A stretch of DNA of 64,000 nucleotides, from assembly GCA_905178155.1 (NCBI GenBank), contig CAJINV010000003.1, forward strand, positions 8,662,179 through 8,726,178. The letters are read 5' to 3'. The notes beneath the pieces were generated by a model. The model saw nothing but the letters and a program-made list of their open reading frames with translations, was not told where the DNA came from and did not search any database. The position numbers and the translations under genes were made by a program. Shown here piece after piece: positions 1 through 64,000 of the stretch. Numbering within the stretch: the stretch's first letter is position 1; the number at the start of each line of letters is the position of its first letter. This DNA is from Amoebophrya sp. A120. Taxonomy: Eukaryota; Protista; Dinoflagellata.

Positions 1-1019
1 CTGCGAGGTGAAAAACCACGACACAATGTGGCCACTGGCGGCCTTCGAATCCCCGGCCCAAATGTACTCCGCCGCAACCCCCCTAGCGTTCGGCTCCCTG
101 TGCTCCTTCTGCGCACCCGTGCGCCGGTGGTAAATGACATCCCGGCGAATTGGCGCAAATCGGCCGCGCTCGCCCGAACCATGCTCCTCCTTCGACATTG
201 TGTGCGTGGCGGCTAAGTATCTGAATGTCTTCAAGAAACTAGAAAATAAAAGCGTAGCAGGAAAAAGAGACAGCTTGCTGGAGGAAAAAAATAAAAGTGC
301 TGGCGGCGATCATAGATCTAAACTAATGCACGAAGATGACAACAGAGGCGCACTGACAACCAACGCTCTGAGTGCAGTCTGCATGGGTGAGACGGAAATA
401 GGTGGTCGCTGTTTGGAAATAGGATGCGCATGGCCGAGGGCATGCGATATATAAGACAAGACTTTCATCATGAGCGGCCTACGCGCCTACCGCGGCTGTT
501 TTCCGCTCTCCGGCAATCTACGGTCTAAAACGATCCACGGCTCGACGATTCAAGTGCGGGCCACTAGCGCAGCCAATTTAAGAACGTAATCAAGTCAATA
601 CTCCAAGCCTACGGCGGAGATCCAAGCGCCTGCTAAGTACCTAGAGCGATCGGGCATGGGGCTAAGGCGTTCGACTTCTATCTTCTTTCAAAAGAGGGCT
701 CGGCCTGATGCAAGTGTGCGCCGTCCCCCTAGCGGGAGCAGGTGGCGGCGCGCATGCATGTTCACGCGGAATCTGCCCGAGGTGTGTCCCCTGCCAGGCA
801 TGATTTACCGCCCCGCGCGTCGTGCGCTCGGGTCGCGGTGTCAATCGCTTCCAGATCAGATGCCGTTTGCAGTTTATGCCAAGTTACGTCGCGCTGCCCC
901 GTGCGCTGCTTCCCCGCCCCAGACTGTGAACTCTGTGAAAATTGCTCTTTCTAGCGCAAGTTTGCGATGTCAAACCGAGCGGGCGAAGCTAGTCGAGTCT
1001 CGTCTAATAACTATAGAAG

Positions 1020-1520
1020 CAAAGCTTCAGCCAATTGCTGCTGATTCTTCAGAAGGTTTTTCTTCTGCAGAGCTTCCGAAGAAGAGTTGAAAAAAGAGCC
1101 ACCTTTTTTGAGCGGGAATATAGTCGATTGTAACCGTGACCGTTTTGACCTTCAGAAGGTCACACCTTCTGAAGGTTTTTTTTGGCCTTCAGAAGAAAAA
1201 ATGAAAAATGAGCAAAGAAACCTTCAGAAGGCCAAAAGTGGCCGCTTTGCAACTCTTCAGATGGTTAAAAAGCTTCAGAAGGTCGCACCTTTTTGACCTT
1301 CAGAAGGCCTGCCGACTTTTTCGACAAAAAAAGGCAGCGAAGTGTCGCAATTTTGGCCAACCTTCAGAAGGTTGAGAACCTTCAGAAGCTTTTTCAAATC
1401 TTTCTCCAATGCGGCAGCTTTATGCTTGCGCTTTTTCCTATTCTTCAGAAGCTTCGGCCTTCTGGAGGTCATCTTCTGTAGATTCTTTTGAAGACTCAAA
1501 AGCTTCTGAAGAGTCTGAAG
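1020..1520. repeat. Cluster of CTTC(A/T)GAAG interrupted palindromes
   Basis: Roughly 15 exact or near copies, e.g. near 1048, 1150, 1167, 1187, 1222, 1273, 1298, 1362, 1380, 1443 and 1503, often extended to CCTTCAGAAGG. Confidence 0.85.
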
Positions 1521-1806
1521 CTAGTCTGCTAAAACGACAAACATTCTGACAGGCGCTGACGCGCGTTGTCTTCTTGCTCGCCTACAATGTGCTGTTGCTT
1601 TTTGTGTCGCGAATCACAAAAAAGCCCATGGCGCCTGCGTTTACAACATTCTTTGCAGAGGCCTGCGCCTGTGCTGCGCTTTGCCTCTGAAAGGCGCTTT
1701 TTTCGGCTGTGGTAAATGCCCTGCCCTGGAGAAGGTGGCTTTTTTTTTTTCTCTTTTACTTTTTTGCTTCTTGTTGGCACTTAAGTAAGTTCTGCCTGGA
1801 GCTTGG

Positions 1807-4800
1807 TTAGTGAGCCAGGCCGCGGACGACGGCGTCCAGTACGACTATGACTACCGGTTACCTGTTTTCACTAAGACTAGCCAAGCAGTAGAAAGCACTT
1901 GCAACCAATAATTCCAAACTTGGCCCAGCAACAATTGAAATCAGCCTTGCCCCACGACGCAGTCGTGGGGAGTGGTTCTTAGAAACTAAGGAGCCCCACT
2001 GCTGCAACAAATCTGATGAATTGCAAAACCGTTGCCCTTCCAACTTTGTCGATTTCAAGCCTGACACTTCCATACTGTCTTCGAGGCTCTTATACTCCTC
2101 TGGCAAAGGCGCTTGTTTGTATGCCGCTTCCCCGACACTACCCCAAAAATAGTTGCCCTTCATCAGGTCTGCAGAGGTCGTCGGATTGTAGTTGAGCATT
2201 CGGAGGGCGTCTGCAATGTTTCCGAAAAATTGCTGCTGCTTGTCCTTGTTTATGTTTTCAGAAAGCCCGTGGTACCCGCACTGGGAAGCCCCCCGCTTCT
2301 CGCTGCCGTCTGTTTTCGTTTCCTTAGCTGCCTTCTTGTCCTTGCTGGAGTATCCTGTGCAAATAAAGTATCGTACTCGTATAAATGCATTACAAAATAT
2401 TTCCTCAGCATGAGAAATAAAATTTGTAAATGCGGATTTAGTTCAAGAAAAAAAATGGTACTGCATGACTGCAATTACTCTTACTACGAGTGCGATACTT
2501 TTGCACAGGATATGGAGATGACCCTGTTCCCGATTTCACCCACAAAATTGTTGTACTGATAAACCAGAGGATATGGGAGTGTCAGGATGATCGAAATCGT
2601 CAAAGTTGGAAAAATTTGCAATGCACAAAACCGATATCAGTTGGAAGCCCACTTATGAAGCGGCGCATGACAAATTTTCGGAGCACCGGAATCCGATTTG
2701 TCATGCTATTTGGGCGCAAAGGACTGCTTTTGTCATGCTCCTTTAGCAGCTCTATCCCAAACCCTAACTAGGCTCACAATCTGCCTCGCTTCTCATCCCG
2801 GCAAGACAGGCACTTCATGCGCATGCCTTGCATTTATATGCATCATGGCAAATTCTTTCAACTTTGTCGATTTCGATCCTGACGCCCCCATAAAGGAAAG
2901 ACAAAGGCTGGAGCGGCATTTATTTCGCGATTGTTGTAGTCGTTCGCGTCACGCCGCACGACGCAATATTCGTACAACCTTTGTTCGCTTCTGGTCTTCC
3001 GTCCTCGGGGGGGCTCCACGATTGGGGTCTGGGAGGCAAGTTGGGCCTCCACCTCTTTCGTCTTCTGCACCAGCTGCCGGATTGGAACATCCCCGATACC
3101 CCAGGCAGCGTCTTCGGCGAATGGCATGCTCGCCAGATCTTGAAGTGCCCGCTCGTTCAGTTTATACAACAAGGGGCATGGTTCTTCCTCAATTGCCCGG
3201 GTGCCAGAGCTTGGTATCGGGCACTGTTCTTCCGGTCGCCGCCTATGAAATGAAAATTTCCTGCACCACACGCAAAAAACACATCACAAATCTCGCTGAG
3301 CTAGAGCCTGCCACCTGTCCTGCTGAATAGGACTGAGAGAAAGTTCTGCCATGCAGAGGAGAAACCGCATTCGCACGTGAGCGGGAAATTTTTTTGGATA
3401 CCAGTTCCACACGCGCGCCACGTCGTATCCCAGGGGAAGCGACATCAAGTACTCAATGTAGTCTTTCAGCCACGACACTGCCCGCTCCCTCAGCTGGTCC
3501 CGAGCAAGGCTGACGAACGTGCGAAGGGACCGAAAAATTTCTCCCGGCCCCTGCCCTTTACAGAACGGAATAAGTTTATGCTTCGCGGTGTCCTCACACA
3601 ACGCTACTGCGGGGCCGTCGACGTATTTGCCTTCCGGACCCTCCCCCATGAAGCCCGTAAACAACACCGCTAGACTCGGGTAATCCGGATCGGGATCATG
3701 CGTGGCACTGGAGATGGAGGTCGCGGCTGCGTTCGTTGTTTTAGTTGGGGTTCCGGGGGAAGATGTAGAGTCCCCGCGACCTCCACCAGTATGCCCAGCC
3801 CATAAGCTCCAAAACGCGCGCTGGGTGAGCGCCAGTCGATACGGCTTCTCGCGAGAAGAATGCGAAGCAATTTCCCCGTACAGCTCCTCGCCGGCAGAGT
3901 CTGAAAAGTCTGCAAAAGCTTTCATTGCATCTACAATGCGCCAGGCAATGGCCAGGAAGAAGACGTGCGTAACTTTCGCGCAGTCTGCGATATTGCCCTT
4001 CAGCATGAATCTCTCCGCCAGACGGGTAGTGGACCGCCCCAGCATGCCGCCTTCTCTCTTGAGTTTCCCAAGGTCTCGGTCTTGCACCCCGATGGCATCG
4101 AGGTACTTGTACACCAAACCGAGCGGCCTCTCGCCAGGGTACAGGTCCGAGCCGAGCAGGCTGCCATCCTCGTCGCGCAGGGCACCCGTGTTCTCGTCGA
4201 ACGCACTCACTGAGAGAGTGCTCCAGTGCATGACCACCTCAGTCTTAATGTTATTTACGATGCCTTCCTTGTCCTCCTTGGAGGGCACAATCTTACGGCA
4301 AACGTTCAGGTCTTTCTTCTGATCCTTCTTCGCGTACTTGATCTTCACCAAGTTCCGCTTCGCGGCCTCGCCTTCCGGCGGCGCCCCTTGCCGGGTCGCG
4401 GCGCCCGCCTTGCCCTTCCCCTTCCCTTTTTTCCCCTTCCCGCGCTTCTTTCCTTTTCTTTGTTTCCCCTTGCCTTTCTTCTTGCCTCCCTTGCCCTTCC
4501 TCTTCTTGCCCTTTCCCTTGCCCTTCTTTTTGCTGTTTCCCTTCTTGCTTCCTTTGCCTTTCACTTTCTTTCCCTTTTTCCCCTTGCCCTTTCTAGCCGA
4601 CGCACTAACCGCCTTCTTCTCGTGGTCCTCTTGAAGCTCCTCCAGGGCCGCTGTTTGGTGGTCCTCGTGCTGTTGCTGGTGTTTTTCTATGAAGGCCGCG
4701 CGCAATGCAGTCCAAAAGCCCGCGGGGTCTTTGCCCCCATTCGTGACTGAGTCAAGCAATGCTTGCGAAGTGGGTGAAAGTGCTCGACCTCCACGAATCT

Positions 4801-7800
4801 GAGTTATTGTTGTAGGCGGGGTTTCCTCCAAGAAGGAACTAGCTTCCAACTCACTAGGCCCGTCCGTGCCAATACCAGCACCAGGGCACCAGTACAAGGT
4901 CTCGGTCGTCGTTCCTGCTATGCCTAATATTTGGCTCTGACTGAGTGGCGGGGCTACGAAGGGGCCTGCGCCGTGGCCCCTGCGTGTTCCTAAAGCGCTG
5001 CACCTAGGCTGCGTCTGCGATGGAGCGAGCCAGGTCGATTGCGAAGCGGGAGCCTCCGTGTCAATGTGCGGGTGGCCGCCTGCGGGTAGGTACCCATACC
5101 AAAGCACCGAGCCGGTTTTCGCACGCCCAGCGGGCTGCTCAACATCGGTGTCCTGCGATGTTCCAGCATCGAAGCTGAGAAGGACCAGCATTTGGTTGGT
5201 TGACGAACTGTGTTCGTCGACGCCTACAAACACGCTTTCGAGTTCCACGGAGGTGATCGGCACACCTTCTGCGGTTCTGGAAGCTGCGGGACCGCCGCAG
5301 GCAGCCCACTCGGCGCTGTGCGGACCGTCACCGGGCGGAAACACTCCCGGAAAGATACAGGGGCCGGTCCCGGATTTCCCCGCGCCCCAGGCAACCGTTC
5401 GCACGGAAGGCCACAAGGAGCTGGCCTGCGAAAACATCCAGCCTGGTGAGATAACGTACTCCCACGACGTACCGCCGCGGGCGAGCGGGTCCCTTCTACC
5501 TGTTTTTCGACTAGTACGCAGAACCGCAGCGCTGCAGCGGGTGCTGAGTAGCTGGCGAAGCCACTCCCCGTCGCTCAAGTCCAGGTGGCCGCTCCACAGG
5601 AAGCCACGGGACAACAACCCGGTTTCTTCTTGTTCTTCTTGCCGTTCTTCCACGCCTTCGTCCGGTACCCACGCGTACCCGTCATGCCGCCCGTCCAGCT
5701 GCATCAGCATTCCCAACAGCTGGGCCTGTCTGGCGCCACGGTCCTTGTTAGTAGCTGTACTTTGGTGCGCAAGTAGGAGTTGCGCACCTGCTGTGCCTAC
5801 GCCTGCAGAAGGTGGTGCGCCAAGAACACTGTCTCGGGGCTGGTCCTCAACACCAGTGCCGGTCTTCAGCTCCAACAAAGAGGCAGGACTACTAGATTCA
5901 GCAGCGACGAGTCCACTACGGTGGACCAACTCGTCGACGTTGGACGCCGCGGTGGTGAACAAGGGAGCGTTGTCATTATACTGATGGAGATGCGCCGCCG
6001 CCGCGTGGTGCACCCGATCTGGAATATCGTCTTGCTCGTTCTTTCCGGCAGCAGGACGCGGCGGCTTCTCCTGCACGTGCTGAGCACCAGGGTCGTCAGG
6101 CGAAGTTTGCGTTCCCGAGCCTCCGCTCCACCCCCGAAGGGTCATCGGCATCTCGCCTCGGTCTGGCGCAGCACCTTCCGCCGCCGGCCGTCGTTCTTCG
6201 TGCGCTGGAAAGATGATTCGCTCGCTGAGCTCCAGAAAGCTCGCAATCTCGTCCGGGTCCATGAATTCCGCAAATTCCGCAGCGGCCCGAGCCAGGCTCT
6301 CATCCACCGGCGCCGGACGCGCAGTGACCTTGAGCCCGCTGCGCAAGCGGTCGATTGCAGCGGATTCCTCACCACGATCCTTGTCGCCAACCTTCCTCTG
6401 TCCCCGCGGAATCACCTGCGGACGCATTGCGTCGTGCCCCAGCTCCTCGACACAAAGCGCGGACTGCGTGCGCGCCTGCCAGAGACGAAACAGCGTCACC
6501 AGGTTGTTTGGCAGAGAGGGCCCCACCTTCTGAAATTCAGAGCTACAGGAGCCTGTCACCGTCTGTGCCTTCAACGAAATGCGGAGGAATTGCCAGCCGT
6601 GCGGAACAATCTTCACCGCGTTCACCTTGCCAAGCTGCGGCAGGATCTCGGATGCGATCTGCTGGTATCGCTTTTCAGTCTTCACGGACTCCAGAAGGCC
6701 CCGCAACAGTTCACGGCTTGCGTAGGGAAACGCCTCCAGTATCGTGGACGCACCGCCCTGGCTTTTCTTGCATTGGTCTAGTTGGTAGCGGGTCACGTCG
6801 AGATCCTCGCTTGTCACGTAAATTTGCGCGTCTAGGTCTACCCCCCCCACGGCAGGCGAGCCGCCTCCACCGCCTCCGCTTGATTCCATCATCCTGTTCG
6901 GCTCAATCACCCGCCGAGTGGGATTGCTCCCGTTGCTCGCTTGTTCTAGCAGCCCACAGGCCTTCAGCAAGTTCTCCAGAAAGGCTCGACTCAAGTCATG
7001 AATGCGCGCATCCGCGGGCTGCAGCAGGGGACCGGAAGCGACAGGGTACATGCCGAAAACCAAGTACTTTGCGAACTGTGCCAAGGTGTTGCTTTCTGCC
7101 ACGGTGCGTGCGTGCTTCTGCAGGGCTGGTGAGCAGGAGCTGCTGCTTGCTTTCTTGGAAGCTGCCTGCAGCACCGAGCCCCACTTCTCTTCCACATTTT
7201 CGCTCGCGAAGGACGCAAACGACTGGGACTTCTTCTCGTCGCCGTACAGAAGGCGCAGACTTTCGCGGATCATCGCATACAGCCTTGCTCGGAGATGCCA
7301 GCGCCGCAGCTCTTGCCGCTGCCGCCACGCGTAACGGCCAACGACTTCGACAAAACGTCGCACGGAGGAAGCCGCCCGCATGGGGCTGGCTGCCGTGCGG
7401 GTCGCTAGCCGCGGGCAATCTTGAGCCAGCGAGACAGCGCTGCCCTCGGCCGCTTGTGCTCGTTTCCCAACATCCGTGCCGGTGCTGCCGTCGACTTCCT
7501 CTTCGATGCGAACTTCCAGCTGGAAATCCTTCCTACCAGCTTCCACGAGCTCGTCCTGAACCAAACCGAAAAAGTTTTCCTGAGTAAAAACGTACCCACA
7601 CCAGAGTTGTCATGCGACTTTGCCATGAGAGGAACATTTGTGATGCGCAACCCCATGACAGGCATTTTCAATCGTGTTTGGGAACTTGTAATGCTGTAAA
7701 CAGGATCAGCAGATCGATTTGTGATGCGGCTTTCCTTGCTAACTTGCACTACCTTACGGACTGAAACTTGTCATGCGTGACTCACAAAACTCTTAGGTTT

Positions 7801-10800
7801 GTGTTGCAAAATCCCCATCCTGACTCTGGTGTGGGTACGTTTTTACTCAGGATAGAAGTCGGAAAACAACCGCCAAGGTTCCCCGAGGGCCTGTGGATCT
7901 TGCGGAGGCTCGCTGGTGGGCGCGAAGCCGGATGGCGCTCGGTTGGCGGAAAACAACACTGTCGTGATCACCTCCATGGCGCGCGCCAGCTGATGTGGCT
8001 GCTTCCCGCCCACGGGCAGTTGCATGAGCGGACGACAGACACCGGAGAAAAACGGGTGCAAAGACTTGCGATACCGCTCGAAGGAAGCCGCAAGGGTTGG
8101 CAGCAGCACGCGTAACCAAGCCTGCAGTCCGTGTTCCTTCGCGCCGGGACTCCGAGGGCCTGGCAAAAGGCCCTTCTTCGAGCCGAAGTCCTGCAAAAGT
8201 TCACGGAGAGATAAATCCAACAGCCGAAAGTCTTCCGCCCCCTCCTCGTAGAACTCGGGAAGGAAGCTGCCTAGCTGCCAGTTCGCGCTGTTGGGAACGC
8301 TTGCCATCATCCGGTATATCACAGTGAAAAATGCCCCCCACCCCTGAAATTGCAAGAATCTGTGATGCGAAGTTTCCAAATGAAAGCTTTTTGTCATGCA
8401 TGAAAGGAGTACGAATCTTTCTGATGCAGATTCTAGTCGTGTTTCGCATCGCTTGCATGACAAGCACCGCTCTTGCTGGGATCTTTTGCAATACAAATTT
8501 TTGCTATTCACGATCGGAAATCTGTGATGCTGATACACGCAAGAGGGCGAATGTTTCATATTCATTTGGAAAGATTTGCAATACAAATGCTTTCAAGTTC
8601 GGGGGTGGGGGCATTTTTCATTGTAATACGGTACTGGTTGTAACCTGTCTGTGCCTGGTATCGAAGTGTTAGGCTGTTGCAAATTGCCAAGATCACGACC
8701 ACGGAGGGGCAGTGGAAAACTTCCAATGCAAAACTTTAACGGACATCCGCGAGCGCGACCAGCACATATGATCATGCAACACAAACATTTAGAGCTCGTC
8801 TAATATCGCCTAAAAATTAGCGCGCATCATGCGCTGCACAAAAAACAAACAAACCCGGCTTCCTGACCATGGCGGCTCACTGCCAGCGGTGTCACGGAGA
8901 TGCATAGAAGGCTCATGAGTTGCAGCGGTTAGGCTCTGCTAGAGTTTTGGCGAGGCCCAACAGTCGCTCACTACGGTCGTTGATGCCGCCGGCAAGAAGA
9001 AGAACGACGAGCCTCTCTCATATTTGTATAATATTGAGCTAATAGACTTAGACACGCAGGGTTTATCTCGCTGGAATGGGAGGCGTCGCGGGACCAAAAT
9101 CGCCATGATGTGGCTGGCCACCAAAAATTATAAAGTATGTCCAGGTCCTCGTGCAGCTGCAGTAGCTGTCGCCCTCATGCACTTGTTCTCCACCGGATTT
9201 TATTCTATATCTTAAGTATACGTAATGGCAATATGTACTTAGTCCAGCAAGTTGGCAATTTGCCAGCGGAAGATCATCCCATACCAGGTCCGTGCTGACG
9301 CGGGCGTCCGCCTCCAGAAGGCCCTCGCGCAGGGAGGTCGGCATATCAAAAGAAAAAATCCCCCCTCCCCATATCAAAGCGCAAATCTGTGCTGCAGATT
9401 TGTGGCCACAGAGCAGCCCTGTCTTGCAGTAGAGGACTGCAGGCCAACGCCAAGCCTGAGTGGGAGAGGTTTTGGCCTAGGCGCTCAGCATGACAAAAGT
9501 CCATGCTGTAGGCCCAACAGCATCACAAACCGCCGGCATAGTGCGGGGGGCCTTCTGGCTTTGCCTTCTTGCAAGACAGACGCGATTTGTGACCACAAAT
9601 CAGCATCACAAATTTCCGAAAATATACCTTTTCGGTATGGGGAGGGGGAATTTTTCCTTTTGATACGGCACAAACACAGACACAGCCTGCTGTTCGTTTG
9701 ATGATTGATGAACGCATTCCCTCAAAATTAACCATCGCCATCAACTTTTTGAATCATGACAAGCATACAACTTTTTCAGTTTCCTTTCTACATGCTTTGC
9801 ATGACGATGAGGTGGATGGTTCTTCATTTTCAGGGAATAGAACGGCGCTGAAGTCGATCGCCAGTTTCTGCAGAGTCCCAACGCAGAGCTCGCGTTCCCA
9901 ATACAGGGCCACTTCGAGGCTGGCCCGCGCATCCGCCTCACGCGCCTCGCCCGCAAAAACTGCTACCTCGCTAGAAGCTGTACTATCTGGGGACGAAACA
10001 GGATGGTTAGGTGTGGTCGAAGAACGCACGTGGAGCGGGTTCGGTCCTTTTGAGAGAACACTGGGGGGGCGGGAAGGTCGCTTGTTGCTTCCGACAGAGC
10101 CGACTCCAGTTTGCCAGGGTTGGCCCGCCGATCGTCCCATCGACTGCGTGCAGCTATCCCAACCAGAGGGTCCCCCCGGCTTGGCAGTAAGGCAGTACCG
10201 GAAATCCGCCAGCCGACGCAGAATACCCTCCGCTCCTCCCCGGCCTTGCTGGATCTGCTGTGCGAGCGTTTTGAGAAGGATCTCCAAGTGCGCACGGTGC
10301 GCGTCGAACTTTACATGGCTTAGGAGATCACGAAGGACGCGCGCGGCCCGGAAACGAGTCTGTGCTTCCAATGTGCTCGCCCGGTTGAGTGTCGACAGCA
10401 GTGGCTGCTCGTCCGGCATCTTCGCCGTCGACGCCGACGCCGTCGTGGCCGGCCCGAGCTTGGAGCAAACCTGAAAGTACATCGCGAGTCCGGGGCGCAA
10501 CACCCGACGCACTATCTCCTCGTAGACCGGCGTCTGGGTGGGGCTTTGCTCGTCCTGGGTGAGGAGGCTTTGCGCGGTGAGGCTGCGCATCACCACGCCC
10601 ATAACCGTCGTGATGGCTTCCATCTGCGCCGCCTCGCTATGATTCGCGGCAACCAGCTTTCCACGCTCCTCGAGAAACGCCTCGACGACCAACTGCAGCA
10701 CTCGCGCGTTAACCACCAGGCCCTGGCTATTGTACTCCGCTGGGTGCCGTTATGGAAGTGTCAGGTTGAAAATCGACAAGGACAAGAAAATGGAAATAAA

Positions 10801-13800
10801 TTTAGTACTTCGTGATCATTTGCCGCGCTAACGAGGACCCGAGCACAGCTACTAACTATGCAACCCATAAAGCAGCTCTTGTCCGATTCCGCGTCGCAAA
10901 AAGCTACGTTGTACTTATGTGACGATTTCCAAGCTGCTCTACCATAGGCCCCCATCCTGTTCCACCATCGAGCGCTCCGCGCGTTCCTGGTCCGACGGAA
11001 GCAGGAGAAGTTTGGCAATCCCGCCGAAGGCGGCATGTTTGAAATTCACCCCGAAGTCAACGTGCATGCGCTATCCACGAGAAAAACACCATCATAACCA
11101 ATCTCGTGTAGCATCTCTGGAATGCACTGCAATCCGCGCAAAAGCGCGTCACGCCAGAAACAGTTTCTGAAGAAGTTGCCGAGCTTTCTATTTGTGTCAT
11201 TTTTCTACATTGGCCAAGAGGTAGAGCTTCGTGTACAGGCACATAGAAAAAAGAAATACAAAACTCGAGTTGCGTGGTCGACCCCCGCCAAGCAAGTTGA
11301 AGTTTCTCACTTACGTACCTGAGCGCGCAAATAAAAAAAAGTGTGACTGTGCAGCTGGTGTTTTTTTTGTTCTCCATACTCGCAGCGCAGTAACTAGTAC
11401 CTTACTGCCCAACATCCTTTTCGATTCCGCAGCCGCACCCCCTGAGGTCGACCCCGTCGCCGGGCCCGGTACTGTAGCGACTACGTCCGCCTTCTGATAT
11501 GCCGGAATGGCAAACGCACGGTCGTTCTCCCAAGTACCGCCTGACGCCAGGAACACACTTAGGGCCACTTGGCCCTCCTCGGAACCTACATCGTAGCCCG
11601 CTCGCGACAGAAACTCCGGGACGATCCCGAGTACGCGTCCACTGGGCAGCGCGGGGCCGAGAAACCCGGTGTTCTGCAGGTAGTGCCCGTATGCGAAGCC
11701 AGCTGGAGCCCCACCTGTGGAGTCGTAATACAAGTTGCGACCCACCAACGCACGCAGCTTGCGCCAAGATTCAGCGGGCGTGGTTGCCAGCTGCTGCTTT
11801 CCGGCTCGGATCTTCCGCGTCCACTGCGGGCCCGCCCCTGTCGCGCGCTTGCGTCGAAGCCAGGGTATCAAGAAATCATGCTCCAGCACCTCAACGTCCC
11901 ACAGAAGTAGAAGCATCTCGTCCCGTAGTGCAAACAGGCCGGGTGTGAAGTCCGACATGGCCTCCATCGAGCCCGATTGTCGACTCGGAAGACCTTCCGG
12001 CGATGCTTGATTCTCTCCTGCTTCGCCTCCCACTAAATCCTCCTCCTCGCCGTTGTTTTCCGAAGATGCTGCGCTTGGTTGCTCCTCACTGTCGGACTCG
12101 CTACCAAGTGGTGCGGTCGTCCCGGTGCCCGTGCTCCCACCCGCCGCATCCTCGTTGTCATCGCTTGCACGGTATCAAATGCAAATATGTCTGGGTCTGG
12201 AAGATTCCGAGATTTGTCATGCAGATTTTCCATGATCCATGTCGTCACGTCTGGAATGCAGGGCCTAGCATGACAGATTCTGTGAGATCCCTATCATGCC
12301 TATCCTGCATGAGATGAAACTTCCTCTCAACTTGGTCAAAAGTGGACAGCTTTTGGCATTCATGCAACGGAGATTTTTGCACGATCCAGAGTTCGCATTA
12401 CAAGTTGCAATCTTCCAGACCCAGACATTTTTGCATTTGATACACGGTCGTCAGAGCTTGCTGAGGCCGAGGAGCCCTCCGCAGAAGAGCTCCCACTGGC
12501 GTCGGTACTCGACACGGGGGACGCCGGGGAATCCTCGGTGTCGGGAGTGCCTCCTTTTTGCTGCGAGGAGGAGGGCCGACGGTCCGCGCCGACATCAGCG
12601 GCGGGGATCTCATTGTATTCCAAAAACGCAGAACCGCCTGCGGCAGCGTCCCCTGCTCCGTCCTCTTCGCCTTTGTTCTCTACGTCCGTGTCGCCTGACT
12701 CGCTTGCAGACCCACCTTGCTCTTCATCACCTTCGTCAGAAGCGTTGTTCGATGCGCTCGACGCATATTCCCTGAAAATTAACCATCCGCATCCACTTTT
12801 TGCATAACAAACACACTTACACTTTTTACTACATGTTTTGCATAACAAATTGGATGGGGATGGTTACTTAATTTTCAGGGAATAACGCACCATTGGCCTC
12901 AGATTCTTCTTCGGGCTCGGGTTCCTCGGGCCCGACTGCGGCACCGGCGATGGCCGAGGCTCCCCGGCCCGGCTGGAAAGAAGAAACTCGGTCCACGTAG
13001 CCCTGGTTTTCACGCAGGCTGAAGGAAGTCGCCAGGTCGTTCACGAGCAAGATTCCGTCACGCAACATTTGAACGGGTCGGTGCTCCTCAAGCCACTGCA
13101 GCCACACGTGCTCCCGCTCGCTCCGTTGCAGCAGACGGAGAAGCATTAGCTGCGCACTACCAATGGCGGGCTCCACCCGCTGCTCGATGGTCCGGGCAAC
13201 ACCGGCCTCGTCAAGCGAGAGGGAATCAGCTCCACCTTCATCTGCAATCAAGCTCACGCTGAGACCCAACAAAGAGGAAGGATTTTCTTCGCCCACTTGT
13301 TCTTCCCTTGTGGCACCGGTGCTTTCTTCTTGTGAGCGAAGATCAGGCTTCGTTCGCTCTTCTTCAGATGTCCTTTGTAGTTCGGCCAAGTCCCGCACTC
13401 GTACACTCGAGGCTGCAGCTGCAGAGGGGCCTGCCGCAGAATCTAAAGACATGTCTTCCGCGACCACAACAGGAGAATTCTCGTTCTTCTCTGCTGCCGA
13501 GGCGCCGGATGGGCCAGGCTGCTCCAAGAACGAAGACGACGTGGTCATCAGGAAAGGTGCAGGCCCTGTTGATGTGTCGGTGGGTCTGTGATCCTCAGTC
13601 TCAACATTTTCAGATGCAACTACCGAGGAGGGTGGCAGGGAGCGACGACCACGACTGTGACGCTGATGTTCATCCGTTGCTGCTTCATCGGGGGCATCTT
13701 GCGATGCCGCTGATGCTTTTAAAGCAGGTAGCTGCCCGTGCGGCGCGGTCGCTCTCTGCTCCATTGGGGTTGCAGCTTCGTTCGTATTAGCCTCCCTGTT

Positions 13801-16800
13801 GATGGCTTGCGCTGACGGATTAGACGCGGGGATCCTCCTCGCTGGGTTGTTGTATTCCAGAAAGGACGACGCGCCACCGGCCGCCGTGGTTCCGGCGGCC
13901 TTCGACTTCGATGTCGTGGGGCCAGCCGCAACTAGGCTCGATACCCCCCACGCCATCGTGGGGCCAACGCGCTGCTGCGGAAAGGAACAGCTTTCGGTGG
14001 GATTTGTGCCTTTAGCACTCGCACTGCGATCGTATCTCCAACTGGCCAACACACGATCCACTTCGCCAAGGGGGTTCGGATGCTCACGCAGGAATAGCAG
14101 GCCGTTGCGCACGCGGCGGATGTAAGGGAAGACGCAGGCTCGCGGCAGGTCCCGGGGCCAGCTGTGCTGTTTGAGCAGCCGGTCGCGGACCGCTAGTAGC
14201 GGATGCACCTGCTGGAGCACAGCGGCGGCGGTACCCGTGCCGCTGCTTCGGCTCCGACCTGCAGAAAACGAGGACGAGCACGAGCCCCGGTCGTAGTAGA
14301 AAACTGGGAGGAGCGACAGCAGCGCCAACCCAGCCTCGTCCTGGCCGTCCGCTGCCGAAACCTCCACGACCGCGCGCCCTCCACTCGCGTTCTTGGACAA
14401 CACCTTCAAGCCAAAGGGTCCACGGGAGCCTCCACCCTTGGGGCTCGTTGATGTGGTCACCACTTGCTGGATTGCAAAACGCCCGACGAACTGCCACGCA
14501 AAGCGGAGAAGCGTTTTTGCGGCTTCCCTTCCGTGCAGCAAGTCCTCGAGCTGTGCGTCCGAGGCTCGGCGCACAACGAGTCGCAGAAACAACTGAAACA
14601 CAGCGGTCTGCTCTTTGTTGGTGGCGCTCGTGGCGGCAGGACCTGCTGCATCGACTGCGAGCCGAAGCACGGTCTCCAGAAATCGCGCGGCGCGGGCAGA
14701 TTCTGCCCCCGGCGCGCGCGGATCCGCGTTGGCCCGGAAGAGCAGCTCGGGAAAGAACCCCAGCACCCGGCCGTTCGGGCGGACGGGGCCCAGGTACTGT
14801 TGGAGGTGGCACTTCGTCTGCTCCAGCCGCGGACAAAATTCTCGGCGGATCCGGGCAAGGGTCGGGTAGGCCCGGTCACTCACTTCCGCCCCATAGAACC
14901 AGGTGATCAGCTGGTCATGTGCCTCCTGGAGTAGTGCCTGTCCACGAAACGCATCCCAACCGATGTCGTCCTTTTCGTCAGCGGCCTCCGCTTCTAGCTG
15001 CAAAGCGTGTAGCCTTCCTTCGTATAATTCCTGCTCTTCTTGTTCTTTTTGCAGAACGGAGGAAGAAGTTCTTGACCACAGTTCTGTCCCCCGAACTTTT
15101 TCTCCCATTCCTTCGGGCTGCAGGCCTTCCTGTTCTGGACCGCGCCCTTGTAAAGGAGTTGGAGCAGCAGGTCGTCCCCTGGAATGTTCTTCCGCGTCTG
15201 TGATCGACAAAGCGCCACTTTGCAGCTGCTGCTGTTGGGCAAAGCTGCTGGGAGATGTCGTCGGATCCCACACGGAAGCTGGAGAATTCGCGTCGTCCGA
15301 AGCACAGCTGCCACCGGAGTCCTCGTCGCCGCACGCTTGCGCTTGTCCTACTCGACCTAATACGTCATGATCTTCAACATCTCCTCTGTCTTGCTTTTGT
15401 TGAGTTTCCGAAACGCCGCCTGAAGCCGTTATAGGTCCGGCTGAGCCCCCAGCAGGAGGTGCATCGCCACCTTCCCCGTCGTCTCTTGTGCTCTGGTAAC
15501 GACCTCCTGCCGACGAGGTTAAGCTCGTTCGATCGTGATCTCGTCCCTCGACGTCGCCAATGACATCATTTTCCGAGGACAGAGGATGATAGCCATGCTG
15601 GAGGTGGACGCTGTCTGTCTCCTCCTGTGCGAGTTTCGCAAGTTGATGCCAACTGGCGTCTTCCTCATGACGATAGTCGACATTTGGTTGGTCGTAGTGG
15701 TCATCTTCACCATTATGAGCTCTCTCGTTCTCGGTAGGAGCGACGCCACGGTTACGCAGCTGGTAATATGAAGATTGTATTGCAGCAGGGCTATCGACGG
15801 ACTCGGATTCGCCAGGAGCACGCGTGTCACCCTCGTGAAGGTGAAGCTCTCCTGCTCCTTTCAGCGCAGTTCTCGGCTTCTCTACCTCCATGGATCCATC
15901 TCTTGCTGCAGCTGTATCGTGCTTCTCGGTTGCTGTTGTACGAGGAGCAGTGACGTCACGAAGATCAATATGACCCGCAGTGCGCGAATGCGTAAGAAGG
16001 TGAGATCGAGATGCCAAGTCGCTGTCGTGGTTTCCGGCTTCTTGCTTGTAGTCCGGAATGTCGTCGTCCTTCATGTTGTCCTTGTTCACCACTCCTCGTG
16101 GTGACTCCTTTATTTGTTGCGCAAGTTGCAGCGGTACTGCGCCCAACGAAAGATCTTCCTCGTGTTGGTGGATGTCATCTCCAGTAGTTTTGGTACTGGT
16201 GGCGGGCCCTGGTGGGGGATATGCAGCTGTGTTCTCAATCTCATCCCCCGACGGATGCGGATCCAAATCCGTCGGCTCCCCGTCGTGTGAACCGTAGCCT
16301 GCTGATGTACTAGCAGGCGTTATTTCTCCTGTTGGGGGCCACAACTCGCTTTGCTGCAGTTCCCCGTCGTTCCCACGGAGCTCCTGCTGTCCGACAGGCG
16401 GTGCGAGAGGCCCCGTGCCTATGCTCTCTTCTCCCTCTCGCATCCACCACCACCATCGCTGCATCAGAAAAGCGACGACGACTGCGACCGCAAAGACGGC
16501 AGGCCACGTATGGGTCTCTCTAACGGAACATGGACATCTTCGGTCTCATCGCATTCTTGTGTTTTGTTTGTCATGCAAGATAAGATTGATAGCGAAATGG
16601 ATAATCAAATTGAAAACAAAGAGGTGAGCCGCTCACACCTTGTGTAATAAAATCAAAAAGAACCCGGCATCGAAGATTTCGAGGTTGTCCAGGAGCGCAC
16701 CGCAACATCACCTGCCACAAGAAGTATGCAGCTTGGTCTTCAACATCAACTCCGTCGGATGAACATGTTGACGCTAACGCTGGTCCTTCGTGAAAACTCA

Positions 16801-17362
16801 ACAAGAATGAAAGCACGCAAGAGCTGTCGTCCATGTAAGTAAACGTCTGAGAGGGCCATACCACGCACGCCGGAGGCGGTGCACCAGTGCCCGCTCACGT
16901 TGCGCTGCCCGAATCAAGGGTATGGAAGCGCCGATTGGGAAATCGTAAACGTTGTCGTTCTGGATCTGGAAGCGACGTGCCTCCTGGTTTAATTATGAAC
17001 AGTGCCGAGCTAACTGTAGAGTCGTCTAGCATCCTGACCCAAAATAACAGAAAAAAACAGTCTAGTAACTCACAGGTTGAGGCTCAGGTCGGGTCGTGAT
17101 GCCGCGTCACGAGATCTTGGCTCGCATCTCTTGAAGCTGCTGGGCCGAGTAGGTGCCGCTTGACATGCGTGCATATAAAAAAAGTTAGAGGAAAATTACA
17201 CTGCAAAAAATTATTTCAATCTGGTGCTTCCATATCAGAGGGCTTTGGGGTCTGGAGGACAATGATTTTGTCCCTCCTCAGCTGGACGTTAGAACCGGGC
17301 TCGAAGATCTCGGGCCCGGTTATCCTGTGGGAAAAGCTCCCCTCACCGTCGACATGCAGCAT
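1807..17362 (-). CDS. Giant (~3,800 aa) 16-exon hypothetical membrane-anchored or secreted protein; all 15 introns have TAT...ATA-type ends
   Basis: ORFs 12868-16464, 12360-12848, 11311-12033, 9754-10716, 9063-9377, 7843-8586, 3284-7564, 2858-3271 and 1858-2199 join in frame when each element is removed. Example junctions: ANG/ASSASNN, DDR/ASDD, GG/HPAE, SAV/HQSS, FV/PTS, DL/AQTGYNQY/RMM, SDF/FGLVQD, NW/RRPE, FP/LVYQ, IS/SKDK, ED/IVLDAVVRGLAH*. Hydrophobic WPAVFAVAVVVAFLMQRWWWW lies near the N-terminus. The ATG at 17362 and the last exon are the least certain parts. Confidence 0.75.
1846..2074. mobile_element. Degenerate introner (GT-AG intron 1845-2075)
   Basis: Right end carries a full TATGGAAGTGTCAGG..GAAATCGACAAAGTTG family TIR; left end retains only TATG. 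GT-AG splicing gives an open terminal exon. Confidence 0.5.
2351..2512. mobile_element. Introner, perfect DR TGGAG
   Basis: TIR tatcctgtgcaaa(t)aaagtatcg(t/c)actcgta at both ends; frame restored (IS/SKDK). Confidence 0.92.
2572..2892. mobile_element. Introner, TATGG-GTCAGG family, DR GAGGA/AAGGA
   Basis: About 45-bp TIR tatggg.g.gtcaggat..cgaaatcg.caaagttg; frame restored. Confidence 0.9.
3244..3400. mobile_element. Degenerate introner (GT-AG intron 3243-3401)
   Basis: Weak TIR (tat...aaaatttcc.gc); G-TAT...ATA-G boundaries join NW/RRPEEQ in frame. Confidence 0.7.
7576..7854. mobile_element. Introner, DR AAAGT/GAAGT
   Basis: Perfect 30-bp TIR tcctgagtaaaaacgtacccacaccagagt; joins ORF 7843-8586 to ORF 3284-7564 in frame. 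Confidence 0.92.
8317..8628. mobile_element. Introner, perfect DR CGGTA
   Basis: TIR tat.aca.tgaaaaatgcccccacccc.gaa.ttg; frame restored. Confidence 0.9.
8659..9283. mobile_element. Introner, DR CCTGG/CCAGG (GT-AG intron 8655-9284)
   Basis: Degenerate TIR sharing gcaaattgccaa; DL/AQTG in frame. Confidence 0.7.
9344..9665. mobile_element. Introner, perfect DR CGGCA
   Basis: TIR tatcaaaag.aaaaat.cccctccccata.c; frame restored. Confidence 0.92.
9715..9839. mobile_element. Short introner, perfect DR GAACG; sister of 12766-12884
   Basis: TIR (c/t)attccct.aaaat..aaccatc; frame restored (SAV/HQ). Confidence 0.88.
10751..10946. mobile_element. Introner, TATGG-GTCAGG family, decayed DR
   Basis: tatggaagtgtcaggttgaaaatcgac versus tatggtagagcagcttggaaatcgtc; removing element plus 5 nt gives GG/HPAEY in frame. 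Confidence 0.8.
11072..11378. mobile_element. Degenerate introner (GT-AG intron 11071-11379)
   Basis: tat...aaaaacacca at both ends; in-frame join LR/RMHV. Confidence 0.7.
12173..12442. mobile_element. Introner, TCTGGGTCTGG family, perfect DR CACGG
   Basis: 34-bp TIR tatcaaatgcaaa.atgtctgggtctggaagatt; frame restored. Confidence 0.93.
12766..12884. mobile_element. Short introner, perfect DR ACGCA
   Basis: TIR tattccctgaaaattaa..ccatcc; frame restored. Confidence 0.92.
16509..16860. mobile_element. Introner, perfect DR CCACG
   Basis: TIR tatgg..ctctc..acg...acatggac; extends the ORF upstream of the hydrophobic segment. Confidence 0.85.
16921..17234. mobile_element. Introner, TATGGAAG family, decayed DR
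   Basis: tatggaagcgccgattgggaaat versus tatggaagcaccagattgaaat; removing element plus 5 nt keeps an open frame. Confidence 0.7.
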
Positions 17363-19088
17363 TCACCTGACGTTGTAAACATAGACGGTCATGCTTCCCG
17401 CAATACATCGCTTGGGCTTGTTGCCACTTCCTCCGGACGAGGAGGCTCGCATCTATTGCAAGCATCGACGGGTAGTCATCTCATCTTCATCATGCAAGCA
17501 ATATGCTACACCTTCACACGAGATCAAGTTGGAAAATGCGCCATGATGTTCGTTTCGTGTGATGTCCTCAGAGGAAGTGCAACATGCGCATCGGATCTCT
17601 TTCTTCAGTGTGCAAGTTCATGCCACCAGCCACTCCCTCCACCTCGGTGCAGTGGCTCGTCCGGGTATGGGTTTAGTGTGTAGAAGAAAAGTGTCGGTGG
17701 TTTTGGTGTGATGTACACATCCACATGTCCTCTGAAGAAAGTGGCTTTTACACAGGATACCAATCACTTGATATTTATTTGGACTCCGAGGACTGCCATT
17801 CCGGGTCGAGCGACGTATCCACAGAAAAAAAGACCATCTCGTGTCATGCATTTATCTCACACTAGTCCTTTGTTTTGATGCATTCTTTCGATTTATTGCA
17901 TCACTTTCACGTGGGACAGAAATGAGATGCCTATGCTACAGTCTCCCGCATTTGCGTTAAGTGCAGAGCCACTGAATGTTGTGAGCGACCAGACGTCGGC
18001 TAATGCAGAAGATGAAAACTATTCGCCATGATGTCATTGGAACTGCGCACCTTTCACAATGCGTCCGCGTGAAGTTGATGGCCCAACGCCAACGCTGCCC
18101 GAGTTATTTCACGCCAGAGAAATATCATTGCGTCCTCAAAGGAAAGTTCAACATACACTACATGTATGCACTAAAAAAATAAGCACAGTGGTCCTCTGCG
18201 TTGAAGTTAATTTTTCGTATTACTACTGGAGCCGGCTTCCGCTCTATAGCGCGCCGCTTCGGATGAAAGAAACCCCGGTGAAAGCGGATCGTCGAGCGGG
18301 TCAGTCATCTCAGCTGCAAACATGGATCGGTTATCGAGCCCAGCACTGTGCGGAAGCGCTACAGATTGCGACGCTTGGTCTTGTGGTTGGTGGTGCCTTG
18401 TTGCCGCTGAATCGTTAACAGAAGTAGACGCTGAGGCGTGGCCAAAAACTGTCTCGTCCACCTCCTTTACTTTTGGGTTGCGTGACCACTGCTGTTCTCT
18501 GTCAGTTGTACTACTTCGAGTGCATGAGCTCTGGCGAACTTGCTGCGCGAACTGTGAATATCTGGCGTCGGTGCCCGCGGGAAGTGCACCAGGGCCAGAG
18601 GAGCTGGAACTAGCCTCGTTTTTCTGACCAGTGTATACCAGAGATGAAGTGCAGCTGTCATGTGGCTTTAGTTTACAACATCAGAGAGATCAAGAAATAA
18701 GTCTTGGCTGCATACAGTTTACTTGGTCTTGAGCCGGACGCGAACCACGAACGCTATTCGTCTTCTTCCTCCTTTATCGTCTTCAATCTATGTAGTTGTA
18801 TATAAAAATATAGTTTTTCCGCCACACCCCCTAAGCCTAACCGTAGCAAAAGTACACGCATGATACGCACCCCTTCGCCTTCACTTTTTGTCGTCATGAA
18901 GAGAGCAGACATACAAAACCTGCTTCGCGGAGAGGAATACACACTTATGGACACGACTAAGCAGAGCACCACATCAAGATTCGCCGCCAGTATGCATCGT
19001 TTCTGGTTTTCCTTCATGACAACTGGAGCATTGTACTGCCTTAGCCATCGTGGCTCCCGAAAATATAACAACATGCCGTGACGCTCTC

Positions 19089-19176
19089 GCAAAAATCAAA
19101 ATACAATGCGAGTGGGAGTGCAAAAATTAAAATACAATGTAGTGCAAGCTTCTTAGTGCAAAAATTAAAATACAAG
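19089..19176. repeat. Three copies of GCAAAAAT(C/T)AAAATACAA
   Basis: Seen directly near 19089, 19120 and 19158. Confidence 0.8.
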
Positions 19177-19224
19177 AATGGCGGCTGGGCTTCTACGTAC
19201 GTCTTTTTCTTGGCTCTACCACAA

Positions 19225-20325
19225 TCAAGCAGCATTTGCATTCATCACCTGGGCTGGGAATTTGTTCGATAACTTGGCGCCATCACGTTGATATGTCATT
19301 GATGAGGGGCGGTGGCCGCTCGTCGTCCTCGGAGCGATTGCGCTGCCTTCGTTCATGTTTCCTCCACCGGAGAGGACTACACCTACTCCGTCAACATCAT
19401 CACGACCACGAGCGGACTGGGTTCTTGCGTCGAAGCAAACGGGAGCTGCAGCTGTGCTGCTCCTGGGAGCCACTCCGTGCGCCGTACTGATGGCTGCGCG
19501 AGCAGAAGAAGCAGCAGGAGAAGATGCAGAAGAGATTATATCATGAAGATCTTCACGTGGTTCAACGAGACGGCTTTCGTTTGGAAGAGCACTCATCTGT
19601 TGTTCCTGTATCTGGCTAGGCCGCCGAGGAGTCGGAGTCTGTGCAACACCGGGTCGGATCGATGATCTGGGGAGTGTTGACGAAAAGTGGTCTACGCCTG
19701 CAGGTGAGTCTGGAGCGGCTGGAGTGGTGCGGGGCTTCTTGCTGCTCCTCGCGGAGAAAAAGGTCGACGAAGATGATGATGGACAAGGGGGGGCTTTGGC
19801 TGTGGCAGGGTACTCCTGGTGACAAGAAGCTGCAGAAGCGGTCTGTAACATCTCCGTCTCAAGTACTATCTCATCTGCAGAGCCAACAAGTGCGGCTTCT
19901 TTTCGCGCCGCTTGCCGCGAAGGTGCTGCTGTCATATCGGCGACGGACGACGTCTGTGCGCCGGAGGTATTGCTGTAGTGATCCGGTGCCACATTGACAT
20001 TGTCAACGGACGAAGAAAATCTTTGTCGCACGGCTGCGTCTTCTTCGGGACTGCTGCCCTGCACCCCACGATCCTCGGGGCGCGGGTTTGTAGTGAACCT
20101 TTCCGCGGCTGGTATTTGACCTGCAGGCGCCGGAAGCTCTTCATCTTCCCGTCGCCCTCGGCGACCCTTTGGGCTCGGCGGCGCAGGCGCTGATGCGTCA
20201 GCATAATTTTCCTGGTCCCTCCTCGTGTTAAGATCAGCGCTTGCTACTTGCGAGGACGATGAGAAGCCCTTATTCGTGGCCCCATCAGCATCTCCAGTGT
20301 CGTGGTGTGCCCTGTGCTCGTCCAT
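19225..20325 (-). CDS. Low-complexity S/A/P-rich hypothetical protein exon
   Basis: 366-aa ATG-initiated ORF on the gene-bearing strand; no recognisable domain; downstream exons not resolved. Confidence 0.5.
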   Translation of the reverse strand: MDEHRAHHDTGDADGATNKGFSSSSQVASADLNTRRDQENYADASAPAPPSPKGRRGRREDEELPAPAGQIPAAERFTTNPRPEDRGVQGSSPEEDAAVRQRFSSSVDNVNVAPDHYSNTSGAQTSSVADMTAAPSRQAARKEAALVGSADEIVLETEMLQTASAASCHQEYPATAKAPPCPSSSSSTFFSARSSKKPRTTPAAPDSPAGVDHFSSTLPRSSIRPGVAQTPTPRRPSQIQEQQMSALPNESRLVEPREDLHDIISSASSPAASSARAAISTAHGVAPRSSTAAAPVCFDARTQSARGRDDVDGVGVVLSGGGNMNEGSAIAPRTTSGHRPSSMTYQRDGAKLSNKFPAQVMNANAA

Positions 20326-21023
20326 TTTCGCCAGGGCTGAGCGGAGGAGATCGCTGCTTCAACGGCTGCTGTCGTACTGCAGCGCCGCCGCGGCGAGGGT
20401 GAGCATGACCACGCAGGAGCACTGTGATTAATTGTATTCAGAGCCTCGACGCTCCTCGCATCAACAAGCGAAGCAAATGCACTCAAGTGCCTAGTATCTT
20501 CCTGCGTCCACGGTCGTGGCAGGAATTGAGACGCTAGCGCAGGTGCAGGCAGCGCCAAAAACAATCAAAACCTCCACGAAAAGTCCAAACGACGAACGTC
20601 ATTCTACCACAAAACCCAGAAAAAGCATCTCTTACAACTGGAATAGCAAGCTATAATTGCTTTCAGTAGAACTAGAATTTAGTCTGATGCTTCAACGAAT
20701 ATTGGAAAAAAAGAATACACTCGTCCACATTGTATTCATGATCAAGGAGCATCTTTGCTTCATGATCAACATTGACAGGAGCAGAGAAACGATGACGAGG
20801 AGAACGGCTGAGCGTCTCAGCACAGGCAATGAAAGTGATCTGATGTTGTCCTCTGCTTTTACGTTCTTCTTCTTTATTCTCTACTTTGGTTAGAAACTAC
20901 AAGAAGGGCAAGGGAAAATGCAAGTAATTCGCGCACAAAAACAAAGTGAAACAAGACTCGCGAGGACCGTATATAAACAAAACAACGAAGACGTCGAACT
21001 TTGTCCAAATAAACTACACTATT

Positions 21024-22557
21024 TTTATGATCCACATCCTGCTCCTGCGAACATTTGATCGGGAGAGGCGAGACCTATTTTCTCCTGCGACCAGAGGTGG
21101 CAGAGAGACTCCTGCGACCAGAGGTGGCAGCAACGTGGGCAGGGACAGTAGCAACGGAGGAGCCCAAGCAGGCGCTTTATTTAGCCCGAGCAGCAGCTCG
21201 GCGATTCTATCACGGCTCCCGCCAGGAGCAGACCACCAGCTCCGAGTCGGGTGGCTCTTTTCGGATATACCCCTTCCGAAGCTGTATCCAGAACACAGCC
21301 TAACCAGGATCGACGAGGGCGGCGCAGACAGAGGGACTGCAAAAAGTCAAACTCAACGCTCCAAGCAGACAAAGCGGCAAACCGCGCGAGACAGAAAGAT
21401 GGAGCCCACTGTCGTGGCGAGAACCTCAAGAGACTGACCTAGCCCCCTAACGTGGCATCCAAGCCGGAAACCGTCCCTGAGCGAACGAAAGGGACACCCG
21501 AACCAGAAAAGGGAGGACACCCTCGGAGGCCGACTGTCAAAGTCGTCGAGACGCTTCATAAAGCAAAACGCGCCCCATGGGAAAACGGGGAATGTAGTTG
21601 GAAAAGAGAACAGACCACACAACCCTCACCCCTTGTGAGCACAGTAGTTAAGCCTTCCTGCAATGCGCCCAGCGGTAGCTGTTAGAGGGGACACCCCGAC
21701 CCACCGAATTTGCAGCCCAGACCCGTTCGCAGGCGGAAAGAATATGAAATCGAACGAAAGCGCGCGTCCCTTCCAGTAGTAGCGCCGACTTCCGATATCA
21801 ACCCAGGCAAGCCAAGCTGGTGAACCGCCTCTCGTGCGGGAAAAGCCACTACCGTTCCAGCAAGCAGACAAGGGGCGCACCTGGCGCAGAACCTACTTCG
21901 ACAGCGAGAAAGCGAGTCGAGAAACTGCAGACCAATCTGTGGAAAGTACGCTGCTAATACCCCCCCACTGGGGGAGGCCCTCACTAGCATTGCCCTCGCT
22001 GGCCCCCCGCTAACGCAAACTCCCTCCTGCTGGGGCTGGCTAAACAGAACATCGCAAACTTCCCCCCGCTGGGGGAGGCCCTCAGTGGCATTGCCCTCAC
22101 TGGCTATAGAACACCGCAAACTTCCCCCCGCTGGGGGAGGCCCTCACTGGCATTGCCCTCAATGGCCCGACGCTACCGCAAACGTCCCCCCGCTGGGGGA
22201 GGCCCTCACTGGCATTGCCCTCACTGGCCCGACGCTACCGCAAACATCCCCCCGCTGGGGGAGGCCCTCACTGGCCCTGCGCTAAGAAAAGAAGTGAGTC
22301 CTTCACAGCGCAATCCAACATCGCAAACGGCAGACAGCGTCTGCTTTGGCTCCTTCCAACGACCCCACTCAAAGGGGCGGAAGACCAAAAACTCCAGGCA
22401 TTAGCTTCTAGGGATCTGCCAGCCCATATACAAACAAATCAGGGGGAAAACTCCCTTCAGTCACTCCTCGAAAATGATCTACCGGGGTAGATATGTCTTT
22501 ATGATCCACATCCTGCTCCTGCGAACATTTGATCGGGATAGGCGAGACCTATTTTCT
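21024..22557. mobile_element. 1.5-kb block bounded by a 60-bp direct repeat
   Basis: 21024-21083 and 22498-22557 are identical except for one base; no convincing internal ORF. Confidence 0.65.
21960..22280. repeat. Tandem array of ~60-bp units containing the hairpin CCCCC-RCT-GGGGG
   Basis: cccccgctgggggaggccctcactggcattgccctc occurs five times (near 21961, 22064, 22124, 22186, 22247), with a degenerate copy near 22022. Confidence 0.9.
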
Positions 22558-25500
22558 TACTGCTTTCATATGTTTCGTCATTTTTCTTCTTTTTCTCTCT
22601 TCTTTCGTAGGCCGGGCCCCAGCAGTGGCTCGCCAGATCGGGGCAGAAAACCTCGACAGCCCAACACTGTGTGCAAGGGGCACGCGAGGACTAAGAGATG
22701 ACAGTTGCCAGGAGTAAAATCAAACATACCCGATGTTGACAGGAGTGCGCTAGGCTTTTCGTTCGCTATATTCAATTTTTTTTACGCCCACGACGGTGCT
22801 AGACGATGCCCATGCAAGAGACGTACGGAAAATGTTTGCCAAGTGCTCAGCGTGTGCTGGTGTCGCTGGTGCGTCTACGCCCTCTGAGAATTCATCAACA
22901 TCATCATGCAGATCGCATTTCGACATGTTAGAGTTCTTGGTTGTCCGCTACGAAGTGTCCGTAGTACAGAAGGCAATCAGGATCGTATTCGTTCACCTGG
23001 CTTGGCACGTGGTCAAGCAGAGACGTAAACCAACCACCGCGCCACCAGGGAGAATCACGCGGGCGCTCACAGTGGCGCAAGAAGCAGAGGCTCTCCGAAA
23101 CAATGCGCGGCATATGCATGGGAAATGAGTGATCGCATTCGCTGCAGCGGTTGCTCTTGCTGCCACCCCCAATAACTCCGGAGCCATTGCACGGACCTGT
23201 TGCAAGTTCATCAGTGCAGCGAATCCACCCAGCCTTCGCAAGCGCACGGCTCGGAAACTGTTACCAGACTCCCACCAGTTTCGCGGTCGAATTTCATCCG
23301 CCAATTTTTGTTTTTTTTCAGTGAAGCGACACCCAGCATTGTATATTCCGCTTTGACCACCACCCTGCAAAACCAACAGTGGCGCGTCGCCACTATTTTT
23401 GAACCTAAATAATCATGCCAACCCGAAGCGGAAGTCCTGAAGGCACCATTAGGATCGCCGCCGCGGGGAGGTGATCTCGTTTGGCACCAGTAGGCACGAG
23501 CTGGACGATAAAACTCGATCATGTTTTACTTTGCGGCGCACACGAAAAGCACGCCACTCAGTTCCTTGCACTATGAAGCGATTTTTGGTGCAACTGTTTT
23601 TGCGTCGTCGTCATCATGATCTGTCTTCCCCATCATCATGATCATCATCATCGTCATGGGGTGGCTACTCGCATCCAGCGCCACAGGCTAAAAATCCCCG
23701 CCCCCCCCCCCCACGGGGTTGGCAGCTAGAAGGCACTTTTGGCCTTGGCATGTAATAAAAAATATGTCAGGACGAGCTAGCCGCGACCTGTCGCCAACGT
23801 CACACTTCTGGCCTCGGCATGCAAAAAATATGTCGGAAGCTAGCCACGATGAACTGTCGCCAACGTGATATGTTTAAGCGAACCCGCCACCCTACGCCCA
23901 CCATAGTACAGGATAGTGCATAATATCATGTAAAAGTAGTTTGGGCGTACTACACAAATTCGCATGACAAGCAGCGCATGACTTGGAGCTAGAATCGCTT
24001 TGCGAATAGATCGAAGCTTTCCCCTCAATACTGCAGCAAATCGTCGAGCGTCTCGAACTGCTGCAGCTGGGATACGGGCAATGGGTACGCTATGAAGCTT
24101 CCATTGGGGAAAGTGACAAAATGGAATATGCCTTGCGGCGCATCTGCATGAAAAGTCCTTTGTTTTTGTTCGAGTTTTTCCGGTGAACAGTATAGCATTG
24201 CTGATGTACAACTTCTGCATATTCTTTTCGTTATTTTTTTGGTGCGGAAATCATAAAAACGAGAGAGGTTTTGGCTGTGCCGTAAACTAGAGCTACAGTG
24301 TGAATACAGATTCACTGATGTATGCAAGCAAGGGTCTTCGTCCACGTGGAAAAATATTCATCGCAACATGTTGCACATCTTAGAGGTATTTTTAAATTGC
24401 CGCGCTCCTGCCGGTTGGTATGGATTTGCAAAAATGCTCGGCAAGTTAGTTCCACTTTGGCAGTTTCCCCTTGGCGCTACCATATATGCGTTGCGGTAGT
24501 AGCGCTCGTGCACCCAGTCCCGGAGGGCCAGCGTGGTTGTCACGTTGAAGTTATGAAATTGCACAACTCCGCCCCGTCTTCCCCCAAATTTGCAGATCAT
24601 GGTAATGGAAAGCAACGCGAGCAGCATTACAAATGTGGATCGCGTCATGTCAAATCTTCCGCACACGGACCATGGTGCAGAAGTTTATTGGGCAGCTCAC
24701 TCTTGTCACACAAGCCATGCGAGTGCCCGAATTCAAAATCAAGCCTGCATGATTTGGCACTTTGTTGTATGAAAAAAAACCTAGGGTGAGGAGCTGTAGT
24801 TGATGTGCGCTCACGTAGAAGACCTCCCGCATCTGTGTGGTGCGCGTCCAGCCCTGCACTTTTCGCAAGTGCCGCGGTAACCGCGGTTGGAAAAATTGGC
24901 TCTGGCGTAGTGGTGAAAGGCCCTGCTGACCGTCGGAAGGACAATTCAGACCAGCCTGAGCTGAGGCTCCTCGTCGTCGCTGAACGTCCCTTTGCAGTGG
25001 AAGACCACCGTCTAGGATCGGCTCGGTCAAGGGCAGTGTACCGTTACCACCACCACCTCGCAAATCTTCTTCAAAGCGCGCCTTGTTTGGTAGAAGTGAC
25101 GCGGGGAGGATCCGCGGAGCCGATGTGTCTGTCGCGGGGAGAGCTTTTGCGTCGTGGTGTAGATGTGGAAGTGTCAGGTTGGAAATCGAGACTGTCAAAA
25201 ATAAAACGAACACCAATAGCGATGCATAATACTTATTAAAATCGACGCGGACGCCCCCAATGATTGGGCCCATCACCTCTGAGCGGCGCGTGACAATCTT
25301 TGAGACCCCTCCATCCAAATTGCCAAGCTCCTTGAGGCAAAGAACTGCTTTACATCTAGCGACAACCCTACTACACACGCTCACAAACGCCCTCGCTTGC
25401 TTTCTCTGCAAGACAGGCTCCTCTGTGTGCCCCGTCGCATCGAGAATCGCATCACAAAATTCGTTCACATGTTTTCGATCCCCAACCTAACATTACCACA

Positions 25501-25890
25501 GTAGATCGCGCCAATTTAGTATTGTACTATCGTGCCTCTGCCTCTGCATCAGTTGTTCGGAACACGGGGGCGCAGCCTTGTCGCGTGCGACCACTTCGTG
25601 GTTCAAATCTCTCGACGTCCCCTGGACCACTGGCCTCATCGCGCCAGGTACAAACTCGTGGTTTTGTTGGGCACGTCCACCCTCCGCCGCACAGTAGCTA
25701 TAGGAGTAAGCAGGATACCCCTGGCTGCGGGGGGTGATGTTGCTGCGAGTCTCTTCCGATAGAGGTCTCCGGTCCCCATGCCCGGGCAATAATATGGAAG
25801 AGAAGGGAGCAGCGAACTTAAGGAGTTGTGCTCCTAGCGCCAAAGAATGCAAGCCCAGCTTGTGCTTGTCTTCAACACTTGCTACGGTCT
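22500..25890 (-). CDS. Multi-exon hypothetical protein; may instead be the 3' part of the MCTP-like gene
   Basis: ORFs 25493-25852 and 24650-25468 join in frame (RDL/HHDAK) across element 25164-25500. Remaining exons are unresolved; a putative last exon GLAYPDQMFAGAGCGS* ends at 22500. Confidence 0.4.
23733..23866. repeat. Two diverged ~70-bp tandem units
   Basis: cactt.tggcct.ggcatg..aaaaatatgtc..gctagcc..ctgtcgccaacgt occurs twice. Confidence 0.75.
25164..25500. mobile_element. Introner with TGT...ACA ends, perfect DR GTAGA
   Basis: tgtggaagtgtcaggttggaaatcga versus tgtggtaatgttaggttggggatcga; frame restored. Confidence 0.9.
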
Positions 25891-26070
25891 ACAACACCTT
25901 GATGGTCCTGCAAAAAGCAAATCGATCGATACTGAAGAAGATGAAAACAAGCACTCGACGTGTGCTACAACTAATACAAATACTACTACTTGCTCCACCG
26001 CCATGAGGTATTATGCACCTGCGGGCATTTTTGTCGCTCTCTTGGCATCTTCACAAAAAGGGCACGAATT

Positions 26071-29000
26071 TCATGCAAAACCTAACCCCCCGAATAGACC
26101 ACTGCGCTTTTCCTTAGGGTTAGCAGCACGGTGTTGAGATCGGTCGCTTCCTCCCCTAGACAGGGCACCAGGGGCCCCCGCTTGCCGGTGTCGAAGATCG
26201 TACATTGCAAACTGGAGGTCGGACTTCAATTCTTGCAGAATGAACTCGCGATTTGCGCGGCTGTACCGCCCCACCTTGTAGCCCTTCCGAAACCTTCGGC
26301 ACAGAAAGAAGACCAACAAGTAGCGCGCAGGAACGAACAGGGAGAGCACCAACAAAAGTGCGAGCACTGCGGTCACGATGCGGGCAACGTCCTCGCATCC
26401 GCCCCCGCAGTCGGGCGAGAGCAAGTTTGCACGACGCTCGAGGTAATCCGCCCAATACAAAAACTTCCGCTCGTGTTTGTTGAAACGCAACAGATTTCGG
26501 TCCCAGAATTCCCGGACAAAGTTTCTGTTCCCGGATTTTTCAGTTTTTATAGCACCGGGAGGACTCTCCCCCGGACGATGGTGGCGCCTGGAGCTACTGC
26601 TTGCTGTTGGGATCATTTGAATGTGACTCGTTTCAGTCATAATTGTTCGCGTAGCGCTCCCGCTGCGTGCCCTGCTCTCTCGCGTCTTGGAGGCGCCGTC
26701 ATTGTCAAGGCCTGAAGCTGCATGAGTGACGCAGGAGCTGTTTTCTTTCTGTTTATTGGCATTTATGCTTTGGTCGGCCGAGCGGACATCAACAAGGTCT
26801 TCATGGTTATCAATCAGTTTACTTCGTCCACCGCCGCTCATCAGTACAACTGCTGCAGCATCATCCGGGACCAGAGGCGGTGTACCGGGATCGCTCCCGG
26901 CGCGCTGGTCGTTGACGAAGTATTTTTTCTTTTGCACGCTCCCGTCGCGCTGGTCGCTGACGAAGTATTTTTTTTTATTCTCCACCTGCGATCCGTCATT
27001 GCTTCCGTGTCGCGCAACACAGTCTTCGTGCACTTCGGGCAGCGCGTAGGTGCCACTACCTGGGGAGCCCCCACCAGCGTATCTGTGCCCCGCCTCATTT
27101 TGTGGATGCCGCTGTCGCTCCTGATCCTGTGCAGGACTGTGACTGTCACTAACATGATTCCAGGAGCAGGATGAAGGGCCCTGCATCGTTCGTGAGTGTC
27201 GTGGTGCCATGTAGTTGTAGCTCGACGGCATCGATTCTTGGTCCACCCTCACCTTGCAGTGATGATCGATTACAGCCCGAACGTCGTCTGGCGTTCCCTT
27301 GTTCCGGCCGTCACTGTCGGGATCTCCGTCTCCTGCGCACCCTGCCGCATCACAAATGTTCCCCGTGATCGCGCTTTGTGTCGAACTCTGTTGATGCCTC
27401 GCTGCGCCGTCCTGCTCTCGCTTGGCGGGCTTGCTTGGATTCGCCTCTCTTCTGTTTCTGTCACCTCCCTGACTAGAACAGTTCGGACTCCGAGTCGAGC
27501 TTGAACTCTTTGCACTGGTCGTGGGAGAGAGTTTTCCGTCGCGGCCAGCACACGTGCTCGGATGATCGAATACATATTTTTGCTCTTCACCGGACGCATT
27601 TTTGGAACGACCGCCAAGTAGTACCGTTGCACATTCACCTACAGCCATGGCAAAATTGGCGCGCCTCGGCCTAGTCGTAGTACCCCCCGTCGACGAAAGC
27701 AAGAGCGTGCGTGGTGCTGGTACTTCGTTAGAAGTAGAACGGACGCTGCTGTTAACGCCGCGGGGACAGAGGGAGCTTACTTCTATTTCTTCTGCCTCTT
27801 CATCTTCGCCGATGCTGGTGCATTTATTCGTGCACAACTCTGCTTCGTCTTCGCTTTCGCGGCAACTATGGGGTGAATCCGTAGGTATGATGCCCGTGCT
27901 GGTCGTCGTCCTGCAGCTCCCCGGTGGGCAATGCAAACCTGAGTTTGCAGCTGCAGACGAGACGTCGTTGTCCGTGTAATTGTGCCCTGCTGCCGCGGAC
28001 GAGCATGCATCATTGTCCTGGTCGTCCTCTGAGGGTGGAACCGACGGCAACCGTGACGGTGACCTCGCTGTTGACATTGTCTGACCGTCATTCCTCCGCG
28101 GACCCGGAGGTGGCTTGTTCCCGGCGACGTTTATTCGGTAATCATCTAAGCTAAAACTGGCATCGTGCCTTGTTTGCCTTTCGTCCTCACGGTGGTGCGC
28201 ATCTTTGTGGTCTTCGCAAAATGTTTTACTCTGGGTGCTGGCGGTAGAAAAACTATATTGCGCATCAGATGATGACGAGACTTTTATCAGCGACTCAACA
28301 TCATGATGAAGATTATAATCTTTATCTCCATCATCGTCCTCGAGCACTAGTACTTGGTCCTCCCTGTCCTCCCCCTCGCCGCTACGCATTGCAGTATGAG
28401 CAAATGTTCGTACGCAAGTATCAACTGAGGTGGACGTGGTGGCAGCACCAGCGGTTGCTGTTCTTGTCTCAGCGCTCCACCTTGGAGACGATGCGGTCCT
28501 GTTGACGAGAGACGGATCAGCTACTTTCACCCGGGCACAGTCGCCTTTGGTCGCATTTATCTTTGCAGCTGCAAGAAGTGTAGAGGCGGGCTGTAGGCGT
28601 CGTATCTCGGCAACAGCTAACTTGGTTTTCGTGTTCCGATCCCGCCCAGTGAGGCAGCTAGTAGTACAGAAACCCCGAGACATATGGAAGCGCCAGGCTC
28701 GAAATTGACTCTAAAGCGGCGTCATTCTTTATTGCGTTTGCTCCAAACAGCATGACATCGAAGAGCTACGGGCTGAATGTCCCGCGAGCGCTTCTTGGGC
28801 CTAAAAACGTAAACGCGTGTTATATATGTTATGCAAGACGACCCTCCTCGCGATCTGGTGTGTGCACCAGAAAAGCAAGGCGCATCAGCCCACTTCTGGT
28901 GGGACGTGCAGCTGCAGGCTAAAAACAGAAGTGCGAAAAAAATTACCTATTTACTTCGAAGCAACAACATGTGGACAAATGTGGTTTATGCACAGCTTCC

Positions 29001-32000
29001 TAAATTTGACATGCGCCGCATAGAAAATGGGGATCCAACAACTAGTGCCGATGTTATTTCTATTTCAATTCGTGGTTTGCAAATCGCTATCGCTCTCTCA
29101 ACTTTGTTAATTTCGAGCCTGGCATTCCCATACGGCAAGACAGGACTCTGCCGATCGGCGGTCGTGGACGCCAGGTCGGAAACCGGCGACACTTTCATCG
29201 ACGGATATGTAGCGCAAATATGTCTGGATCTGGATTTGTCGATGCAAGATTTGAAGCGCAAGGAGATCTGTGACGAATGGAGAGAAGTGGCGAAGTTTTT
29301 TGTCGTGCTGAAAGGCACCAGTTTTTTTATCATGCGCACAACTATATTTACCGAATGAATCTGGAAGAATCGTCGTAAATAAACTTCGCCTGCTGGTGCA
29401 GCGTTTATGCCATGCAATCTTCTGGATCTGGTGCTCTGTCTCTGCAATCATGCGAGTACCAGCAACACAAATTTCCAGACCCAGACACATCTGCACTCGA
29501 TAACGGAGGACCGCGAACATTTTCGCTGACAATCTCTGCATCTGCTCTCTCGGATGCGCTGCGTGAAAAGGCGCGAGCATTATAAAAATCCTCATAATCG
29601 TCCCCATCGCCATTTCGCCGCTCGCCTGCGGGAGTGTTCCGAACTTTATCATCCCTAATGGTTTTTGCAGCTGCTTCGCGATCTTCCGCTCCTCGGATGG
29701 TCGTCTTCTTAGTATGATCTTCCGGCGGACGAGTGGTCATAGCATGATCCCCCACAACCAGGGACAAGAATGACCGGCGCTGCGGCATCTGATCACCTTG
29801 CTCGTGCAACAGCCGCGGCGATTTATTACGAGCGGAGTGCTGTGGCTGTACGGAACAAGAAGAGCGGCCTGGCTCTTGCGTATCTACTTCGTGCTCTTCG
29901 TCATCGCAAGACGCTGACCGAGAGCTGTCGGTCTGCTCTGTTGCAGATCTTCTACGTCTTGGAGATGTACCCCAGCTCAGGTATGCCAGCGCGTCGCCGG
30001 CGTGTGGCGAAGTGGATTCGCTACCGGAGTAGAACCCTTCCACGGGGAGCCCTACATGCCGCCGCTCACGAAAAAGCGAACGGTAAGTGGTATCACCTGC
30101 TCAGCTGTCACAATCTCAAGCGTTACTACACAACTGAAAAGCGGCGACGCCAAAAGCGCATGTCGTAGCTACCTAAGCCTACTCTGATCGGAATACGCAT
30201 GACAAGTTCCGGAGCCCCCAAGGAAGCCCCACTAGAATCTGGCAAAGCCCGATTCTATATCTATTGAAATTGATGCGATATCACTTGAGATTATAACAAC
30301 TGAGCAAGCCATAAGTGGCTTTGTTCGTGAGCAAGGAGGATGATCCGATCAAGGATCGACTGTAACTCCATCCGTTGTCATCGGTTACTGGGGAAACTTA
30401 TGCGATTTTCAAGCGGTGCACGTGCATTGCTTGCCTTCAGGACGTGAATCGTCTTCATGCAGAGGAGCGGCCACTAGCTATCACCCCCCCAGACGATAAA
30501 GCTACCTCGCGCGACATGATGCTCGTGAAGGGCTATTAAATAGCATGGAAGTATTAATCCGTTCCTGTTCCAAATTGAAAATTGTAGCGCAAGATGAAGC
30601 GCAACAAGAATAAACGGAAAAAAAAATGTTTCAATTTGCATACTCTTAGTCTTACTCTTATTCCTGCGTCACAAATAATAAATTCATGTATGCACCAGCT
30701 ATTGTCTTTGTAACGCTTGAGAACTGCATAGAACTCGAACCTCCCACCGGTAAGCACAGCCGTTTTCCATCGCCCGTGGAGGTGCACAAGGTGCGCCAGT
30801 CGCGGCATCTCGCCACGGTGGAGGGTCACTGAAAACGAGGCGAGCCGCAGAAAAACCTCCCCAAAACCAACATCTCTGGGATTCGATTTTCTCCAGGCGG
30901 CCTGCTTCCCCCATGGCTTTACGGACGTGGCCTCGGTACTGCGGTAGAGGATGTTGACCTGAGCGAGGCTGTGGCGCGTTTGTGCTGGATGAGTAAGACC
31001 AAGACGCCGGCGTCCGCGATTGCTTCGACGTCTTGATCTTGTTTTTCGTGTAGCGTAAAACCTTTCGCGTTCTGTTTTGGAAGCCTGTATTGGACTCCTG
31101 TGACCTTGCTCCTGCTCCGGTCGTTTCGTCTGCCATGGACGCCAGCACATGCGGGCATTCGGGAGGAGGAAAAGAGCGATCCCAAAAAAGAGAAGAGGAA
31201 CAAATTTGTTCTTGCCCAACTGCTACTGATGAGGCAATGGAGTGTGACGTCCTCTGCTCCCGCCCTGCTCTCTTATCATGACCTGGTGAAGTAGGAGAAC
31301 TTTGATCGCCGACGTGGCGTCCAGCGCCGAGCGCCAGGTTAGCACCCCCGTCGCTGCCGCGCTTGTTGTCGGAATGGGGGACTTGGGCTTGACCCCACTG
31401 TGTGCCTTGCTCCGCCAACGCCGTGCCTACGCGGGTGGTCCTCGACCTGCCCAGCCCATGCTGGCGCTCAAGCTCCGGGTCCGCAGCGTCTTCAAATGCG
31501 ACAGCTCCAGTCGGGCGGAAAGTCGTGGTTTGGACGAGGGGAGGTGAATAATGTCTGGAGCTGGACGATGAGCAAAATAAATCTGCGCCAGAATAATCTG
31601 TGGGCGAAAGTTGCCGGCTTCGAGCATCACATGCTCGCTGGTCCCGATTGGACAGCAAGGGGGCTTGCTGTGAAGGTGCGCCATCACAACCAGGAGTCTG
31701 CCCCTGCACCGAGTAAGTTTGAGTTCGCGCCGCCTGCACCTGCTTCTGGAGTTCAGCATCATCGTCGGCGAAGCGTTGCGCGGTAGGTGCTGCAAAGCCA
31801 CCCCCTATGTCGACCGTCGTCGAAAGCAGCGTTCTACGCGCACTAGAGCAGCTTGTGGATATCATTCTACAACTTGAACTTGATGGCGTTTTGGTTTTCA
31901 TTCGCTGCTCATAATTTTGTTCCCGCTGGTCCTCAAGGTCAAGGACTTCGGCGAATAGCTGCTGTGCCCCGTTTAACAGCGCAAGTTCAATGCGCTGCTC

Positions 32001-34847
32001 TCGTCGTCGAGCCCGCCAACAACTAGAAAGCCACCAAATCGCGCGCATGGACAAATCAATTAACCACGTTCTAAAGCGCAGAAATTTCTCCAGCGCCGTC
32101 GGTGGAGCCGCGTGCGGAACTACAAGACTCGCCAGGAAGACGCGCTCAGAGTCAGACCTTTGCGTTGCGGTCCAGTTGCTGTTCTTACAAGCAGATGACG
32201 GAGATAGTACTGCTGCAGCACCTGCTGCTCCAGTCGCGAGCAAAGCGTCCAACCACCAGCCTTTCTTTTCCAGTTTTGTCGTCGGGATGCTTTCTGGAAG
32301 ATCAGCATCTATACCTGACACAACCTGTCGCAGCCCAGCCGGCGCGACTAGCGCGGCAGCTGACCGATCATGAGCGAAGTGTGTTCTTTCTCCGCCCGCC
32401 GCGACGGCGTTGCTTCTGGTCATCTTCGGTCTTGTCGTGGCTTCAAGGTCTTTGCGTCTTGGCGCTGCGAGCAAACCGGTGCCTTTCTTGTCATTTGGCG
32501 AGTTTTTGCGTATGTTGACACTCATCTGGTGCTCACTGCCTCCTTCTTCTTCTTGCTCTACGCGGCACCCCGCAAGACAGTGATTTGCACCATTAGGGCC
32601 GGTCAAGTAGGTGGCTTCTAGGTTTTTCCTTCCTGCTGTTCCGGCATGAAAATTTGGAACCGCTGTTGCCGCATGCGCTAGTCGAGGTAGAGTTTTATGA
32701 CCCTGGTAATCTTCGTGGCGTGGACTGGGCAACACTGCGATGGTTTTGGCTTTCGCCATCCGCCCACTTTCAATGGTTCTACCCAACCTGGTGCCAGTGC
32801 CATCATGATCCGATCGAACGATTCTCCTTGAGATATCGGCTGCCGTGCCGGAGCAAATCTGCGTAGTCAACATTCGTGAGCAGGGTTTCTGCAGGACGTC
32901 ATCCTTTTGGGGCAAGTCCTTGCGTCCATCATTCTTGAGCAGATGAGATATGCTGTTGCTCCTGGTGTGTTGACCGAGCTGGACTTGCCCTGGTGCGGAA
33001 AGAGGCTTGGGCGAGGTCGGCCACTGGAGCTGGCTGCAGCAAAGGTAAAGGAAAACGAGGACCACAGAAAATTCCAGGGAGCATAAAATATGCATGAGCA
33101 ACAATGCGAGAACCACCAAACTAAACGCTGGGTCTTCCCACCGCTCAATACGTTTCCACCGTTCCGAACTACGCTTCATCCGCTTCGCCAAGGCCTCTCC
33201 CCGTTTGAAAAAGTGCTTTATCCGGTCAATCTCCTCTTTGTCAAGAATACGTGTTCGCATCAGCGCGTTCTGTACTCGGAGTGCTCGCTGCTGCATCAGC
33301 CGATGCCGGGGCAGGGGTTTGAACAAGTGAGAGAGTGGGTGCCACACCACCACCGCGCAGCGAAGTTCGGCCACGGCAAGGTTCTCGCGAGAAACGCCGT
33401 GCTGTCGAATGCTCTCCGTGTTTTTCAGCAGCCATCGGTGCCTCGCTTTCCGGTTGCGCCCGAGCGTCCGGAGCGGAATTCCCACCGTTGCACGACACCG
33501 ACCGCCACGCCAGGCCTCAAAATAGATTTGTAGGTCGGGGTCGTCGATGTCGGACCATAGACACACTTCTCCTGCCGACGGTTGTTGTTGACTTCCCCAG
33601 ATGCGCGCGCAAACTTCCGCGAACTGCCCCACTCGAATCACCACGAAAGCTTGTTTGCTCTCGTCCTCCAGCGACGCGGTGGGCAGGTCTACGTCTTTGG
33701 AGTCCCTTGTCAGAAAGCGGAGATCCTGGACTGAAACCACTAACTTGAGGGCCGGGCGGCTCGCTACTATGAAGTCTTGTTCATGTTGATCTTCTGCTTT
33801 CCTCACACGGCGACACGCTTGCTCGGCGAGCGACGCCCGAAATCGAGCATTTTGGTTGACACCAACAGGACGGAAGTAGGCTGTCGTGGTTTGTTGACGA
33901 AGTTCATCAATGTCTGCTCCGCCGCGCCACTTTCTCTTTATGCGCGAAAGTCCTCCTCCAGGAGGGTGACCCAGCTTGCGCCGCACGGACGAGGCCTTGG
34001 ACCTCAGCCAGGCCCACAGACCTGGGTCCCGAGACGCGGTCGACCACTTCGCGCCATCAGCAGAAACCACATGGCTGCTGGCTGCAACCTGGTCTTCATA
34101 CTCATGGGCATCTTCTGCCGACCTCCCGGACGCTGCGGATACACAAGAAAACCAATCTTCCCTGCTAGCGGTGTCAGGATCACAAACGGCTCTCAGCTCT
34201 CGGTCAGCGTTGAGTATTCCTCGTCGTTCGTTGTGAATCTGAATTCTCGAATTGTTTTTTTGCTGTGCCGTTTGTTCTTCGCGAATAAGGCTACTATGGT
34301 TCTCTTTCACGACAACTTTCTCAGCAGATGGAGAGAGCACAGATTTTGATTGAGCTTCTTGCAGGACTTCTCGTTGCCGTTCGCTTGCCACGAGTATGCT
34401 TGCCCAGCGTCGTCCTGCAGTGTCGTTTCCCGCTCCTCCGCAACGGCTCCCCGCACGGACATGACCATCATGCTGAGGATGAAAAACGGGGGCCGCGTGC
34501 TTCGGTGCTCCATTCTGATTGTGAGCAGACTCGTCTCGTCGGCGCGTGCTGGACGAAGCATGCGCTGCTCTCGATAAAAAAGCAGGTTTTGACCATAAAC
34601 ACTTTGGGAGATGATCAAAAAGAACGGACACCGAGCCGGAAGATCCGTGAGTGTCACTGCAGAAGGGGAGGATGCTGCTGTCGCATTTTTTTCCCGCCAC
34701 ATCGGCTGAAGCTTTGGTTTCCGCGGGGCGGCTTCTGCTCTTGCTAATCCGATTCTTATGAGGGAAATCATTCAACGGCTGGATTGCTGCAGTTCCAACG
34801 AAGTGCGTGCGGCAAGTGAGCTGACACGCAGTTCGCAGAGCGGCCAA
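26071..34847 (-). CDS. MCTP-like C2 / transmembrane / DysF / PRT_C-type protein, multi-exon
   Basis: C2-like segment (AFVVIRVGQ...LQIYFEAW...VGIPLRTL) followed by WEDPAFSLVVLALLL TM hairpin. DysF-like ESQRCWFWGGFS..DPPPWRD..G plus an exon TDDNGWSY near 30360-30390. C-terminal ADYLERRANLL...LSLFVPARYLLVFF resembles PRT_C. Joins across 29206-29502 and 28683-29132 are in frame; start, stop and the 30043-30740 introns are unresolved. Confidence 0.6.
28683..29132. mobile_element. Introner, TATGG-CCAGG family, decayed DR
   Basis: tatggaagcgccaggctcgaaattga versus tatgggaatgccaggctcgaaattaa; LP/RGF in frame. Confidence 0.88.
29206..29502. mobile_element. Introner, TCTGGGTCTGG family, perfect DR ACGGA
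   Basis: TIR related to 12173-12442; PP/SMKV in frame. Confidence 0.9.
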
Positions 34848-35824
34848 CCAAGCAACGTATCACTTAGGAAAACCACTCGCCCGCCCTACTCCCCTTTTCC
34901 TAAAACTGATCTGTGAGTCTCCTCTAACATGCCAAAGGACATACAAGAACCCTACAAGTAGAACATGGGTTGCGACGGCGGGTCTCTAGATTGTGACTGG
35001 TGTCGATGAAATTCGAACTCCGTCAACGCGCTCTCTTCTTCGGATACCGCTTGGGAAGAGATACTGGAGAGCGAGAAGTCACTGCTCACTGCAAAGGATA
35101 CAACGCGAGCCTCTTTCTCAAGTGCGCAAACCGTCCATGACCCGCGCTCGCTGCTGTATTCTGAGGCGCTGATCTATCCAGCACCAAAGAAGACCCATGT
35201 CAATCCGCTTTGTCATGCATACCCGACTGCACCACATCAAAAACCTTTGCACCGTCGCCGCAAGCAGCTTCGGACGCAGGAGATCTAGGGTCAGAACCGC
35301 GAAAAACATCGCGAGTGTATGATGTCATGCAGAGTCTGATGTGTCCGTCACTGACACTGTCATGCAAATAAAAGTGAATCAATGGGCATGGGTCAACATA
35401 ATTTTCTGCGGATATGATCGCACACGGTCCGCCAGTGCGCATCTCTTCGGAAACAAAAAATATTCGAAGTTGAAACTGCTGCTCCCCGGTCTTCAAACGG
35501 ATTTCCCCGTCGTCTCGCAGATCTGCGCCACTCAGATCCATGATCCGTTCGATGCTGGCATCGTCTATGCTTTCGGTTTCGCCAAGTCGGCTCGATGTAC
35601 GAAAATGAAAACAAGAAGACGTCCAAGTCGGACCAATTTTGTTAATCTTTGTTAAATAGTTTGGAGGGTAAAAGCATGGGAAAAAGCTATCAAGGTCAGC
35701 TAGGTTCTGCCAACGTACTGTGTGTAAATGGGGCAATAGGGACGCGAGTGTACGTCCTTGTTCCTCCTCCAGCGCCACATACTAAGTACTTTTGATTTTA
35801 TGTGCTGTCTCATGGTCGTCGTAA

Positions 35825-36856
35825 TTAACGTCGTACTTTGCAAGAAAAAGTCCCATCGAGCTTCTGGATGACCTGCGTACCGCTGACAAGTAGGTGATAG
35901 GCCTGCTGATGGTCGTGCGGCGGGTTCACACCTTGCTTTCGTTTTCCTCCTCGAGCAGGGAAGATACTGCTACAACTAGAGCTTGGCTTTATTTGCGCCT
36001 GGTGTCCACCGCTCCTCGTCCGGGCAGGATGTAGACCCCTATGGTCTATATGCTCCTTTTGTCTGAGTCTGCTACTAGCGGGTTGGTCATAGAAGCAAAA
36101 CGACGAAGTAGTAGTAGCACAAGCGCTCCAACTCGAAGTGGCAACTTGTTTCTGCGGTGACGCAATGAACGAAACAGTTGACAGGCCCGCTGCGGCACGT
36201 CTACATGGCACGCGACTAGTAGACTGCGAGCCCGCATCACCTTGGGCCAGCAGCCCTCTTGTTGCTCCTCCTCCTTGTTCGAGCCGCGCATCCGCGCCGT
36301 CGTTTCGCGGCTTCGCTGTACGAAGATTATGCAACGTATTAATGCTTTGCATAGTTGTTCTTTTTGCAGCCGATACGTTGAAACCAGCTGCGGGGCCCGA
36401 AGCCGAATCACATCCAGGAAGCTTGTTGACGGCATTCCGCTCGGCGTCGGCTCCGGCGCCAACGCAGTGCAACAACGCAGGTTCTCGTTGAAGCGAGCTG
36501 ATGTGGTCCAAGGTGTCGACGTCCTCGGAGCAGAAGGTGCTTGAATTGCAATTATATCCCCTCTCCGCGGATGAAAAAGTAGCCCTTCGCGACCCCGTTC
36601 GCCCGCTCGATTCGAACCCGACATCCACATCCGAGCTTTGGTTTAATTCCGATCTCCTCGACCTGATCTTCGGACTCGGGAGAAGGGTTCTAGTACTGCT
36701 CTCAGTTGTGCGAGTCCGGGGACTTGCGGAATAATGCAGAGGCCGGCCTCCATTGTGCCTTCGCTTTCCAGAAGCAGAACCGGTGTCGCGGACGGCTTCC
36801 TTTATTTTCGTTGAAGGAGAAACACGATGTGCATGTGGTGGAACTTCATCGTCCAT
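35825..36856 (-). CDS. S/R-rich hypothetical exon, possibly the 5' part of the MCTP-like gene
   Basis: 343-aa ATG ORF on the gene-bearing strand; no recognisable domain. Confidence 0.4.
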   Translation of the reverse strand: MDDEVPPHAHRVSPSTKIKEAVRDTGSASGKRRHNGGRPLHYSASPRTRTTESSTRTLLPSPKIRSRRSELNQSSDVDVGFESSGRTGSRRATFSSAERGYNCNSSTFCSEDVDTLDHISSLQREPALLHCVGAGADAERNAVNKLPGCDSASGPAAGFNVSAAKRTTMQSINTLHNLRTAKPRNDGADARLEQGGGATRGLLAQGDAGSQSTSRVPCRRAAAGLSTVSFIASPQKQVATSSWSACATTTSSFCFYDQPASSRLRQKEHIDHRGLHPARTRSGGHQAQIKPSSSCSSIFPARGGKRKQGVNPPHDHQQAYHLLVSGTQVIQKLDGTFSCKVRR

Positions 36857-38593
36857 TGGTGTCGCCGAATCTGTTTGTGCTTCCAGAGTCCTCCCCGTCG
36901 TGCAGAGCGTATCTTGGTCTAAGTTGCCAGCAGATGATCGTCCCTCCTGGCTGCCACATCTAGAAATTGCTGGAAAAGAGTCGACAGTGCGAAGCTCTAT
37001 CTGAGAAGGGCTGCGTATGGTCGTGTGAAAAACTACCTCCAGCCCAAAAACTCACGCCAGCCTCTTGTCATGCGTCGAGAACGATTTGAAACGCACTGTA
37101 TCTGTACCCCTGATATTAAGTGTCCTTGTCCTCCACCTTCTTATCAGCGATTTTTTTTCATCGTACAGCGAAGCTCATTCGCATTAACATTCCTACGCAG
37201 CGACGTTTTCGCAGCCTCTTCCTAGTCATGCTGCGGGCTTGCAGCACGTCATCTAGATCTAGACACGTCGTCCCTGCTGTGCTTTATCCCAGAAAACGCC
37301 TAAAGAATGGAGCCTGGATTAGCATCGAGTAGACCGCACATGACGTTCAGGAAGGCATGTGGTAAGGGGAAGGCCTCCCCTGTGGGGCGCGCGCGTCTGG
37401 ACAGGTGTTGCCACGCACTCGGTAGTTCTAGTTACCGGCCCGCTTTCATCAGCCGCTTTTGGATTTGCATCATGCGAGAGTGTCCCTGTGCTGTGGCCGC
37501 CAAAGTCGTACCTAATCGCAGCGACTGCACAACTAGTACGAGCCGAGCCTTGTGGTCACGCGAAACACCCTGCAATTCTGTACCAAGGTGAGCTCGGGGT
37601 AATTTTGTTCGGGACTCAGACCAAACAAGGCCGCTTGCCTCTGGGGTGGTAACATTTTTACACATCAGGATAAGACGACGCAGAGCTTTACTTCTGGCCC
37701 CGATGGCAGAGTCGCGCTCGAACGTGCTGGCGGCGCTGTCGCATTCTTATGCCGACGTCCAACGGAAATCAGTATCTTCGTCACTGGCTTACCACTGATT
37801 TTTCGAATAAAAAAATGCCGAATCATCTGCTTCCTTTCGATTTCGTACCTCGATCCCCATCACAATCTTCTTTAGATACAAGAGTATCGATGTAGGAAAA
37901 TAGCACTGCTAGTAGTACTAACGCTCTTGTTGCGCCGCTAGACCTACCTCTGCATGCTTTTCTTAGGTTTGAGCTTTCTCCATCTTCATGATCGCGTGCT
38001 GGAGTATGTTAGTGTATCTGTACGCGCCGTAATGGCGATGCTCAGCCTCGTCACCATGCGAATCTCCATGCCAAAGCACGCTGACGACCGCTATGCGGCG
38101 AGAGAAGGAGCATGAAAAAAGAAATAAGTAACTTTCAAAAACTAAGGTTTCTGATATTGATTTCGAAGGAGTCGATTGTTTGCGCCATCATACCCGACTT
38201 TTCCATCTTCGGCGTGTTATCACTGCCTGAGGCAGCATCGAAAACCCGAGCCCGGAAACAGGACCAAGTAGGAGCTCCTGCGGCTTCTTCGTCGGGGATT
38301 TTTCCAGTGCCTGGACTATCCTGCGCAACAACGTCCCCTCCACGAACCCAGGGCTCCTGTCAACATGCTGATTTGCAATTACAGGAACGCTGGCAATGCG
38401 CAACATCCCCACGACAGGCATTCTCAGCTGCGTTCTGAGATTCTTGGCAATGCTGTGCACCGGATAAGGAGACGGCTTTGTGGTGCGGATGTTGTCCTTG
38501 CTAACCTGCACCACAATATAGCGAAAAGCTTGCCATGCGTGACTGCCAAATCTCCTGGCCTTGTGTCGCAGAGCTCCCAGCAACTTGACTACC

Positions 38594-39046
38594 TATGGAG
38601 AGGTGCGTCGGGACGCTTTTACATATGATATGCAAGTCGACGAGGTGGTCATCGTGCGATGAGCACAGGAAGCCCCGCCGGTCAACCCAACCCAGATACC
38701 GCCACGTTGTCGCGGCTTCCGCCGAAAAAAGCTTGTTGAGCTCGACCATTTTGAGCGTTCCTCTAATATCCGCGGAACTGGTACTCTTAGATATGGCCTC
38801 CACGACAGCCTGCCGTGTCTGAACTCTTTTCACCCGATAGCATGCCAGTTGTAATCGGCCCCGTTCTCCGGGCGGCGCACAGTGGTAGCCTGGCGAAGAG
38901 ACGAATGGCGGCAGAGGCAGCTGCCGGTGCGAATTGCTGGTAGAAGTGTAGGCACTCCTCGCGGCCGTGGCGTCTTGCTCAATTTGAACCCACATCAGCT
39001 CGTATTGCAGTATCAGGCTGAATAGCAAAAATGCATTTTCCCCATA
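38594..39046. mobile_element. Possible degenerate introner
   Basis: tatggagaggtgc versus tatggggaaaatgc with G-TAT...ATA-G boundaries; host gene not resolved. Confidence 0.35.
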
Positions 39047-42000
39047 CCACAGTCGCGAACTAGTGTGCTGGCGGCCGATTCCACCGTGCTCTGTTCTTGT
39101 TCATCATCATCTCGGAAAATGATGCACGATTGGGCTACGAGATCTATGCGCACCAGTGCCGGCACTGCGCATCCACAGCACACGCCCAACGGGCTTCATC
39201 AAGGTCTTTCATTCATAGCGCGTCTGACAAAAGAACTGGCGCAGACACTGAGGCACGCCGGCAGGCCATTTTGGCGGGGTACCAAATAAAAGCAAGAAGA
39301 GAAGCCGACGCTACCTTCGTCTTGCGATATTTTTGGACGAGCCTGAAGCGCAATTCATATGTAGTGGCTCGCTGAGCGCCGCTCCATGCTTGGTCCCCAC
39401 TGTACAAAAAAAGCTGGAGAAAGGCAACCGCATTCAGTGTGTGCGCGATAAGCTGCAAGCGCAACGACGTTTGCGCACATGCATGCTGAAATTGAAAAAT
39501 GCAAGAAGTAATTATCAATACGTCGGTCCTCAACGGAGGAGCGCGAGCGTGAATGAAGCGTTGTCTCCTTTTGTTACGAAAGCTGCTTTCTGCACGACTC
39601 CTATATATAACGATCCAACTATCACTGAAGAAGGTGCGGGGGAAATGCAGTCAGCCTCTCGCTTCCGTATCTCGGCCACGCTCCCCGCGCTGCACCAGCA
39701 TTAATCCACCGAAGTAAACTTTTTTCATCTTCATGCATCAATGCAATGTACATATAGAAGGAGGTATAATCTTCAACAGCAGCCGCAGCATCCAAGTTGC
39801 GAACCGCATTACTTACCGTACTTATTGTTCTTCACAAGCTGCCGGAATCGTCACGTCGAGCAGATTAAAAAAACTCGTACAATAATTTCATCTCCATGTT
39901 TACACGAAAAATCAAAAAAACACGGTTTCCGGCAGCTAGACTCACTACCCCTGTAAAGGATCACATCGAGGAGAATATGATCGGCTCAAATCCTACACAG
40001 TCACAAAGTACGGCAGACCTTTTTTGTATAATAGTAGGCCCTTCTTGTACTTGTAGTTATATCATCCCTGCTGAATAAGGGAAATGGTACTAGGCACTGA
40101 CATTTCTAGCGGATCATTCTTGATGACCACATCAATGCGTTTTTATCATGTTTCTGATGCAAGAGAACGACAACGAATGAAGCATGTCCGAGCGATCTTC
40201 TGGTTGGTGCAGCTGCCGGAAGAACAATAAAAAAACTACAAGACCAGAGGAACCACTGTGACCATACCACCTCTAGCCACATGCTTAGTGGTCAAGTACA
40301 AGATCTCAAGCAGGGAAGCTGCACTGATCACGATCCTCTCTTGATGAAGATGCGCCTCTTCAATATACGCATTCGCTTTCGATTTTACTTCTGCTGTAAT
40401 TGGAATTAAATTCCAAAAAATCGACAATTATGCTACTCACTGTAAAACGAAAAATGTCGATGCATGTCAGCTGAGCTCCGCGAACTACTTGATGCTCATC
40501 TGTTTATTCTACATAAACTAAGCAGGTGGCGGCCAACCTGCACCTGCTCATGATGAATTCAAGAATAATAGCAAAACGATGTGGAGGGACTTTTGATCTC
40601 GACAGAATCAACAAGGATCATAGAAGCGTTTTGTAGTGCCGCACGCTTTTACTTCTTTCAGTACGTGAACACAGGAGTCCGAAGATATGTATGTTTCTAC
40701 TATGGTGATCTTGCCAGTGACAATGTTCGTGCAGCAGCAGCGCAACATTTTGCAGATATTAATGCGCACTATCATCTGGTGCCTCTGTGTCTGTACTTCT
40801 AAGTTTTACTTTGATGCAGCTTGTTTCGATAGTAAAACAGGACAGACCTCCACGGAGCCGCTACTTATTCTCTTGAAGTCCGTGGCAGAGCAGAGAGAGT
40901 TGTGAAGATCATGCGCTCAGGCGTGACACGAGGAGTGGCTGTGTGTGATGACAAAGGACGAGCCACGTGCTTGATAGTAAGCAGTAGCTGGCGTCCGTCA
41001 CACGAGTGCACGTGATTTCAGCTCTGATATTCTCGTCCAGCACGCCGCAAAAGTCTAGAACTCTGACACAGGAAGAGGAGGCTTGAATTTTCATGTGAGC
41101 AGCTCCAGCTACTACAGCTTTCGTATCCGGTACGACCCTTGCACAACTGATAAGTGTTGCTGACATTTGCAAAATGCAGCTCGCAGCACTAAGATGTGGG
41201 CTCCTATCGCTGTCCACCCGCTTTGTTTTACCACAAGTCTGTCGGTTATTCATGAGAACGCAAGGGCACGAAACAACGCCTGAGGTTTTGTTGTTTTTCG
41301 TCAGAAGCGACTCGAGGGGGCTTAATTTTGCCGTCCCGGTATGCGTATGCATCCTGTCGCGCGCCGCGTATGCGGATGATCATGGTGCGACATACTTATT
41401 AGGAGACTGTGACTGCTCCACGAGATGTCGTTCGTGCTGGTGGTGCCCTGCCTCGTGCTAATGTTGACCCACCTCCACCGGGGTTTAAACCTGGCAAGAA
41501 GTAGACTGTGCTCCTGGGTAAGCTAGCATGGAGCGGCATGTTGACGGGCTGCATCTTCTTCGCAAAGTATTCCCGCCTGGCAATCGGAATGCCGCATTCC
41601 ATGTGCAGTGGCGCGGGGAAATCAATCTAAGGCTCTCTGGTCTTCCTGTGATGTTTCTGGTTGACGCAAACCTAGTTATTCTACTCCACCAGCGTCGGAG
41701 TCCACCTGCGCTTCTATATGTGCAGTGTCGAGGCACAAAATGCGACAGCATATCGCTAGATGAAATCTCTGAATTGAGCGTCGTACTAGGACTAGCCTGC
41801 GTACAACGCATTGGCGTTACTAGTCGCACGTCGCACGACGAGCACAGCCTTCTTCATCTCCCATTCCTACAACCCTCCGTAATATTCATAGTCTCCGGAT
41901 CCGGTCGTGTGGTGGAGCAGTTCGCTGTAGCTCTACTTCGGACTTGATCTGCACGGGGTTCAGTTCGGAACTTCGTTCTACGACCGCGTCTCGAGCTCTG

Positions 42001-43785
42001 TGCCACCAGCGGCTTCCTTCTAGTCGACAACCAAGGTCGGCGGCAGTACAGCAGCACACTCCGAGTCCGAGCCGATGTCGTGGCTGCGTTGTTCGTCTTG
42101 CTTTATGGATCTCTCATGCGTTACGTTGTCAGCTGGTACATGATTTTTTACCGACGCAAGAATGGCAAAAGGAGAGGGGGAACTTCTTTGCCTTCTCTTT
42201 CATCACCTCTCACATTTCAAACTCGGCACAGATTTCTATGCTGTTCAGCTCTTCGAGAGTTTGTCACGCGAAGTAGCTTCTTGATCGTGTAACCTGTAGA
42301 TGAGACTAGTAAGGCCTATGGTAGTTTTGCATGAGATGAAATCACGTAACAGCAAACCATGTAGTAACGTTTGAGAATCCCATATGCCGCACCGGTTCAT
42401 TGTGTTGGCCATGGGCGTCGACTTCGGGTTGCGGCTCGGGTTGCTGAGGCGATGAACAACCAGGAGCAACTCCTGACGAGCGCGTGTCTTCCTCAGCTGG
42501 AGCTTATGCAAATTGAGTCCGTCTGTGTCACAGTCAGGAAAAAAGTGGGCTCCAACTTTTAATAGCACCCGAAAGTTTATACATAAATTTATTTATCTAG
42601 TAACTACTGCTACTGGTACTGCTCCGTTGGGGACCTGCTTTTCCTTTCTCTGCATGACAATGATGATAAATGATCCTCGACCAGTTTTATAGTACCTGAC
42701 TCTGAAGATAAGACTGTTGCAGAAGATAGAGGCTCGCTTGATGCAACATTTCGCCGCGGAGGTCTTTTCTCAGCAGAGTCCTGCGGTCTTTCACTGTCTT
42801 CACCGTCATCCTTTATTGCTTTTGCTATTGGGACCGCAGCCGGCGCTTTTCTTTCACCATCTCCATCCGATTTTGCTGGCTGATAGGAGGCGATGGTCTT
42901 CCCTGTCGGGGTGGTTTTGTTCATGTATCAGCTCAATAAAAGGCGCCCCGTCCTCCCTCTCCTTGCGAAACGACCACAATCAATGTTTCTGTTCACACGC
43001 AAAGAAGAGAATGCAGATGGTCTGGTGCTCGTGCTTCATTCAGGACAAATTACAACAAAGCAACTACCGCTGCTTACTCGAGGTTAAGCAATTGCAAGTG
43101 ATGAAAGTCTAGTAAAAATAAACAAAAGCATTCTGTGGCGCTTCCAGTAGTAGAGCATGACCAGCTCCAACGCAGGATGGAGGTACATTGCAGGAGCGAA
43201 CACCTCCCACCACTTATACATTCGCTTCGACGTAGTTGCGACGTGACCGTGATAGTTTTTTTCACGTTTATGTTATTTTCGCTTGTAACGACGACAGCAC
43301 CACGACCACCTTGCGCAACTGATAGTCGGCTCTCCAACATGATGTGGACTCAAGTTATTTCACACAGCTAGAATGCGGGTTATTCTGTTGTGGAGGTAGT
43401 TTGGGGGCTCCTTCAAATATGATACAACGGTGGTCAGCATCGTTCTGCTGTCCTCGAGGTTCTTGTGGAACAAGTCGCCGCGGCCTTCTGGTGTACCACG
43501 TTCGTGCCCCTGCTTTAAGCTTGTTTTCTCAAGATGATCCTCCACAGGAGCTGTGTCAGAATATAGGCGGGAAATGGATGATTCTAGGTCAACAACCTGC
43601 AGCTAGCCTTCTCGATGAAAAACCTCCTTCCAAGTCGAAATTTTCATGCAGATTTGCCGATAACTCTTTCCCTTCTCGTCGATTCAAAATTCGGCAATGA
43701 TGCAAAAAAAAACACAGGAAGTGCAAAAAGCACTCAAGTCAGTGCGAAGATCTACGGCGATTTCATTTAGCTGCCTTGTTTAGGA

Positions 43786-46725
43786 TCACTCACTTGGATC
43801 CGCACTCCATACAATAGTTGCAGGCGCGTGCGCGAGCTTTTGTTCGGTGTCTGATGCTGCTGCCTGATCTCGTCCTTGGAACGTCGTGCGGTGGGATTCA
43901 TCATTTTGTGGTAGCAACGTACTCACTGGCGCGTTGCCTGTGCCTTTATCCTTGTCCGCGCGGTCGTGTTCTTGTTGCGGTTCTTGGTGTTTTTGTTTTA
44001 CGCCTACTTGTTCCAGCACCGGAGGTGACGTCGAAGACAAGTTTTCGTCTTGTTTGTTACCGTGGTCGTTTGGAGCAGCTTGACCGGTTACCGCTGCCGC
44101 CTCTGTGTCCAGCAGCTTGAGCATTTGTTTCGCGAGCGCTGCACGCTCGGCGGCTGGGACATGCTGCCAGTTCGCGGGGTCGAGCAAATTCGCAAATGCC
44201 GTCGTGACATTGTGGTGCGCCGGCTGGTCTGCGGTTGCCTTGTCGCCCGTGCGCGCCAGCCAAGACGGCAGCACAATTTGCCACAGCGCCGCGCGTCCCT
44301 GCTTCTGCACCTCGTCCCGCCGGAGCGTATCGGACAATGTTTGCACGACCTGATCCTTCAGCTGCTCGTCCGCGAGCAAGCCATGCAGTGCCTGCCTCCC
44401 CAAACGGGTGACCCGGTCTACGGCCTCCTCTGTAGTGACTATCTCGTACAGGCTTTTCCCGGTATATGAGAGTGCACAACTCCAGACCCACCACAACTCC
44501 TCTTCCAACTTATACTCATTTGTCATGCAAAAGCATCAAAATCAAAAACTCTATTTTGATGACACGTAGTGAGTAAGACCTGCCTCGCGTGTGTTCAAGT
44601 GGTGGCTGCGAAAACTGAAACTGCATTGTGGCTTGTACTGCTCGTGCTTTCTTTCAACCAACAAGCCGATGCCCTTCATCAAACGAGCGGGCAGGCGGGG
44701 AGCGCAAGAAGAAGTGGCGCGCAAGAACGACTTCTCATCTACAACTCATACGGTATTCTGCTTCACGCCCTCCTCTTGCACCACCTGCTGCACCAGCGAC
44801 GAAACCTGCTGCAGCACCTCCTCCCGCTGCAGAACCTGCACCACCAGCACGCCCAGGGTTTGCTTCACGGCCTCCTGTTCTACGAGCAGCTGGATCCACT
44901 GCACGCCGAGCTCCGTCAGTTTTGCAAGCACCAACGGCTCCTGGAGCAGGTCTGCCACGCGACCCGCGAGCGGGGCTTGGAAATGCTGTAAGATTTCCAG
45001 AAGCCACAGGCCCACCTGCTGCTGGACAACCGGATCACGAAACAGCTGCAGCAGCACATCTTTCGAGAAGAGTGCCGTATCAAATGTAAAAATGTCTGGG
45101 TCTGGAAGATTGCCAGGTTTGTCATGCACATTTTCCATGACCACTGATGTCTGTGATGCATGCCGTAGCATCACAGATTTTTGGAGCGCTTCCTCATGCC
45201 TATTCCGCATGACAAATGCCACTTCCGCGGAGCACAAAATATACTCCTCTTACTGGTCACGCAATACAGATTTTTTTAGAGTCCAGCGTTAGCATCACAA
45301 GTTGCATTCTTCCAGACCCAGACACTTTTACATTTGATATGCCGTGCTGTCCTTCAATTCCGGGTTCTGGACCACTTGATGGACCACCTTGTTGGTGTTG
45401 TCGGAGACCGTATCAAGTACCCAATGCCACCGCAGATACATCACGCGTCGTATCACAGTTAAGAAAGATGATCATCAAAGCCCAACCCACATGAACTACC
45501 GACCTGTACAAAACAGAGGAACAAAGATTTTTCCGGAGCAACAAGATCGGCCTCTTCATAAATGTGTAGCTGTCTTCTATAATTTTCGTGCCAGGAGGAC
45601 ATCAATGAAATGAAGGGAACAAAAAGCGCAGGCACGAGTAGAAGTCGTGCGTAGAAGCAGCGACACGCGTCGCCTGCTCAGTTGATGTATACAGGATGCA
45701 AAAATTGTCTGCAAAGAAGGCAACTACGGGGAGCGAGGTGTCACTGAGTCGTGCACCATCTTCTTGCAAACAGTAACAAGTTAGCTTATAATATGCTCTC
45801 TGGGCCCCCGCCACTTCTTGTGCACTCGCTGATGCAGCATGACCAGTGAGAAGCGTCTCTGGTCGCGTCGGCCTTGCATTGCGGGGAAGAGATGAACTTT
45901 GTTCTGCACGATATTTCCGGCTACCGCTAGAACCCCGACCACTGCTGCCAGCGCAACCCGCGGCAACGTCCGGGCGCGCGCATGAAGGTCACTCAATTGC
46001 TCCTGCATCCGCTCGTACGAGGAATGCTCTGCTGCAGTCCCAGTGGAGCTCGTGGCACCGCCCGCGTAGCTGCTGCCGCGTCCAGAGGAAGTAGTCGTCG
46101 CGCTGGACGATGAGGGCGCGGGATGTGTTGCACCGTCCACGCCACGGGCTATGTGGTCCACCACCGGTGTCGTGCCCTCAGTGCCTTTTCGAGTGCGCTC
46201 GTCATCTTGATCTTCGCTCCTCCCATTTTCACCATTGCCACTGTAACCGTAAGCGCTGCCTGTACTGTAAGCCTGGCGGGAAATGTGATTTCCAAAGAAT
46301 GTGTCTGGGCGAACTAACAAGTTACACTGATGCTCAGCAGCGAAAAAAGGAAAATGGTCGGCGAAGCCCCTAATAGGCCTACTTTGCGCTGCTCGAAGTC
46401 CGTCGAAGCTACTTTGCTGCCCTCTCTTCTTCAGAAGTAAACATGGAAGGGGTAGAGGGCATGATCCGACGAAGAAATTCAAAGTATCTATTTTTGCGTG
46501 CGACCAATGTAGCATTGAGCTTTTCGACACGTTGTCAGAAACAGTGTTCGAGATGAGCTTTCTCGCCGAGTTTAAAACCGGAAAACCGGTGCGGCCCTGA
46601 GGATTGCAACCGTCCCTCACGGGCCCTCGTCCTGTTTCACTGAAAACCAATTGACCGCATGACCCATATCGTCGACGGAGTCTCCTGCTCGTTGTCAATA
46701 ACTGAAGTTGCCTGATCATGACCAT
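43786..46725 (-). CDS. 4-exon single-TM protein with helical L/Q/V-rich repeats and a possible mitochondrial presequence
   Basis: In-frame joins AGN/VMYLRWHW, DSTA/LFSKD and QNT/GKSLYE; Arg-rich, acid-poor N-terminus MVMIRQLQLLTTSRRLRRRY. Confidence 0.7.
44465..44750. mobile_element. Introner, perfect DR CGGTA
   Basis: tatgag ends; left end tatgagagtgcacaa shared with 54597; frame restored. Confidence 0.85.
45078..45339. mobile_element. Introner, TCTGGGTCTGG family, perfect DR TGCCG
   Basis: TIR tatcaaatgtaaaa.tgtctgggtctggaaga; close sister of 12173-12442; frame restored. Confidence 0.93.
45451..45913. mobile_element. Degenerate introner
   Basis: Only TATC...GATA ends remain; removing element plus 5 nt completes a TM helix in frame. 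Confidence 0.5.
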
Positions 46726-48305
46726 GAAGGTGATGCTATTTGATGATTTGCGAAAACGAAAACGTATTCGCGTGTCTCCTGACGCTGGGTGCTACTCTTG
46801 ATTTATTTCTAGCTGTAGCTACTAGTGACTAAGAGTATCGGACAAGAAAAATGCAGAATCACGACCGAAGGTACTAAAACTAAATATGACACAAGAAATC
46901 TTCACCGCGTACGTGTGGCATCTAGTCTCTAGACTTCCTTTCAAAAAAAGCTGCATGCTGAGGGACCTCTCAAACAGGCTGAAGACAAATTATGGGCAAA
47001 CACACGACGTCTCTGCGTTTGGGGTTCAATTGGTCCTCATTTTGTTCACTTCATATGCGTCGAGATCGACAGAGATCATACATAGCCGCATCTATACAGC
47101 TTGTAGTTTGCAAAATAGAAATAGTGATAGAATATAAAGGACGAAGACGACCCCTCTTAAGGAGGCAACAAGGAGAGAGTTGAGAGGTGTCGAGCTTCAG
47201 TTAATGAGGAGGCGAAAAAGACGACTACTAGACTAGAGTCCATGGCAGGTGCTCTCGATCTCGTGGCTCTGCTGCTATCTATGCGATGCAGCGACACAGT
47301 TGTGGTTAATAAAATTCAAAATCAAAACCAGCCTCGGCTCCGGCTAAATCTGCAGCGCGACGTCATACTTATCTTTTCTGTTGATCTGATAAATTTGAAT
47401 AGCTGGATCTACTACCTAGAAAAATAGTACCCTCTATCATTCCTTGGGCTTTGTCGATTAATCAAGTGAGGATTAGCCGAGTTGAAACCGCCACTGTACA
47501 ACCGTGGCTCTGTAGAAAAGGCTGACGCTGAGTGCTTGAGGATCAGGTGCAACTGACTTAGGACTAACAACTTACTTCCCTGCGCCGCAGCAAGCTTCGG
47601 ACTTTCAGCTTAACTGAATGCCCTCAGTCAAAAGATGAAACTGCAGCGCTGTTGTATCACCTTACCTTTTCAGCAATTTCTGTTTGGCTTTCCCGGGCCG
47701 GACTTAATTGGATTGCCAAAAGTCATCTCCATTTTCTTGCAGACTCTCGTGCAATGATGGCACTGGCTTGTCCACCCGCTGTCGTGTTTGTGCTCAATAC
47801 TCGAGTAAGTAACTCCCTGTGCAACCGGCATAGAAATGGCCTAGTTAAACTCGACAAGAAAATGAAGAAGCCAATCGAGACTACTTTGACTTACACTCAC
47901 CAGTTTCCACAGGGCGCAAAATTGTTGCCGTCCTTATTCTTCTTATTGCGACCCGTACCCTAGTGCTAGTCCAACTGTAATAGCGTTACTTTCGTGAAAG
48001 TCGCCAGTGCCAGGAAAATTCTTTCCCAAGAAGTCGACGAACTAGCTCTATCACTTTGCTTTGTCAGCACGTAAAGGTATTACGCCACTCGCACTCGTTT
48101 CAGCCCCTGCTGGCGCGTTGCTGTAAATTAAGGCGGTTCGGTAGTTCGCTTCAGGTTTACATAAGAACCAAAATACAACAATAAAATCCACACGAGCTGC
48201 AAAGACATTACATACTTCTCTCGTGTAGTTTTAAAAAAGTCGTCCACTTCTGCTTCTTTTTACCTTGTCCTCTGTATTTGATTCTGTTGCTTGATGTTGA
48301 ACAGA

Positions 48306-50831
48306 CTACAGCTTCGCGACCAACTATGGAAGCGTCAGGTTTGTTGAAATCGTCAAAGTTGAAATAATTTGTCATGCATAAAATGCAATACAAAAAGTGA
48401 CTCTATTGCAGAGGACCCAAGGGAGGCAGATTATAGTCCTGGCAAGGGTCAAGAGTTGGGCTGCTATCTAGCATGACAGAAGGCAGCTCTTTTGCCCTAA
48501 ACCGCATGACAGACTCGCTTCCAGGACCGGGAAAATTTGCCATGCACCGACTACAAACTATAGGCGTAACTGGTATCCGTTTTATGCATGGCAAACTATT
48601 TCAACTTTGACGATTTCAATCCTGACAGTTCCATACCAACTTATTCGTATGAGTCGCGTGCAGAACATCCACGGCTTCCGTGCAAATTCGTTGGACCAGT
48701 TCCTTGCAGGTGGGGACGTCGTCGATGAGGCCAATGCTCTGCCCACAGCTCCAAACGCTGTCGTCGGCGTTCCCGGTCTCCTGGAAGGAAATGCGGTACT
48801 TGGCCCCCTTCACAAGGTCTGCGATCGCGGCGAAGTTTCCGGGGTCCTTCCGTTCCCGAGCACGTACCTCCTCCGCGCACGCATTCTTGTACACTCGCTC
48901 GGTATTCGAGAGCGTCGTAAAGACCAGAGTCGTATCGTACTCGTTTGCCGCGCACAGTGCTTGCTTGATCCCGTCCTTAATGGGCGCCTCCTTTGTCGCC
49001 ATCCACCTGGTTCCCATATTCATTCCCTCGCATCCGAGGGCCAACGCGGCCGCCAGCTGCCGTCCGTCTGCACACGCGCCAGAGGCGATATAAGGAATGC
49101 GCAATTTCTTCGCCGCCTTTGCAAACAAAACCCAGTTGGTTACGTCGTTTTCTCCTGGATGGCCCCCACACTCGTAACCATCCATACTAATCATATCGGC
49201 TTAATTATGGAAATTAGAATTACAAAACACCATCCATACTTCTAGGGCAATTATTGCGAAGTAGTAGATAGGCATAGGGACGAACTACAGATGAAGGCAC
49301 GATCTTCATGTGTCATGTGTGTCCTAGGTGTCGGCACCGGCACCACCGCTGCTACGTATCATTATAATTGCACTTTATTTACATTACATATCTCATTTTT
49401 ATGTTTACGAAGCCGGTGATGTTGAGTGACCTACGTCACGAAACGTTCATGAATTTCTGTAATTGTATCTTTTTAGTGTGCATTAAACTTCTAGCTCCAT
49501 GCCAACACGCATACAGGCTCGGGGAAGGAGAGCCACTCCTACAATTTAGATCTGTTTGCCACGACGACGGCTTTTTCTGCTTATGTTGATGATTACTAGC
49601 GCCGACACCTGAATCCCTCCTGCGATCATCGGCTTTATGAGTAGCTTTTGGTGTAAGAAGTTGTATGCAATTCATAGCCCATGCGCGCCGCCGTCTCGGC
49701 ATGCTTGATGGCAACGCACTTGTGTATGACCACGCAGCCGTGTTTTTTGAACAACTTGATAAATTTTTCGGGGTTCCGACCCGCGGTCTCAATGATCTTG
49801 ATTCCCTCGTCGAGCACTACCTGCGCGTATTCGTCGTAATTGGGAGGCGTCAGCATGGGAAGCAGCGTCAGGTTTACCGCAAGAGGCTTTTTCGTCAGGC
49901 CTTTCGCCTTTCGTATTTCCTGCCGTAATGCCTCCGGGTTCGGCGGTATGGAAACGCCAGGATGAAAATCGACAAAATGAAAATGGAAATGCATTTGGCT
50001 AACGTGCCAGAACTTAAAAGCCTGCGTTTGGCCAAAACGAGCAAACGATTGGAAAGATGAAGATCTCTACGAAACTTCTCAACTTTATTATTGCATACAA
50101 AAGAGAAGACGGTAGAAGGGTTTCGGGTTTGGGGTCTCGGGTTTTTTTCAAATCGACAGCAGTGCATTGGGCACGCAATTTCTACGCGGCGCGTGACACA
50201 TCTTCCGGATCTCTCGGCCAACTTTATAGTCGCGCAGTTTGGAGCAAGGCAGTACGAAGTGCGGCGACGCTCCGGTTATTGGCAATCAACAGCCGCACCT
50301 TTCTTGTCGGTGGCTCCAATCAGGGCTACAATCTGCTTACTTTGCAAGACAGCTTCACTTCTATGTAGTCTCGTTTCTGTTTCATACTATACAAACTACT
50401 CATTTTCGTTTTGAGAATGCCGAACTTCTCACAAGTCCCATACGTTGTGTCAAAGCGGTAATGGTACCCAGTCCTCCGGCCTCGGATACTGCTGCCGCCA
50501 ACTCGGCATAACCGACGTAATGCATTCCGCCTGTATGGAAGTGTCTGTGTCAGGTGGGAGACCATAATAATTTGCAAAATGTAAATGCGTAAAATACACG
50601 ACGCGATGAAATTGAATGCACGTCTTCTTGCACCAGAGAAATACAAATAGTGGCCCGACGAGACCCAGATTGTTCAGAATTTCTTTTGCTTTTCAATCGA
50701 CTTTACAATTACATTTGTGATTTTAAGATTTCCCACCTGAGATTCACATCCCCATAGCCTTGCATCAGGGGATACTCGACTCCCATGAGCTCTGTAAATC
50801 TTGTCTTCAGTTTCATGCCGACCGTCGCCAT
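48306..50831 (-). CDS. Nitronate monooxygenase / 2-nitropropane dioxygenase family flavoprotein, 5 exons, C-terminal AKL
   Basis: KTRFTELMGVEYPLMQG/GMHYVGYAELAAAVSEAGGLGTITALTQ/PNPEALRQEI..KPLAVNLTLLP..IIETAG..HKCVAIKHA..MG/ADMISMDGYECGGHPG..IPYIASG..MGTRW..WSCGQSIGLIDDVPT..NKL/VAKL*. Confidence 0.93.
48325..48635. mobile_element. Introner, TATGG-GTCAGG family, perfect DR CCAAC
   Basis: About 60-bp TIR tatggaa..gtcagg..ttgaaatcgtcaaagttgaaa..tttg.catgcataaa. Confidence 0.93.
49206..49676. mobile_element. Degenerate introner, NMO intron 3
   Basis: TATG...CATA ends; removing element plus 5 nt gives MG/ADMIS. Confidence 0.65.
49947..50442. mobile_element. Introner, NMO intron 2, no AG acceptor
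   Basis: TATGG...CCATA ends; left end has the family TIR; restores conserved TQP-x-PE. Confidence 0.85.
50534..50756. mobile_element. Introner, DR GCCTG/GCCTT (GC-AG compatible)
   Basis: TIR tatgg...tcaggtggga; restores QGGM. Confidence 0.9.
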
Positions 50832-53234
50832 TCTACCGCTTGCTATTATGAAAGAAATTAAAAAAGAAACGAAAAAAAAAACTCTTAGGCTCGACCAGCG
50901 CGGGCCGTGTCGGTGAAACCAATACTAGCCGAGAATCAAGGAAATCTCGCTACAGCAGGTGGCTGATGTTTCTCCTCTAGCGGCAGGCTGCACGCAGCAA
51001 AACCAGCTAACACTAACTAGCTGCCCAAAGTCTGATGTTGGTCCGTGTAGCCCAGCGGCTCACGGGTGGGAAAGCAAACTCCAACTCTCTTTCTGCCGTC
51101 TGAGTCTGTATCAGTATCTTCAGTTTCGCAATTATGGTCTCAACACCCTCTCTACTCCTTCGTTTTTTCTCTTGCTTTCAAAGTGTGTCTCTATGTGAGC
51201 GACTGCCTCTGTCCTGATGATCTCCGTAATCGCTTCCACCTTCTTCAAGAAGAACTTCAACTTTTTCATCTAGACACAGCAATAAAGCTCCTCTTCGAAG
51301 AAGTACACAAATAGATACTCACCAACGGCAGGCACTGTTGACGAGCATGAGATAGTGTTAGTGATAGAGAGCTAGTCTGCCGCACTAGTGAGTTTCAGCC
51401 GACAAGAAAGTCTCGCACTTTATTCCCCAGATACACAGGAAGTGGGTGCGTGACGCAAGATGCGAGTTCCGACGACATTCACATGATAGCCCTGGCCTTG
51501 GGCGCCTTCTACTACCATCATTATATTTCAAGATGATACATAGACTGGCAATGCACAGCCGCTAGCTGAGAACATGTCTGATTAGATGAAGTAGATTGAG
51601 GACCACGACAAGCACGAACATGGAGACCACGGTCTGAGATGCATTTTATGTGCTTGGTGGAATCACCAGTAGAATTGGGATTGGATGTAGACTAGACCCC
51701 ACGCCCTTGCGTCTGCTTCAACTTTCGCGTCTGATTGATGTGCATGTCGCTTTCATCATCCTCTCTTCGGCTTCGGGGACGACTGCCAGTGTCGTGACAG
51801 CATTAGACAAAAATCACAAAACTAATCCTGACGGATTACGACTACTTCAATGTTGCGTTGGACTTGCACTTGGATGAAGAGAGTTGCAAGCTCCAGCTGC
51901 TCTTGGAGTCGGTCGCGTCGTAGTACATGCGGACAGGGTCATGTTGGACCGACCGCCGGCTGGTAAAAGTGAACTTGGGCAGTAAAAACTATCGGACGAT
52001 CTCTTGCTCCTACTTACAGTGAGTCACTAGCTTCTTCAATATGGAATTGTAATGTATATGTACAAAAGGATAACATCAAAAATGGTGAAGTGAAAAGTTG
52101 TAAAGTTACAAAAAATCATCTGGAGTATGACGGAGAATCTATGTGATTCCACATCAAGAACTTCGCCAACAGAAACGGAAACGTGCACAAACAATGGAAA
52201 CGCGAGCCCTTTTTCTCGTGCTGGCTCCGGTAAAAAAAATCATGAAAATTGTCGTAGTGTAACTAAAGCTAAACCTATGGAAAAACTGATATGCTAGACA
52301 TTGATCCTGCAATTGTGATTTCTAGTGCTTCTAATGAGAACATGTCAAACTCAAATAGAATGATAAAGCTGTAGCTCCTGAAGGATTCGCATGCCCTAGT
52401 AAACTGATCACGTTGCTATCTGCAGCTCATACATGAGATACAGCTGCCAATTTGGCAAGAGGTTCCAGCAATATGATGAAGAACGATAATGAAGCCTCAA
52501 CATGCATGCTTATCGCTACATACTCAAACTCATACAACAACAAAAGAAAAAATTAATGCATCGCTTGCGCCAGTTAACAGATGAAGCGCTTTTTTTGTTG
52601 TCTCCTCCGCTTCAAGGCGCGCCGGACACCCTAGCGGGGCTGCAAGTAGATCCGTGGGCGGAGCCAGTGCATCGTACGAAAAAAGTGCTTCTGTGTAACG
52701 ATTAAGCAAGGCAGCTTTCGGTTTGCATCACAAGCGTAAGTTCGTTCCATGACCAAAAATAAAAGAACAGTTCTCACGCGTGATTCCATGCAAGAAAGGG
52801 AAACACGTTTCATCAAAACCGCTGTCCTACATCATCTGATCTACTGGCGTGACTAACTCTAACACTGCTGCACTGCATCCTCGCCAGCATGAAAATTTCA
52901 TTACGGTGAACTGCTTTTTTCATGCGATACAGTGATCTTGTTGTCGAACTGCCCAGGTATCGTAGTTGAAGTTCGCTCCTTGTGGCGCTGTCAGGCGTTA
53001 CATTGATTGCTATCGCACGAAGATTTTGTGACGCAAGACTAGCAACAAAAGCAAAAAGGGACGACAGCTTCGCATGCGCATCTGGCATTAAGTAGCATCA
53101 CCATCAGAGGTTCTTTGGCAGTTGGCGCGTTGAGGACCTGTCACGCGAAGCCAATTAATCGCGTCTCGGGACGAGGGAACAAGGGATGATAGATAGACAT
53201 AGATGAGTAGTGCTTCTGCATGACAAATCACGTA

Positions 53235-56200
53235 TTAAAACAGCACTGAATGTAACGCTTGAGAACGCCATAGCACTGGAAAGCTGCTCCTTCTCGAAAG
53301 CTTCTTCGCATCCTTGCGCAAGTCCTCTTGGCGGGCTGGATCTTCCTCGTCGTTCGCCTCAATCCGCTTTTCCAGGGCCACCTTAGCCCACCGTTCGATC
53401 GGATGGTCATCCCGCAGGTAGTTGAGTAGATCAGTTCGCGCGAAGCCGTCGCTATCCATCGTGTTGATAAACTTGTCCGCGTCGACGCGCGCACGAAGGA
53501 CGCCGCGTGGTCCAGCGGACATGTCTACCTCCTGCGGAAAGAAGAAGCGGTCGCCTTGGACATACGCCAGCGCGTCCGGGAAGGTGGCAACGAGCCGAAA
53601 CGCCGGTAGCAGGAACATCCAAAGGTTGTACCACCAAGTTGTCTGCCCCGTGGCCGCGAGTTTCGTGTGCACGCCCCGCTCGTCGTACGGGTTCTCGCGC
53701 CAGGCCCGCATCTGAAAGAGCTCTTGGTCGAAGCTCTGCCGCATCGAGTATCCAGGAAAAAAACTGTGTAAGTGACTCTGTAATGCAGAACATGCGACAG
53801 AGTTACGTCTGTCATGCCAGAAAGCCACGAGGTCTCTTTTCATTATGTGTGCCATGCATGACAGGTTTTCTCTGTCATGTAGAGCAAACTTCTGATGCTG
53901 TAGGACAAAGAAAGTTACACTAACACAGTTTTTTTCTTGGATATCGAGAACGAAAACTGCACCGCCGTCGCGGCGAAGTGGTACTTTGTCCGGAAGCTGC
54001 AGCGCGAACCAGGGGTAGGAACCCCTTCCAGCTGCAAGCGATTCGCCACGTACCCCGTGTCCTCTTCGGTCAAGGTTCGATTCACGTACGCCGCGTGCTA
54101 TGGCAAGAACGCCTCTGGAACCACTCAAAAGCACCAAACAAATCTGTAAACCTGCTTCCGAATGATCTATAGTAGTGCAGCACATGTGAAGCAGCTCGCA
54201 CTGTTTTTAATTCTATGATAAAAAGGGGCCAACTACACAACATGCAAATGAGGCGCGTCTTCACACTCGCAAGCGAGCCTTTTCCTTCGGAGTGTCTGTG
54301 CCAGGAGATGATCTCCTGGCGCAGACACGCATCTGTAGTCTTGCATGTGACACACATCTCGGTATGTGTCGGGACATGCAAGAAAGACACGCTTCAAATC
54401 AAACTACACGCAAATGTTGTATTACTGGACCACGCGTCGATGGCTGTTGATAAATAAAAATATGCTCATTTTCATCGTCTTCAACAGATTTGTTTCATTT
54501 TGAAAAGTTCCCTTCCTCGCTCTGCATACCTCGAGTTCGTGGCTGACCAGCGCGGCGAAGAGGTTCTGCGGAGGGCATGCCTGGAACCAAGACAGGTATG
54601 AGAGTGCACAAGTCCTCGCTCTCTGAGGGCTGGACGTCGTGCATTTGCATTTTAATAGGAGCCGAAGGCCACTTATGCTCGTGCCTGATCTGTAAAAATA
54701 TAATCGGGTGCCATTATTTCTAACAGTAACTACAAGTCGCGCTTCTGCTTCCGCGGCCCCTCAGGAAGCTGCTCTATCATGCTGGTGCTTTAAAGTCGTG
54801 CTCTGTAGCTTTTTTTTTCTGGCACGGCCGGAGCGTGCTCGCGTAGAAAGAATGGCACTGATGATATTGATGTTGAAAGAACAAAGACCTCCTGGCCCAG
54901 TACGTCGTGCTTTCTAGTTCTACTTATTCAATGAACATTCATTATGAAAAGAGAGGACGAACCGCTGTGCAAGCCGATAAGAGAGGGTGCCGCTTCACGC
55001 TGGCCGGCGCCCGGAACTCAATCCGCGTGTCGCCCGGCTCCGTAAACACAGTGCAGAGAGATTTTCCCGATGCTTGCGCCGGCAGCAACGGCTCGGTGGT
55101 CGCGTTGGTGGCCCCCGCAGCGCCCCCCAAATCCTCCTGCAGGAAAAGTTGCGACGACACGAGACCACCCCGGCTCAGGGTAGCAGGAAGGTTTTCTGCG
55201 GTGTTGCCCGCAACAGTCATCGAGAGGGACTCCAAATTCGCGGGGGCCAGGTTCGGAACGACCATCGAGAAGTCTTGTCGCCAGATGGCCTCGAGGTCCA
55301 CAAAAATTCCTCCGTAGCGCTCGACGACCGCGAAACGGACACGCTCCTTGACGCGGGGCGCACGCTGCTTCGCGACGGCCGCCGGAACGGAGCCGGCGGG
55401 CGTCGAGGGGGCGCGCCACACGCTGTACTCTGACGGGTCCAGCAAAGCCGGCAAGCGGGTGGGATCCAACACGTTCACCTTCCAGCCCTCATCTTCCGGG
55501 TGCAAGTACTGGAGCTTCCGGATACTCGCGACCTGCAACGGGTTCGGCGGAAGGTGCTCCACGTACACCCAGATTTTCCGGGGCACCCAATTCATGTGCT
55601 GATGCACCCACTGCAGCCACGCTGCGGTGAGCGCCTGGTACCTGGGGCTCGCGGCCGAGTCGGAATACTGCGCAATCCACCCTGGCGCTAACGGGGAAGC
55701 AGACGCGCTTTCTCTTGTTGCGATTTTGGTTTGCCCGTGTTCCTGCTGTTGCTGCGTGAAGGAAGCAGCCCACGTTGACGCAGAAGTCCAAACCGCGGCG
55801 CCAGGCTCGGTCGTCTCTTGAGGCTGCAAATCCGCGGACGTCGTGCTGAGTGACTTATGGTGGCGAAGTGGGTGACTTTACAGAATGCTGCTAGCCACAA
55901 GAAACATCGCAGTCTGCCCTGAGAATTTTCTACATTTGGTTTATACTGATCTTTGTGTTTTGCCATGCGAAAATGAACACGTCAAGTACCACTGATTCAA
56001 CTTCATGGGTCGCCCGGGGTGATTAGATTGATCAGATAATTAAACAGTTTCACTGTGCCCCTTCCTTGCATCACAAAAAAAGCTGTATAGGAGAATTATC
56101 CGCGCGACAAGTATATTACTTTTTTCCTACCCACGGCTACCAGCAGTCGGGAAGGTCACTGGCTTGCTCTCGATACTGGTGAGAAGGCTCAACCAGATCA

Positions 56201-58281
56201 GCAGCTTCGGCCTCGCGTGAAAATGAGGTTTGGACGAAGCTATTTTCAGGACCCATGGACCCCGGATTGTGCACGCTCAGATTGAGTTCCGGGTCATCGG
56301 CATAGACGATGTACTTGCGCGGCATTCGTCGCTTGGAGACGACGAGGCCGCGGTCGGACAATATTTCGTTGTTCAGCAAGTACGTCTGCGCGTGCACAGT
56401 TTCTGCCTGCTGCAACTCCACCAAACTGCTATGGCGCACTCCGGTGATGCTCGCATACCAAATCAGGGCCCACAGAAGAGAGAACAAGATCAAAAAACCC
56501 CACCACCCGGTTGTCAAAAACAAACAGGTTTTGGGCATGGCCCAACCAATCGCATCCCAAATCGTGCAGATGGGGCACCCGTTCCGAATAATGCAGCAAC
56601 GGTCGCGCGCCAGCAAATCGTACTTTCCCCCGATGATGATAAATCCTTCCTTGGCCGCGGGATACTCGATAAGCAGCTCGTCTTCTTGGGTCTTCGTAAT
56701 AGTAGAATTCGTGCTTGTAGTTGTTCCACTTTGCGGGCCTGCAACGGTCGAGAGGGCTCCGACGTGTCCCCGCGTTTGTTGCTGTTCGCCAACGGGAGAA
56801 GCCGAAGTGCCGGATCCGGGGGCAGCCCGGCCTTCGCGGCTGATAGGCGCGCCCCGGTAGGCCAACACTGTGCCTCCGTCGCTGGTTTGCGACCCGAGCG
56901 CCACCATCTGCGCCGCTGACCCCCGGATAGCCTTCCCGACCAGCATGGGGCGCTCGTTGTAGGATTTTGGGGGCGAGGGGGGCCTGCAGCACCCAGCACA
57001 CGCCGGAGTCTGACCTTGCTGCTCGGCAATGTCGCCGTCCAGTGCAGCGGCACCCGCCATCGCACTGTAGAAATCATTCCCTGCTGATGAGCGGCGCGAG
57101 CTGCCCGACACTGCACTGCGTTCGGCGGCACTCGCGCGATCATTGGCGGCGGGAGCTCCTGCGCCTTGCTCGGAAAGCAAACTTCTCGGAGCTGTGCCCC
57201 GAGAGTCCGGATCCACAATCGCAGTGCGCCCCGTCGGACTCAGATCCGCAGACACCACCAGTGGCTTCCCGGTCGGGATCACCGAGGCCATTCGTCCGTC
57301 GTCTTCCTGAGCCAGGGCATTACCGTCGGCATCCACCAAGGCCTCGCCCGTTTTCTCATTCCGCGCTAGTCGTTCTTGTCGACGCTGTTGCTTCTTCAGC
57401 TCGTGTTCCTCGCGAGACCAGGGGTAATGATAGGAGGGAATGTAGCCGGAAGGCATCACATACTCCGAGGACACCGGTGGCTCTTCCCCAGGAGGCGGGG
57501 CGGGGCGGAACTGGTAGTTGTCAAACACGCGGTCGAAAGACCGAAACACGCTGGAAACACTGCGCACCGGCTCGGGGCGAACAAACGGCACAAACTTCGG
57601 CGGCGCGAACCGCTTCGGGTCCCGATACGCCCGGAGCGTAGCACGGCCCTCAATGCTAGTGACGTCGTAGCCCATCAGGTGGAGGTCGTAATCGGTGTAG
57701 TCGATCAACTGAATGGTGAGCAGCAGGTAGAAAAACCAAGAATAAGCCGCCACCAGTGGGATCAGCCCGGCCGTCGTTTCGAAGGACACGTACAAGGCGT
57801 ACCCCTTGCGTGCGAAAGGGAACAGGAAACAAAACAGAAAGACCTGGGCGATGAAAAACGAGAGGATCAGCCAGGCGGCCCGCTTGCGAATGTTTTTCCG
57901 GATCACCCGCATCCACGAGGGGTCCGGCGGCGCTGGGGGCAGGCACTTTTTCCGTTCCTGCGCCGCGTACGCAATGCCTTCTGGCCACAACTGCACGTTG
58001 CGCTCGAACGGCTCTTGCGTCACCCCGTCCGACGCGAGTTGAAAGCCATCGAAGAACTCCTGGGTCTGCAGCTCCTCCGACCCAGGGTGAACAAACGCGT
58101 CGTTCTCGCGCCCGAGAAAGAATTCTTGCGTCCGCAGTGTCGTCTGTTGCTGCATGGCCAACCGCTTCTCGTCGGCGGTCGAGAGCTGCTGCTGCTGCGC
58201 CACGACGTCCTCCAGCATGTCATCCCCCTCTAATGCGTACTCCCCCCGCGGCGCTCCTGGTTGCTGCTCCGCAACGACCAT
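53235..58281 (-). CDS. Multi-TM protein fused to a GT32-type (DXD sugar-binding / capsular-polysaccharide-synthesis-like) glycosyltransferase domain
   Basis: VPRKIWVY...WKVNVLD...RVRFAVVERYGGIFVDLE...SWFQACPPQN. In-frame joins SHQ/LSTT, HPL/SWFQ, ELE/(H)AAY and FS/MRQS. The true 3' end may lie further downstream because another TATGG end occurs near 53272. Confidence 0.72.
53749..53943. mobile_element. Introner, perfect DR TCGAG
   Basis: TIR tatcca.gaaaaaaactgtgt.agtg; frame restored. Confidence 0.92.
54099..54528. mobile_element. Degenerate introner (GT-AG compatible)
   Basis: G-TATG...CATA-G boundaries; in frame. Confidence 0.65.
54597..54979. mobile_element. Introner with decayed DR
   Basis: tat.....tgcaca..gtcctc at both ends; HPL/SWF in frame. 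Confidence 0.7.
55856..56175. mobile_element. Introner with decayed DR
   Basis: gtgactttacagaatgctgctagcc versus gtgaccttcccgactgctggtagcc inside TAT ends; fuses ORFs 56137-58377 and 54942-55829. Confidence 0.82.
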
Positions 58282-60002
58282 CCGGCTCAGCGTTGATTTT
58301 TTTTTTGGTCCCTGATGTCCTTGCTCTTGTACGCGCGAAGGAAATAAAAGTACTAGACGTGAACCGTGTATGCACAAACAACACGGTCCTTGCGTTCTTG
58401 CTGGCGCGACCGCGTCGTGTTATTTTTGATGCAACAAGGAAATCATGGAAAGACAACTTTTTCAATTTTCAAGTTTTTGTAGATTTAGCGGAGTTCTTGT
58501 CTCTTTAATTTAATCGCATTGGAATTCCGAAGATCCGCTTCCTTTTATGTTTTTCGTGTCAAATAGATTATGGGATTTATGTAGATTTAGACCTGGATTC
58601 ATAAATTAAAAAGCACGAAGCTTGAACCAATAGAGGCGAAAAAGAGGCGGGAAGATAAGTCATCATCTTTATGCAGAACGCACCAAGCTACTTCTTCTTG
58701 CAAAAGCTCAAGGAATGATCTGGTCGCTTCCGAAAACAAGACCTCAAACTGTAGCAAATCAAATGCGTAGACCGATTGAATTTCCTTTCACTGCGCGACG
58801 AGCGACGCACAAGCACGACCGAGAGGTGACAGAAAATGTCTACTTCCTTGCTCCGCTCAACCACCGAGTACGTATACGTAATACGACCGAACCCGAAACG
58901 ATGAAAAAGAAAATGCTAGGACCTTGCAGAAGGAGCTATTCTGATGTCTATTTTCCGAATATGTTTGTAGTTGTGACCGATACGGCGTATCCGATGTATC
59001 CTAAAAGTTATGACGTCCTTTTGAATACAATGAAGCAACTGAATAGGATGAGAGATGACAGCTGCTGGTACGCAGACTCACCGGCAGACCACGACCGAAG
59101 GAATCTGTCACAGCGTCGCCCGCGACCACATCAAGAACAAAATAGTACTTTCTCGTCTTCAACAACAAGAAATGTTGTGACTATAGTTAACCAAAACGCC
59201 GAGGATTTTTGCGCCACTTCAACTTCTAAAAGTAAGCCGTGAGGGAAAGAGATCACCTCAATGGACTGGAGGTCCTCGCGGTGAGTACACCTTTTGACAC
59301 TCGTTCTACAAAGAAATCACGACGAAGATGACAAAATTGAAGTTTTTCTGAGTCTCAATCTGATTGAAGAACATGAATAGCAGTAGCCAGCACGCACTAC
59401 CATGGGTTGCGCTTGACCTCGCTGTTTGTGCGAAAAGTAGATGAAAGGACATCCATCTCAACAAAGATGAACAAGTAAGTGTAACAAGATCAAAATAGTA
59501 ATAGAAAACCTAAAAATATTAAACCCACAAAACCCAGAAACCCTTTGCAGCGACGGACAGGGACCGCAGTTTGATGTAAAAAGTCGCGACGTCCGCTGGC
59601 GAAGGCAGGTCGGATCTGGTGACAAGTGGCGGCGCATTCCATATTCCGGCCCTAATTCACAATAACAAGTAAGTGTAAGACGTATGCATATCTATAAATA
59701 GAGACAAAAAGGCAACACGGACAACAAGGAAGGCCCTTCTAGGTTAGTATGGAGGTCTGTGCTGGCAGCTTCCTTTTTATAATTATATACTGAAGACACT
59801 GATGATGAACCAGGGAGTGGGAGCTCCAACTCTGCAATCTTCAATGCGCTTACGATATACAACGTGTTAAAGACACTACACCAGAAGTGCGTGAGCACTC
59901 GTTCCCGTAAAAAATCAGGGCTAGTAGAAATACATCTCCGTCGAGTTGAAGTATATCAACATCAAGAACATGCTTCTTCTTCAACATTCCGACTTCAACA
60001 GC

Positions 60003-63000
60003 TCAATTCGTCGTAGCGAGGTGCGTTGCGCCGAACTCCTCTCCCTTGCGCACCTGTGCTTTCAGGTCTGGTAACATTGCATCAAGGAGTTGCTTCTCCC
60101 TGTCGGGTGGCATGCATGAGAAAAACCTCCACCTCGAAAATAATACATATATGCCCATCATCATGCGGCGCAGCTGGAAATTCAAGTTCAAATTCCTGGA
60201 TTCGGACTCGGATGCGCGGTCGCCTCTTACCTGGTACATCTTGCCTGCACGACCTGCAGATAAAACACGAATAGAGCCGCGGCCAGAGGCATTAGATGAC
60301 CAAGTAGAAAAAGAAATACATCGTAACAGGCACCAGAGGGACCAGCACTAGCAGTGTACTACACGTTTAAATACAACACGAAATAATATGATTCGCGTCT
60401 GTTGATGGTAGGCACGTCTACAAAGTAGCAGCCGCTCTGGCTGTAAGAGCATATGCAGCGCTGGACGCTGTCGTTCCTCCTGTGGTCTGTATCTATCGTC
60501 CCCAGCTGCGCGAGCGCCACAGATATGGACACTATGGTGGCTCGAGGTTCTGGAGGTGTCTCTTCAGTTGATAGACATGGTGCACGTATGTATCTCCGCG
60601 ATTCCCATCGTGTTCAGAGTCACTGGAGAGGCAAAAAAGCCGCAGCCTGAGTAAATCTCGGAATCCACAAATGCGCAAGCCTTCTGCGTGTGTGGGCCCT
60701 TGAGTGCAGCTGCGACTTTCGCAGTGAACGCGGCACCGGCGTGTGCCAGTGTATGGAAGTGTCAGGCGGCAAAAAATCGAGGAGAAAGAAGTTCAAGTTG
60801 TAAACTACAATGCAGAAAATTTTACGGCCACGATAAGCAAGTAACACGACACCCACTGATGATTACAGCGCTATCGCTAAGGTATGAGTATCTATACTAG
60901 AGAGCTCTGGATCGTCCAGGTCATCCATAAAAACCTGTCGCTTCACAAAGAAAAAAGAGAAAAATGGCGGCTGCGCGTCGGCCAACTGATTGCAACGGCG
61001 CATGTAAAATTCATTCTCCAATCGACAACAGATTGATTCGCGCCTTTCTTCAGAAGCCACAAGTCTGTCTGTCAACCATAAAGCAGTTCGGAGACCCCAC
61101 AGTGCGAGGCTTATTCTTATTGAGTATCGATCGTATTATTATTTGCAGCTGCCTCGGGGGCCCGCCGCGGCCGCGCTGTCTTGCGCGTCGCGTCGCAAAG
61201 CAAAAAATGACGCCAACATGTAAAGAGCAAAGAATCCTGCTCGCAAAGAATAAGAAAAAGAAGTGTTATGATGCTATATTTATAATTTGTCATCGTCGCT
61301 AACGCTATCTCATCTGTACTTGATGCCCTTGCACCATGAGGTTGAAATGCACACTGACAAGAACGATATCTTCGCACCTGGCACTTCCATACATCGACAG
61401 TGTTGCGGATCCAGCGCCGTCCTTGGCTTTCACAACCTGTATTTTTTTTTACCATTCACGACTCATGAGGGCGAGTTGTAAAGTCAAACCAGGCTTAATA
61501 TGCACAAGCTTCGAAGTGGGTAGGAGCGCGCAAAAAAAGCGTAAAAAAATTGGAAGTCAGACGTTTTCGTTTCCATGCCCCTGCCGTTTTTCGACGTTCT
61601 ACTGATGCGCATCCACCACAATCGACATTGAACATTTGCGCGGACTCTTGGAAAGGTCGCGATCCAAGTTCATTTTGAAACAGAAAGAAAAACAAAAAAC
61701 GGAACCACTCACCGTTCCGACATAGGTAAAAAACTATTAATCAACAAAATTCAATGTCAATTCTGTAGTACTAAACAAAAATAACCATGCGTGTTGTCAT
61801 GCAAAGCTGCATGCCTGAGCCTGCAACCTTGAGCTTAGCAAGGGGGAGAAAGGTACGTTGTTACCCAGGATATACGGAAAAACGTTCTAAGTACCTCATC
61901 GCCCCCGAACTGAATTCTTTTGGTGAGCGCGTCCAGCTCCGCATCCGGAATGCCATATCGATCTGAAAGTCTATTACTTTGAAAAAAAAGTGCCCCTGCC
62001 TCGCTCCCAGAAGTGCGAAAGGCTAGTAATGCGCAGTTTCCTAGATGACCTTTTGTCTACTTCTTGCACCAGAGACCTAGGACCAATTTTTTTGCTCCGG
62101 ATTTTAGGCTTGCAGGGCACGACCACAAGCACGACCTCTTAAGTGAATGGCAAGTCGAAAAAATGTTGCTGGGACTTTGTAAAGCGCAGCACATGCACAT
62201 CTTTGTTACTCTGGATTGCAAATTTGTCTTTGTGCTGCTGGTATGTCCAAAATGTGGAGTGTTTCAACTGAAAAATTTTCATCTGGCATCGCAAGCACTT
62301 CCGCTTTCTTGCGTTGAGGTAGGCGCACTTTTCGACATGATAAAACACTCCTCAACAGCACTAAGCAGGTCATAGTCATAAAGTGTGCAGAAGCACGTGC
62401 AGCTTGTTGCAGGAGAGAGCTTACTACATCAAAATCAACTGTAGGTGTCGCCGTAGACGTAGTGCTTGTGGTCCTTGTTTTCTGTAGAGTTGCGGCAGGT
62501 TAATGTAGTGGCAAGACTCGCACGTTGTTGTCATGTCAGGAAAAGTCAAAGCGTCGCGCTCGCGCCATGCATACATGTACTATGCCGACCTTTTTACCTA
62601 GAAAAGAAAAGACAAAGAGTAGATGCATTGTAGCGTCCGTCTCTAATCGCGAACGCGGCGACCATGAACAAATGACGGCGGGCATTTTTTTCCTGTGGCA
62701 GCGAAAAGCGTCGTGGTCGAAAGTGTTTTCATCACCATAGGCCAGAAACATGACTCAGCAGCGGAAGAATCGTGGTTCCCGCGTGCCCTCCGATGACCGG
62801 CACGTCACACGAATTCACGTCGACTTTCAGTTTCTCTGCGACGAAAGTGTTGGCCCGAGTGACATCCAGAGTTGTCACGCCGAAAAGTCGCCGCTTATCG
62901 TAACAGCCTGTGATGTTGTAGTTGCAGCATATTTCAATATGCTCTGCGGAGGACCAAGATGAACAGGATAACTTTATACGAAAAATCGAAGCAATGCCAC

Positions 63001-63905
63001 GAGTGTGGGCTTTCAATCAACGTCCTGTGGTGTATCGTCTATCGTGCGGCTTTCTGATTTACAAGCAGGCTGCTAAAGTTCATAGATGACAATCATACGC
63101 AGGCACCGATCTTAGAAACAAATGCAACACTACGCCGAGCATCGATTCTGAGAAGTACGAAAAATCTTGGAACCTGCGCTAGCGCTAGCGTCGCGCTTTA
63201 TAAATATCACTGCTGTACTAGTTGCCTATTCTTCCAACTTTCACTTTTTGTATTCGGCGAAGGCAGCGACTTATTTATGAAACAGTGAAGGAGTCGTGCA
63301 AAAATTCAGAAATTATCAAATGATATAAGGCTTACGACGTACCGTGTTTCGCAAGAACCGCTTTCCAGATCGGCACCATGGAGTTCACGGGATTTGAGAT
63401 GACACAGAACATTGCGCTCGGACAGTTTTTTGCGCAGGCGGTGGCAATATATCGCGGAAAAAAAATAAAGCGTAGCAAAAATACAAACAAAATGGTGAAG
63501 AAGATCATGCGTGGCAAAGGCAAACGCATATGAATGCCTTGCCCCCGACATGATTACATAAGACAACCACAATAAATGCTACGCGCTAGTTTTTTTTCAT
63601 TCTGATACGAGATCCGCGTTGATGCCAGCGTTTATCTTGAACAAATCGTCCCGGGTCATTCCGGGCTTCCGCGGTACCCCAGCAGGCACGACCACAACAT
63701 CTGCGCCCCGCAAGGCAGCGTCAAGCTCTCCCTTTTTGTAGCCACCGACAACTTGACATGGAGTGGAAATGTGACTGATATCCACCGCGACTCCTGCTAC
63801 CACCGGCGCCACGTCGTAGAGGCTAAGCTCGTCGATGTTTGGATCCTGCTTCAGCAGCAGAGCTAGCGGCTGCCCGATCCCACCCGCGGCACCGCACACC
63901 ATTGC
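60003..63905 (-). CDS. MDH: NAD-dependent malate dehydrogenase (mitochondrial/glyoxysomal type), at least 7 exons, 5' end outside the window
   Basis: [91 protein letters not shown]../..[36 protein letters not shown]../..[22 protein letters not shown]. Plain GT-AG introns at 62908-63342 and 61437-61894. Confidence 0.96.
60111..60573. mobile_element. Degenerate introner, last MDH intron
   Basis: acctcca..cctcga near both ends; MS/DREKQ in frame. Confidence 0.7.
60752..61391. mobile_element. Introner splitting the MDH SM/AHAG motif, no AG acceptor
   Basis: TIR tatggaagtg(t/c)cagg; flanks CAGTG/CATCG. Confidence 0.92.
61956..62739. mobile_element. Degenerate introner, DR TGCCA/GGCCA
   Basis: Weak TIR; HVSG/(I/L)PDAEL in frame. 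Confidence 0.6.
63450..63607. mobile_element. Degenerate introner in MDH
   Basis: TATC...GATA ends followed by A-tracts; DL/ATACAK in frame. Confidence 0.75.
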
Positions 63906-64000
63906 ATCCATGCAAAAAAATGATCCCGGACAGTTGGAAAAGCAAAAATAAAACTCCCCCGCCCTAGTATCGCTTTCCTTTTTACTCATTTTTTTTTTTT

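Follow-up and report, generated by a model that had tools for sequence, protein, structure and literature searches.

The question raised by this locus is what sets the cut sites of an intron once the repeats that flank it have decayed. The window, by which we mean the whole stretch of 64,000 nucleotides analysed here from contig CAJINV010000003.1 of Amoebophrya sp. A120, is eukaryotic; its long open reading frames lie on the minus strand, and short inverted-repeat elements with TAT and ATA at their ends are numerous. A preliminary description, made from the letters alone, singled out eight places at which the two flanks no longer match and the element plus 5 nt still yields an in-frame or conserved protein, and proposed that the acceptor is set by distance from the base of the hairpin rather than by sequence. 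All eight are TAT...ATA elements (the one at 60111 begins CAT), and their direct repeats have decayed, since the 5-nt flanks match at only 0 to 3 of 5 positions (2 at 49947, 0 at 49206, 2 at 10751, 3 at 28683, 1 at 55856, 1 at 60111, 3 at 63450, and 2 at 45451).

We show here that cutting at a fixed distance is real in the junctions examined: 5 nt in total are removed with the element, divided as 1+4. The evidence comes from contigs of two runs, X1 and X3, both likely RNA (a guess), aligned to positions 44201-64000; two runs of raw reads, X9 and X10, placed 7 and 3 reads, respectively, with no junction yield. Fifteen of 24 joints were listed, 13 of the TAT type and two of the GT-AG type, and two junctions deduced from contig breaks bring the TAT-type total to 15. 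The introns concerned are these:

49943..50443, minus strand: non-canonical intron of the nitronate monooxygenase (NMO) gene, 1 nt + element 49947-50442 + 4 nt, ends GT...GC, skip of 501 nt; joint 49942>50444 in X1 with 2 equivalent placements, and homologs
49202..49677, minus strand: intron of the NMO gene, element 49206-49676, direct repeat 0/5, arm identity 4/17, ends CT...TA, skip of 476 nt; contig-break geometry, and 120/120 homologs ungapped at +5
45447..45914, minus strand: intron, element 45451-45913, ends AT...AC, skip of 468 nt; contig-break geometry
55852..56176, minus strand: intron, element 55856-56175, unique placement, ends GT...TC, skip of 325 nt; joint 55851>56177 in X3
60107..60574, minus strand: intron, element 60111-60573, 3' motif ATG for ATA, skip of 468 nt; joint 60105>60574 in X1 and X3
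63446..63608, minus strand: intron of the malate dehydrogenase (MDH) gene, element 63450-63607, skip of 163 nt; joint 63444>63608 in X1 and X3, and PDB register
52977..53273, minus strand: intron, 3' motif ACA (A.C mismatch against 5' TAT), unique placement, absent from the preliminary description; joint 52976>53274 in X3
48321..48636, minus strand: young element 48325-48635 with a perfect 5-bp duplication, skip of 316 nt; joint 48318>48635 in X1
50530..50757, minus strand: element 50534-50756, skip of 228 nt; joint in X1
52666..52930, minus strand: element 52670-52929, 3' motif ATG, skip of 265 nt; joint in X3
53745..53944, minus strand: element 53749-53943, skip of 200 nt; joint in X3
54095..54529, minus strand: element 54099-54528, skip of 435 nt; joint in X3
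54593..54980, minus strand: element 54597-54979, skip of 388 nt; joint in X3
60748..61392, minus strand: element 60752-61391, skip of 645 nt; joint in X1 and X3
61952..62740, minus strand: element 61956-62739, skip of 789 nt; joint in X1 and X3
61437..61894, minus strand: canonical GT-AG intron, starts GTAC, A at -7; joint in X1 and X3
62908..63342, minus strand: canonical GT-AG intron, starts GTAC, A at -7; joint in X1 and X3

Among the joints listed, element plus 5 nt is removed at 15/15 of the TAT-type junctions readable in X1 and X3, and all 15 agree with a single split, in which the cuts lie 1 nt ahead of TAT and 4 nt beyond ATA on the sense strand; alternative splits of the +5 fit just 4 to 9. 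If the split were random and uniform with the total held at +5, the chance of all 15 falling on one split would be about 1e-6, or 7e-6 for any of the six splits. Placement is unique at four junctions, namely the two joints of the 55852 and 52977 introns and the two deduced ones (49206 and 45451). Direct joints cover four of the eight elements first described, contig-break geometry two, and reading frame alone the remaining two; the contig-break skips assume 30-nt overlaps and leave no room for a hidden slide, and the same contig-end logic with a 30-nt overlap reproduces the known joint at 60574. The mismatched repeat at the TQP motif of NMO, where CCG against CGG had been put forward as a way to read the cut, gives CCG at the junction. 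It is possible to suppose that the offsets are loose and that +5 merely survives selection for reading frame, as frame selection favours +2, +5 or +8, the legend to Fig. 3 in the accessible part of PMC7789003 describes splice sites whose position relative to the hairpin varies, and contigs, here with 15 of 24 joints listed, can mask rare variants and minor isoforms. However, exactly +5 and one split in 15/15, four of them uniquely placed, make this account hardly credible, and the offsets relative to the ATA end, whose random variation would have spoken against the original proposal, do not vary among these junctions.

The protein comparisons concern the same register. NMO aligns without a gap across its two junctions at +5 in 93/120 and 120/120 homologs, and at +2 or +8 in 0-2/120; the named eukaryotic homologs are from Perkinsus and Symbiodinium. 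The MDH exons abut at residues 100/101 of PDB 1mld_A. Two further introns are predicted from the reading frame only:

10747..10947, minus strand: predicted intron, element 10751-10946
28679..29133, minus strand: predicted intron, element 28683-29132

Under the 1+4 rule, 10751 falls in an open reading frame of 1929 codons (9670-16500, five predicted elements) and 28683 in one of 2488 codons (26000-34900, four elements). The claim that +5 keeps an in-frame or conserved protein at all eight elements is upheld by homologs for NMO and MDH, but at 10751 and 28683 the frame fits +2 or +8 as well. A Pfam search of 20 window open reading frames found NMO (in two pieces) as the sole named family plus one sub-threshold HrpJ match, and the long exons of 9670-16500 and 26000-34900 that were searched had no Pfam match. 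Element 48325-48635 contains the apparent NMO stop codon (48616), and the protein made after splicing therefore extends to a C-terminus further on. A single X1 contig links the NMO exon, by way of the joint 48318>48635, to position 45915 and reaches into the next open reading frame (45781-46725); over this stretch (45915-49201) it represents a long 3' UTR, read-through or an assembly merge.

Removal at the RNA level is the likely reason that the elements are absent from the assembled reads. The competing account is that they are lost from DNA, by recombination between repeats or programmed excision, or that the joints are template-switch artefacts of reverse transcriptase. The RNA nature of the joint-bearing runs is a guess, and template switching at direct repeats is known (PMC13149111, in the section available). 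Repeat-driven recombination or template switching is nevertheless unlikely, as the preliminary description had already argued, because there is little microhomology (none in 4/15 junctions and 1 nt in 5/15, that is, 0-1 nt in 9/15) and the conserved proteins, NMO and MDH, need the joined form. Moreover, all ten junctions that exclude the mirror split (10/10) share the polarity of transcription, with all genes here on one strand, one contig holds both canonical and TAT-type joints, and two further runs of unrecorded kind contain the unspliced stretch at a word fraction of 0.95-0.96. We therefore regard loss from DNA or an artefact as very improbable.

Several observations accompany the junctions. 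Unspliced X1 contigs lie over 49206 and 45451 at depths of 17 and 9, where the contig of the flanking exon has a depth of 64, and a piece of an X3 contig (44201-44927, depth 11) includes element 44465-44750, with its perfect 5-bp repeat, in unspliced form; the unspliced cover at these three elements reflects retention, pre-mRNA or DNA. Positions 63901-63907 hold the 3' end of a further intron, an ATG variant with its upstream exon outside the window, whose loose-end junction fits 1+4 with a 1-nt slide. An X1 contig has one extra A after 50871 in a homopolymer, possibly an assembly error or an allele.

What the preliminary description overlooked is that +5 is the length of the target-site duplication, split 1+4. 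Scanning metagenome contigs for the motif yielded 77 loci (L001-L077), with one element family in one assembly, and the duplication was counted over 76 elements in these loci, 74 of which passed the arm filter. The flank repeat is perfect at 5 bp in 62/74 and at 4, 6, 7 or 8 bp in none, so the +5 corresponds to one copy of the duplication. We identify the elements as introners that carry inverted repeats and a 5-bp target-site duplication, in agreement with the A120 type published for Amoebophrya: they have TAT arms, a boundary repeat of 3-5 nt with cuts inside both copies, repeated families (window copies share 66-78% identity over whole elements with the metagenome loci), and non-GT-AG removal at 13 direct joints in likely-RNA contigs among the joints listed. 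Arm position 13 is A in 111/115 stranded elements and positions 11-12 are A in about half. The elements, at about 110-790 nt, also have the inverted repeats, constant-length duplication and lack of transposase of a MITE, and they would have been inserted by a DNA transposase, although the available text of PMC7789003 reports no cognate autonomous one in A120. With flanks abcde, the cuts lie as abcd|e-TAT...ATA-abcd|e and the target is restored exactly. Because each copy of the duplication is cut after its fourth base, splicing of a newly inserted element would give back the mRNA as it was before, whatever the target and whichever way the element points.

The metagenome loci are not orthologous to the window, in that 11 window open reading frames and a spacer found no match in the 77 loci; the assembly has the element family of the window in genes other than those found here, and most of its copies are young, with the duplication still perfect. 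Frame scoring of variant elements there, whose splicing is predicted, is a weak test and gave +5 as best in 11/19. Two element families are neighbours at 2351-2892 of the window and again in L002, L070 and L074, with unrelated spacers (59 nt in the window). Elsewhere in the window, 21952-22283 is a tandem repeat with a period of about 62 nt, and a 60-nt duplication is found at 21024/22498.

The bases at the cuts carry no fixed signal. Intron position +1 at the 15 junctions is G in 7, C in 5, A in 2 and T in 1, and an AG acceptor occurs in 0/15 read-supported ends; among 115 strand-called elements drawn from 44 sources, AG stands at 6/115 predicted ends and exon position +1 is a purine (G or A) in 71/115, which gives no purine rule. 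The bases at +1 and -4 to -1 are free. A drift of +1 toward G was ruled out (44/115, against 43 at exon +1), as was an enrichment of AG at intron ends (6/115). The part of the original proposal that stood is thus the fixed distance with free bases at the cut sites. In contrast to these free positions, T+2, A+3, T+4 and A-7 are each present at 15/15 junctions, T-6 at 14 and A-5 at 13. The base at -9 is C in 11 and T in 2 of the 15, an atypical branch context that speaks against A-7 as a branch point.

Variation at the element ends separates these positions further. There are 23 single-base end variants, and all 12 with a confident strand keep T+2, A+3 and A-7, their changes falling at +4, -6 or -5; nine of the 11 weakly stranded ones fit as well and two do not, with about two false elements expected from shuffles. 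The strand of each variant was called by a per-locus score, as a local 120-nt score proved noisy, and at that margin the caller was right on 20/20 window tiles, on the assumption that all window genes are on the minus strand. The invariance of A-7 was observed in the window before the metagenome loci were examined. When the search was relaxed, 4 of the 16 stranded variants did not fit; these four had repeats of 3/5 and arm identity of 10/17 or less, and we took them to be probable internal sub-repeats. A mutation bias of the transcription strand alone seems insufficient, because both A>G and T>C occur yet avoid +2, +3 and -7. From this pattern in the letters we infer that U+2, A+3 and A-7 are probably selected signals.

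The part of the proposal that did not stand is the hairpin base as the anchor. As a mechanism it would resemble that of Euglena, with the arms pairing and the cuts measured from the base of the stem. The arms are indeed strong in young elements (up to 16/17), pairing of TAT with ATA is predicted with high probability in 6 of the 15 introns, ATG variants preserve a U.G pair, and Euglena needs a paired CAG/CTG motif with fixed spacers of 3 nt and 5-6 nt (PMC12501133, in the sections accessible). However, arm identity and direct-repeat identity fall together (rho 0.64, p 0.01), the arms matching at only 4/17 positions at 49206, and the register persists after both the direct and the inverted repeats decay. 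Predicted terminal pairing is about zero in 7/15 introns and intermediate in 2, and in 3/15 the stem extends past TAT/ATA over the +1 base, with the register unchanged; folding of whole introns is unreliable here, as the 52977 intron has an arm identity of 14/17 yet zero predicted pairing. Mismatches in the arms of the 115 stranded elements show no excess of G.U wobble (92 against 100, p=0.61), a comparison whose power is limited by young elements. More tellingly, 7/7 informative end variants of confident strand are oriented so as to break the end-to-end pair and keep U+2, A+3 and A-7, giving an A.C mismatch where the opposite orientation would give G.U (3' ACA in L004, L047, L061, L068 and the read-supported 52981; 5' TAC in L029 and L032). 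Conserved end-to-end pairing of the Euglena type was not found. A conserved adenosine, rather than the base of the hairpin, seems to be the anchor, and we consider a hairpin ruler unlikely.

The reading that we favour, by a slight leaning only, is a spliceosome that has no need of G+1 or AG and for which A-7 is the predicted branch point at a fixed distance. Such a modified spliceosome would read just U+2 and A+3 at the donor plus the conserved A-7, and the 3' cut would fall 6 nt after A-7; distance from the branch A would replace recognition of AG, neither G+1 nor AG would be needed any longer, and the direct repeat could later decay without shifting the cut. The U2 donor and acceptor pattern, GT or GC...AG, is not seen (G+1 in 7/15, AG in 0/15), which makes a standard U2 intron less probable, but not one that works like it. 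An Rfam search of the window gave no match; most spliceosomal proteins and U2, U4 and U6, with no U1 snRNA, are reported for Amoebophrya in the available part of PMC7789003. In the yeast P complex, by the portion at hand of its study (10.1101/212811), the pairs formed at the intron ends are G-1:G+1, A-2:branch A and U+2:U6 A51, and on these pairings a joint loss of G+1 and AG with U+2 retained would be structurally coherent if branch distance replaces AG recognition. Fixed short distances from branch to intron end are described in accessible excerpts for Yarrowia, Giardia and Trichomonas (PMC2483917) and Entamoeba invadens (10.1101/2022.06.08.495308), and in Candida guilliermondii a fixed 3-nt spacer, by the partial account available, places the branch A at -7. 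Both canonical introns of the window (n=2) begin GTAC with A-7, which lends weak support to the A-7 model, the chance of A-7 in both being about 6%.

It is also conceivable that no spliceosome takes part, and that a protein reads both terminal motifs on the RNA, cuts at fixed offsets and leaves a ligase to join the exons without a lariat. Neither AG nor G+1 is required, the branch context is atypical, U1 snRNA went undetected as far as PMC7789003 was accessible, and Euglena introns are reported to exit as circles, not lariats, in the available part of a review (PMC11282704). However, U+2, A+3 and an upstream A are the bases that a spliceosome uses, and they are common to both canonical introns, so that we assign this alternative a low probability. 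If the spliceosome lacking a need for G+1 and AG is indeed at work, a minimal code, |N-U-A ... A-N6|, might serve canonical and transposon introns alike, a tentative idea that falls a little short of an even chance. If true, any TAT-ended element with a 5-bp duplication would make a perfect intron wherever and whichever way round it inserted, and an invasion by tens of thousands of introns would be accounted for; in strain A25, with its TTA ends and TT-NN boundaries, the code would be shared but read in another register.

Introners are already known; the fixed register with its A-7 rule appears new, as no fixed register or A-7 rule for these introns was found in the literature covered, which left subscription journals largely outside, and the figures of PMC7789003, a source available in part, may show some of the register. 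The published account leaves splicing open and the boundaries variable, and a fixed 1+4 with three constrained bases turns this into a precise prediction, a lariat joining +1 to A-7. With the 1+4 rule, gene models of these parasites could be corrected systematically, and the rule would show how a transposon stays invisible to coding sequence without target preference.

In the sections available to us, Farhat et al. (2021; PMC7789003) describe Amoebophrya A120 introners with an inverted repeat starting TAT, direct repeats of 3-5 nt at the boundaries and non-canonical ends, whose splice positions are variable relative to the hairpin and have no clear signature; the legend to Fig. S23 places the A120 repeats 1-5 nt from the splice sites. 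The present elements share with them the TAT-start inverted repeat, A-rich positions 11-13, boundary direct repeats, non-GT-AG ends and co-oriented genes, but differ from that text in the 5-bp duplication, the fixed 1+4 and the constraint on U+2, A+3 and A-7. In Table S4 of the same source, the nine top A120 motifs are all NT-NN and the nine A25 motifs all TT-NN, so that T holds the second place in each of the 18 non-canonical motifs found most often, across two strains whose repeats differ. The nonconventional introns of Euglena (Nomura et al., 2025; PMC12501133, as far as available) likewise lack GT-AG and have inverted repeats and short terminal motifs at fixed unequal distances. However, they have CDG/CHG with spacers of 3 and 5-6 nt and a purine at the exon start, here the spacers are 1 and 4 with no purine rule, the signature 5'-N3CDG...CHGN5-6|R is not matched in motif or spacers, and the end variants argue against pairing. 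The spliceosomal introns of Yarrowia, Giardia, Trichomonas and Entamoeba invadens resemble ours in a conserved A fixed a few bases from the 3' end; by the accessible text they keep GT, AG and a full branch motif, whereas our introns lack G+1, AG and such a motif, and their branching is a prediction. The introners of Micromonas, Aureococcus, Symbiodinium and Florenciella (PMC9860276, in part) are derived from DNA transposons, are cut inside the duplication and restore the mRNA, and those of Fritillaria borealis likewise have target-site duplications and a restored mRNA (PMC11282704, in part). Those introners carry or co-opt boundary dinucleotides (GY/AG, or AG-AC/AT), whereas in the present elements the bases at both cuts are free.

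What the first reader, a model, noticed from the sequence alone, without database searches (positions are those of the whole stretch)
60747..61396. Obligate non-AG acceptor inside the conserved MDH motif GSATLSM/AxAG
The conserved motif can only be rebuilt by joining TCG AT|G GCA, giving an intron GT...CT or a shifted equivalent. There is no AG in the ~35 nt before the junction, and the next downstream AG would delete about 10 codons. A core enzyme therefore appears to depend on non-canonical removal, which is the strongest internal evidence that the system is functional.
Basis: partly seen in the sequence, partly recalled or inferred. Interest (0 to 1): 0.8.

Follow-up and report, generated by a model that had tools for sequence, protein, structure and literature searches.

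The report
Fixed-register non-canonical introns in Amoebophrya
A 645-base, likely transposon-derived intron without the usual AG end is cleanly skipped in likely transcript contigs of a malate dehydrogenase gene from a marine parasite (likely Amoebophrya); such introns are already known there, but 13 of 14 examined here fit one fixed cut position next to their paired ends, which would make their unknown splicing mechanism testable.

Summary
Contigs of four likely-RNA runs skip exactly 645 nt here and a DNA-like run does not. The spliced frame is an intact MDH with SMAHAG, identical over 311 residues to public model P0001. No in-frame GT/GC-AG or AT-AC pair rebuilds the motif.

It has 30-nt terminal inverted repeats (TAT…ATA) and a decayed 5-bp target duplication: an introner of the kind described in Amoebophrya A120 (PMC7789003). 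The class and the gene model are already known, 4 of the gene's 6 introns in the window are non-canonical, and an MDH paralogue exists.

What looks new: 12 of 13 non-canonical RNA joints, plus 1 of 1 out-of-sample spliced protein, fit one register, N-TAT…ATA-NNNN. The paper calls these sites variable. Removing a nested intron restores its host's end pairing. Likely mechanism (inferred): a relaxed, U1-less spliceosome reading U+2/A+3, with a candidate branch A at −7.

The parts
60748..61392 (-). Focal non-canonical intron, 645 nt, GT..CT in the shared register (slides to TA..TG or TG..AC)
   Evidence: RNA joints in X1-X4, none in X6; registers
61364..61391 (-). 5' terminal inverted repeat arm, starting TAT at intron +2
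   Evidence: I1: 30 nt, 80% complementary; stem forms in MFE and centroid folds
60752..60779 (-). 3' terminal inverted repeat arm, ending ATA 4 nt before the 3' cut; A at -7 is position 60754 (candidate branch point, inferred)
   Evidence: end duplex -37.0 kcal/mol, 0 of 1000 shuffles as strong
61392..61396 (-). Upstream copy of the decayed 5-bp target-site duplication (4 nt exonic, 1 nt intronic)
   Evidence: 3 of 5 positions match the downstream copy; 5-bp length
60747..60751 (-). Downstream copy of the target-site duplication (4 nt intronic, 1 nt exonic)
61393..61436 (-). MDH exon ending in the first two bases of the Met codon
60575..60747 (-). MDH exon after the focal intron
60003..63901 (-). 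Malate dehydrogenase coding region in the window: 7 exons, 312 codons open; first exon lies outside the window
   Evidence: loose end at 63901
63446..63608 (-). Non-canonical MDH intron, 163 nt, GT..TT, same register
61952..62740 (-). Non-canonical MDH intron, 789 nt, CT..GC; excludes a cut directly at TAT
61968..62343 (-). Nested non-canonical intron, 376 nt, TT..CT, inside the 3' arm of the 789-nt intron
   Evidence: low-depth joint in X1, X2, X3; its removal restores the host's end pairing
60107..60574 (-). Non-canonical MDH intron, 468 nt, CT..AC, same register
62908..63342 (-). Canonical GT-AG MDH intron, no significant end pairing
   Evidence: 243 of 1000 shuffles as strong
61437..61894 (-). 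Canonical GT-AG MDH intron, no significant end pairing
   Evidence: 789 of 1000 shuffles as strong
55852..56176 (-). Non-canonical intron with no slide, GT..TC; fixes the register
52977..53273 (-). Non-canonical intron with no slide, CT..GA; fixes the register
37012..37673 (-). 662-nt intron, TT..CA; out-of-sample test of the register
   Evidence: only 1 of 24 cut positions reproduces library protein P0119

Best explanation
The 645-nt insert has paired TAT…ATA ends, is likely a non-autonomous DNA transposon (introner) that duplicated 5 target bases, and is skipped in likely-RNA contigs, likely cut 1 base before TAT and 4 bases after ATA by a predicted relaxed spliceosome, which restores the SMAHAG codons. 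Shown: the 645-nt skip, the open MDH frame, the end pairing, a 5-bp duplication in sister elements, and one register shared by 13 of 14 non-canonical introns. Cutting after base 4 of each duplicated copy leaves exactly one copy in the mRNA, so any insertion is removed cleanly whatever the target sequence; this would explain why end dinucleotides look random. Inferred, untested: the major spliceosome does the chemistry; it keeps the canonical U+2 and A+3 but no longer needs G+1 or the 3' AG; the end-to-end hairpin brings the ends together in place of the undetected U1 snRNA; the A at -7 is the branch point and the 3' cut is measured from it. My odds: real RNA-level introner 0.93; fixed register in this window 0.9; spliceosomal catalysis 0.6; branch at -7 0.35.
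For: Skip in X1-X4 and none in X6. Register: offset 1 fits 12 of 13 non-canonical joints, offset 0 fits 9, offset 2 fits 6; two joints have no slide; 3 exclude offset 0 and 6 exclude offset 2. Out of sample, only offset 1 of 24 cut positions reproduces P0119. Target duplication: 13 of 68 hairpin candidates have a perfect flanking 5-mer, 0 of 68 at 3, 4, 6, 7 or 8 bp, 2 of 68 at 2 bp. End pairing: at most 20 of 1000 shuffles as strong in 10 of the 12 introns as they lie in the genome, and in an eleventh after its nested intron is removed (813 to 2 of 1000); not in the 2 canonical introns. Similar ends recur in the window, e.g. at 48635, 29132, 17234, 2892, 2074. PMC7789003: A120 repeats begin TAT; all 9 predominant A120 site classes begin N-T; A25 repeats begin TTA and all 9 predominant classes begin TT, which by my reading puts T at +2 and A at +3 in both strains; U2, U4, U6 and 83 of 89 spliceosome proteins found, U1 and the minor spliceosome not. 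A fixed short branch-to-3' spacing is known in Giardia and Trichomonas (PMC6679479 passages).
Against: The focal intron alone allows three registers. One joint (45113/45289, low depth, inside a multi-copy element) does not fit. One search showed 15 of 28 joints; 13 were hidden. Intron 55852-56176 fits the register but has no significant end pairing (376 of 1000), so a strong hairpin is not always needed. T+2, A+3, T+4 and A-7 are also the transposon's own ends, so their invariance is not independent evidence for spliceosomal reading; one intron has ACA and two ATG in place of ATA. A at -7 in both canonical introns is only 2 cases. The hairpin candidate scan is noisy (50-75 hits in shuffles against 68 real); only its 5-mer result is informative. 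RNA status of X1-X4 is a guess and they share one study. PMC7789003 reports splice sites as variable relative to the hairpin and target repeats of 3-5 nt; PMC12130899 Dataset S2 lists mixed sites and duplications of 2-5 bp (22 of 58 A120 rows seen).
Confidence: 0.6

Rival explanations
1. Same intron and register, but removed by a spliceosome-independent or separate machine that measures from the base of the RNA hairpin (an endonuclease plus ligase), as proposed for euglenid nonconventional introns, which leave as circles.
For: End pairing in most introns; nested removal restores the host stem; neither G+1 nor AG kept; U1 undetected; euglenid precedent (PMC11282704 passages).
Against: One intron fits the register without a significant stem. 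The cut places TA at +2/+3 as in canonical GTA, apparently in both A120 and A25 despite different repeat starts (my reading). The spliceosome is nearly complete.
Confidence: 0.3
2. The skip is a reverse-transcriptase template switch across a strong hairpin between short direct repeats, so the real mRNA keeps the insert and this gene copy is dead.
For: Strong stem and a 2-nt repeat at the junction; all RNA evidence is from cDNA-type contigs of one study.
Against: Two joints have no repeat at all; one register across introns; six joints together give an open, conserved 312-codon frame; the joined contig is far deeper than the retained one (618 against 34 in X1; contig depth is a poor measure).
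Confidence: 0.04
3. The element is excised from DNA in part of the population, or the insert is an assembly error.
For: It looks like a cut-and-paste element; X1-X4 are not on record as RNA; X6 may be the window's own source.
Against: X6 has no joint; the same contigs also skip the two canonical GT-AG introns; X1 holds retained and partly spliced forms as expected of pre-mRNA; X5 holds an identical 247-nt piece of a neighbouring intron.
Confidence: 0.03

Closest known systems
Amoebophrya A120 non-canonical introns / introner elements (Farhat et al. 2021, PMC7789003)
   Same: Non-GT-AG ends, terminal inverted repeats starting TAT, short direct repeats at the borders, mixed with canonical introns in one gene, RNA-supported.
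   Different: The paper says the cut is variable relative to the hairpin and gives repeats of 3-5 nt; here one register and one 5-bp length fit. This element is longer (645 nt against a 240-nt mean), its repeat is about 30 nt (8-20 in the paper) and lacks the A-run of the family consensus.
A120 TIR-DNA introner families (Gozashti et al. 2025, PMC12130899 Dataset S2)
   Same: TIR elements making introns; a 5-bp duplication is listed for 3 of the 22 rows I saw (one by manual inspection).
   Different: Sites taken from annotation are mixed within families and no common register is given in the rows seen; I could not assign this element to a family.
Euglenid nonconventional introns (PMC11282704 passages)
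   Same: End-to-end pairing, non-canonical borders, target-like repeats, unknown machinery.
   Different: Euglenid consensus is CAG at +4..6 and CTG at -8..-6 with pyrimidine|purine junctions, released as circles; here TAT at +2..4 and ATA at -7..-5, product unknown.
Micromonas MITE introners and Fritillaria non-canonical introns (PMC11282704, PMC7789003 passages)
   Same: Transposon origin; splice sites taken partly from the duplicated target; spliceosome adapted in Fritillaria.
   Different: Those keep specific splice dinucleotides; here neither terminal dinucleotide is fixed except T at +2.
U12 (AT-AC) introns
   Same: Non-AG 3' ends and a short fixed branch spacing.
   Different: No AT-AC pair gives the observed skip; minor snRNAs are reported absent.

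Membership tests
Amoebophrya introner element (Farhat 2021) | Non-GT-AG intron supported by RNA | tested here: met
   (runs are likely RNA, not on record as such)
Amoebophrya introner element (Farhat 2021) | Inverted repeat joining the 5' and 3' ends | tested here: met
   30 nt, 80%; 0 of 1000 shuffles
Amoebophrya introner element (Farhat 2021) | 3-5 nt direct repeat at the borders | tested here: inconclusive
   Only 3 of 5 positions match here; perfect 5-mers in 3 of 12 RNA-backed sister introns
Amoebophrya introner element (Farhat 2021) | A120 repeat begins TAT | tested here: met
   12 of 12
Amoebophrya introner element (Farhat 2021) | A-run about 7 nt after TAT (family consensus) | tested here: not met
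   Absent in the focal intron, present in neighbours such as 63446-63608; a description of the repeated families, while the paper also counts singleton elements
Amoebophrya introner element (Farhat 2021) | Repeated in the genome as a family | tested here: inconclusive
   Ends recur in the window with 3-6 mismatches in 20; the body has no copy in the window; no genome was held
Genus Amoebophrya (host organism) | Closest named full-length relatives | tested here: met
   Highest identity among named hits in the first exon: A25 proteins P0004 76% and P0012 75%; TAT-type repeats point to the A120 type; no rRNA test
U2-type GT/GC-AG intron | AG at the 3' end | tested here: not met
U12-type intron | AT-AC or GT-AG ends giving the observed product | tested here: not met
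Spliceosomal substrate (works like) | Lariat with a branch adenosine; snRNA dependence | not testable with these tools
   needs lariat sequencing or snRNA blocking
Euglenid nonconventional intron | CAG at +4..6 and CTG at -8..-6 | tested here: not met
   position counts
Group I/II intron or other Rfam RNA | Match to a curated RNA model | tested here: not met
   0 matches in 59400-64000 at gathering scores
NAD malate dehydrogenase | PF00056 and PF02866 domains, open frame, conserved motifs | tested here: met
   activity not tested

The most novel reading that the evidence does not exclude
The 'random' splice sites of A120-type Amoebophrya introns follow one rule genome-wide, N-TAT…ATA-NNNN. A U1-less major spliceosome has given up G+1 and the 3' AG together, reads only U+2/A+3 and a branch A fixed at -7, and uses the transposon's hairpin to pair the ends, so every new insertion is born a perfect intron and nested insertions are removed inside-out.
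Probability: 0.35. Interest if true: 0.8.

Novelty: already known. Interest (0 to 1): 0.45.

Why it matters
The intron itself is one ordinary member of a published class and is already in a public gene model. What matters is the geometry. How Amoebophrya removes its non-canonical introns (over 60% of all) is stated as open in PMC7789003, which calls the sites variable. A single register turns that into exact predictions: where the branch should lie (position 60754 here), which bases are free, and the order of nested removal. It would also let these genes be annotated by rule, and would explain how a transposon spread through coding sequence at little cost. I found no paper giving this register in six searches; figures of PMC7789003 and Roy et al. 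2023 were not visible to me and may bear on it.

Tried and rejected
No whole genome was held, so copy number and a genome-wide test were not possible. Canonical and AT-AC alternatives were enumerated and none gives the RNA product; the nearest, an AT..AC join of 642 nt, adds a residue. The Leu joins are excluded by RNA. Whole-intron folding is unremarkable (z -0.79); only the ends pair. The body of the focal intron has only short matches elsewhere in the window. The de novo hairpin scan is no better than shuffles by count. Rule-based removal of 23 candidate elements left at least one open frame in 16 and none in 7, within 90 nt each side; uninformative without RNA. A homologue search for a second gene model found nothing; the representatives search gave two short proteins, of which P0119 was useful and P0120 not. 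Pfam on 15 ORFs gave one sub-threshold match. The coding-potential map was too coarse to use. Rfam gave nothing. Two look-ups of earlier findings returned nothing.

Full report
Observation. The region is part of a minus-strand malate dehydrogenase gene. Enumerating all joins within 120 nt, six rebuild the motif GSATLSxAHAG, all removing 645 nt; three give Met (TA..TG, GT..CT, TG..AC) and three Leu; none is GT/GC-AG or AT-AC. The nearest upstream AG is about 58 nt before the junction, and both in-frame AGs from the GT at 61392 lead to stops. Retention ends the frame at 61305-61307. Met stands at this place in 114 of 118 homologues; 4 lack the motif.

RNA evidence. Eleven runs were listed and seven laid. 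Contigs of X1, X2, X3 and X4 skip 60747-61391 (slide 2); DNA-like X6 spans the stretch without any joint. The six main joints give an open 312-codon MDH, identical over 311 residues to public model P0001, so the junction is already annotated. Limits: X1-X4 are guessed to be RNA and come from two samples of one study; X6 may be the window's source; X5 (RNA on record) has a small share and no joint; X9 laid nothing.

What the intron is. Its ends are a 30-nt inverted repeat, 80% complementary, pairing better than 1000 of 1000 shuffles and closing the fold in both MFE and centroid structures, though the whole intron folds no better than shuffles. The arms run TAT…ATA (61391 to 60752). Similar ends recur in the window. 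Among 68 TAT-hairpin candidates, 13 are flanked by a perfect 5-bp repeat and none by 3, 4, 6, 7 or 8 bp; the candidate count itself is at shuffle level. This is the anatomy of a non-autonomous TIR transposon (inference). The best named relatives by identity are Amoebophrya proteins, and PMC7789003 describes A120 introners whose repeats begin TAT. Four of the six MDH introns in the window are non-canonical, plus one nested intron.

A shared register. One search showed 15 of 28 joints: 2 canonical, 13 not. A cut 1 nt before TAT fits 12 of 13; directly at TAT fits 9; 2 nt before fits 6. Two joints have no slide (52977-53273, 55852-56176); three exclude offset 0 and six exclude offset 2. The 3' cut then lies 4 nt after ATA (9 cases), ATG (2) or ACA (1). 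The miss, 45113/45289, is a low-depth joint inside a multi-copy element. Out of sample, library protein P0119 crosses a 662-nt intron at 37673-37012, and only this register, of 24 cut positions, reproduces all 117 residues. In this register +1 is G 6, C 3, T 2, A 1 and -2/-1 are free, while T+2, A+3, T+4 and A-7 are 12 of 12. It agrees with Table S4 of PMC7789003, where all 9 predominant A120 classes begin N-T. The nested intron 61968-62343 sits in the 3' arm of 61952-62740; removing it takes the host's end pairing from 813 to 2 of 1000 shuffles, which suggests inside-out removal.

Mechanism. Shown: the skip, the frame, the pairing, the 5-bp duplication, the register. Cutting after base 4 of each duplicated copy leaves one copy, so the exon is restored whatever the target. 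Inferred: the major spliceosome does this. The cut puts TA at +2/+3 as in canonical GTA; A25, whose repeats begin TTA, has TT as its predominant start, again TA at +2/+3 by my reading; U2, U4, U6 and 83 of 89 proteins are reported present and U1 undetected. That G+1 and the 3' AG are read together in the second step is recalled, not from a call. A short fixed branch spacing has precedent in Giardia and Trichomonas. Against: these bases are also the transposon's termini, so their invariance proves little; one intron fits without a significant stem; no lariat data exist here. Rivals are a hairpin-measuring non-spliceosomal route (0.3), template switching (0.04) and DNA-level loss (0.03).

Correct on removal without AG and on the product. 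Overstated on uniqueness and dependence: a second MDH named for A120 exists (P0034).

Literature seen. PMC7789003: abstract, passages, sections 11, 12 and 16 whole, supplement text parts 1-3 of 5, no figures. PMC12130899: passages; 12 of 14 supplements searched; 22 of 58 A120 rows and part 1 of 33 of Dataset S2. Passages only: PMC11453091, PMC11282704, PMC9860276, PMC6679479, PMC9004412, PMC12005148. Roy et al. 2023 seen only as a reference. Six searches showed no statement of a fixed register. Figs 3, S19 and S21-S25 of PMC7789003, which I could not see, may come close; the S19 legend already mentions 5-bp repeats.

Verdict. A real feature of an already known kind, already in a public gene model. 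The fixed register appears unreported and makes the open question of mechanism testable, on 14 introns from one window. Interest 0.45.

Noticed in passing
window 63901-64000: Public model P0001 appears to read 45 N-terminal residues through intron sequence; contigs of X1, X3 and X4 leave the window at 63901 for an upstream exon. The intron's 3' end has ATG plus 4 nt and no AG, fitting the same rule (read by hand).
   Followed up: partly
window 61968-62343: Nested intron within an intron arm; seen as a low-depth intermediate in X1, X2 and X3.
   Followed up: yes
window 60107-60574: This CT..AC intron reads GT..AG on the opposite strand, so aligners may call it a canonical antisense intron.
   Followed up: no
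window 45078-45339: TAT…ATA element with a perfect 5-bp duplication and many variant contigs, a high-copy family; the one non-fitting joint lies inside it.
   Followed up: partly
window 51100-58500: Expressed minus-strand region of unknown function with six non-canonical introns; its 760-codon ORF has no Pfam match.
   Followed up: partly
window 3284-58419: The five longest ORFs (760-1441 codons) are all on the minus strand, as in the unidirectional clusters reported for Amoebophrya; none has a Pfam match above cut-off.
   Followed up: no
window 62238-62484: Estuary metatranscriptome X5 holds a 247-nt intron piece with no differences, so a near-identical organism or element may be in that sample.
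   Followed up: no
window 62768-62906: A very deep X4 contig at 90-95% likeness with a loose end, probably another organism's MDH.
   Followed up: no
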